Positions 1 to 32,000 of a stretch of 32,000 nt of DNA are shown piece after piece. Position 1 is the first letter of the stretch, and the number at the start of each line of letters is the position of its first letter. The notes under the pieces are model-generated. The model was given only the letters and a program-made list of their open reading frames with translations, had not been told where the DNA came from and made no database searches. Source of the DNA: Nitrosopumilus maritimus SCM1 (GTDB taxonomy: Archaea > Thermoproteota > Nitrososphaeria > Nitrososphaerales > Nitrosopumilaceae); NCBI RefSeq assembly GCF_000018465.1, contig NC_010085.1, positions 1,080,001 through 1,112,000 on the forward strand, given 5' to 3'. Both the position numbers and the translations under genes were made by a program.

Positions 1-690
1 TTTGCAGGAATGTATTTCTCAAATGCAAATTCAGATCAGATTTCACAAGAAGATTTGGATGATGCAATTGCCAAACTTGAGCTCAAAATGTTGCAAAACA
101 GACTACCTACAAATCAACCATCAGAACCAGTAAAGATTTCAGCAGATGATGATCCAATAATCGGAAATCCAGATGCGCCAATTACAATAATAGAATTTTC
201 TGATTTTCAATGTCCATTCTGTGCACGATTCCACGTCCAAACACTTCCATTACTTCTTGAGGAATACATTGATCAGGGCAAAGTAAAACTAGTTTTTAGA
301 GACTTTCCAATACAAAGCATTCATCCAAATGCACTTCCTGCATCAGTAGCAGCAGAATGTGCAAATGAACAAGGACAATTCAAAGCAATGCATGACATGT
401 TATTTGATAATCAAGGTCAATGGAGTAATCAAGAAACAGTTGATGCATTATCTATGTTTAGCCAATATGCAACTCAGATACAACTAGATCAAGAAACATT
501 TGATTCTTGTCTTACCAGTGGAAAGTATATTGAAGAAATACGAAAAGATCTTGATGATGGTAGAAGTTACGATGTAACAGGAACTCCAGGATTTTTTGTA
601 GGAAATGATGAGATAGGTTACGTCGAACTAAAAGGTGCGCAGCCATTTGAAAGTTTCAAGAAAGTTATTGATGCACAATTAGAGGCATAA
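1..690 (+). CDS. DsbA-like thioredoxin-fold thiol:disulfide oxidoreductase (probably 5'-truncated by window edge)
   Basis: ORF 10..690, and the frame stays open back to nt 1. GNPDAPITIIEFSDFQCPFCARF carries the CPFC redox pair typical of DsbA/thioredoxin-like proteins. No signal peptide or TM segment is visible, consistent with a missing N-terminus. Confidence 0.8.
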   Translation, partial: FAGMYFSNANSDQISQEDLDDAIAKLELKMLQNRLPTNQPSEPVKISADDDPIIGNPDAPITIIEFSDFQCPFCARFHVQTLPLLLEEYIDQGKVKLVFRDFPIQSIHPNALPASVAAECANEQGQFKAMHDMLFDNQGQWSNQETVDALSMFSQYATQIQLDQETFDSCLTSGKYIEEIRKDLDDGRSYDVTGTPGFFVGNDEIGYVELKGAQPFESFKKVIDAQLEA

Positions 691-791
691 AAAATAACAA
701 GCGTTTATTAGACCTAAACTGTGACTTTACGCATCGGAATAATGACGTCTGGCAATGAGCTTTTCGTCATTGCTAAAGAGAAGAAAACAAA

Positions 792-2114
792 ATGACAAAA
801 TTTCAAGAATTAGGATTAAAAGAAGACATACTGAAAGGATTAAACGATCTTGGGTTTGAAGAAGCATTTCCAATTCAAGAAGCAGTAATTCCCGTATTAC
901 TTACAGGAAGAGATGTTGTAGGGCAAGCACATACAGGCTCTGGTAAGACTGCAGCATTTTCATTATCAATGCTACAAGAGATTCAACCAAAAAATGGCAT
1001 TCAAGGTTTGATCATGGCACCAACAAGAGAGCTTGCAATGCAGATTACAGATGAAATCAAAAAATTTGGAAAATATACAGGAATCAAAGTAGCTACAGTT
1101 TATGGAGGGCAAGGCATGGGACTCCAATTAGATGCTCTGGAAAGAGGAGTAGAGATTGTAGTAGCAACACCAGGTAGATTGATTGACCATCTCAAAAGAG
1201 GTTCTATAGAGCTTAGAGATGTCACACACATTGTTTTGGATGAAGCCGACACAATGTTGGATATGGGATTTATTGATGATATTGGATTCATTTTAGATTT
1301 AGCACCAGAAGATAGAGTAATGTCATTGTTTTCAGCAACAATGCCAACTGAAATTCTCAGATTATCGGAAGAGTATTTGAACAATCCAAAGCAATTCTTG
1401 CTAGATGCAGACGATCTTAGTGGAGAAGGAATTGACCAATCATATTTGGTCATTAAAGACAGAGACAAATTCAAGTATCTAATTGACTTTATCAAACCAA
1501 CAAAAGGCCAAGCCATTGTATTTTGTTCTACAAAGTATAGAACTAGAGATGTTGCAAAATTCCTACATCAAGAAAAATTTGATGCAGTAGCAATAGAAGG
1601 GGACATGTCACAACATAGAAGAGAGCAATCTATGGGAAAATTCCGTAGTGGAAAGGCAGACATTCTAGTAGCAACAGATGTTGCATCAAGAGGTATTGAT
1701 GTTCCTAGAGTAGAATTAGTAATCAATTATGATGTTCCAAATCAGGAAATGGCATATTTCCATAGAATCGGCAGAACTGCAAGAGCAGGAGCAAAAGGTA
1801 AAGCAGTAACATTTGTTTCATATTCGTCTGTAGGGGATTGGAACCTCATCAAACGTCAAATCAAAGTTCCAATCAAAGATTTGAATGAGGAAATGGGAAT
1901 TGAAATTGCAATTCCAGATCCACTAAAAAGACAAATGCCATCAAGAAGATATGGAGGTCAATCAAGATCAAACTATTCTAGAGGGGGTCGTTCTGGAGGA
2001 TACGGAAGATCAGGAGGAAGACGAGATTCCAGAGATGATAGAGGAGGAGGAAGACGAAGATACAACGATAGAGGAAGTAATAGAAACCACTACGGTGGAC
2101 GCAGTAGATGGTAA
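792..2114 (+). CDS. DEAD-box ATP-dependent RNA helicase with C-terminal RGG-rich tail
   Basis: Motif I AHTGSGKT, Ia PTRELA, II DEAD, III SAT and VI HRIGRTARAG appear in canonical order. The last ~58 aa are Arg/Gly/Ser-rich. Confidence 0.92.
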   Translation: MTKFQELGLKEDILKGLNDLGFEEAFPIQEAVIPVLLTGRDVVGQAHTGSGKTAAFSLSMLQEIQPKNGIQGLIMAPTRELAMQITDEIKKFGKYTGIKVATVYGGQGMGLQLDALERGVEIVVATPGRLIDHLKRGSIELRDVTHIVLDEADTMLDMGFIDDIGFILDLAPEDRVMSLFSATMPTEILRLSEEYLNNPKQFLLDADDLSGEGIDQSYLVIKDRDKFKYLIDFIKPTKGQAIVFCSTKYRTRDVAKFLHQEKFDAVAIEGDMSQHRREQSMGKFRSGKADILVATDVASRGIDVPRVELVINYDVPNQEMAYFHRIGRTARAGAKGKAVTFVSYSSVGDWNLIKRQIKVPIKDLNEEMGIEIAIPDPLKRQMPSRRYGGQSRSNYSRGGRSGGYGRSGGRRDSRDDRGGGRRRYNDRGSNRNHYGGRSRW

Positions 2115-2162
2115 CTGTAAAACTTAAAGGCCCGAACTACGTAATTAATTTAAGATAAAGTA

Positions 2163-2396
2163 ATGCACAAAGGATTCATTTTATTAAATTGTGATCTAGG
2201 AGCTGAAGAATACATTGTAGATGAACTCAATCAGATGCAAGATGTAAAAAATGCATATCTAACTTTTGGAGCATATGATGTAATTGCAGAGATAGAAACC
2301 GAAGAACAAGATGGATTTGAAAAAGCAATTGCAGTAATTAGGAAATTATCCAGGGTAGTCAGCACAATGACACTCAATGTAATTCGTCCCGAATAA
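2163..2396 (+). CDS. Stand-alone Lrp/AsnC-type ligand-binding (RAM) domain protein
   Basis: 77 aa with the pattern ...AYLTFGAYDVIAEIETE... typical of RAM-only proteins. A paralog lies at 12124..12354. Confidence 0.6.
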   Translation: MHKGFILLNCDLGAEEYIVDELNQMQDVKNAYLTFGAYDVIAEIETEEQDGFEKAIAVIRKLSRVVSTMTLNVIRPE

Positions 2397-2429
2397 TTGT
2401 TATATGAGAAAAATCTGGATTGAGTAAAA

Positions 2430-2720
2430 TTGCAAAAAATCGATTATGAAGCACCAGTATGGGTACTAAACTACAACAACCCAAAACCACTTTTAGATCA
2501 TGCCATACACATGCTAGAAAGACACGGGGTAAAGCGAGAAGACATGGAAATTACTGAAACGCCAACTGCAAAAATAGGCTCAATTGTGGTAGAAATTTGG
2601 CCTTATGAGTTAGTGATAGGCAGAGTAAGATCAACACGTAATGATTCTTTTATCAGCGGTACAGAATTTACAATTGAATTAAAATTAGACGAAAATGGAA
2701 ATTACATAGATTATCTTTGA
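2430..2720 (+). CDS. Hypothetical protein (TTG start)
   Basis: 96-aa ORF whose stop overlaps the next gene's start by 4 nt (TTGA). No recognisable motif. Confidence 0.5.
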   Translation: MQKIDYEAPVWVLNYNNPKPLLDHAIHMLERHGVKREDMEITETPTAKIGSIVVEIWPYELVIGRVRSTRNDSFISGTEFTIELKLDENGNYIDYL

Positions 2721-3412
2721 AAAAGAAAAAAATTCAAAATATCATTATCGGAATAGTTGCAATTAGTATCATAGGTGCAATTGCAGGCTACAATTATTCA
2801 GCAGATCAAACTAAACAGACAGGATTACAATTTGGAAAAGAATTAGAGCAAATTCAAAACGACGTAACAGAATTGCAATCAAAGTTCTATTCTGAGAAAA
2901 TTAAATGGGAAGAAGGAGATGTTACAAAAGATGAACTGTTAGAATTCTACGGAACACATTTAGAAGAATTTAATGAAATAATTTCAAAGTATGATGAATT
3001 GACTCCACCAAAAGGATTTGGTTTTGAGAGTTCAATAGATTTGTTAAAGCTATCATCAGAAACTCAATTAGCCAGTGATTCTCAATTTATAGAATGGATG
3101 AAAACTGGAGATGAATCTGCAAAAGTAAGATCAGATACATTGATTCAAGAATCTTTTAATTATGAATTACAAGGGTTGGTGGAATATTTTTCAGCTAAAA
3201 CAGGAATTAAAACATATGATGAAGAATTGAAATTTGAAGCCCCACAAAGTGGCTTAACACAAAAGGTAATTCAAGTTGCTGAAAATATGGCAAACAAATG
3301 TGATGAGAAATTTAAAAATGAATCAGAAGAATTTGATTCTGATGAAATAGAAGTAGAGTGGTTTAATTGTATAAATGAGGCTAAAAAATGGAAAATAGAG
3401 CATCTTCCATAA
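2717..3412 (+). CDS. Hypothetical N-terminally membrane-anchored protein
   Basis: 231 aa with an N-terminal KKKK plus hydrophobic helix (IIIGIVAISIIGAIAGY). Translationally coupled to the upstream ORF. Confidence 0.6.
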   Translation: MKKKKIQNIIIGIVAISIIGAIAGYNYSADQTKQTGLQFGKELEQIQNDVTELQSKFYSEKIKWEEGDVTKDELLEFYGTHLEEFNEIISKYDELTPPKGFGFESSIDLLKLSSETQLASDSQFIEWMKTGDESAKVRSDTLIQESFNYELQGLVEYFSAKTGIKTYDEELKFEAPQSGLTQKVIQVAENMANKCDEKFKNESEEFDSDEIEVEWFNCINEAKKWKIEHLP

Positions 3413-3464
3413 GAGATAACCAGATCCACATAAACTACTTTAAAGAACAAGACAAAGAATAACT

Positions 3465-4223
3465 GTGGAAAAAATCTTAATTGTTGGAATTATTTTTGCA
3501 AGTATAATGCCATTTGCATTTGCAGATGTGTATATACAAAATGATCAACAATACATCGGGGATGATGGTTCAATCCACATTGTAGGTGAGATTGTAAATA
3601 ATCTAGACATACCACTAAATCAAATTCATGTACAAATTGATTTGTTTGATGAAAATCAGCAATTAATTCAAACAAAAGAGACAAACTCATTGGTCAATAC
3701 AATAATGCCTGGGATGAAAGGGCCTTTTGATCTTATTTTAACAAATGGAGAAGCAAAGAATGTTAATTCATACTCTATGGAACTGAATTATCAAGCTAGT
3801 CCACCAAAAAGTCAAGTTATTGACATTACTGAATCATCACTTAGTAGAGATAATCACAATAATTTGATGATTACAGGAACTGTAGCAAATAATGGAGAGA
3901 TTACGGCAAATATGGTATCAGTAATTGCAACACTTTATGACAAACAAGGAAATGTTGCAGCAGTGTCAAGAGTTAATCCTGAACCTGATTACCTACGAGC
4001 AGAAGATAGTGCATTCTTTGTATTGTCAGTACCAGACAAAATCCAAACTGAGGAAATTAATGATTATACATTAATTGCAGAATCGGAAGAGTATGCAGCA
4101 GTACCAGAGTTTCCTATAAGTACAATTATCTTACTTATACTCACGTTATCTGCATATATTGGAGTTACACGATATTCTGGAAAAATTATAACAAATCTCT
4201 TTTCTGCAACAAATCTAAAATAG
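3465..4223 (+). CDS. Secreted protein with PEF-CTERM archaeosortase-type sorting signal
   Basis: GTG start and signal peptide (IVGIIFASIMPFAFA). Two internal repeats share the pattern x-LFD/LYD-x-Q-G. The C-terminus AVPEFPISTIILLILTLSAYIGVTRYSGK reads as PEF motif, TM helix, then basic tail. Confidence 0.75.
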   Translation: MEKILIVGIIFASIMPFAFADVYIQNDQQYIGDDGSIHIVGEIVNNLDIPLNQIHVQIDLFDENQQLIQTKETNSLVNTIMPGMKGPFDLILTNGEAKNVNSYSMELNYQASPPKSQVIDITESSLSRDNHNNLMITGTVANNGEITANMVSVIATLYDKQGNVAAVSRVNPEPDYLRAEDSAFFVLSVPDKIQTEEINDYTLIAESEEYAAVPEFPISTIILLILTLSAYIGVTRYSGKIITNLFSATNLK

Positions 4224-4641
4224 AAAAAAGTTCTTTTGCCAATTCTTCTTTTTTGAGAGGGGTGGGTTGTGAAAATAAAACAGGAAAAGTTATGGTAAGC
4301 ATGTCTTGATCAGTATGAGAAATTCGTACTGAATGAAATTTACAGTTTATTTCAGATAATACATCATTCCATTTATCCAAATGAACATTTACCCTAGTAA
4401 CATTTTCATGAACATCTGTAATACTGGTATCCAAATCCTTGTCAAACAATCCAAATTTAACCAAGGGTACCATTACCATCCCTCCTAAGATTTTATCATG
4501 ATTTTTTAGCATAGATGAAATGATTTGTTCAGAGTTTTCTTTAGGGAAAATATCACCATAATCAGGATCAAAGTACCCTACAATCATTTTTTTAGAATCA
4601 TAAATGCGAAAATATTCTTCATCTAACTCTAACTTCCACAA
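4186..4641 (-). CDS. Hypothetical protein (TTG start)
   Basis: 151-aa ORF with no recognisable motifs. It converges on, and overlaps by 38 nt, the 3' end of 3465..4223. Confidence 0.5.
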   Translation of the reverse strand: MWKLELDEEYFRIYDSKKMIVGYFDPDYGDIFPKENSEQIISSMLKNHDKILGGMVMVPLVKFGLFDKDLDTSITDVHENVTRVNVHLDKWNDVLSEINCKFHSVRISHTDQDMLTITFPVLFSQPTPLKKEELAKELFSILDLLQKRDLL

Positions 4642-4731
4642 TCAGGTTCATCATAAATGAAATGATTTTTTTTATATACCATTCCTTGATGTGGAGAAAA
4701 CAATTTAGAATAACCCCAAACAGAGAGGAAT

Positions 4732-5529
4732 ATGGAAGATAGGGATGTAGTTGACGATGTAAATGCTCTGCTAAATCTAGGGGTAGGAGATGCATATAGG
4801 TTAGAACACATCAAACAAGCCTACATTCAGAATAAATCGATTTGGAATGCTGATAAAAATTATTTACAAAAAATGGTAGACAAGTATCTCATAAAACATT
4901 CAAACCTTGAATCAGATTCTGCAGAAATAGAAGATGAATCTGAAAATGAGGAACAAATTCATTGTTGGAAATGTGGAAAAAAGACCACATTAGGGGCAAA
5001 TTTTTGCATGGTATGTGGAGCATCGTTATTTGATGTTGCATCAAAACCTAAAGTAGAACAAGAGCCAACTTCACCTAATAAGAAAAATAACAATAGAACA
5101 ATTAATCTAAAAATTCCCATTATGATTGGGATTCCTGTAATAATTTTAGCAATTATTGGTGGAGCATACAGTCAAGGTTATTTTGATAATACATTTGAAA
5201 GAACAGAATTAAAAGATGAACAGGTTAATGTCAAACCTACCATAGTTGAAGCTACAGAAAAAACATCAAGTGAAACAGATTCACCATGTGGACCAGGAAC
5301 TGTTTTGGATTCTAAAACTAATTCATGTGTTTTAGAGAGTGAAGCTACAGAAAAAACATCAAGTGAAACAGATTCACCATGTGGACCAGGAACTGTTTTG
5401 GATTCTAAAACTAATTCATGTGTTTTAGAGAGTGAAGCTACAGAAAAAACATCAAGTGAAACAGATTCACCATGTGGACCAGGAACTGTTTTGGATTCTA
5501 AAACTAATTCATGTGTTTTAGACAAATAA
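4732..5529 (+). CDS. Zinc-ribbon / single-TM protein with three identical 31-aa extracytoplasmic Cys-pair repeats
   Basis: CWKCGKKTTLGANFCMVCG zinc ribbon and TM helix IPIMIGIPVIILAIIGGA, followed by 3x (EATEKTSSETDSPCGPGTVLDSKTNSCVLES). Confidence 0.7.
   Translation: MEDRDVVDDVNALLNLGVGDAYRLEHIKQAYIQNKSIWNADKNYLQKMVDKYLIKHSNLESDSAEIEDESENEEQIHCWKCGKKTTLGANFCMVCGASLFDVASKPKVEQEPTSPNKKNNNRTINLKIPIMIGIPVIILAIIGGAYSQGYFDNTFERTELKDEQVNVKPTIVEATEKTSSETDSPCGPGTVLDSKTNSCVLESEATEKTSSETDSPCGPGTVLDSKTNSCVLESEATEKTSSETDSPCGPGTVLDSKTNSCVLDK
5247..5524 (+). repeat. Perfect 93-bp tandem repeat, 2.99 copies, in frame inside CDS 4732..5529
   Basis: Units start at 5248, 5341 and 5434. I found no mismatch between copies. 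Confidence 0.95.
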
Positions 5530-5566
5530 AAGACAATTAAATAAACTAGGAGAGAGAAGAAAAGTC

Positions 5567-5911
5567 ATGGCAATTTCTAAAGAAAATAAAGAATTCATTG
5601 ATAGTTTAATTGATTACTACATTAACGAATCAGAAGCATATACACAGATTGCAGAAAATTTTGTTCCAGAGATTGAATCGGTTCCAGATACAACGTTTGG
5701 AATCATTACAGGATGTGTGTATTCAGGATTTTTACAGGCATATCAAAATCAACAACAAACTCCAAGCCTAGAAGATATGAAAGAATTCAACGAAATAATA
5801 AAAAAACGAGCAGCTCTGATAAAAAAGGCAATAATTGAGCCCACAGTAATAGAGAAAACAGAAGACATACAAGAAGAATCAAAAAATGAAATCAAAGATG
5901 ACGAGAAATAA
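5567..5911 (+). CDS. Hypothetical acidic protein
   Basis: 114-aa ORF in an otherwise unoccupied interval. No recognisable motif. Confidence 0.55.
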   Translation: MAISKENKEFIDSLIDYYINESEAYTQIAENFVPEIESVPDTTFGIITGCVYSGFLQAYQNQQQTPSLEDMKEFNEIIKKRAALIKKAIIEPTVIEKTEDIQEESKNEIKDDEK

Positions 5912-5971
5912 ATTTTTCAAGTATTTAGAAAAAATCAATACAGTTTAATTTCGATACAAAATTGTAAGAAT

Positions 5972-6064
5972 ATGAAAGTAGATGGCAGTAAGATAATTTT
6001 TTGGGGAGGTACTGCTGCTGCAGTAGTCACAGCAATAGTTGCACTATATTTTTCAATTCGTTAA
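5972..6064 (+). CDS. Candidate 30-aa single-TM micro-protein
   Basis: MKVDGSKIIFWGGTAAAVVTAIVALYFSIR. ATG start, one clear hydrophobic helix, lies in an intergenic gap. Not in the supplied ORF track because it is under 60 aa. Confidence 0.3.
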   Translation: MKVDGSKIIFWGGTAAAVVTAIVALYFSIR

Positions 6065-6095
6065 AGATAAATCATGAAGAAATTCTAAGATAGTA

Positions 6096-6416
6096 TTGTC
6101 AGCAACTAATGAATTTAAAATTACACAAATTGTGGATAATGGTCAGGTCGTGCAGTTGACACTAATTGAGAATGTTTCAACAGAACCAATCTCACAAAAA
6201 CAAATGATTATTGAGAATGTTTCAAAAAAACTCGATCAAGAAACAAAAGAACAAGTGATGCCATTGTTAGAAGCAATAATGTCAGCTCAGCCTACTGTAA
6301 ACATCAAATCATATCAACAAACTCAAATCACAATTGCAATGCCAAAGGCAAGATATGATGGGATGGGTAGACCACAAGTAGGAAACACAATAGAAGTAAA
6401 CTTGAAAAAAATCTAA
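6096..6416 (+). CDS. Hypothetical protein (TTG start)
   Basis: 106-aa ORF with no recognisable motif. Confidence 0.5.
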
Positions 6417-8440
6417 AGATGTGAGTTTATTTCATCAATAGTATGCAAAGGTAATGAACAAGTAAAGTTTTTACAAACAAATGCAGATGTTTTTTCTTCA
6501 AAAGATTTTCCAGCAAAGAAAGGATATTCAGATAGAGCCGACAACTGAGTAGAATTTTGAATAGTGACAACAATTGAGTTTGGTAAATATTCCAAAAGAA
6601 TTGAGTCACAAAGTTGAGAATTTTCAGTGTTTATGATTGTGATTTCAACAGGTTTTTCCAAATAAATTGAAATTGTGTTTAGCAGATATCCAAATCCAAA
6701 TGGATTTTCAGCAGCCATTTGTGCCTGAGATTCCATGATTTTTGTAGCAATATCTAAGAATTGTTGTTCTTGAGAGAAATGGAATAGTCTGAGCATGACA
6801 AATGCAGAAACAGAGTTTCCAGAAGGCAAAGACAAATCATAATTGCTTTTGGGTCGTATAATCAGTTTTTCATGATTGTCTGAAGTCATAAAGAAACTAT
6901 TGTTTTCTGAATCCCAGAAATGTTCCACCAAGTGATGGCCTAGTTTTAGTGCAAGTTTTAGATATTTTGGATCAGGTTCAATTTCAAATACATCTAACAA
7001 GCAATTTACAAAATAAGAATAGTCTTCTAGATAGCCATCAATTTTTGCAGTTTTGTTTTTATAAGTTCGTAGTAACTTGTCTCCTGAAAACAAATTATTT
7101 TCAATAAAGGAGATACAATCTTTTGCAGCATCAAGATATCTAGATTCATTTGTTACACGATAACCCTTAGCAAAGGCAGTAATCATTAAAGAATTCCACG
7201 AAACTAGAATTTTATCATCCAGTCCAGGGGCAACTCTCTTGGAACGAACATCAAGTAACTTTTTAGAACAGGCCTGAAGAATTTCTCTAACCTTTTCTTC
7301 AGTAGTTCCAAAATTAAAGGCAACTGTAGAGATATTCAAGTTATTACACAAAATGTTGTTTCCTTCCCAGTTTCCACCATCAGTGGCATCATAAAATAAG
7401 CAAAAGATGTCAGCATCATCACCAAGAATTTCTTTAATCTCGCTTTTCTTCCAGACATAGAATTTTCCCTCTACACCTTCAGAGTCTGCATCATATGCAG
7501 AATAGAAACCACCTTCAGGAGAAGTCATTTCACGCAAAACAAAATCAAGGGTTTTTTTCAAGACATCTAGATAGAAAGGATCCTTTGTTATCTGAAATGC
7601 CTCAGCATAATTTACAGGAATTAGTGCGTTATCATAGAGCATTTTTTCAAAGTGAGGTACAAGCCATTTTGCATCTGTAGAATATCGATGAAATCCACCA
7701 CCAATTTGATCAAATATTCCACCATTTGCCATTTTTTTGAGAGTTTTGAGCCCAAATTCTGTGAATTTTGACAACCCAGATATCTTTGCATAACGAAACA
7801 AAAAGGAAACATTAGCAGCGTTTGGAAATTTTGGAGCAGAACCAAATCCACCATAAGCAGAATCACCCAGTTGGAAAAGATTCATTGCTGCCTCATCAAG
7901 AATGGTTCTTTCTAATTTTGAAGAAATAGAAACTTTTTCAGTTTTATTTAGTGCATCAAGAAAATTATCTGCAGATTTTTCAATGTCTTTAGGTTTTTCT
8001 TTCCAAGCTTGAGATAGTTGTCTGCATATACTCCCAAATCCCGGACGACCGTAAGAATCCAGAATTGGAAAATAAGTTCCAACATAGAATGGTTTTTGAT
8101 CAGGAGTTAAGAAAATACTCAAAGGCCATCCTCCTTGACCAGTAGCTATCTGACAAGCTTTTTGATAAATGTCATCAATGTCAGGGCGTTCTTCTCTATC
8201 TACTTTGATATTTACAAAATTTTCATTCATGAATTTTGCAACTTCTTCATTTTCAAATGATTCATGTGCCATAACATGGCACCAATGACAAGAACTGTAA
8301 CCAATACTAAGAAAGATCGGTTTGTTTTCATCTTTTGCTTTTTTTAATGCTTCATCATTCCAACCATACCAGTCAACTGGATTATGAGCATGTTGAAGAA
8401 GATAAGGACTTGTTTCATGAATAAGATTATTTTCTGTCAC
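6413..8440 (-). CDS. Thioredoxin-domain protein of the DUF255 / YyaL (SPATA20-like) family
   Basis: N-terminus [25 protein letters not shown]...[21 protein letters not shown] is the hallmark of DUF255. The 675-aa length fits the fused alpha/alpha-toroid C-terminal domain. Confidence 0.88.
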
Positions 8441-8478
8441 AATTTTTCAGATTTGTTTTGATATTTGTACTTAATTGG

Positions 8479-8712
8479 TTAACCCCAAATTCCTCTGCCT
8501 TCAGTTATCTCATAGATTCGGACATTGATTTTTCCAAGTAATTTTACTTTTGATTTATGAGCCTTTTTGTCATGACTGTAATCTTTCTTTTCGACTAATT
8601 CTTGCAATCTTTTTAGTTGTTCCAAAGTGAGGTTTTTGAATTCATGTTTTGAGCTGGATACAAGGCGCAACAACTCTACACGTTCTCGGTCTTCATCAGT
8701 GATTTCAGGCAC
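8479..8712 (-). CDS. Hypothetical small protein (GTG start)
   Basis: 77-aa ORF, charged and helical in character. Confidence 0.45.
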   Translation of the reverse strand: MPEITDEDRERVELLRLVSSSKHEFKNLTLEQLKRLQELVEKKDYSHDKKAHKSKVKLLGKINVRIYEITEGRGIWG

Positions 8713-8791
8713 AAAATTAGATTATTTGTGTCCTTTATTTTTCTAGTGGGTTGGAGCGAATCTTAAAATTATTTGAAAAAAATCCTATTGT

Positions 8792-9826
8792 ATGGACAAG
8801 ATGCGTGCAATGGTGCTGTCTGAATGTGCAGCAATTGAGACAAATCCACTAAAGTTAACAGAAATTGATAGACATAAAATTGAAAGATCAAATGAAATTT
8901 TACTAAAAATTGAGGCATGTGGAGTTTGCCATTCACAATTACATGGAATAGAAGGTGATTGGAAAGATCTTGGAATTCCACCACAATTACCAACAGTTCC
9001 AGGACATGAAGTTGTAGGAAAAGTAGTTGAGATTGGAAGTGGAGTTACAAAGTTCAAAGTAGGAGACAGAGCTGGAATTACACCATTACTAGAAGCATGT
9101 AAAGAATGTCAATATTGTAAAGAAGGAAAAGAGTACTTGTGTGAATCTTCAATTATTCTAGGTGAAACTCTCAAAGGAGGATATTCAGAATACGTAACAG
9201 TTACTGAAGACTTTGCAACCAAAGTACCAGACTCTATGAAACCAGAGTATGCAGCACCATTATTTTGTGCAGGAATTACAGCTTACAAAGCAGTAAAAGC
9301 TGCAGAACCACAAACTCACAAAAAAATTGGAATTTTTGGAATTGGTGGAGTAGGACACATGGCTGTACAGTTTGCAAAAGTACAAGACTGTGAGGTTATT
9401 GCATTTTCAAGGTCTCAAAGTCACCTAGATGTTGCAAAGAAACTAGGGGCAATTGACGCCATACAGTTTTCTGAAAATCAAGAAGAATTTTTAGAAAAAT
9501 TAAAAGAAAAACATGGACTGCTTGATGCTGCAATTGTTTTTGCACCTGCAGACATTATAACAGATACTGCAATCAGGGCCATAAAGAAGGGAGGAATGGT
9601 AGTAATTGCGACAATTGGTGAGAATCCATCTTTTGTAGCATTTGAAGAAAAGACAATCAGAGGAACTTTGATTGGTTCAACTAAAGACATGGAAGAAGTA
9701 ATCAAGACATGTAATGAAAAAAATATCGAGGTAGTATCTGAAGTATTTCCACTAGAGGATGCAAACAAAGTTCTCAAAAAATTAAAAGATTCAGAGATTG
9801 AAGCTAGAGCAGTTTTAATTCCTTAA
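8792..9826 (+). CDS. Zinc-dependent alcohol dehydrogenase family oxidoreductase
   Basis: CGVCHS and PGHEVVGKV catalytic-zinc motifs. A CKECQYCKEGKEYLC structural-zinc loop. GIGGVGH Rossmann motif. Confidence 0.88.
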   Translation: MDKMRAMVLSECAAIETNPLKLTEIDRHKIERSNEILLKIEACGVCHSQLHGIEGDWKDLGIPPQLPTVPGHEVVGKVVEIGSGVTKFKVGDRAGITPLLEACKECQYCKEGKEYLCESSIILGETLKGGYSEYVTVTEDFATKVPDSMKPEYAAPLFCAGITAYKAVKAAEPQTHKKIGIFGIGGVGHMAVQFAKVQDCEVIAFSRSQSHLDVAKKLGAIDAIQFSENQEEFLEKLKEKHGLLDAAIVFAPADIITDTAIRAIKKGGMVVIATIGENPSFVAFEEKTIRGTLIGSTKDMEEVIKTCNEKNIEVVSEVFPLEDANKVLKKLKDSEIEARAVLIP

Positions 9827-9857
9827 CTAGTTAAATATCGAAATGGAGAGTCAAAGA

Positions 9858-10010
9858 TATGAATTGTAAGAGATGCCATCATACGGATGAAGCACATGTC
9901 CCAAATGAACAAAGCAATTCATTAATGAAAATGGGCAAATGCCAAATTCCAACATGCATGTGTCAACAATATTTAGACCCAATTCAAGAAATTGACGAAG
10001 AATTGTTGTA
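9858..10010 (+). CDS. Candidate 50-aa Cys/His-rich (zinc-binding?) micro-protein
   Basis: MNCKRCHHTDEAHVPNEQSNSLMKMGKCQIPTCMCQQYLDPIQEIDEELL. A CxxC is followed by CxxxxCxC. It fills an otherwise empty 217-nt gap. Not in the ORF track. Confidence 0.35.
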
Positions 10011-10043
10011 ACGATTCATATATCAAAATCATTTCAAATATCC

Positions 10044-10277
10044 ATGGACAAACACAAACCATCTGAAGAGATGATAAAGGATTTAGACAATTTATTGTCA
10101 AAAATTAATGCTATGGAAATTGTTGCATCAGATGACTTTCAAAAAAATTCAATCAAAATTATGAGATCTCTAGTGGAAGGACAAATCCATTCAATAAACG
10201 AATTTGGACATTTGAAAAAAGCAATTGATTTACTAACATTACAACTCTTTGATGTTCAAAACAAAGTCAAGAGTTAA
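10044..10277 (+). CDS. Hypothetical small helical protein
   Basis: 77-aa ORF with no recognisable motif. Confidence 0.45.
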   Translation: MDKHKPSEEMIKDLDNLLSKINAMEIVASDDFQKNSIKIMRSLVEGQIHSINEFGHLKKAIDLLTLQLFDVQNKVKS

Positions 10278-10794
10278 GTTTAGTGTCGCTGATGCCACAA
10301 CTACTACATCTGTAAAGTGTCGATTTTTCTAAAAACTGTTCTGCTTTCATTTCAGATCCGCAACAAGGACAAGAGAATTTTTCAGGTTCGGGGGATTTTC
10401 GAACAACATAATCGGGTTTTGGTTCAACAATCTCACCTACATTGCATGAAGGATTGTAACGTACTTTGATTTTGTTTAGTACACTTTCTCGATGTTCTTT
10501 ACTTGCATCAAACAAAGGCAATATTGCAAGATATAGTGACTTTTCAGAGCCTGATTTTTCAACCCAGCATTTGAAACCTGGATGTTGGACAAAAAATGAT
10601 TTATCGTCTGTTTTTTCACAGTCACCAGCATAAACAATGTTGAATCGGTCTTTATCCCTAGACATTATCAAAAACACTAGTTTTTCCATTGGTGGCCCCC
10701 ATTCATCAAGAGGAATAGGTCCTAGGAACTCATATTGTAGAATTTGAATGCTCAACAGAGGTATTTTGAAGAACTGACTTTTCTTCTTTTCCAA
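10267..10794 (-). CDS. Hypothetical protein with C-terminal zinc ribbon
   Basis: TTG start. CPCCGSEMK...CSSCG lies at the C-terminus. The N-terminal 120 aa end in ...RYNPSCN. Confidence 0.55.
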   Translation of the reverse strand: MEKKKSQFFKIPLLSIQILQYEFLGPIPLDEWGPPMEKLVFLIMSRDKDRFNIVYAGDCEKTDDKSFFVQHPGFKCWVEKSGSEKSLYLAILPLFDASKEHRESVLNKIKVRYNPSCNVGEIVEPKPDYVVRKSPEPEKFSCPCCGSEMKAEQFLEKSTLYRCSSCGISDTKLNS

Positions 10795-10875
10795 GAAAAT
10801 TGCCTAATGGTATGAAATTGATCGCAAAATGATAACTTGAAAAGATTAAATTCAAGAGTAATTGATTTTTTTTAA

Positions 10876-11124
10876 ATGAAAGATCCTCACAATCATGCAA
10901 AGGTAGGATATTCTATGATTGCAGTAGCTGCTTCACTAGCAGTGATTGGAATAATGGCTTTGTTTATGGCAGACGATGTGTTATACGCAGATAATTTACA
11001 AAGAGACAGCACATTCCACTTTAACGAATGTAAAGCAAATGACTTCAAGACTGAAGGTTGTGAGAAATACTGGGATAGAATTAACAACCAAATCTCAGGA
11101 ATTTATGTGGATTTGGATGAATAG
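10876..11124 (+). CDS. Hypothetical single-TM protein
   Basis: 82 aa with TM helix YSMIAVAASLAVIGIMALFMA. Confidence 0.5.
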   Translation: MKDPHNHAKVGYSMIAVAASLAVIGIMALFMADDVLYADNLQRDSTFHFNECKANDFKTEGCEKYWDRINNQISGIYVDLDE

Positions 11125-11127
11125 TAT

Positions 11128-11814
11128 CTAAAATCCGTTTGAATAGTCTTCTAACATGTTTTGATTCTTTGTTAAACGGTTCATTGCAAAGAATGCACCA
11201 CCAACAATACCTGCTTGATAAAATGTATACAAAAATACACCTGAAGAGGTAGGATCTGATTTTGTAAAGCTTAGTGCAAGCATTGTAAAAAATACAAATG
11301 TTCCAACAGAAGTCACAAATCGATTTAAGAATCCAGAATTCATCCCAACAATTCGTTTAGTAGCTGCTGCCATCAATGCAATACTTGTAATAATCAAAAA
11401 CGTTGCACCACCATTTGCAGTAATAAAGCTGTTAAGCCAAGGCAAAAGTCCATCTTCAAAGATGGAGACATCAGGCATGATACTACCTCCATTTATTGCA
11501 AAGTTTACAGAGCTAAACATTCCACCAATAACAAAGAAGAACAAGAAAATTTTCACAATTGAGCGTTTTAGAGGACTTCTAATTTCAGATGGTTTTACTG
11601 CTCTTTCAGTAATTCTTACACCATATAGAAAACCAACTGCCATAGCAGGAATGAACATAATATTGATTAGAATTGGAGATTGTTTGTTAATTTCATCAAT
11701 TTGGGGATGAAATATGAGGAATAAAATTACTGCAAGTGATGCAGATGCCCCAAATAAAATCAATCCTAAATACTTGTGATTATTTGATTCGTAAGTATCA
11801 GTCCAGTTATACAC
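11128..11814 (-). CDS. Hypothetical polytopic membrane protein
   Basis: 228 aa, GTG start, about 6 hydrophobic helices. Confidence 0.6.
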   Translation of the reverse strand: MYNWTDTYESNNHKYLGLILFGASASLAVILFLIFHPQIDEINKQSPILINIMFIPAMAVGFLYGVRITERAVKPSEIRSPLKRSIVKIFLFFFVIGGMFSSVNFAINGGSIMPDVSIFEDGLLPWLNSFITANGGATFLIITSIALMAAATKRIVGMNSGFLNRFVTSVGTFVFFTMLALSFTKSDPTSSGVFLYTFYQAGIVGGAFFAMNRLTKNQNMLEDYSNGF

Positions 11815-11917
11815 TCTACACAGTCATGCAAAAATCATTAAAGACCAAATCCAAAAATCATTTGGTCAAATTATCAATTCTCTTTACCCTTTTTAGGACA
11901 AGTAGACAAATCAGGAC

Positions 11918-12127
11918 ATGATGTTAGGCATAGCAATAGCAATTGTTGGTTCTATAATCACAATTCTAGGGACAATATTTCATTTTCAAGGCCAGTCAGT
12001 TATTGGACCAGAATCATCATTCATGTATTCTAATCCAGATTGGATAACATATGGGTCGCAAATTATGATTATAGGAATAATCATAACCATATCAGGAATA
12101 GTAATACATGCAGTAAAGCGAAATTAG
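11918..12127 (+). CDS. Hypothetical two-TM small membrane protein
   Basis: 69 aa with two hydrophobic helices. Confidence 0.5.
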   Translation: MMLGIAIAIVGSIITILGTIFHFQGQSVIGPESSFMYSNPDWITYGSQIMIIGIIITISGIVIHAVKRN

Positions 12128-12354
12128 TTCATTGCACGAAGTGTGATAGTACTTCGAATTTTTTTGAGTTTTCTTATTTTTGTTGTAATTACCTCGTTCA
12201 TTTGTGATTGATTATCAGTTTCAAATTCAGCAACTACATCATAACTACCAAAAGTTACCAAGCAATTTTTGACTTCAGGAATTTCCTTTAATTGAGAATA
12301 AAGTAATTGTTCTTCTCCCATTTCACAACTAATTAACATGTAGGATTTTTCCAT
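12124..12354 (-). CDS. Stand-alone Lrp/AsnC-type RAM domain protein (paralog of 2163..2396)
   Basis: 76 aa. CLVTFGSYDVVAEFETD aligns with AYLTFGAYDVIAEIETE of the other copy. Confidence 0.6.
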   Translation of the reverse strand: MEKSYMLISCEMGEEQLLYSQLKEIPEVKNCLVTFGSYDVVAEFETDNQSQMNEVITTKIRKLKKIRSTITLRAMN

Positions 12355-12420
12355 TTCTAAATTATTTCAAATAGACACTAACTTAAACACATCTAAGAAA
12401 ATATTTTTCAAAAGCAGATC

Positions 12421-13617
12421 TCAAAAACCAGCATAAATAGGATCAGATGGTTTCATAATCTCTCTCAACAAAATTGTTGCAAAAGATCCCCTTGACAAAG
12501 TAAATTCTACAACATCATCACGAGACGAGTAATCAGAACAATCTATTGCAGCTTGTCGAAATCCTCCCTCACTGCTTACTTCTTGCATCTCTTTGATAAA
12601 GAAGTCTTTGGGAGTTATTTCTTCTTGCTGCATTATTTGTGATATATGATAATCAAATCTTGTTTTTTTGTAATATGAATATCCAACAAAAGGTATAGCC
12701 AATTTTTGATCTAATCCCTTTACAAATTTTCCAATGATTCCATTAAAATCAAAACAAACATCACCAGATTCAGATTCAAACATATTTTCACCATCAGTAA
12801 ATGCAGTACTCAGAGATTTATTGAAAATAAACGACTGGTATGCCTGAATGTAAAATCTTCTCAAAGATACGGGAATTGCACGTATTGCACGAAATGCATC
12901 ATCATGTTCAATCATTTCTTTTAGGACAATTCTTTCAATATCCATTTGTTTTGGTATTTTCTCAAAATATTGATTGTAGTTTTGTTTATCAACAAGTTTT
13001 TGTCGAATTTCATTATTTTCTTTTGAATCATAATCAGAAGTAAAAGACAAAACAAGTTCAACTGCTTTATCAAAATCTCTTTGAAGTATTGCTTTACCTA
13101 TCAAATGAGTTACAGGCCTCTTTGAGCCAAATCTTTGATACCCATAGAAATTCAAGACATTGTTAAACTCTTCAAATGAAGATAGTTTATTGGTACAATC
13201 AGAGATTTTGATTTTAAAATGATTCCCAATCATATCTTTTTTTGAAAGAGGTTTTTTTACAAAGCCAATTTTTTTCAAAGAATATTTTTCAGTTGAATAA
13301 TCTTCAATTGATTTACCTTTATTTCCAGAACAAACAAACTGTTCAGTGATTGCAGATGCATCCTTTAATCCAAGAGACTTTAGTCTAAGACCTTTCTTTC
13401 TAAAAATATCAGATAGTGCATGATTTGTATCAATTCTTTTCTTTTTTAATTTGTAAACAGCATATCCTTCTTCTTGATTAATTGAATTCAGAGTTTTTTC
13501 TAAAATTTTTTCAGAGACTTCAAAGTCTTCAGGAGTAGTACGAATTTTTCCCCCAATTCCGTCAAATTTTGTACTATAAACAGAAATTCCTATTTTAGAA
13601 TCTAAATCAGGTATCAC
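12421..13617 (-). CDS. truD: tRNA pseudouridine synthase TruD/Pus7 family
   Basis: N-terminal GGKIRTTPEDFEVSE and FYGYQRFG motifs characteristic of TruD. Start overlaps the upstream gene by 4 nt. Confidence 0.8.
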   Translation of the reverse strand: MIPDLDSKIGISVYSTKFDGIGGKIRTTPEDFEVSEKILEKTLNSINQEEGYAVYKLKKKRIDTNHALSDIFRKKGLRLKSLGLKDASAITEQFVCSGNKGKSIEDYSTEKYSLKKIGFVKKPLSKKDMIGNHFKIKISDCTNKLSSFEEFNNVLNFYGYQRFGSKRPVTHLIGKAILQRDFDKAVELVLSFTSDYDSKENNEIRQKLVDKQNYNQYFEKIPKQMDIERIVLKEMIEHDDAFRAIRAIPVSLRRFYIQAYQSFIFNKSLSTAFTDGENMFESESGDVCFDFNGIIGKFVKGLDQKLAIPFVGYSYYKKTRFDYHISQIMQQEEITPKDFFIKEMQEVSSEGGFRQAAIDCSDYSSRDDVVEFTLSRGSFATILLREIMKPSDPIYAGF

Positions 13618-15215
13618 TCTACTGTCACTGTAACATATTTGCTAACCGCAATATCAGATAATTGTATTCCAATTAGAACATTATATTTTCCAGGAATTGC
13701 ATCACCAGATGCAGAAATATTCGTATGAATTGGTTGAGATGTACCAGAAACCAATTGGAAAGAATCAGGACTATCGTGTGAGAGTTCCACACTCAAAAAG
13801 TCATGAGAACTAGTTAGAATCAAAGAGCCGCCTAACGTGTTATTTGATTTTGGAGATACAATAAAGTTGAAATGTTTTGAATCGCCTGGACTTAGAGAAA
13901 TCATTTCTGATTCTAATTGGATTTCAACAGGTAGTGGAACAGAAGTATCAACTACACCGATGTTATTTTCAACCCATTGAGTAAACCAAATTTTTTCACC
14001 ATCTACAGCAAAGTCAAAGATTTGAGCTAATCCGCAGTCAGCTAACATTAAACCAGTTCCAGGATCACAATCCCCCCAATAAGGATTCTTTGAAGGGACG
14101 TGATATTCTACCAGAGAGTTTGATTTTGGATCAAATACAGATATGTTATTTGCATTTTGTTCATTGAAGATAATTCTTCCTTGTTCATCAGAATCAATCC
14201 AATATGGTCTAGAAATAGGAGATTTGATTACGCCGGTTTGGTTTCCATATGTGCTAAGTAATGGATCTGCTGTGACATATTGTACAAATTCTTCAGTAAT
14301 TGGATCAAAGCTAAAGAAAGATGAGGAAGTTGTATCGGCTAACCAAATTTTTCCATCATCAAATACAGCTCCATTTGGAGTCAATAATGTGACAGGCAAT
14401 TGATAAATTTCTGTAAACATTTCTCCTGCAAAGAATTCTTGTCCAGATTCTTGAACTTCATTTCTATAACCATCATAATCAAATTTTACTAAAACTCCGC
14501 CCTGTTGGAACAACCAATTTGTATACCACACATTACCATCTTCATCTAAAGTAAAATCAGCAGTTACAGAATTATCAACAGGAGAAGGTAGGCTGATGTA
14601 TTCAACATCTCCTGAGGATTGAGTAATATCAAAGAATGTTAGTTTGTTTCCAGTAAAATCATTAATGATTATACGAGAGCCATCAATCTGAAGTCTTTGA
14701 GGCAGCGAATCATCTGCAGAGGGATATCCAATTCGATCATATTTTTCATCAAATGTATTGAATTTCCAAATAGAATCAAATGTCTCATCAGTAAACCACA
14801 CAGAACCGTCAGGAGCATAATCAATTCCCCACATCATGGAACGTTGATTTTTTGGCCATGTAGGGTTTTCATATTCAGTAAATGATTCAGTGTTAGGATC
14901 AAATTTTGATAATTTTCCAGTATTAGTTTGTGCAAACCAAACATTTCCATCATAATCAGTAACAACTGCTAAAGGATTAGTACACTCAGTTGGAATAGAA
15001 TATTCTGTTACAAAATTAGTCGACTGGGCATCTCCAGAACCACAAAACCTAGGACGTTCTGCATCAGGAAAATTATCTGCAGGAGTTCCAGTTATTGTCA
15101 TTTCAGGACTTTCCTCATCAGGAGAAAGTCCAGGAATTGCAATTGTAACACCAGAAGTAACCATTATTCCACCTAAAAATACAAAAGCCAAAATTCCTTT
15201 GGTCCGTTTTTTCAC
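13614..15215 (-). CDS. Secreted or anchored beta-propeller repeat protein (streptogramin-lyase/COG4257-like repeats)
   Basis: GTG start and N-terminal hydrophobic segment. Repeated units have the form D..GNVWF(A/T)....K(L/I).KFD. The C-terminal ~100 aa look like an Ig-like domain. Confidence 0.7.
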   Translation of the reverse strand: MKKRTKGILAFVFLGGIMVTSGVTIAIPGLSPDEESPEMTITGTPADNFPDAERPRFCGSGDAQSTNFVTEYSIPTECTNPLAVVTDYDGNVWFAQTNTGKLSKFDPNTESFTEYENPTWPKNQRSMMWGIDYAPDGSVWFTDETFDSIWKFNTFDEKYDRIGYPSADDSLPQRLQIDGSRIIINDFTGNKLTFFDITQSSGDVEYISLPSPVDNSVTADFTLDEDGNVWYTNWLFQQGGVLVKFDYDGYRNEVQESGQEFFAGEMFTEIYQLPVTLLTPNGAVFDDGKIWLADTTSSSFFSFDPITEEFVQYVTADPLLSTYGNQTGVIKSPISRPYWIDSDEQGRIIFNEQNANNISVFDPKSNSLVEYHVPSKNPYWGDCDPGTGLMLADCGLAQIFDFAVDGEKIWFTQWVENNIGVVDTSVPLPVEIQLESEMISLSPGDSKHFNFIVSPKSNNTLGGSLILTSSHDFLSVELSHDSPDSFQLVSGTSQPIHTNISASGDAIPGKYNVLIGIQLSDIAVSKYVTVTVE

Positions 15216-15260
15216 AAATAAAAAAGCAAACTTTCCTTGTTATATCTTATTCCAAAATAT

Positions 15261-15635
15261 CTAAAGTAACTTCAAGTCACCAGTTACTCTATCAATCAGA
15301 TTTTCAGGAGCAGGACCAATTGAAATACAGGTTGTAGTTCCAGGAGCAATCTGAGTATGACCTGCATCAGTAACTTCAGACCAAGGTAGATTCAGATCAA
15401 TTGCATGTTTCTTTACTTCTTGCAAATCCTTTATTCCAGAAACTTTGACTACTACCTTTTCTTGTCCACCCCACCATTGGTCATACCATTCAGGATGAGA
15501 TTTTCTAACATGTTCTGCGCCAAGAACACAGGCATGTCCTACTTGTGCAGCAATTTTTCCTTTACCCATTTCAAGGTCAGTTCTAACAACAATAACCTGT
15601 TTGATATCTCCCATACTATTATCAAAAACAGGCAT
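15261..15635 (-). CDS. pth2: Archaeal-type peptidyl-tRNA hydrolase Pth2
   Basis: VIVVRTDLEMGKGKIAAQVGHA and ...TDAGHTQIAPGTTT... over 124 aa. Confidence 0.88.
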   Translation of the reverse strand: MPVFDNSMGDIKQVIVVRTDLEMGKGKIAAQVGHACVLGAEHVRKSHPEWYDQWWGGQEKVVVKVSGIKDLQEVKKHAIDLNLPWSEVTDAGHTQIAPGTTTCISIGPAPENLIDRVTGDLKLL

Positions 15636-16172
15636 AATGAAAAACTTTTGAATTAAAGTGTTGTACTTTACGAGCTTATTTATTTTAGCGATCTAGATCA
15701 AATTTAATGAAAACCAAAGATTAGTCAGAAAATATTGCCATCATCATGCCGGAATTTTGAACTTTATTAGACAAAATTAGTTTTTACAATTTTCACATAT
15801 AGCTTCAGAAGTATCTTCATCCAATTGCAAGGAAACTCCTGAAGAATAGTATTTAGAACATAAACCCTTCATGAATTAGATTTAGAAATATCAGATTTGC
15901 CATGCAGGTAAAAAGTTTACTCGATCAATGTAAATGATTTTTCAGTTTTGAAATTATTTGCGTTTTTCGAGATAAAAAATATGTTCAAGGAATTCTTTGA
16001 AGTAATCTGGGAATTGATCTCAGGAAATTGATTCCATTTTTCTCAATTTTTTTAATAAAAATTATGTTAGTAACAAATACAAAAATTAATTTCAGATGAA
16101 CAAAATTCTCAAAGGCCTGGAATTTTTTTAGTACACGAAAAATGTCACAAAATTTTTTCAAATGTGGGGGAT

Positions 16173-16241
16173 AAAAAAACTATGAATGCAGTTAGAATCT
16201 AATCACAACATGAATAACGGATAGACAAACAGTTCATTCAT
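16173..16241 (-). ncRNA. Candidate ~65-nt small RNA driven by orphan promoter module B
   Basis: Module B lies directly upstream. The 5' ATGAATG (16241-16235) pairs with CATTCAT (16188-16182). A T7 run on the minus strand (16179-16173) follows immediately. The only ORF is 12 codons. Confidence 0.22.
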
Positions 16242-16264
16242 AGTTAGTATTGATACCAAGGATT

Positions 16265-16297
16265 GTTATTTTGAAATAACTTTCAAGTTACGGCATG
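16265..16297 (-). promoter_or_regulatory. Promoter module B (orphan): CATGCCGTA-N17-AAATAAC
   Basis: 35 of the core nt match module A with 2 mismatches. It sits just beyond the S-layer terminator. No gene follows. Confidence 0.45.
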
Positions 16298-16339
16298 CTC
16301 GATAGAATAATTGTCCATAACTTTCGTTAAGTGTGATTC

Positions 16340-16355
16340 AAAAAAAAGAAAAAAA
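16340..16355 (-). terminator. Oligo-T terminator (T7-C-T8 on minus strand) after the S-layer gene
   Basis: The plus strand reads A8-G-A7, 22-37 nt downstream of the stop at 16377. Archaeal RNA polymerase terminates at oligo-T tracts. Confidence 0.55.
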
Positions 16356-16376
16356 GGATAGTGTGAACTAGTTTTT

Positions 16377-19300
16377 CTAACTTACGTTGACAGTTGTACT
16401 AACTGGTGGTGATAATGCCGTAGGATTATCAACAGACTCCCAGACGAATGCAGTAGCAGTGTATGTTCCTGCTTCAGTTGGAATCCATGATAAAGCTGGG
16501 CTGAATGATTGACCGCTAGATAGTGAACCTGTAATCCATGCTAGTGAGACGGTAACACCGTTTGCATCCTGAATCTGTACCAAGTATGCAAATGATTGCT
16601 CTCTATCCTGACCATTTGCTAAGTCAGCGCTGATTTGTACCTGTTGGTCAACGGAAACAGAATCTAAGCTGTTACCGAATGCGTCAACGGCTCTCAAGTT
16701 AGCAGCTGGTGCTCTCTCGAGAGGTGGTACTACAGTGCCAATTAGTGAAGTGGCAGTAATATCAAGTTCATCTGCAGTTGTGTATGGATCAGGTAGTGTA
16801 TTGTCCTCATATTCTGCAGTGACTGTGTCACCTTCTGAAACTCTGAGTCTGTGACCAGATGACTCATTATGAACTGTGAAGAACACAGTTCCCTCAAAGA
16901 TTCCGGTTGCCTCATTAGTCTCAGTTAAAGTTAGGTCAATACCTCCGGCATCGGAGTCAGACCACACGTCAACATTAAAGTTGTCGACTGCTTCTGGATC
17001 TAAGTTCATGTCTGGATCAATTACTCTTACAACACCTGTTCCGCTAGCTGGGTAGCTTGCCTCAAGCCATTGGACTTCACCGATGTTCCATCTGATAAGG
17101 GCAGAGCCTACAATTGTCTCATCTTCAGAGAATTCGAAGGAGATAGTAAGTCCGTCATCATCGTCAGTGGCCAAGAGACCATCTGTTGGACCAGTACCAG
17201 AAGTGGTACCTTTTGCATCGCCAGTAGTTCCATCACCATCAGCATCATGGGAAGTAAATCCTGTGAGGATTACTTCACCAGTAAAGATGCCGGTGTCAGT
17301 ACCAGTCTCGACGAGTTTATAGTTGTCAAGATCAAATCCTCTGGTAGAGACCTTAATTGGATCTCTGTCAGATTCGCCGATTTCATCAACTAGGAAACTG
17401 TCAAAGTTGTGATCTGGTGCGACGATAGTAATGTATACTTTGTCAGTCCAAGTGTATACTTTTTGGTCAAGTTCTACAGTTGCTCCGAAGTTTGAAGTGT
17501 AGATTGTCAAGTTGACATCTTCATCTTCATCTCCTACATAATCAGATCCGGATGGACCCCAGTCAGTGTACTCTAGGATGATTTCCTCACCTCTTTCTAA
17601 TCTGTCACCATCAAGTTCTTCAGGAATTTCGATGACAATCTGGAAGATACCAGTAGAGTCACCTGTTTCTCTAAAGTCAGTTGGTTCTGGGTCAAATGCA
17701 GCTGCTGCGCCGGTTACACCTTTGTTACCCATGGTAGTGGTGGCGGCATCAGAGTCCCATTCGATCAAGTCCAAGTCATAGGTCTCAGCACTGTCATTGT
17801 CCAGATCAAAGTCTGGCTCAATGAGTGTTAAGATCATGTCTGAACCGATAATGTATACGGATTTGTCAGATTGTAATACACCGTTTCTTAGGTCAAATGT
17901 TGCAGAATCAGTAACAGTATTTGCATCGCCGGATGCGTCAGCTGGATCAGTGTATTCTACTTGGAGAATATCTCCTTGTAAGATACAGTATTCTTGGCCA
18001 GATGGTGCACCGTCATCAAATCTGTTGGTATCAGCCTTACCAGTAGTACCGTCGGTAGCAGTATAGATGGTGTCATGACTGTTACATTTTGCTGATGCTG
18101 GACCGTCAGTGAATTTAATGTCTAGCTCTAACTCGAAAACACCAGCATCTGGTGCGATTTCAACCATTTCACCGAAACTTCTGATGTTTGAGATGGTTCC
18201 ATTGTTACCACCAACATCAATCTTTCCGGTTCTTTCAGAAGCGCCTGCATAGCCGAGAACTACACTATCAGAACCTCTGATAACAGAGATTTTGAGTGCA
18301 TCATCTTGGTCCATGGTATCTTCACCAGATGGGTTTTCGTCAAAGTCTGGATCGTTAATTCTGACGTGGATAGTTAGATCACCATTTGCCAATTCTTCAG
18401 TGGAATCAATAGTACTAGTGACTCCTGTTGCGTGAATTGGGAATACTGATCTTCCATTTGGAGATGCGTTTGCTGCTGCATTAGATTCTCCTACCGTACC
18501 AAATGGTACTGGATAGACAGTTCTGTCAAGACTAACTGAACCAGTGTGTGCTCTGATACCTGCGGAATCACTAACCTGAATGATTTCACCAGATGCATCT
18601 CTGAAGTCAACATAGTTAACTTCGATATCAAGACCGGTTATGGTTTCAGGAGTAGCATTGTCAGATCTACACCAATCAACTGGGATTTGGAAATCACCAA
18701 CAAAGACACCACTTGCTTTACCTGTTTCAACTAGAGTGAATCCAGTTGCACCAAGACCAGTATCACTACTTGCTTGGTTGTCATCACAGGTACCTTGGGC
18801 AGTCTTCCATACTACATCATTAAAGCTAACATCTAGTAATCTACCGAGTTCACCAAAGCTGAGATCCTGTGTAGTTGCTGAACCAACAACATCAAAGGTA
18901 TCTGCTCCAGTATCAGAGACAACAGTAAAGATGTCAATAAGATCAGAGTCTACGTTAAGATCCAAGTCTTCTACAGTTATTACTACAGTGTCAGCAATCT
19001 TGTAAGAATCAGCATCTAGAGATACAACACCAGAGTGGCTTGGAGCATCTTCTTGGTCAGATACAGGAGTTGTTACACCATCTGCACCCAAGTCATTATA
19101 GTTGACTCTTGGTGCATCCTCGTCAGTAAGATCCTCAATTACGATGAATGTTGGATCATCTGCGATTGGTGTGATACCAGCGAAGGTACCAGCATCCTGT
19201 ATGTTAATTTGGTTAACCATGACATACTCAAGTGAACCTTCAAAGATACTTGTGTTGTCACCTGTCTCTTCAGCTTCAATTCTGATTATTTGGTTTGCAA

Positions 19301-21503
19301 ATCTTTCACCAGATTGTGCACCATCATCAGTGAAACCAAATGAGAAGAAGTCCATGACGATTACTTCTTTGGCGGCGATGTCATCGACACCTGTGAAGTA
19401 CATTGCAAGTCCGACGTTTACGTTATCATCATCATTAGTTGATCCGTAAATAGCATCAGATACTGCATTGGTCAAATCAATGTAATCCTGTGACTCAGTT
19501 GAGTTGCTGACTAACAATATTGCATTGTTTTTGTCAATATTTCTTGTATCGTTGTTAACCCATGGGAGAATATTTCCTGTGGTGTTAAGCAATGCGATAC
19601 TTACTGTATCTGCCCCTAATGATTTCACATCATAGTTAAAGAAGTTAAAACCAATAGTGGTGTTATCTTCATCAACTAGAGTTTCTTTTAGGGTTTTCAT
19701 AGTTGCACTTCCTAAATCAATGATTGCAAAGTCAACATCAAAGTTTGCTGAACTGTTGGCAGTCTGTGCAGAGATTAATCTCTTACTGAATGTATCAACA
19801 GATTCAGTTGAAGTGATGTTGGTTGCACCGGTGAATGCAGTTACGTTGATGTTGAGTGTAAAGTTACCTACTTGACCTGCTGCAGTGTTGTTTATTGCAC
19901 CTGTATCAAAGATACTATCATCACCGTTTGTACCATTGGTAAAGATCAAGCTAGGAGTTCCACCCTCATCAATAGTGAATGGATCACCAGTAGCGAGTGC
20001 TGGAATCAGGGTTACGTCTGGGTTGTTTAGGTCTAAGTCTTCATCTACTCTGCTGTTTTTGTTTTGATCAGCATCAACAATGACTACTGGAATCTCTTCA
20101 CCAGAGGTCCATTCATCATCAACTGGCTGGATATCAATACTAGCAAAGGAGAATCCTACAAGGATAGTTTGAGGTGTTTCATTGTAATCGAGTGATGCAG
20201 AGGTTCCCCTCTTTGCATTATCTGTAATCTTTAGTACTGATGTATCAGATTCATCATAAGTACCAAAGACACCACTGTTTGGACCTTGTTCGGTGATGGT
20301 TACTGGGATGGAACCTACACCTAACTCACCTGTCTCTGCGGAAATACCAAATGCAGATGCATTGTTGGTGTTGGCAGTTGAGTTAAGTTGGGTAAGGATT
20401 GAATCGCCGTTATCCTGAATTGTCACAACTGGTGTGCCAGAGCTTTGTGCATCGACATCTAATTTCAATACACAATTGTCCTCACACATCAAGTTTGGTA
20501 ATGTTGTTCTCAGGGTTAATGCGCTTCCACCTGAAGCACCGTTTTCATCGAACACTTGGTAAAATGTATCAACATTGAAGGATGATGTTGTATTCTTCGT
20601 GTTGGTAGCAAATGTCCAAGAGTCTTCATCAGTTGGATCAATGTTTAACCATAAGTCAGTAATTGTTGCGTGAACTTGTGATACTCTTGGGTATACAGCT
20701 CTATCCAAACTTAATTCGGCAAATTGATCAACAGTGTCAAAAGTAAGTGTTGTTGATTGAACACCACCACCTTTGTTGTACTGTACGACAACGTTACCTG
20801 TTGGGTTTAATTCATAGAGCTGAATGAAAGGCCAGTTAGCACCATTGTTGGTACCGTTCTTTAGACCGATTTGGCCTGCACTGACACTACCAGATACTGC
20901 TACAGGATCTTTGGCTTCTCTTACAACATTGATGGTACCATTAGCAGTAGATGCATCAAGTGTATTTGCTGCACAAGTAGTAGTGATTGCACCACCACTG
21001 TTGCTACCGGTTTGTGTACCGTTACCAGTTGCTGTTGCATTTGCAACAGTAATTGGAACTGCGATACCATCTGTTTCAGTTGTTGAGAATCCCAAGAATG
21101 CTGTACCAGAGGATGCTGCACAGAATACACCAAAGTCCAATCCAGAACCTATTGTTGTAGCAGTAGAGTCTGCAATTTGGGCTTGGTCTCTGTCTGCAAA
21201 GTAACCATACCAGTTACCATCAACTGCTTGAACCATTCTCAGATTTTTGCCGTTGACAGTTACGTCTGGCTCACCTTTTGCCTCATCTGTATCATTGATG
21301 TCACTATCAATTACGACGACCTCAATTACTTGAGGTCCTGACATGTAGTTATCAAACTGTGAGTTTTCTGCGGAAACAAATAGGTTGGCGTTGGCGGCCA
21401 TTGCTTCAGGCATTACACCTGGAATTGCAAAGGTCAGTCCACCGGCAACCATAATTGTCATTAATGTAAGACTAGTTATTTTACGTCCTATTTCGTTGTA
21501 CAT
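16377..21503 (-). CDS. Giant secreted acidic multi-domain protein, probable S-layer protein
   Basis: 1708 aa with signal peptide (LTLMTIMVAGGLTFAIPGVMPEAMA). Very rich in D/E/T/G/S/V, few Cys, repetitive beta-rich segments. Size and composition match what is known of the ~1700-aa acidic Ig-domain S-layer protein of Nitrosopumilus. Confidence 0.75.
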   Translation of the reverse strand: MYNEIGRKITSLTLMTIMVAGGLTFAIPGVMPEAMAANANLFVSAENSQFDNYMSGPQVIEVVVIDSDINDTDEAKGEPDVTVNGKNLRMVQAVDGNWYGYFADRDQAQIADSTATTIGSGLDFGVFCAASSGTAFLGFSTTETDGIAVPITVANATATGNGTQTGSNSGGAITTTCAANTLDASTANGTINVVREAKDPVAVSGSVSAGQIGLKNGTNNGANWPFIQLYELNPTGNVVVQYNKGGGVQSTTLTFDTVDQFAELSLDRAVYPRVSQVHATITDLWLNIDPTDEDSWTFATNTKNTTSSFNVDTFYQVFDENGASGGSALTLRTTLPNLMCEDNCVLKLDVDAQSSGTPVVTIQDNGDSILTQLNSTANTNNASAFGISAETGELGVGSIPVTITEQGPNSGVFGTYDESDTSVLKITDNAKRGTSASLDYNETPQTILVGFSFASIDIQPVDDEWTSGEEIPVVIVDADQNKNSRVDEDLDLNNPDVTLIPALATGDPFTIDEGGTPSLIFTNGTNGDDSIFDTGAINNTAAGQVGNFTLNINVTAFTGATNITSTESVDTFSKRLISAQTANSSANFDVDFAIIDLGSATMKTLKETLVDEDNTTIGFNFFNYDVKSLGADTVSIALLNTTGNILPWVNNDTRNIDKNNAILLVSNSTESQDYIDLTNAVSDAIYGSTNDDDNVNVGLAMYFTGVDDIAAKEVIVMDFFSFGFTDDGAQSGERFANQIIRIEAEETGDNTSIFEGSLEYVMVNQINIQDAGTFAGITPIADDPTFIVIEDLTDEDAPRVNYNDLGADGVTTPVSDQEDAPSHSGVVSLDADSYKIADTVVITVEDLDLNVDSDLIDIFTVVSDTGADTFDVVGSATTQDLSFGELGRLLDVSFNDVVWKTAQGTCDDNQASSDTGLGATGFTLVETGKASGVFVGDFQIPVDWCRSDNATPETITGLDIEVNYVDFRDASGEIIQVSDSAGIRAHTGSVSLDRTVYPVPFGTVGESNAAANASPNGRSVFPIHATGVTSTIDSTEELANGDLTIHVRINDPDFDENPSGEDTMDQDDALKISVIRGSDSVVLGYAGASERTGKIDVGGNNGTISNIRSFGEMVEIAPDAGVFELELDIKFTDGPASAKCNSHDTIYTATDGTTGKADTNRFDDGAPSGQEYCILQGDILQVEYTDPADASGDANTVTDSATFDLRNGVLQSDKSVYIIGSDMILTLIEPDFDLDNDSAETYDLDLIEWDSDAATTTMGNKGVTGAAAAFDPEPTDFRETGDSTGIFQIVIEIPEELDGDRLERGEEIILEYTDWGPSGSDYVGDEDEDVNLTIYTSNFGATVELDQKVYTWTDKVYITIVAPDHNFDSFLVDEIGESDRDPIKVSTRGFDLDNYKLVETGTDTGIFTGEVILTGFTSHDADGDGTTGDAKGTTSGTGPTDGLLATDDDDGLTISFEFSEDETIVGSALIRWNIGEVQWLEASYPASGTGVVRVIDPDMNLDPEAVDNFNVDVWSDSDAGGIDLTLTETNEATGIFEGTVFFTVHNESSGHRLRVSEGDTVTAEYEDNTLPDPYTTADELDITATSLIGTVVPPLERAPAANLRAVDAFGNSLDSVSVDQQVQISADLANGQDREQSFAYLVQIQDANGVTVSLAWITGSLSSGQSFSPALSWIPTEAGTYTATAFVWESVDNPTALSPPVSTTVNVS

Positions 21504-21528
21504 GTTATTGAACTAAACCAAGATGGTT

Positions 21529-21561
21529 GTTATTTTGCAATAACTTTCAAGTTGCGGCATG
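21529..21561 (-). promoter_or_regulatory. Promoter module A: CATGCCGCA-N17-AAATAAC, 32 nt before the S-layer ATG
   Basis: The A/T box is part of the palindrome GTTATT-GCAA-AATAAC. Its position fits a TATA box for a near-leaderless mRNA. Confidence 0.55.
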
Positions 21562-21855
21562 TCCGATAAATTGTGCGTAATTTTGTTTTAATGAACAAAT
21601 TGTTCACATTGTTTATTAATGATTTTTACAATATCTTTGTTCAAGAAATTTATAAAAAATAGATTTTACAGGTTACTTCCATTTTTGGAATATTTCTTGT
21701 AACCATCAAGAAATCAAAACATCCAAATGATGCACTACATGAATTAAAAATTTCAGATACCGCAACCTAGATTTGTCCATTTGAAAGGACATTAAGCAAC
21801 ACAACTAGAGGATCAGTAATAGAACCCACACAGAAAATAAATTGGACAGTCAAAG

Positions 21856-22230
21856 ATGAGAACAACATTGGCTGTAATTTTAGTTGTAGATGATAACACA
21901 GATTTGTTAGGACTGAACACATTCATGCTAAAAAACTTAGATTATGATGTGATTACAGCCACAAATGGCGAGGAGGCAGTTGCAGCATACAAGACAGCAA
22001 GACCTGACATTGTGATCATGGACATCAAGATGCCTAAAATGGATGGTTTTGACGCCTTTTTTAAAATCAAAAAAATGAATCAATCTGCAAAGATCATTCT
22101 AATTTCTGCATATGCCATTGATGAGAAAAAACTCCTCAATGCGCAAAGCATGGGTTTGCTTAATGTCATAAACAAACCATATGAGTTTGATGACATTGAA
22201 AAACTAATCAAAGAACATGTAGGAGACTAG
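21856..22230 (+). CDS. Receiver-only (CheY-like) response regulator RR1
   Basis: Contains VVDD, the phospho-acceptor IVIMDIKMPKMDG, LISAY and INKPYE (conserved Lys). No output domain. Confidence 0.88.
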   Translation: MRTTLAVILVVDDNTDLLGLNTFMLKNLDYDVITATNGEEAVAAYKTARPDIVIMDIKMPKMDGFDAFFKIKKMNQSAKIILISAYAIDEKKLLNAQSMGLLNVINKPYEFDDIEKLIKEHVGD

Positions 22231-22259
22231 GAAATCATTGATTTGATAAAATCAAATCT
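21947..22259. repeat. Left arm of 313-bp mosaic inverted repeat (partner 24998..25310)
   Basis: 21947-22059 (113 nt) is identical to the reverse complement of 25198-25310. 22106-22259 (154 nt) has 1 mismatch against 24998-25151. The central 46 nt are diverged and there are no indels. Confidence 0.9.
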
Positions 22260-23118
22260 TTTTTAGTTTTCTTATGGTTGTAAATCTTGCCTTGTAGAAT
22301 TTTTCAGCTTCGTCTACAAATCCAAAATACCAATCCTTTAGTTCCAAATCTCTCTCAAATATTTTCTTCCATTTTGCAGTGTTAACAGATGACATTTTTT
22401 TTGAACGCAGTTGAGATGGCAGTAAAAATGTAGTGTAATACCAGCAGGATATCTGATCTGCAAGATCACTTTCGCTTATAGTCTCAAAATCATCTTGATA
22501 TTTTACGTTTAGATACGTAAGAATTTCATAAACGGGAAAATTAGAGGCTTTTGATATCTGTATGTTGTCAAGAAAAGTGCCACTTGCCAAAACCTTCAGT
22601 CTGTGTACATCGCTTCCCAGATGAGATTTAAGCGAATTCCACCTGCCAAACACAAATGGCAGAACTTTTGCATATTTTTGTGCCATTATGTCGATCTCTT
22701 TTTCCGTCATGTCCAACACATCCAAACAGTACAAGACGCCATGCAATGATAGTCGGTATAGGTTTGATGCACCCTTGGTATACCGTATTCCGTCGTTTAC
22801 AACCAATCCAATATCTAGCAACCCTGGCGTCTTCTTTCCTCTATCTCTTCTACCTACAAGCATCCTTCTGTATTCCTTTTCCTTTACCCTTACCGCTTCT
22901 GTATCCTCAAATAGCTGTATTTTTGCCATGGACCATGTAGTTAGTGGATCATTTAAAGCAAGAATCTTTAACATTTTTTGTATGTTTTCTTGATGCTTTG
23001 AACTCTTTGATTTTTTATAGGACTTGCTTCCAAACATGCGCAGTGCCGTAGGTCTTGTGTAAAGCTTATACGAATAAAGATTTCCGTAAAAAGCAACGTT
23101 TTCAGAATTATTAGACAT
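22252..23118 (-). CDS. Lineage-specific protein X1, putative winged-helix DNA-binding regulator
   Basis: 288 aa, ~50% identical to 24185..25030. The segment QENIQKMLKILALNDPLTTWSMAKI...EYRRMLVGRRDRGKKTPGLLDIGLV...YRLSLHG has the helix-turn-helix-wing pattern of MarR/PadR-like wHTH. The function is inferred only. Confidence 0.7.
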   Translation of the reverse strand: MSNNSENVAFYGNLYSYKLYTRPTALRMFGSKSYKKSKSSKHQENIQKMLKILALNDPLTTWSMAKIQLFEDTEAVRVKEKEYRRMLVGRRDRGKKTPGLLDIGLVVNDGIRYTKGASNLYRLSLHGVLYCLDVLDMTEKEIDIMAQKYAKVLPFVFGRWNSLKSHLGSDVHRLKVLASGTFLDNIQISKASNFPVYEILTYLNVKYQDDFETISESDLADQISCWYYTTFLLPSQLRSKKMSSVNTAKWKKIFERDLELKDWYFGFVDEAEKFYKARFTTIRKLKKI

Positions 23119-23148
23119 GCCGCACTATGGTAGGTTATCTCCTAATAA
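23116..23148. promoter_or_regulatory. Promoter module E: CATGCCGCA-N17-CTAATAA, overlapping the X1 start codon; likely bidirectional
   Basis: The CAT at 23116-23118 is the X1 start codon on the minus strand. Read on the minus strand the element is TTTTTTATTAG-N17-TGCGGC-ATG, the geometry of a leaderless promoter. Confidence 0.5.
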
Positions 23149-23168
23149 AAAACAAGCTAAGGGAAAAC

Positions 23169-23259
23169 AAAAAAAGACAATGTTAGCCAAGTTATGAATA
23201 TCTTGCATATGTAAACAGCAATATGTACAACCTAGTTTCTCTTGATAGAGAATTTTTTT
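23169..23259 (+). ncRNA. Candidate ~90-nt small RNA between X1 and the PEFG-CTERM gene
   Basis: The A/T box of module E lies 27-30 nt upstream. The 3' end is a hairpin, TTCTCT-tgat-AGAGAA (23237-23252), followed by T7 (23253-23259). Only a 5-codon ORF is inside. Confidence 0.22.
23237..23259 (+). terminator. Hairpin plus T7 terminator-like element
   Basis: 6-bp stem, 4-nt loop, then TTTTTTT. No plus-strand gene lies upstream except the putative module-E transcript. Confidence 0.4.
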
Positions 23260-23283
23260 ATTTCTAACTCTTTATGTGTATAG

Positions 23284-23316
23284 CATACCGCATACACGTA
23301 AACAATTCTCTAATAT
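23284..23316 (+). promoter_or_regulatory. Promoter module F: CATACCGCA-N17-CTAATAT, 27 nt before ATG 23337
   Basis: Same geometry as modules C and D. Preceded by TCTTTATGTGT (23269-23279). Confidence 0.55.
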
Positions 23317-23336
23317 TTTTTGCAATATGGCATGTC

Positions 23337-24188
23337 ATGAAAAACACATCAAAAAAATTACAAAATACCAGTGATCGTATTTTACGCTTTTTTGTTATTA
23401 CTTTTGCAATGTTAGCATGTAGCACACTTGTGGGTCTAAGCAGTGCATATGCAGCAGATGTGCAAGTAACTAAAATTCACCCAATGCCCGTAGAAGATGA
23501 CAAAGTATCAGTTGCATTTACGTTGTGTTCGAATGATGAGTATTTGGAAATGCCAAGAATTACGGTTTCCTCTGATCTTCAGACAAAGATCCTCTCACTA
23601 AAGCACGATTTGAAACCCGGTACATGTATAGGCGGAACTACAATAGCTGAGACATATGACGTATCCACCATAAACACATCCATTGTACCGCAAACGGACA
23701 GTAATTTATACAAACAAGAAACAATCGTAGACCAAAAAATAGTCTCCCAAGGAATGTCCAATGACGGTTATTTGGTAGTCAAACTTATTTCTGAACAACC
23801 ACGTGAGGGAATCTCAATGAAATTCAACCTGGAGTTCCAGGATGTTGCTGGAAACATTGTGGAAAAAATCAATTACGATATAACTGCATTGCAGGATAAC
23901 CACGTAGTATTGAATCTTCAAAACATGCATTCATCATATGGTACGTCTATACTTACTACTGATGAATTGACTTCAGACTCCCCAGTAGAAGTCAACATTA
24001 TGTTGCATGGAATCGGCGTACCGGGCCATGAAGATCAGTGGACAGGGCCAAAAGGAGAGATCATAATGTTTCATGTCGTACCCGAGTTCGGGGCAATCGT
24101 GATGTTGGTTCTCACAGTATCCGTATTGAGCATAATATTGATCTCATCAAAATTCAACACATTAAGGATATCGAACATTCAATCATGA
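23337..24188 (+). CDS. Secreted surface protein with PEFG-CTERM sorting signal (P3)
   Basis: Start moved to the ATG at 23337, because the track start at 23274 lies inside the promoter module. Signal peptide FFVITFAMLACSTLVGLSSAYA. C-terminus VVPEFGAIVMLVLTVSVLSIILISSKF. The stop overlaps the X2 ATG (ATGA). Confidence 0.75.
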   Translation: MKNTSKKLQNTSDRILRFFVITFAMLACSTLVGLSSAYAADVQVTKIHPMPVEDDKVSVAFTLCSNDEYLEMPRITVSSDLQTKILSLKHDLKPGTCIGGTTIAETYDVSTINTSIVPQTDSNLYKQETIVDQKIVSQGMSNDGYLVVKLISEQPREGISMKFNLEFQDVAGNIVEKINYDITALQDNHVVLNLQNMHSSYGTSILTTDELTSDSPVEVNIMLHGIGVPGHEDQWTGPKGEIIMFHVVPEFGAIVMLVLTVSVLSIILISSKFNTLRISNIQS

Positions 24189-25030
24189 ATCAAAACACCC
24201 AGTTTGGTAATCTTCAGTCGTATCTACGTTATACGCAACCTACTGCAAAATACCTCTTTGGCAGCATGTCATTTAGAAAGAAAAAAAGTTCCAAGCACCA
24301 AGAAAATGTCCAAAAAATGTTAGAAGCGCTTGCACTAAATGGTGCATTGACCACTTGGGAGATTGCAAAGTTGTCTCATTCTGATATATCATCTATTAGA
24401 ACCAAGGACAAAGAACTGCGCAGACTTGTTGTTGGGAGAAGGGACAGAGGAAGGAAAACACTTGGCATAATTGATGTTGGACTGGTAATAGCTAATACTG
24501 AAAATTTGGAACTAGACACTTCTAAGAAATACAGGCTGTCATTGCATGGCATATTGTATTGCCTTGACGTGCTTGATTTTAGCAAAAAAGAAATTGATCA
24601 AATGGCCTCAAACTACTCGGACATACTTCCGATGATTTTTGGAAAATGGGATTATCTTAAGTCAATTATTGGCGATGATGTTTATCGCATCAGATTATTG
24701 ACAGGGGGTCTGTTTTTGGATACCGTCCACATTACAAAAATCTCTCAAACTCCTATTTTTGAAATAATAACATACCTTAATGTGAAATATCAGGACTATT
24801 ACGAAAGTATTGATGAAAATGATTTGGCAGACCAGATATCCTATTTGTTCTATGCTGCGCTTTTGGTTCCATTTACTGTAAATGAAAACGATGAAGAAAA
24901 TAAGACTGAGAAATGGAAAAAACTTTTCGAAGAAGATGAAAATTTAAACATTTGGTTTTTTGATTTTATTAAAGAGACGTCCAAATTTTATTCAAACAGA
25001 TTTGATTTTATCAAATCAATGATTCCCTAG
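24185..25030 (+). CDS. Lineage-specific protein X2, putative winged-helix regulator (paralog of X1)
   Basis: Start set at the ATG at 24185 (MNQNTQFGNLQSY...), which aligns with the X1 N-terminus. The track start at 24038 would overlap P3 by 150 nt. 281 aa. Confidence 0.7.
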   Translation: MNQNTQFGNLQSYLRYTQPTAKYLFGSMSFRKKKSSKHQENVQKMLEALALNGALTTWEIAKLSHSDISSIRTKDKELRRLVVGRRDRGRKTLGIIDVGLVIANTENLELDTSKKYRLSLHGILYCLDVLDFSKKEIDQMASNYSDILPMIFGKWDYLKSIIGDDVYRIRLLTGGLFLDTVHITKISQTPIFEIITYLNVKYQDYYESIDENDLADQISYLFYAALLVPFTVNENDEENKTEKWKKLFEEDENLNIWFFDFIKETSKFYSNRFDFIKSMIP

Positions 25031-25310
25031 TCTCCTACATGTTCTTTGATTAGTTTTTCAATGTCATCAAACTCATATGGTTTGTTTATGACATTAAGCA
25101 AACCCATGCTTTGCGCATTGAGGAGTTTTTTCTCATCAATGGCATATGCAGTTATTAGGGTCACTTTACAATCAGAATCAAATTTTTTCATACGGGCAAA
25201 GGCGTCAAAACCATCCATTTTAGGCATCTTGATGTCCATGATCACAATGTCAGGTCTTGCTGTCTTGTATGCTGCAACTGCCTCCTCGCCATTTGTGGCT
25301 GTAATCACAT
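24998..25310. repeat. Right arm of 313-bp mosaic inverted repeat (partner 21947..22259)
   Basis: See the left arm. This arm covers the last 11 codons of X2, the shared CTAG stop overlap and the C-terminal two-thirds of RR2. Confidence 0.9.
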
Positions 25311-25464
25311 TATATCCCATATTGCTGATCGAAAACTTGTTCAACTCCAACAAATCAATGTCATCATCTACCAAAAGAACTGTTTTATCTTCGCCTTCCA
25401 AGACAAGTAAGTTATGACAGGGGCAAATATAACCACTATGAATTTTGAATGTGTTTTGGGACAA
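25027..25464 (-). CDS. Receiver-only (CheY-like) response regulator RR2
   Basis: LLVDDD, IVIMDIKMPKMDG, LITAY and INKPYE. The last 42 aa are identical to RR1. Its start overlaps the kinase gene's 3' end by 29 nt. Confidence 0.85.
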   Translation of the reverse strand: MSQNTFKIHSGYICPCHNLLVLEGEDKTVLLVDDDIDLLELNKFSISNMGYNVITATNGEEAVAAYKTARPDIVIMDIKMPKMDGFDAFARMKKFDSDCKVTLITAYAIDEKKLLNAQSMGLLNVINKPYEFDDIEKLIKEHVGD

Positions 25465-27310
25465 TGATAGAGAAGGTGACAGGGTTGTTTTTCACAGTTA
25501 TCTGCCAGCCATGTTGTTCTATCACATTTTTGCTAATTGCCAAGCCCAAGCCAGTGCCTTTTTGCTTGGTTGTAAAGAGAGGCTTGAATATGTCTTGCAA
25601 AATATCACCAGGTATGGCAGGCCCATCATTTTCAAATTCGATGGTTTTCTGTTTTTTATCATCAATCAGATTGATTTTGATGCGACCTTGTTTTTCTTCA
25701 AATGCCTGAATTGCGTTTAGTATCAAGTTGATAAAGACGATCTCAAGTTTTTCAACATCACATTTCACGGTAAAATCGATGTCAGGTTTCACTATCTCGA
25801 CATTGTTTGGTATGCTTAATGATTCAAAAGAAGAGGTTATTATTTTTTGAATTGAAACTTCGATTAAATTGATTGGTGTGATCCTCACATAGTTTAGAAC
25901 CTCGTCTATCTGATGAGTTATTCTAGATATTGCTCGGTCCATCTTTGGAAAAACAAGTTCTTTTAATTTTGGATCCATGTTGTTTGAGTTTTGTTTGATT
26001 ATGTTTGTAGCAGACTTTATGGATGCAAGTGGGTTTTTAAGATCATGTGCCACGTTTGCAGACAACTCTCCCATTGCAGCAAATCTTTCATTTTTTACTT
26101 TGGCTCTTGTTTCTGCAAGCTCTTTTTCTGTCTCTACTAGATTTTTCAAGTCAACGGACATTTTTTCAAAGGATTTTTCTATGGTTTTGATCTCGCTTAT
26201 CTGATGTTTTTGCAGCTTGACATCAAAATTTCCTTGCGCAATGTTTCTGGCAACATCTACAAGATAACTTAAAGGATTTGTTATTGATCTAGATATCAAA
26301 ATTGAAATGATCAACGCAGAAATCAGACCGATTACAGAAGCAATAATGACTGTCTCTCTGATTTCAGAAAAATCATCTAGCAACTGATGTTCTGCTTGCT
26401 CTATTATGATAGTCCATCCAAACCCTCTGAAATCTTCGAACCCTATTGATGTGGAATAGCTTACCAGGATAGGCTCTCCCAGATTATTTTTTATTTCAAA
26501 TGTATCACGGTTTTTTGATATTTGTGGGAAATACTCTATTGTTTTTTGGATGCTGGAATCTTGTTCGGTTCCAGGATACAATATTTTGCCTGACTCGTCA
26601 ACTAGGAACACACTACGAGTGCCTGTCTGCTGTAAAATCTCATGGTCGTCTACTAGATCAGACAAGATGTCATCAAGACTCAAAGCAACCCTCATCACCC
26701 CTACAAAATTTCCCTCATCATCCACTATGCGCATTCCAAAGGGAATGGAAAACTCTTCATAATTGTCATTATATTCCAATTTGCCAATGTACATCCCGTC
26801 TCTCTTGGTCAATTGCCACCATTCTTCATCGTCTTGCCTATAGTCTGACGTACCGGTACCCAGTGCTATGCTTGCTCCATATTCGTTTGTTATGAATAAT
26901 TCATCTATTATGTTATGGCCAAAAGATTCTTCATAAAAAATAATCAGCTCTGCTAGCTCCTCTGATGCATCCTCCAGGTTCACCTCAGTTAAGAATCGAA
27001 ATTCAGAGTCTGTTGTCTGTTCTTTACTATCCAAAAACTCTTCAATATCAGATATGTTTCTAAACATGTCATTTGATTTCACGATTGAAGAGCGTACTTC
27101 CTCCACCGTAGTTATTGTTTTAAAATCATCAATTCTGTTTTTGATGTATTGATCTATGTCCAAAATCATAGAGTCGGCCAAAGATGTATTGCGCAGTTCT
27201 ACGGATTTACGCAACTCTTGAGAATTTATATCAATTATGACAAATGAAGTGACTGCAAATATTAGAAACAACGCAACAACGTTTATTGTTAAAAGGATAG
27301 ATATCTTCAA
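25436..27310 (-). CDS. Sensor histidine kinase (TM - ~290-aa extracytoplasmic domain - TM - HAMP - HisKA - HATPase_c)
   Basis: TTG start. Two TM helices (aa 5-27 and ~320-342) and a HAMP-like ITNPLSYLVDVARNIAQGNF. H-box SANVAHDLKNPLASI, N-box INLILNAIQA, and G-boxes ENDGPAIP / GTGLGLAISK. Confidence 0.88.
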   Translation of the reverse strand: MKISILLTINVVALFLIFAVTSFVIIDINSQELRKSVELRNTSLADSMILDIDQYIKNRIDDFKTITTVEEVRSSIVKSNDMFRNISDIEEFLDSKEQTTDSEFRFLTEVNLEDASEELAELIIFYEESFGHNIIDELFITNEYGASIALGTGTSDYRQDDEEWWQLTKRDGMYIGKLEYNDNYEEFSIPFGMRIVDDEGNFVGVMRVALSLDDILSDLVDDHEILQQTGTRSVFLVDESGKILYPGTEQDSSIQKTIEYFPQISKNRDTFEIKNNLGEPILVSYSTSIGFEDFRGFGWTIIIEQAEHQLLDDFSEIRETVIIASVIGLISALIISILISRSITNPLSYLVDVARNIAQGNFDVKLQKHQISEIKTIEKSFEKMSVDLKNLVETEKELAETRAKVKNERFAAMGELSANVAHDLKNPLASIKSATNIIKQNSNNMDPKLKELVFPKMDRAISRITHQIDEVLNYVRITPINLIEVSIQKIITSSFESLSIPNNVEIVKPDIDFTVKCDVEKLEIVFINLILNAIQAFEEKQGRIKINLIDDKKQKTIEFENDGPAIPGDILQDIFKPLFTTKQKGTGLGLAISKNVIEQHGWQITVKNNPVTFSIIVPKHIQNS

Positions 27311-27331
27311 CTGAGTTCTTGTATTGTTTTA

Positions 27332-27342
27332 ACACATAAAGA
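27332..27342 (-). promoter_or_regulatory. TCTTTATGTGT box about 30 nt upstream of the kinase TTG start (putative TATA region)
   Basis: The same 11-mer recurs at 23269-23279 (+) and 29213-29223 (-), each time next to a CATACCGCA module. Confidence 0.35.
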
Positions 27343-27378
27343 TTGTTATGTTGCATTATGGTTTTTTACAAACAGAGG

Positions 27379-27411
27379 CATACCGCATTAATTCAAGATA
27401 AGGACTAATAT
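27379..27411 (+). promoter_or_regulatory. Promoter module G: CATACCGCA-N17-CTAATAT, 29 nt before a 20-codon ORF
   Basis: Same geometry as the other modules. It is divergent from the kinase gene. Confidence 0.4.
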
Positions 27412-27701
27412 TATTTCAGACATTCAGAACTATATGCAAGGAAAATTCTGGTTAGATGAACTTTGCAAGATAATTCAGAAAGTCGAAGTTGTTTGACAGC
27501 CCAAGGCACTACCTTCAAAAAAACAATTCTTGCTACCAAAGACATTTTTTATGAAGATGTGCAGTAGTGTCTTGGTCCCCCATCAAATTGTACAACATGT
27601 AAAAAACTAATTTTAGAATATGTGTTCCATGCAATACAAAGAAAGATTTTGACACCCATTATCCCATGCGATGATAGATTTTTAAAAATGCGTTTCAAAG
27701 G

Positions 27702-27734
27702 CATGCCGTACTACGGAAGACTATCAACTAATAA
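27702..27734 (+). promoter_or_regulatory. Promoter module C: CATGCCGTA-N17-CTAATAA, 27 nt before ATG 27755
   Basis: Fixed 17-nt spacing. Contains the palindrome CCGTA-C-TACGG. Confidence 0.55.
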
Positions 27735-27754
27735 TAATTATGACTATGTAAACC

Positions 27755-28102
27755 ATGAAACAAAAAATACTTTTGTTAGCTGCATTGTTTGCTCCTTTGC
27801 TGTTGGTATTTTCAAATATACCTGCAGCTGAAGCGCAACAAAGCACTAACTATGAGCACGATCCAAACATAGAAAAAGTCATTGTTGAAAAACGAGAAGG
27901 AACCGCAGGTTATGCAAATTATCTTGTAAAAATTTGTGCGGATGACAGTTCCATGAAACTCGGAAAGATGATGCTTCATTCAGATTTGGATCAAATACTT
28001 TTGGAGTTCAACAAAAGTCTTGCAAAAGGAGATTGTACCTTTGCAGGAGCAGTGCTCAAAAACAGCAATCTTGACAGTCTTGGTGCTACATTTCTTAATT
28101 AG
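27755..28102 (+). CDS. Small secreted protein P1 with two-Cys module
   Basis: Signal peptide LLLAALFAPLLLVFSNIPAAEA. The mature ~90 aa align without gaps to the N-terminal domain of P3, including both Cys residues. Confidence 0.65.
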   Translation: MKQKILLLAALFAPLLLVFSNIPAAEAQQSTNYEHDPNIEKVIVEKREGTAGYANYLVKICADDSSMKLGKMMLHSDLDQILLEFNKSLAKGDCTFAGAVLKNSNLDSLGATFLN

Positions 28103-28337
28103 CTCCCAAGACTTGATTATTTTTTATCAATCAATGATTCATACTTCAAAGATCGATCATGTATATTGGTAGAATCTGTCAACATATTTTCCATTTTAAA
28201 CATTGCAGAAATTAGTTATGAAATTTGGAAAAAAGTTTCCATACGTTATTCAATGGGATTTCATCACAATACTTGAAGCAGTTTTGTTAAACAAAGCAAT
28301 GAAAGGATATATTTTTTGGTTAAGGGATATAAAAAGA

Positions 28338-28370
28338 CATACCGCATTATGGTAGACTATCAACTAATAA
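28338..28370 (+). promoter_or_regulatory. Promoter module D: CATACCGCA-N17-CTAATAA, 28 nt before ATG 28392
   Basis: Fixed 17-nt spacing. The spacer TTATGGTAGACTATCAA closely resembles those of modules C and E. Confidence 0.55.
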
Positions 28371-28391
28371 CATCATCAGCAAATCCATACA

Positions 28392-28916
28392 ATGACGAAA
28401 AAACAAACAGTCATCATGACAATGCTTCCAGCACTAGCAATGATGCTACTAATTACTCCAACAGTAGAACAATCATATGCCCAGGTGCAAAAATCCACTC
28501 ATCCTGATGTACAAAGACTATCACCCAGTTCATTCGGCATAAAGACTGCGGACAGGGTATGCGGAGACAAGCTGTGTTCTGAAATAAGAGAACCTGTAAT
28601 CAACATAGAAGAAGAAGATACCATTCAAGAAGTCACGGAGGAGTTGGATCATATGCCTGATCTTGACTTGCTTAACATAATCAAATACAGGAAAAATTCT
28701 GTTGATCCAGTTTCTCATGTCTTAATTTACAAGATTACTGGCGGCACATTAAACCTAGCAGACATTGCCATAGAAGCATCATCAGACATTAATGAAGTCA
28801 AATACAACGTAACAGCACTGAGTGCAGAAAAGTCGACCACAAACGTTGTACGCATAATGGCTTTAGACCCAGATTCCATCAATGTACAAGTGGTAGGTTA
28901 CACACTAAAACAATAG
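28392..28916 (+). CDS. Small secreted protein P2
   Basis: Signal peptide VIMTMLPALAMMLLITPTVEQSYA. The C-terminal ~60 aa show weak gapless similarity to the P1/P3 module (KI...SD...). Confidence 0.65.
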   Translation: MTKKQTVIMTMLPALAMMLLITPTVEQSYAQVQKSTHPDVQRLSPSSFGIKTADRVCGDKLCSEIREPVINIEEEDTIQEVTEELDHMPDLDLLNIIKYRKNSVDPVSHVLIYKITGGTLNLADIAIEASSDINEVKYNVTALSAEKSTTNVVRIMALDPDSINVQVVGYTLKQ

Positions 28917-29171
28917 TCCCTGTAAACACCTATTTTTTCTTTTATTATTTTTACAGTGTTTGTTTAGTGAGAAACTAGATTGAATCCCATAATGTTGAGC
29001 CATTTGTTCATAAAGCATTTTCACAATTTCATTATTCTAGGGATTTTTTAGGAATTACCTTCCAATGACCAGGTCCAGCATCAATCACATGTTTCAATAG
29101 TTTCTCAAGTTCAGTATATTTTTTTCCACAAGAACAATAATTCAAGGATTACTTACTGAATTATGCAAAAA

Positions 29172-29202
29172 ATATTAGTATTGTCTGATTGGATGCGGTA
29201 TG
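29172..29202 (-). promoter_or_regulatory. Promoter module H (orphan): CATACCGCA-N15-CTAATAT
   Basis: About 75% identical to module F over ~60 nt, including the upstream TCTTTATGTGTAT and the downstream TTTTTTGCA. Only a 37-codon TTG ORF follows. Confidence 0.4.
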
Positions 29203-29413
29203 CCCATACACATAAAGAATCAGAAGTAAAGATAGTTTCTAACAAGAAAACTAGGATTCAGACTCTAGTTATTCAAAAGGACTGGGGCTTTGGTTTGACT
29301 CTGAGTTCTGCAAATACTTAAGAAAATATTGTCACAAGTTAAGACTTAAAATCAATATTTTTTATAAAATATTTGCAAGGACATAATCAAATAAACTATC
29401 AGATATATCCATG

Positions 29414-30718
29414 TCAGTTATCCATACCAAATTTGTTTTTAACATAAGTTTCAATTGCATTCATATTATCTTTATTTGAATCACCAAAAACAAAAAATCG
29501 TTCAATAGCAGAATTTTTTACAGTAATGGGTGAGAAATCATCTAATTTTCGAGGTATATTTTTCCAAAGAACAAGTATTTCCCCATCATACAGACCAACA
29601 GGGATTTTTGAAAGATATGCTATTGTATCAGAATATTCTAGTCCCAAAGATTGAGACATTTCTGCAGCAAATTGTTTTAATTTGGAATAATCCATTTTCA
29701 TTACTTGATCTCTGATTATTGCATTTTCAATTTCTTTATCAGGGAGAATTTCACAAGCACGTTTTAACAAATTTCGTTTTTGAATATTTTTTAAAATTCT
29801 TGCAGATTTGCTGTCAGGTTTAGTGTTAATAATTTCGTCATAAATAGTCTTATCATTTAATTTCAAGTAGTATTCTAAAAATTCATCATTACCATTTAAT
29901 GTAGAATTATCAGCTTTTAGTTTGTCTATTGGGATGATTTCTTCTTCATTTGTAGCTAAATCTAATGCTCGCAGAAACATTTGATCCGCAGTTAATCTTG
30001 CATGGTGTTGATATACTTGAGCATGCATTAGATAGCGTCCCAATCGATAGTTTTCAATTGAGTCTTTTCCTTTATCCTGAATGCAAATTCTTTGTTCGTC
30101 TGTTTCAGTACTAGTTATAGTGTGGATTATTCTTGCTAAATCAAATTGTCCGTAAGCAACACCAATATGATATGAATCTCTTCGTAGATAATCCATCTTA
30201 TCTACATCTAATGCACTTGAAATAACATCACTTGCCAGAGTACTCAATCCTGAATCCCAATCAGAAACAGGTTTGTGGTCTAACAGTTGGATTATTTTTT
30301 GAGATTTATCACCTAAAATACTTTGAAGTTCAGGGTTTTTTGAAATGATCAACATAGAAATCCATTCATGATCAATTTTGTTTTCATTAACATTTGAGAT
30401 TACGGATTCAAATAGATGAGAATAGGGTCCATGTCCAACATCATGAAGTAATGCAGCCAGTCTTACAATTTCTTTAGTAGTATCATCAAAATTCAATTGA
30501 TCACATACTTTACCTGCAAGATGCGTAGCCCCAAGAGAGTGTTCAAATCTAGTATGAATTGCAGTTGGATAAACAACAAATGCATGAGATAGTTGTTTTA
30601 TGTTCAACAATCGACGGAAGGGTGAAGAGTCAATCACCTGTTGTTCAGTTTTTGAAATATCTATAAAGCCATACAGAGGATCTCTAATGGATTTATACTT
30701 AAAATCAATTTTTGACAA
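29414..30718 (-). CDS. HD-domain phosphohydrolase, SAMHD1/dNTP-triphosphohydrolase-like (COG1078-type)
   Basis: IRDPLYGFIDIS...FRRLLNIKQLSHAFVVYPTAIHTRFEHSLGATHLA and LAALLHDVGHGPYSH (the HD motif) over 434 aa. Confidence 0.85.
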   Translation of the reverse strand: MSKIDFKYKSIRDPLYGFIDISKTEQQVIDSSPFRRLLNIKQLSHAFVVYPTAIHTRFEHSLGATHLAGKVCDQLNFDDTTKEIVRLAALLHDVGHGPYSHLFESVISNVNENKIDHEWISMLIISKNPELQSILGDKSQKIIQLLDHKPVSDWDSGLSTLASDVISSALDVDKMDYLRRDSYHIGVAYGQFDLARIIHTITSTETDEQRICIQDKGKDSIENYRLGRYLMHAQVYQHHARLTADQMFLRALDLATNEEEIIPIDKLKADNSTLNGNDEFLEYYLKLNDKTIYDEIINTKPDSKSARILKNIQKRNLLKRACEILPDKEIENAIIRDQVMKMDYSKLKQFAAEMSQSLGLEYSDTIAYLSKIPVGLYDGEILVLWKNIPRKLDDFSPITVKNSAIERFFVFGDSNKDNMNAIETYVKNKFGMDN

Positions 30719-31259
30719 TATTCACTAATTTTAATTCTTTAAGAAGTCCTACACCTTGAGATACATCATCAGGAGTAAGCTCCCAACCAAGTTTTTCTGC
30801 AGTTTTTATTGCATCATCATAATCCATTACTTTTTCTTTATCAGGATTGTTTTCCAACATAAAATACATTTTTGCAGCATATGAAAGAGGTGCAGTTTTT
30901 AATTTACAAAATTTATCACATGTAGATACCAAATATTTAATTTTTTGATATTCTGTAGGAAATGTAGATTTTACATGATTTGCCATATCTTGCCCATCAG
31001 GGGTTAAACGATACTTATAGCCCTCATGCATTTTTCCAGGAATTTTAATTTCATCAATAAAAGAATAGGTAACCATTTTTTCTAAAGCTAAACTAAGTTC
31101 TGGACTGTAAGGACCATAATAGTGAGGTTTGTAAACAGGGAGTGTAAGTCCTTCAATAGTTTTGTTTGAAAGGTATACTAGTTTATGGATCGCTGTTCGT
31201 CCAACAATTTCACCATTGTTTGAATCAAGTATTGATTCAACAGTTTCATAAACATCCAC
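30705..31259 (-). CDS. DUF4065/Panacea (SocA/GepA)-like domain protein
   Basis: GTG start. GRTAIHKLVYLSNK...YKPHYYGPYSPELSLAL matches the KLqKLlY...GPv.pely signature I associate with DUF4065. Its stop overlaps the HD gene's start by 14 nt. The CDS call is solid; the family assignment is tentative. Confidence 0.6.
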   Translation of the reverse strand: MDVYETVESILDSNNGEIVGRTAIHKLVYLSNKTIEGLTLPVYKPHYYGPYSPELSLALEKMVTYSFIDEIKIPGKMHEGYKYRLTPDGQDMANHVKSTFPTEYQKIKYLVSTCDKFCKLKTAPLSYAAKMYFMLENNPDKEKVMDYDDAIKTAEKLGWELTPDDVSQGVGLLKELKLVNIVKN

Positions 31260-31484
31260 AATACAACACCAACAAATTAATCAAATGTTCCACGTATATG
31301 ACATTTTTAAAAATATCTCAGATCTAAGTTGATTTGTTAATGATTTTAACTTGACACTTTCCAAAAACAAATTATTCAAGAGATAAAATTATCTGGAAAT
31401 AAATAAAACATGAGGTTATTATGGTATTACCTTTTAAGAATCAACTTTTTAGGAAGAAGTCTCCAACAGATAGGGATCTAAAAA

Positions 31485-32000
31485 TTGTATAAATTTGCAC
31501 ATGTTTCAGATATTCACCTAGGATTTCAAGACAAAAAAGAACTTCAAAAAATAGAACAAGAGGTATTTGAAGAAGTGGTTTGCACATGCATAAAACAAAA
31601 AGTAGATTTTGTGTTGATTACAGGTGATTTATTTCATAGAAACCTTCCAGAAATGAGAGTTCAAAGATTTGCATTTAAAAATTTCAAAAAACTTTATGAT
31701 GCAAAAATTCCAATTTATGTAGTATATGGCAGCCATGATTTTAGCCCTATAGAATACTCAGTGATAGATCTACTAACAGATGTGGGATACTTAACCAAAG
31801 TTTCAAAGGAACACACAAACAATGAAAAAACAGAATTAGATTTTACTGAAGACCCAAAAACAAAAGTGAAATTAGTAGGAATTTCAGGCAGAACAGCAGG
31901 AATAGATAAAGAAAATTATGAAAATTTGGAACTACCAGTACTAGATAATAGCTTTAAGATATTTTTGTTTCATATTGGTATTGATGAACTAAACTCTAGT
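31485..32000 (+). CDS. mre11: Mre11-type DNA double-strand-break repair nuclease (3'-truncated by window end; TTG start)
   Basis: Not in the supplied ORF track. Translation (M)YKFAHVSDIHLGFQ...VDFVLITGDLFH...IPIYVVYGSHD...IFLFHIG gives phosphoesterase motifs I-IV in Mre11 order. An in-frame TAA at 31479 forces the start to TTG 31485. Confidence 0.8.
   Translation, partial: MYKFAHVSDIHLGFQDKKELQKIEQEVFEEVVCTCIKQKVDFVLITGDLFHRNLPEMRVQRFAFKNFKKLYDAKIPIYVVYGSHDFSPIEYSVIDLLTDVGYLTKVSKEHTNNEKTELDFTEDPKTKVKLVGISGRTAGIDKENYENLELPVLDNSFKIFLFHIGIDELNSS

Follow-up and report, generated by a model that had tools for sequence, protein, structure and literature searches.

About three quarters of the response regulators of ammonia-oxidizing archaea (AOA) are bare receiver domains, the outputs of which are unknown and which mostly occur outside any conserved gene neighbourhood (PMC5847659). 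Such receiver-only regulators are typical of Thaumarchaeota (PMC5847659), and the AOA literature that we searched yielded no description of a sequence-specific regulator site or regulon. A locus of Nitrosopumilus maritimus SCM1, lying in the window analyzed here (a single stretch of 32,000 nucleotides), gives this issue a concrete form: two receiver-only regulators and a histidine kinase are found there among eight copies of a short composite element. The questions it raises are what this element is, how widely it occurs and which protein might read it.

The composite element and its geometry

The original prediction described eight copies (A to H) of a GC-rich box, separated by a spacer from an A/T box. 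The coordinates and strands of all eight were confirmed, and the distances from the A/T box to the start codon, given as 32, 30, 27, 28, 27, 29 and 33 nt, proved correct when measured again. In their order along the window the copies are:

16264..16299, minus strand: module B, AGCATGCCGTA-N17-AAATAACA, orphan duplicate of A just 3' of the S-layer gene
21528..21563, minus strand: module A, GACATGCCGCA-N17-AAATAACA, 32 nt to the S-layer ATG (21503)
23114..23149, plus strand: module E, GACATGCCGCA-N17-CTAATAAA, whose CAT (23116-23118), read on the minus strand, is the start codon of X1
23282..23317, plus strand: module F, AGCATACCGCA-N17-CTAATATT, 27 nt to the P3 ATG (23337)
27377..27412, plus strand: module G, GGCATACCGCA-N17-CTAATATT, divergent from the kinase gene
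27700..27735, plus strand: module C, GGCATGCCGTA-N17-CTAATAAT, 27 nt to the P1 ATG (27755)
28336..28371, plus strand: module D, GACATACCGCA-N17-CTAATAAC, 28 nt to the P2 ATG (28392)
29169..29204, minus strand: module H, GGCATACCGCA-N17-AATATTTT (or N15-CTAATA), followed by a 37-codon Cys-containing TTG ORF (29032-29145)

The motif CATRCCGYA has 8 matches in the window against 0.32 expected, a number reached by none of 100 dinucleotide shuffles of the window, and the composite CATRCCGYA-N17-MWAWWA is found 7 times against an expectation of 0.00. All eight copies lie in the non-coding DNA, which comprises 14% of the window (P ~1.5e-7); the only one touching an ORF is copy E, via 3 nt of the X1 start codon. 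Closer duplicates are apparent within the groups A/B, F/H and C/D/E. The A/B duplication spans 42 nt at 90% identity, and downstream of module B there is only a 12-codon ORF (16203-16241) and an ORF-free stretch of 630 nt, while module H duplicates the promoter of F together with 45 nt upstream. Two details of the initial description had to be revised. The conserved box, first given as 9 nt, is indeed present, but its true length is 11 nt (RRCATRCCGYA, which is GGCATRCCGCA in most relatives). The 17-nt spacer stood for seven copies, and H, to which 15 nt had been assigned, can also be placed in the 17-nt register with AATATTTT as its A/T box, because its A/T run is long.

For comparison we used about 750 kb of DNA from approximately 80 related loci, every one of which was chosen for containing X1. 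This set contains 206 generalized modules, and in 714 kb CATRCCGCA has 72 matches where 3.8 would be expected. Across genera of the Nitrosopumilaceae, the module takes the form AA-GGCAKRCCRCA-AA (hereinafter box 1), 17 nt, YWAATAAYA. Box 1 is a single, partly palindromic 11-mer; in about 200 instances exactly 17 bp separate its end from the A/T box downstream, and this spacing persists even where a relative carries a different variant of the box and its X1 shows 60% identity. TATA-like pentamers start at an offset of 17-18 after the box in 75 cases and at 19-21 in 40 more, the latter being overlapping readings of one A/T run, whereas no pentamer starts at 8-15. At the BRE position, within the 3' half of the spacer, there is a conserved AG-n-TAT(T) block that lies 4-10 nt before the A/T box and in the forms GGTAT/GTTAT is similar to the GGCAT half of box 1. 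Among the approximately 140 modules with a callable ORF, 103 have a start codon 26-27 nt after the beginning of the A/T box. This distance is in the same range as in the ordinary promoters of the window and matches the geometry of published AOA amo promoters (PMC3379541).

Footprints of orthologous promoters conserve the module alone, and positions that the search pattern left free also carry information; thus, when the promoter of module D is compared with its orthologues in two related loci, L008 and L009, conservation is restricted to the module. In these two loci tandem arrays are seen, in which most genes have their own copy. The 17-nt spacing is also conserved at orthologous promoters as had been anticipated, including that of the S-layer orthologue in locus L073, which has the same 32 nt from box to ATG. 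Start-codon spacing and orientation strongly support the proposal that the copies are probably forward-read promoter modules, with a GC-rich box upstream of the BRE/TATA position. The module is conserved across genera of the Nitrosopumilaceae, points at the gene downstream of it and clusters at the block formed by X1, the receiver and the kinase.

The neighbourhood of X1, receiver and kinase

The genes of the locus in the window are:

16377..21503, minus strand: S-layer protein gene, 1708 aa, target of module A
21856..22230, plus strand: receiver-only response regulator 1 (Response_reg, E = 2.5e-24)
22252..23118, minus strand: X1, 288 aa, unnamed Nitrosopumilaceae family, candidate reader of box 1
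23337..24188, plus strand: P3, PEFG-CTERM secreted protein (TIGR04296, E = 5.5e-11), target of module F
24185..25030, plus strand: X2, paralogue of X1 (52% identity), 3' of P3
25027..25464, minus strand: receiver-only response regulator 2, its gene in inverted repeat with that of regulator 1 (85-98% identical)
25436..27310, minus strand: membrane histidine kinase, dCache-HAMP-HisKA-HATPase
27434..27700, plus strand: decayed remnant of a conserved small Cys-rich gene normally found 3' of the kinase-divergent module
27755..28102, plus strand: P1, small secreted protein, target of module C
28392..28916, plus strand: P2, small secreted protein, target of module D

There is a 4-nt overlap between X2 and the P3 stop codon, so X2 is probably co-transcribed with P3; its position 3' of this gene therefore places it under module F. 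No DNA-binding output domain was detected in either response regulator, Response_reg being the only domain in both (124 and ~125-145 aa). DNA binding must thus come from a separate protein.

The proposed tie between the modules and the kinase/receiver/X1 locus agrees with their clustering across the related loci. Within about 3 kb of the X1/receiver/kinase block, the module density is 4-11 per 10 kb on both sides and all copies are oriented away from the block, whereas 99 kb of control DNA has approximately 0.1 per 10 kb; flanks 5-10 kb off, in loci that all contain X1, still have about 1 per 10 kb. X1 is the sole protein other than kinase and receiver in every locus of this X1-selected set, and in remote relatives of X1 the kinase is not adjacent. 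X1 is also the only gene with its start codon inside box 1, an arrangement found in 36 distinct loci, including L008 and L009. The autoregulation of X1 that had been suggested fits this conservation. Module E, when read in reverse, has its A/T box at the TATA position for a putative leaderless X1 mRNA; its forward gene is no longer present in this genome.

A module copy divergent from the kinase is seen in approximately 31 of 35 loci. The type of gene that follows it varies by lineage while box 1 stays: it is a winged-helix gene in L001-L003 (HTH_45, E = 6.5e-11, with a weak EarA-like Pfam hit), a Cys-rich gene in others and a pseudogene in the window. In the window, module G had been described as preceding a 20-codon ORF. 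There is no real gene there; what follows instead is the decayed pseudogene of the conserved small gene, which has stop codons and a frameshift and retains similarity to the homologue in L009 (tblastn E = 1.7e-4).

The targets in the window are the S-layer gene and genes for secreted proteins, one of which, P1, is a conserved member of at least 20 loci. The idea of a cell-envelope regulon is nevertheless too narrow, given that other genera differ: the targets met most often there are small peptides that are not secreted, along with Cys-rich Zn-ribbon-like proteins. Among the S-layer genes, only those beside the X1 locus, in the window and in L073, have the module, and it is absent from those of L084, L087 and L088.

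The candidate reader of box 1

The reading that we favour, and to which we would give an even chance as a whole, is that each copy is a leaderless or near-leaderless promoter at which box 1 is bound by one activating protein, likely X1, which represses its own gene and receives input from the kinase and receiver. Under this model, each copy would constitute a complete promoter for the archaeal transcription machinery, yielding leaderless or near-leaderless transcripts, and box 1 would be the putative binding site of one sequence-specific protein, most likely X1 (plus X2 here). Bound about 20 bp upstream of the BRE, this protein may help recruit TFB/TBP, so that transcription would be activated, an argument made from position only. 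Archaeal activators bind upstream of the BRE/TATA elements and repressors over the transcription start site (TSS) (PMC4158304). At the X1 gene the module would be read backwards, with the TATA box common to X1 and box 1 lying over the transcription and translation start of X1; the same protein would therefore repress X1 and activate the divergent gene. The dCache kinase and the receiver-only regulator would modulate X1 via protein-protein contact.

The winged-helix label originally attached to X1 and X2 found no Pfam or NCBIfam match. Foldseek searches with X1 returned no significant match (the best PDB E-value was 0.37, with weak resemblance to the MukE-MukF complex, MarR and ScpAB), and no relative was recovered when the X1 family profile was compared with PDB sequences. 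Single remote relatives of X1 give weak hits to TrmB (2e-4) and MarR_2 (9e-4), and the superfamily profile gives a weak hit to the tandem winged-helix domain of MAGE (E = 0.003). A model of the isolated domain failed (pLDDT 49.8); the topology in the AF2 model is helix-helix-helix-hairpin. The weak hits converge and make X1 a putative tandem winged-helix protein.

The boxes and X1 also change together. Loci with Asp92 in X1 have G at base 9 of the box (73 boxes) and those with Ala92 have A (115 boxes), apart from approximately 10 exceptions. Residue 92 (Asp/Glu or Ala), which lies within an otherwise invariant GR-x-x-RG loop, has the highest mutual information with this base among the 288 columns (0.907/0.937 bits), although columns 58, 183 and 91 track it almost equally. 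The Ala/CCACA group forms a single monophyletic clade, so that this co-variation amounts to one evolutionary event. Taken with the linkage and the self-overlapping site, the concerted change of base 9 from G to A in over 100 boxes and of residue 92 from Asp to Ala makes X1 a plausible reader of box 1 as judged from sequence comparisons. A fuller proposal, which we advance tentatively and at somewhat below even chances, is that X1 represents a new family of tandem winged-helix transcription factors that would supply the missing DNA-binding output of AOA receiver-only systems, recognizing the 11-bp box at its constant 17 bp from the TATA box, activating a rapidly evolving group of genes for secreted, S-layer, small-peptide and Zn-ribbon proteins and repressing itself via the box in which its start codon lies, with a single loop residue, Asp92/Ala92, setting G/A at box position 9.

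Other readings of the same module have to be weighed against these proposals. With module and orientation unchanged, box 1 might be read by a different factor, X1 being merely one of the regulated genes; we consider this unlikely, albeit worth serious attention. The reader could be a transcription factor from the regulon itself, such as one of the Cys-rich small proteins or the kinase-divergent HTH_45 protein of L001-L003, or else a specialized TFB/TBP paralogue with an accessory factor. In its favour, the DNA-binding fold of X1 is only predicted, with no significant family or structure match, a genuine winged-helix gene is a module target in L001-L003, several targets are Zn-ribbon-like and the L008 array ends with a TFIIB gene; in addition, a spacing held so rigidly at 17 bp points to close contact between the reader and the pre-initiation complex. 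Yet TFB genes are found in only 3 of about 80 loci, and the kinase-divergent gene changes its type between lineages while box 1 persists. X1, on the other hand, is the one protein besides kinase and receiver found in every locus, has the only start codon inside the box and contains the column that co-varies best with base 9. Slightly less likely still is a repressor operator formed by box 1 and the AG-n-TAT block together, at which X1 or another protein would bind both, cover the BRE region and block TFB until the kinase signal brings derepression. Promoters strong by default would suit an S-layer gene, the second block does lie exactly at the expected BRE position and is similar to the GGCAT half of box 1, the position over the X1 start is a repressing one and most characterized archaeal regulators are repressors (PMC4158304). 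However, box 1 ends 17 bp upstream of the TATA box without overlapping the BRE or TATA, known archaeal repressor sites overlap BRE/TATA or TSS while sites upstream of the BRE activate, and the AG-n-TAT block could merely be the BRE of this promoter class.

The original prediction had itself offered an alternative, in which the copies are X1-type leaderless promoters facing the other way (TATA-N17-TRCGGY-ATG), either as fossils of duplication or as bidirectional promoters making antisense or non-coding RNAs. The reverse geometry exactly suits a leaderless start at the ATG and is used by X1 in 36 loci; a TATA centre about 1 nt into the A/T box would put both ATGs approximately 25 nt away, and a distant relative has one TATA box common to divergent genes. 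Nevertheless, a reverse ORF of at least 60 aa is missing in 102 of the 138 modules that contain CAT, about a quarter of all modules (the GGCAGG and GGCACC variants) lack the CAT altogether, and the distance to the forward start codon stays at 26-27 nt. Furthermore, a transcript made in reverse within a tandem array would do no more than run antisense to the 3' end of the gene before it, and modules are polarized away from the X1 block on both sides. This alternative is thus rejected for every copy except that at X1, and overall it is very improbable. Hardly credible at all is a small mobile or selfish (MITE-like) repeat, a short coding motif or a structured RNA. The element is multicopy and locally clustered and some duplicates (A/B, F/H) are recent, but the common part is only about 36 nt, terminal inverted repeats and target duplications are absent, and a fixed distance before the start codon is kept throughout. 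The non-coding nature of the module, as first claimed, is borne out by the absence of 3-nt periodicity and by ATA replacing ATG in the putative frame of many copies. Rfam covariance models gave no match at gathering score, nor was any tRNA or tmRNA found.

Known regulators and the place of the module in AOA

The favoured arrangement, with X1 as activator, has parallels in characterized systems. Ptr2 of Methanocaldococcus jannaschii, TFB-RF1 (PF1088) of Pyrococcus furiosus and TrmBL1/Tgr with its TGM all have, like box 1, a sequence-specific site upstream of the BRE/TATA, and recruit TBP or TFB by the mechanism proposed for box 1. Unlike those sites, the module keeps a strict 17 bp to the TATA box at about 200 sites in several genera and is linked to a two-component system. 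The TGM (TATCAC-N5-GTGATA) is unrelated in sequence to GGCAKRCCRCA, and X1 falls outside the Lrp, TrmB and TFB-RF1 families by Pfam. EarA, the small winged-helix activator of the euryarchaeal archaellum, recognizes a short consensus upstream of the BRE in the fla operon promoter. The likeness to the proposed X1 system lies in a site just upstream of the BRE, in the regulation of a cell-surface structure and in the weakly EarA-like gene driven by the module in L001-L003; however, EarA serves one operon and the module many promoters, and X1, with 288 aa, is not of the EarA family. Dual regulation by position is known from TrmBL1/Tgr, where a site over the TSS represses (PMC4158304).

Bacterial PhoB/OmpR regulons (e.g. 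pho boxes) combine, as the proposed system would, a box whose distance from the core promoter (the -10 element) is fixed with two-component control of envelope or secreted-protein genes and autoregulation of the genes of the two-component system. In contrast to their DNA-binding response regulators and direct-repeat boxes, the present system has a receiver-only regulator, a single 11-mer and an archaeal TATA/BRE core. Archaeal two-component systems with transcriptional output include FilI/FilR1/FilR2 of Methanosaeta harundinacea and LtrK/LtrR of Methanococcoides burtonii (PMC5847659). FilR2 is a receiver-only protein beside a DNA-binding partner, as proposed here; in the Fil and Ltr systems, however, the DNA-binding protein carries a receiver domain (wHTH-REC). 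X1 has none, so the phosphorylation signal would cross a protein-protein interface.

AOA are among the most abundant microbes of the ocean, and in one of their lineages the gene for the S-layer, the main cell-surface protein, has been drawn into a signal-linked promoter class. The module supplies a conserved cis-element with a position weight matrix and fixed geometry, a conserved kinase/receiver/X1 neighbourhood and a candidate for the DNA-binding partner that can be falsified at the level of one residue and one base pair. It thereby offers a first testable handle on possible transcriptional control by AOA signalling systems that lack DNA-binding domains.

A promoter element with a fixed spacer

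The module consists of an 11-nt GC-rich box of the GGCAKRCCRCA type (box 1), a 17-nt spacer and an A/T (TATA) box. Its copies in the window are denoted as follows:
A, the module of the S-layer gene
C, D and F, the modules of the secreted-protein genes P1, P2 and P3, respectively
E, overlapping the start codon of the gene for X1, a 288-aa protein
G, divergent from the kinase gene
B and H, orphan copies

The original prediction had reported eight copies in the window, and both their positions and the distances from A/T box to start codon proved to be correct. CATRCCGYA has 8 matches against 0.32 expected, a number reached in 0 of 100 shuffles, and the composite of CATRCCGYA, 17-nt spacer and A/T hexamer has 7 against 0.00 expected. 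All eight copies lie in non-coding DNA, which comprises 14% of the window, and the only contact with an ORF is at E, where 3 bases coincide with the X1 start codon. The 9-nt box recognized earlier is conserved, but its true length is 11 nt, with two purines preceding the CAT in an oriented alignment. Closer duplicates among the copies are A/B, F/H and C/D/E. Coding, RNA and mobile-element readings of the module were all rejected. The orphan copies B and H are followed by no sequence conserved in other loci. Downstream of B, 630 nt of AT-rich sequence without an ORF (15636-16265) separate the S-layer gene from a peptidyl-tRNA-hydrolase-like gene. Apart from the module, this stretch has no similarity to the fetched loci; it could have been left by the deletion of a second S-layer paralogue, or specify a non-coding RNA transcribed from B.

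A contig scan with X1 alone recovered three relatives of 60% identity, and a metagenome scan with an alignment of the X1 family recovered 72 more loci. The closest available X1 relatives, from the metagenome contigs L008 and L009 (86% and 83% identity), are accompanied by 8 and 9 exact copies of CATRCCGCA-N17-CTAATA, respectively. Most of these precede successive genes of a tandem array divergent from X1; others are found on the far side of the kinase, and one overlaps the X1 ATG as in the window. The exact 9-mer seemed absent from the ~60%-identity relatives, but non-conservation was ruled out by the generalized box GGYAMCCCGCA with the same N17: these relatives carry GGTACCCCGCA, GGCAACCCGCC or GGCACCCCGCA, then exactly 17 nt, then TTATAAAA-type boxes. 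Conservation of the 17-nt spacing was borne out in L008, L009 and the ~60%-identity relatives alike. Many lineages have CCACA in place of CCGCA.

Across all sequence gathered (714 kb), CATRCCGCA occurs 72 times versus 3.8 expected from composition. The TATA-like pentamer that follows has an offset of 17-18 in 75 cases and of 19-21 in 40 more, which are overlapping reads of the same A/T run; offsets of 8-15 are not represented. The generalized pattern identified 206 modules in the loci gathered, and a logo of 182 distinct instances contains information at positions that the search pattern left free, namely AA on either side of the box, T and G/A (positions 4-5), an AG-n-TAT(T) block spanning +18 to +24, and C (+27). 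In alignments of orthologous promoters conservation is limited to the module. In the literature searched, we found neither a description of the motif nor TSS maps for AOA. The module is very probably real, ancient within the Nitrosopumilaceae and a promoter element.

Orientation of the module and architecture of its locus

In the 206-module set, the first base of the A/T box lies 26 nt from the start codon in 56 cases and 27 nt in 47. Copies upstream of X1 are on the opposite strand and those beyond the kinase on the same strand, so that all point away. This fixed distance, the tandem arrays and the polarity of the copies argue for a forward reading, with box 1 upstream and the gene downstream. 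Ordinary promoters of the window have A/T boxes 27-33 nt ahead of start codons, and for every AOA in their comparison Bartossek et al. located TATA/BRE elements 23-24 nt ahead of the start codons of amoA and amoC, from which they inferred that transcription and translation start at the same point (PMC3379541). A reverse or bidirectional reading, also entertained in the original prediction, applies at X1, whose start codon is the CAT of box 1 in 36 distinct loci (TGYGGC-ATG-CC, Met-Pro), but not elsewhere, as a reverse ORF is missing from 102 of the 138 modules with a CAT, and a quarter of all modules are without the CAT. Assuming a TBP site centred ~1 base into the A/T box, the forward ATG and the X1 ATG are each ~25 nt away, and one TATA box would therefore serve two divergent leaderless genes. 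The same compact layout is seen in a distant X1 relative. An apparent further single-TATA bidirectional promoter, unrelated to the module, lies at 4642-4731 in the window, where a single TTTTTTTTATATACC / GGTATATAAAAAAAA region is common to the divergent genes 4186-4641(-) and 4732-5529(+). Some loci have back-to-back modules with inverted box 1 elements ~13 bp apart (L033 9100/9115, L041 4182/4196, L049 6588/6602, L058 9105/9119), driving a small peptide on one side and a ~195-aa secreted protein on the other.

The proposed tie between the modules and the kinase/receiver/X1 locus is upheld by their density. Per 10 kb there are 4-6.5 modules over the 3 kb upstream of X1, 10.9 immediately beyond the kinase and ~1 at a distance of 5-10 kb, against ~0.1 in 99 kb of X1-free control DNA, which yielded a single weak match. 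About 31 of 35 loci have a module at the kinase-divergent position, which in the window is that of copy G. The kinase is a 624-aa dCache-HAMP-HisKA-HATPase protein with an extracytoplasmic dCache domain, and both short genes encode receiver-only response regulators. In the window the locus is an inverted duplication, with receiver-X1 on one side and X2 (an X1 paralogue), receiver and kinase on the other. The receiver genes themselves form an inverted repeat (21886-22263 and 24994-25371; 165 nt at 98%, 189 nt at 85%), which points to a recent inverted duplication of receiver plus X; the relatives in L008 and L009 have a single X1/receiver/kinase set.

Genes behind the module

P3 contains a PEFG-CTERM sorting domain. 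P1 is a conserved member of the locus, usually found behind a small Cys-rich gene in an operon under the kinase-divergent copy; in the window only a pseudogene remains of the Cys-rich gene, and P1 is preceded by a module of its own, C. Near the S-layer gene, 13614-15215 encodes a 533-aa secreted beta-propeller protein (Vgb_lyase/SGL-like, with a signal peptide) but has no module, so that secretion by itself is not what marks a gene as a member of the set.

Other recurrent targets are 40-70-aa peptides with the motif QPxPxxxLVExxPVKEGxKL, two Zn-ribbon-like families and ~195-aa secreted proteins, and none of these has a Pfam family. The peptides are the commonest targets outside the clade of the window (L015, L030, L033, L038, L041, L049, L058 and others; for instance, minus-strand at 9100 in L033 and plus-strand at 161 in L038). 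They combine the above motif at the N-terminus with a C-terminal C-A-x-D-x-x-GLSW followed by an acidic tail, lack a signal peptide and often occur in several copies per locus; related 59-60-aa genes are present in L008 and L009. Given the adjoining sensor kinase, a role in signalling or as precursors is conceivable. One Zn-ribbon-like family comprises 64-79-aa proteins starting with MPDE(S/H)CRxCGG and bearing several CxxC pairs (L001-L003, L029-L031, L064, L065, L072; e.g. the minus-strand module at 8377 in L029), and a second Cys-rich family, of 70-80 aa, is usually divergent from X1; neither occurs in the window. In the lineage with GGCACCCCGCA boxes, the kinase-divergent position is occupied by a 95-aa winged-helix protein (L002 13211-13498, with an equivalent in L003; Pfam HTH_45, E = 6.5e-11, with weak EarA-like and MarR matches), whereas in other lineages it is occupied by a Cys-rich protein.

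Conservation of the spacing at orthologous S-layer promoters, a check asked for in the original prediction, was seen in part. In L073, where the S-layer orthologue directly adjoins X1, the promoter reads GGCATGCCGCA-N17-AAATAACA, with the same 32 nt to the ATG as in copy A. Where the orthologue is situated in another part of the genome (L084, L088, L087), its promoter is of an ordinary CTTAAATA type without box 1. The S-layer gene is thus equipped with the module only if it adjoins the X1 locus. A second element, the inverted repeat TG(A/G)ACA-ATT-TGT(T/C)CA, occurs independently of the module upstream of every S-layer orthologue seen: in the window at 21592-21606 (minus-strand reading TGAACAATTTGTTCA), 28 nt upstream of box 1; in L084 and L088, 5 nt upstream of the TATA box of the ordinary CTTAAATA type; and also in L073. 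A separate, S-layer-specific regulator probably binds there.

Candidate reader and proposed mode of action

X1 is the sole protein besides the kinase and receiver found in every locus, and the sole one with its start codon inside box 1. Among all 288 X1 columns, residue 92, within an otherwise invariant GR-x-x-RG loop behind the third helix, has the highest mutual information with box base 9: with Asp or Glu at this residue the base is G in 76 boxes and A in 5, whereas with Ala, 115 boxes carry A and 2 carry G. In chemical terms, contacts of an acidic residue with the cytosine of a G:C pair, and of alanine with a thymine methyl, would make sense. The tree places this change as a single event in one clade, which renders the covariation suggestive only; nevertheless, a concerted change of over 100 sites calls for one trans-acting reader with shifted specificity. 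X1 is the best candidate for this role, with a chance slightly better than even. A TFB paralogue as a local feature was rejected, TFB genes being present in only 3 of ~80 loci.

The 'wHTH' label originally attached to X1 and X2 was a guess, as neither matches a Pfam or NCBIfam family. The full-length X1 model (pLDDT 75.5, pTM 0.78) has a helix-helix-helix-hairpin N-terminal half, and the AlphaFold model of the N-terminal domain alone was unusable (pLDDT 49.8). Foldseek against PDB returned nothing significant (weak matches to the MukE-MukF complex, MarR and ScpAB), and the only matches of the family profile among PDB sequences, to the anthrax receptor, were spurious. Single remote X1 relatives have weak TrmB and MarR matches, and the superfamily profile retrieves the MAGE tandem winged-helix domain at E = 0.003. 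These remote relatives are not kinase-linked, and the two-component link is thus not generalizable beyond the Nitrosopumilaceae subfamily.

An established positional rule for archaeal regulators assigns activation to sites upstream of BRE/TATA and repression to sites that cover the TSS (PMC4158304). By this rule, box 1 would activate the forward genes and repress X1; X2, which follows P3 under module F, would be positively controlled. A repressor that binds box 1 and the AG-n-TAT block together and occludes the BRE would draw on the conservation of that block, and we regard it as the less likely alternative; activation rather than repression by box 1 is the reading we favour, with reasonable though far from full confidence. 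Contact between the receiver and X1 would be the simplest join of the kinase and receiver to box 1, a step that is purely our inference.

The module would work like known archaeal upstream activator sites, from which it differs in its sequence, its strictly fixed spacing, its candidate reader and its link to a receiver-only two-component system. According to Galperin et al., ~75% of thaumarchaeal response regulators are bare receivers, most of them without a conserved neighbourhood that would hint at their function (PMC5847659).

What the first reader, a model, noticed from the sequence alone, without database searches (positions are those of the whole stretch)
29414..31259. Translationally coupled pair: DUF4065/Panacea-like protein followed by a SAMHD1-like HD dNTPase - possible toxin-antitoxin or antiviral module
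The upstream 184-aa gene has the signature I associate with DUF4065 (IHKLVYL...YYGPYSPEL). This is the Panacea domain of SocA/GepA-type proteins, reported as a promiscuous antitoxin domain paired with many unrelated toxins.

It overlaps by 14 nt the start of a 434-aa HD phosphohydrolase of the SAMHD1/dGTPase-like class (RDP.YG.I...F.RL..IKQL...HTRFEHSLG, HDVGHGPYSH). dNTP-depleting enzymes of this class restrict viruses in eukaryotes (SAMHD1). Bacterial dGTPase and dCTP-deaminase defence genes act similarly.

The order (small regulator first, enzyme second), the overlap, and the ~500-nt gene-free stretch downstream fit a two-gene defence or TA cassette. I know of no described Panacea-HD pairing, and none in ammonia-oxidising archaea. 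The family call for the small protein is from memory of the motif and needs verification.
Basis: partly seen in the sequence, partly recalled or inferred. Interest (0 to 1): 0.68.

Follow-up and report, generated by a model that had tools for sequence, protein, structure and literature searches.

The report
Conserved dNTPase with antitoxin-like partner
An ammonia-oxidising archaeon carries a tightly coupled gene pair, a SAMHD1-type nucleotide-degrading enzyme and a small partner related to the toxin-binding domain of the DarG antitoxin; the pair recurs across archaea and bacteria (including the Bacillus ywfO-ywgA region) but has never been tested experimentally.

Summary
Two minus-strand ORFs, 184 aa (30705-31259) and 434 aa (29414-30718), overlap by 14 nt.

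- **The large protein.** It is a SAMHD1/EF1143-type HD phosphohydrolase (HD plus HD_assoc_2) with all catalytic motifs intact.
- **The small protein.** It does not reach Pfam DUF4065/Panacea; only a few relatives give weak hits. Its family profile and its AlphaFold model both match the C-terminal, toxin-binding domain of the DarG antitoxin.
- **The pairing.** All 16 close HD relatives found in metagenomes have the partner directly upstream. About 100 fetched loci from Nitrosopumilaceae, methanogens, Bathyarchaeia and many bacteria carry the pair, in either gene order. HD proteins with and without the partner fall into separate clades.
- **The surroundings.** Flanking genes are almost never conserved and are not clearly enriched in defence genes. 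In a Priestia record the pair sits among housekeeping genes I recognise from memory as the Bacillus ywfO-ywgA region.
- **Decay.** In several Nitrosopumilaceae the HD gene is deleted or split by an IS element while the small gene stays intact.
- **Prior record.** A supplementary table of the 2022 Panacea paper already lists untested PanA-HD(YdhJ) pairs in Clostridia.

Best reading: a self-contained dNTPase module regulated, probably restrained, by direct binding of the partner. A toxin-antitoxin or antiviral role is plausible but unproven.

The parts
30705..31259 (-). Small partner gene (184 aa, GTG start). It belongs to a YwgA-like family homologous to the DarG antitoxin C-terminal domain and only remotely Panacea-like. 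Predicted architecture: an N-terminal winged-helix-like core, then helical segments; the last ~50 residues give weak winged-helix Pfam hits in two relatives.
   Evidence: ORF and translation. No Pfam hit. PADLOC DarG 7e-8 and LmuC 1.5e-5. NCBIfam DarG 6e-6, far below its cut-off. Family profile against PDB 7yk3_B at 1.9e-7 and 1.2e-7. AF2 model pLDDT 92, pTM 0.90. Foldseek top hits 7yk3_B/D with TM 0.59-0.62, followed by PadR/MarR winged-helix proteins. The family has 1168 representatives at E<=1e-10, and the best 150 are all stand-alone proteins of 132-214 aa.
29414..30718 (-). HD phosphohydrolase gene (434 aa, TTG start). It is a SAMHD1/EF1143/YwfO-type predicted dNTP triphosphohydrolase with no SAM domain.
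   Evidence: Pfam HD 1.1e-12 and HD_assoc_2 2.2e-13, both above cut-off. PDB matches 2hek 4e-47, 2q14 8e-41, 9mr6 7e-36, SAMHD1 about 5e-35, EF1143 1e-32. The motifs HTRFEHSLG, LLHDVGHGPYSH, DVDKMDYLRRD and QVYQHH align to the SAMHD1 equivalents and are invariant in the family.
30705..30718 (-). The 14-nt overlap between the stop of the small gene and the TTG start of the HD gene, a likely site of translational coupling.
   Evidence: Sequence at the junction. Identical gene calls on public contigs. In all 14 close metagenomic relatives checked, the HD reading frame opens before the small gene's stop. The bacterial pairs listed in the Panacea dataset overlap by -4, 0 and -17 nt.
31260..31484 (.). 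Divergent intergenic region (225 nt) between the pair and an Mre11/SbcD-like gene. It presumably holds the promoters of both.
   Evidence: Sequence. The neighbouring ORF 31485-32000(+) hits Metallophos at 5e-14. Promoter-like matches are not above shuffles, and the scan is for bacterial sigma-70 sites, so it says little for an archaeon.
28917..29413 (.). Downstream convergent intergenic stretch (497 nt). It contains no recognisable feature and is probably not part of the module.
   Evidence: Only ORFs of 52 aa or less. No Rfam family. One terminator-like hit lies inside the HD gene, none in this stretch. The small ORF called downstream in a relative (L161 9456-9656) has no counterpart here.

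Best explanation
The two genes form a self-contained, co-translated module. The 434-aa protein is a SAMHD1/EF1143-type HD enzyme that most likely hydrolyses dNTPs to deoxynucleosides and triphosphate. The 184-aa protein is a stand-alone homologue of the DarG antitoxin domain that binds and inhibits the DarT toxin. It most likely binds the HD enzyme directly and holds it in check, in the manner of a type II antitoxin. When the partner is removed or overridden by virus infection, replication stress or a nucleotide signal, dNTP pools would fall and DNA synthesis would stop. Making the small protein first, from an overlapping reading frame, would ensure the enzyme never appears without its partner.

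**Shown here:** the family assignments, the intact active-site motifs, the partner's homology and fold, and the clade-wide conservation of the pair.

**Inferred:** dNTPase activity, physical binding, the inhibitory direction of regulation, and any antiviral or growth-arrest outcome.
For: 1. **Enzyme class.** HD plus HD_assoc_2 lie above Pfam cut-offs. The strongest matches to solved structures are 2hek, 2q14 and 9mr6 (depositors name no activity), followed by SAMHD1 and EF1143 (2o6i); that the latter two are characterised dNTPases is cited from PMC13519002 reference 26 and the SAMHD1 papers. All metal-binding and catalytic motifs are conserved.
2. **Partner homology.** The family profile hits only the DarG C-terminal domain in the PDB (7yk3_B, E 1.2e-7 to 1.9e-7). 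The AF2 model (pLDDT 92) has 7yk3_B/D as its top structural matches over its full length. 7yk3 is the DarT-DarG complex, in which this domain keeps DarT inhibited (Deep et al. 2023, cited in PMC12170906).
3. **Obligate pairing.** All 16 HD relatives at 49% identity or more have the partner abutting upstream. About 60 of 80 partner-seeded genome loci have the HD gene adjacent by tblastn, and 103 of 160 loci carry the pair by HMM. Gene order flips between archaea (small then HD) and most bacteria (HD then small), yet adjacency is kept.
4. **Clade structure.** Partner-bearing and partner-less HDs form separate clades.
5. **Only the pair is conserved.** 145 of 166 flanking ORFs are singletons.
6. 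**Asymmetric decay.** In Nitrosopumilaceae the HD gene is reduced to a stub (L002, L010), split by an IS element (L012, L019) or absent (L009, L024) while the small gene stays intact. No close HD lacks the partner.
7. **Precedent.** In the Clover system a dNTPase needs a restraining partner to avoid toxicity (PMC12265719).
8. **Charge.** The small family is mildly acidic (median pI 6.2), unlike typical DNA-binding winged-helix regulators.
9. **Patchy, mobile setting.** Close relatives carry the pair amid IS elements, a ThsB_TIR gene, GmrSD_N and HEPN genes.
Against:
- Immediate neighbours across 149 flanking ORFs are mostly housekeeping or miscellaneous. Only a handful are defence-like: IetA, Drt9, OLD/Gabija-like ATPases and type I methyltransferases, two each.
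- In Priestia the pair sits among hemQ, pta, rsfA and speEB. That looks like a stable core location rather than a mobile TA or defence island.
- The module is nearly absent from plasmids and absent from the phage collection searched.
- The decay asymmetry rests on few events. The HD gene is the larger target, about 70% of the pair's length, so the asymmetry is not statistically compelling.
- The most conserved residues of the partner (T22, Q25, K26, Y29, H46, Y47, Y48, S52, S126, K130, W159) are polar or aromatic. That could equally mark a ligand pocket, which would make it a sensor or activator rather than an inhibitor.
- The protein is not a Pfam Panacea member by threshold.
Confidence: 0.45

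Rival explanations
1. This is a housekeeping nucleotide-pool enzyme with an accessory subunit. The HD protein trims or sanitises dNTP pools during slow growth or stationary phase. The small protein is a non-toxic regulatory or stabilising subunit, an activator, specificity factor or nucleotide sensor. No toxin-antitoxin or antiviral logic is involved.
For: - In Priestia megaterium the pair sits among conserved housekeeping genes (hemQ, pta, lipoate ligase, rsfA, speE/speB), which I recognise from memory as the B. subtilis ywfO-ywgA region.
- Most flanking genes across 149 ORFs are ordinary metabolic genes.
- A YwfO-like protein is retained in the minimal Syn3.0 genome and has been proposed as a nucleotide sanitiser (PMC4993169).
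- ywfO is listed among genes co-evolving with PolC (PMC3814617).
- The partner's invariant polar and aromatic patch is compatible with a small-ligand site.
- The pair is almost never on plasmids or phages.
Against: - In Nitrosopumilaceae the pair is patchy. About 13 Nitrosopumilaceae loci appear among the 80 loci kept from the scan of 185,579 species genomes, it lies in a different context in each, and it is repeatedly degraded by deletion or IS insertion.
- The partner's only recognisable relative is an antitoxin domain whose known job is to inhibit its cognate enzyme.
- Many related HD enzymes work without any partner.
Confidence: 0.3
2. The small protein is mainly a winged-helix transcription factor that autoregulates the operon and never acts on the enzyme itself.
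For: After DarG, the structural matches are PadR, MarR and VanR winged-helix regulators. Individual relatives give weak Pfam hits to HTH_45, HTH_12, HARE-HTH, MCM_C winged helix and RTP. Type II antitoxins commonly double as repressors.
Against: - The winged-helix matches are weak (E 0.06-0.8, TM 0.25-0.36), against TM 0.6 for DarG over the full length.
- The family is mostly acidic to neutral (68% with pI below 7).
- A dedicated repressor would not be expected to stay adjacent in either gene order across both domains, with clade-level co-inheritance with one enzyme subfamily.
- No conserved operator-like repeat was looked for or seen upstream.
Confidence: 0.12
3. The module is part of a larger DNA-repair or defence island with the divergently transcribed Mre11/SbcD-like and Rad50/SbcC-like genes. 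In this view the HD protein works with the nuclease complex, by analogy with human SAMHD1-MRE11 cooperation, which I recall from memory.
For: The pair is divergent from a 415-aa Metallophos gene followed by an 806-aa AAA_23 gene in the window's own genome. The Metallophos neighbour, intact or IS-truncated, is also present on all three contigs of a relative whose HD protein is 82% identical; the AAA_23 gene is seen on one of them (L162). A ParA-like gene and a weak integrase hit lie further on.
Against: None of the 160 other loci has an Mre11-like homologue within the flanks. The Metallophos gene is IS-truncated on two relative contigs while the pair stays intact. No third gene is conserved with the pair anywhere.
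Confidence: 0.05

Closest known systems
DarTG toxin-antitoxin system: the DarG C-terminal domain (PDB 7yk3)
   Same: The small protein is homologous in sequence profile (E about 1e-7) and fold (TM about 0.6 over the full length) to the DarG domain that binds and inhibits its cognate enzyme. It shares the QKLxY...YGPYS core.
   Different: It has no macrodomain and no DarT. It is a stand-alone 184-aa protein, and its partner enzyme is an HD phosphohydrolase rather than a DNA ADP-ribosyltransferase. It scores far below the NCBIfam DarG cut-off, 25.8 against 250 bits.
PanA/Panacea (DUF4065, PF13274) antitoxins, including the untested PanA-'YdhJ' HD pairs (toxin cluster T34) in the dataset of Kurata et al. 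2022
   Same: Both involve a small antitoxin-type protein next to, and overlapping, an HD domain protein. The motif resembles Panacea, which I recall from memory. A few family members give weak PF13274 hits. The dataset lists HD-then-PanA pairs in Ammonifex, Desulfofundulus and Caldicellulosiruptor. A Desulfofundulus genome here carries this family's pair in the same order (L042).
   Different: The window protein and the ten bacterial and viral-contig members tested individually do not hit PF13274 at all. Identity with the listed PanA proteins could not be checked. The listed pairs are bacterial, untested and not discussed in the paper's main text.
SAMHD1 / EF1143 / Aquifex Aq_1910 (2hek) dNTP triphosphohydrolases (COG1078, YdhJ/YwfO type)
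   Same: They share the HD plus HD_assoc_2 architecture and the catalytic motifs.
   Different: This protein has no SAM domain. This subfamily is tied to a separate partner protein, whereas SAMHD1 and EF1143 are, from established knowledge, regulated by nucleotides at allosteric sites. The activity of this protein is untested.
Clover (CloA dNTPase + CloB nucleotidyltransferase) and single-gene anti-phage dGTPases
   Same: The logic is similar: a dNTP-depleting HD enzyme encoded with a partner that restrains it until needed (PMC12265719).
   Different: The partner here has no nucleotidyltransferase features. The HD protein scores far below the anti-phage dGTPase models: NF041026 gives 22.7 against a 400-bit cut-off, and PADLOC dGTPase matches only residues 25-110. 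No defence-island enrichment was seen.
Bacillus ywfO-ywgA gene pair
   Same: A Priestia megaterium record has an 'HD domain-containing protein' followed by a 169-aa hypothetical protein that matches the window's small protein (28% identity, E 2e-9, 90% coverage). The surrounding genes I recognise as the B. subtilis ywf/ywg/ywh region. One JGI homologue is annotated 'YwgA'.
   Different: The gene order is reversed (HD first) and the context is stable and core-like. The library searched has no functional description of either gene. The identification of the gene names is from memory.

Membership tests
Pfam PF13274 SocA_Panacea (DUF4065) | Match to the family HMM at or above its curated threshold | tested here: not met
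   The window protein has no Pfam family at E<=1. 4 of 25 and 3 of 105 relatives hit weakly, best E 2.6e-4 and 4.1e-5. None of 10 further bacterial or viral-contig members hits it at E<=10.
Pfam PF13274 SocA_Panacea (DUF4065) | Encoded next to a toxin that it neutralises | not testable with these tools
   Adjacency to an enzyme gene is shown. Toxicity and neutralisation need experiments.
DarG antitoxin (NF048014 / PADLOC DarG) | C-terminal DarT-binding domain: sequence and fold | tested here: met
   Profile against 7yk3_B at E 1.2e-7 to 1.9e-7, covering residues 23-168. Foldseek TM 0.59-0.62. PADLOC DarG 7e-8 on model positions 173-302 of 329.
DarG antitoxin (NF048014 / PADLOC DarG) | N-terminal macrodomain (ADP-ribosyl glycohydrolase) and a DarT partner | tested here: not met
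   The protein is 184 aa and matches only the C-terminal part of the DarG models. It scores 25.8 bits against a cut-off of 250. Its neighbour is an HD protein, not DarT.
SAMHD1/EF1143-type dNTP triphosphohydrolase (HD + HD_assoc_2) | HD domain and HD-associated region above Pfam thresholds | tested here: met
   HD 48.7 bits (cut-off 22) and HD_assoc_2 50.6 bits (cut-off 23.1).
SAMHD1/EF1143-type dNTP triphosphohydrolase (HD + HD_assoc_2) | Metal-binding and catalytic residues (H...HD...D plus catalytic His, and the YQH substrate motif) | tested here: met
   FEHSLG, LLHDVGHGPYSH, DHE, DVDKMDYLRRD and VYQHH align with the SAMHD1, 2hek and 9mr6 equivalents. They are invariant in the 23-sequence family alignment.
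SAMHD1/EF1143-type dNTP triphosphohydrolase (HD + HD_assoc_2) | dNTP triphosphohydrolase activity | not testable with these tools
   This needs an enzyme assay. The closest solved relatives (2hek, 2q14) carry no activity in the depositors' names ('Hypothetical protein', 'Phosphohydrolase').
SAMHD1/EF1143-type dNTP triphosphohydrolase (HD + HD_assoc_2) | SAM domain (SAMHD1 proper) | tested here: not met
   No SAM domain hit. The alignment to SAMHD1 starts at the HD core.
Anti-phage dGTPase (NF041026 / PADLOC dGTPase) | Full-length match above the model cut-off | tested here: not met
   NF041026 22.7 bits against 400. TIGR01353 36.6 against 152. PADLOC dGTPase matches residues 25-110 only.
Type II toxin-antitoxin module | Two adjacent co-oriented genes with an overlap or short gap, conserved as a unit in varying contexts | tested here: met
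   The overlap is 14 nt. The pair is conserved in about 100 loci with non-conserved flanks.
Type II toxin-antitoxin module | Toxin arrests growth and the antitoxin neutralises it by binding | not testable with these tools
No experimental data were found.
Defence-island system | Enrichment of known defence genes in the neighbourhood | tested here: inconclusive
   Few of 149 immediate neighbours hit defence models strongly (IetA, Drt9, AriA/OLD/GajA-like and MTase_I, two each), and many are housekeeping. One close relative shows ThsB_TIR, GmrSD_N and HEPN nearby. Priestia shows a core context.
Clover (CloA-CloB) | Partner is a Pol-beta-type nucleotidyltransferase that makes an inhibitory nucleotide | tested here: not met
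   The partner has no nucleotidyltransferase hit in Pfam, NCBIfam or PADLOC. Its fold is DarG-C-terminal-domain or winged-helix-like.

The most novel reading that the evidence does not exclude
A whole subfamily of SAMHD1-like dNTPases, spread over archaea and bacteria and including Bacillus YwfO, is controlled not by allosteric nucleotides alone but by a dedicated protein inhibitor. That inhibitor descends from the same domain that DarG uses to mimic single-stranded DNA and block DarT. Release of the inhibitor on virus infection would make this pair an ancient, cross-domain nucleotide-depletion immune module. It would be the first such module identified in ammonia-oxidising archaea. The structurally similar protein in Sulfolobus spindle-shaped virus 4 would then be a candidate viral decoy antitoxin.
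Probability: 0.2. Interest if true: 0.8.

Novelty: new variant of a known kind. Interest (0 to 1): 0.5.

Why it matters
How cells keep dNTP-destroying enzymes harmless until they are needed is an active question for SAMHD1 and for bacterial nucleotide-depletion defences. This pair offers a simple, widespread and testable answer: a protein partner of antitoxin ancestry.

- It can be tested in a model organism, B. subtilis ywfO-ywgA, as well as in archaea.
- It would extend the DarG C-terminal domain and Panacea type of neutraliser to a new class of enzyme.
- It would give marine ammonia oxidisers, whose antiviral repertoire is poorly known, a candidate nucleotide-depletion module.

If the module turns out to be housekeeping, it would still define an uncharacterised regulatory subunit for a conserved dNTPase subfamily.

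Tried and rejected
1. **Co-folding.** I built a linker-fused paired alignment of the two proteins (A5, 21 pairs).
2. **Pfam Panacea membership.** I tested the window protein, then 25, 105 and 10 relatives. Only sporadic sub-threshold hits appeared, so membership is rejected while remote kinship stays possible.
3. **A conserved third gene.** Flanking ORFs from 103 pair-bearing loci were clustered, and 145 of 166 are singletons. Large ORFs abutting some bacterial pairs are unrelated to each other: an SNF2/NOV_C helicase, a rhamnosidase-like protein, a GXGXG/GATase protein, and one with no hit.
4. **Synteny with the window's neighbours.** The Mre11-like, secreted-protein and histidine-kinase genes have no counterpart next to the pair in 160 loci.
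5. **Defence-island enrichment.** Weak or inconclusive.
6. **Natural fusions of the two domains.** None among the top 150 family representatives.
7. **A partner-specific C-terminal extension of the HD protein.** Partner-bearing HDs have a median of 436 aa against 401 aa for partner-less ones, but the ranges overlap, so this is inconclusive.
8. **The gene-free stretch downstream.** No RNA family, no conserved ORF and no terminator signal.
9. **Mobile-element carriage.** No INPHARED phage hit. One 'plasmid' hit carries chromosomal-type housekeeping genes. There are four IMG/VR contigs, three of them with the HD gene adjacent.
10. **Literature.** Searches for YwgA, YwfO and dNTPase plus antitoxin found no functional study. 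The paper on thaumarchaeal integrated elements does not mention this locus.
Full report
**1. The observation**

The small gene is 30705..31259 (184 aa, GTG start) and the HD gene is 29414..30718 (434 aa, TTG start).
- At the junction the small gene ends ...AAA AAT TGA. The only canonical start in the HD frame is the TTG 14 nt upstream of that stop's last base.
- Public contigs that encode the identical HD protein carry gene calls of 184 and 434 aa with the same 14-nt overlap.
- Homologues of the small protein begin at the aligned MD[VI]Y, which supports the GTG start.
- The roughly 500 nt downstream (28917-29413) is the gap between convergent genes. It holds no ORF over 52 aa and no Rfam family, and the promoter/terminator scan of 28800-31600 gave matches no more frequent than in shuffles.
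- One identical protein sits on a contig of 1,645,259 bp.

**2. The HD protein**

It matches Pfam HD (48.7 bits) and HD_assoc_2 (50.6 bits), both above their curated cut-offs.
- Among solved structures it matches Aquifex 2hek (4e-47), Bacteroides 2q14 (8e-41), 9mr6 (7e-36), many SAMHD1 entries (about 5e-35) and Enterococcus EF1143 2o6i (1e-32).
- In the residue-level alignments, FEHSLG, LLHDVGHGPYSH, DVDKMDYLRRD and VYQHH line up with the SAMHD1 metal-binding, catalytic and substrate motifs. They are invariant in a 23-sequence family alignment.
- It is not a member of the curated anti-phage dGTPase families. NF041026 gives 22.7 bits against a 400-bit cut-off, and the PADLOC dGTPase model matches only residues 25-110.

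I infer a dNTP triphosphohydrolase of the SAMHD1/EF1143 class. The activity itself is not shown.

**3. The small protein**

The DUF4065/Panacea call does not pass a formal test.
- The window protein has no Pfam hit at E<=1.
- Only 4 of 25 and 3 of 105 relatives give weak PF13274 hits, best 2.6e-4 and 4.1e-5.
- Ten further members tested singly give none.

A different relationship is reproducible, to the DarG antitoxin C-terminal domain.
- PADLOC DarG scores 7e-8 and NCBIfam DarG 6e-6, each on the C-terminal part of the model only.
- A family profile searched against all PDB sequences finds essentially one thing: chain B of 7yk3, the DarG C-terminal domain in the M. tuberculosis DarT-DarG complex (E 1.9e-7 with 25 sequences, 1.2e-7 with 105).
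- An AlphaFold2 model (pLDDT 92, pTM 0.90) has 7yk3_B and 7yk3_D as its best structural matches over the full length (TM 0.59-0.62). Much weaker PadR, MarR and VanR winged-helix matches follow.
- In DarTG this domain keeps the toxin inhibited by direct binding (Deep et al. 2023, cited in PMC12170906).

The family is sizeable: 1168 representatives at E<=1e-10 among 1.84 billion cluster representatives. The best 150 are all stand-alone proteins of 132-214 aa, with no fusions. One JGI record names a member 'YwgA'. The most conserved residues are G20, T22, Q25, K26, Y29, H46, Y47, Y48, G49, P50, S52, L125, S126, A128, K130 and W159. The family is mildly acidic, with a median pI of 6.2.

**4. Is the pairing real?**

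Yes, and it is the main result.
- *Seeding with the small protein.* The species-representative genomes gave 235 confirmed loci, of which the best 80 were fetched. In about 60 of these an HD homologue is directly adjacent by tblastn, and more by HMM.
- *Gene order.* In Nitrosopumilaceae, Methanomicrobiales, Methanoperedens and Bathyarchaeia the order is small then HD. In most bacteria (Planctomycetota, Verrucomicrobiota, Bacillota, Acidobacteriota and others) it is HD then small.
- *Seeding with the HD protein instead.* This was an independent metagenome scan. All 16 loci whose HD is at least 49% identical to the window's have the partner abutting upstream. More distant HDs (30-37% identical) are mixed.
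- *Tree.* A neighbour-joining tree of the HD proteins from that unbiased set puts partner-bearing and partner-less enzymes in separate clades. The association is therefore an inherited property of particular HD subfamilies rather than sporadic.
- *Flanks.* Only the two genes are conserved. 145 of 166 flanking ORFs are singletons, and none of the window's own neighbours recurs next to the pair elsewhere.

**5. Context and evolutionary behaviour**

In the window's genome the pair is divergent from a 415-aa Mre11/SbcD-like metallophosphoesterase and an 806-aa Rad50/SbcC-like ATPase. A ParA-like gene and a weak integrase hit lie further on.

A relative whose HD is 82% identical carries the pair on three contigs. 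These are crowded with IS elements and include ThsB_TIR, GmrSD_N and HEPN genes.

Across 149 immediate neighbours from all loci, most are ordinary genes and only a few are defence-like. I could not show defence-island enrichment.

In a Priestia megaterium record the pair ('HD domain-containing protein' then a 169-aa hypothetical) lies between rsfA/DUF1450 and a tautomerase, a site-2 protease, ywhD, a PBP and speEB. I recognise this from memory as the B. subtilis ywfO-ywgA neighbourhood. In Bacilli the pair therefore looks like stable core genome.

Within Nitrosopumilaceae the HD gene decays while the small gene survives:
- it is reduced to a stub of roughly 30 residues (aa 6-32 in L002, 6-38 in L010);
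- it is split by DDE_Tnp_1 or IS66 transposase genes in L012 and L019;
- it is absent in L009 and L024;
- in all six of these loci the small gene is intact, whereas in L001 both genes have decayed.

No close HD was found without the partner. This asymmetry is what a harmful enzyme with a protective partner would produce. But the events are few and the HD gene is the larger target, so I treat it as suggestive only.

The pair is almost absent from plasmids and from deposited phage genomes. Four IMG/VR contigs carry the small gene, three of them with the HD gene adjacent.

**6. Mechanism**

My best explanation (confidence 0.45) is a self-contained regulated dNTPase. The partner, made first from an overlapping frame, binds the enzyme and restrains it as DarG's C-terminal domain restrains DarT. 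Loss or displacement of the partner unleashes dNTP hydrolysis and halts DNA synthesis.

The Clover system shows that dNTPases can need a dedicated restraining partner to avoid self-toxicity (PMC12265719). SAMHD1's allosteric sites can accept oligonucleotides (PMC7854603 abstract). That makes a DNA-mimicking domain a conceivable ligand for such sites, but this step is speculation.

The rivals are:
- a housekeeping pool-sanitising enzyme with a benign regulatory or sensing subunit (0.30), supported by the Bacillus-type context and the polar conserved patch;
- a winged-helix autorepressor only (0.12);
- functional linkage to the neighbouring Mre11/Rad50-like genes (0.05), which the lack of co-occurrence elsewhere argues against.

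The first three are not mutually exclusive.

**7. Comparison with what is known**

The small protein shares the DarG C-terminal domain but is not DarG, since it has no macrodomain and no DarT partner. It is Panacea-like only remotely. The HD protein belongs to the SAMHD1/EF1143 class but lacks a SAM domain.

A supplementary table of the Panacea paper already lists PanA proteins next to 'HD domain-containing protein' toxins assigned to YdhJ (cluster pT33/T34). They occur in Ammonifex, Desulfofundulus and Caldicellulosiruptor, in toxin-then-antitoxin order, with overlaps of -4, 0 and -17 nt, and are marked not tested. The main text never mentions them. A Desulfofundulus genome in my set carries this family's pair in the same order (L042). 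These are therefore probably the same or a sister family, but I could not fetch those accessions to check.

I found no experimental work on YwgA or YwfO, and no dNTPase-antitoxin pair in the library.

**8. Verdict**

The pair is a real, ancient, widely distributed two-gene unit. Its partner is antitoxin-related by homology to DarG rather than by Pfam Panacea membership.

A toxin-antitoxin or antiviral role is a reasonable hypothesis without direct support, and the Bacillus-type context keeps a housekeeping reading alive.

Novelty is moderate. The arrangement is visible in model genomes and was listed computationally in 2022. The DarG link, the clade-level obligate pairing across both domains, the archaeal (including ammonia-oxidiser) members and the decay pattern are, as far as I could find, undescribed. 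Interest is 0.5.

Noticed in passing
window 31485-32000 (+), continuing beyond the window (L169 5570-9234): An Mre11/SbcD-like metallophosphoesterase (415 aa in full) is divergent from the pair. It is followed by an 806-aa Rad50/SbcC-like AAA_23 ATPase, a ParA-like gene, several hypotheticals and a weak phage-integrase hit about 9 kb away. On two contigs of a close relative (L161, L163) the metallophosphoesterase gene is cut to 157 and 171 aa by IS elements.
   Followed up: partly
window 16377-21503 (-): A 1708-aa ORF lies in a stretch of raised G+C (0.40-0.44 against about 0.33 around it). It has no Pfam family at E<=0.01.
   Followed up: no
window 21856-22230 (+), 25027-25464 (-), 25436-27310 (-): Two stand-alone response-regulator receiver proteins and a dCache/HAMP histidine kinase lie a few kb from the pair. 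The same kinase neighbour is seen on all contigs that encode the identical HD protein.
   Followed up: no
L012 6243-7499 and L019 6042-7757: In two Nitrosopumilaceae genomes the HD gene of the pair is split by an inserted transposase gene (DDE_Tnp_1 and IS66 respectively). The upstream small gene stays intact.
   Followed up: yes
L002 5557-5637, L010 5554-5652, L001 5001-5546, L009, L024 (5001-5552 and 7369-7857): Other Nitrosopumilaceae keep an intact small gene beside only a roughly 30-residue stub of the HD gene (L002, L010) or none at all (L009, L024). L001 has a truncated small gene and no HD gene. The Cenarchaeum MAG (L024) has two small-gene copies and no HD gene.
   Followed up: partly
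L161, L162, L163 (one ENA metagenome sample, ERZ26694896): Three different long contigs carry an identical copy of the pair in different IS-rich surroundings. These include a ThsB_TIR gene, a GmrSD_N gene and a HEPN_RiboL-PSP gene. This suggests a recombination hot spot, or several strains or copies.
   Followed up: no
BFVD entry A8TKI0 (Sulfolobus spindle-shaped virus 4), compared with the model of window 30705-31259: The best viral structural match of the small protein is an uncharacterised 159-aa protein of an archaeal virus (E 1.9e-4, TM 0.54/0.62, rmsd 2.6 Å over 125 columns). It could be a virus-borne relative of this antitoxin-like fold.
   Followed up: no
L007 (contig CATQGX010000004.1, labelled Gammaproteobacteria MAG): This locus carries a pair 47% and 58% identical to the window's, with the HD gene broken into three frames. 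It looks like a thaumarchaeal-type locus with sequencing frameshifts, or a mis-binned contig.
   Followed up: no
window 29032-29145 (-): A 37-aa ORF (MNYCSCGKKYTELEKLLKHVIDAGPGHW...) lies in the otherwise empty stretch downstream of the HD gene. There is no evidence that it is a gene.
   Followed up: no
window 27755-28102 (+) and 28392-28916 (+): Two small proteins with hydrophobic N-termini that look like signal peptides lie convergent to the pair: 115 aa (weak DUF7032 hit) and 174 aa (no family). They are not found next to the pair in any other locus.
   Followed up: partly
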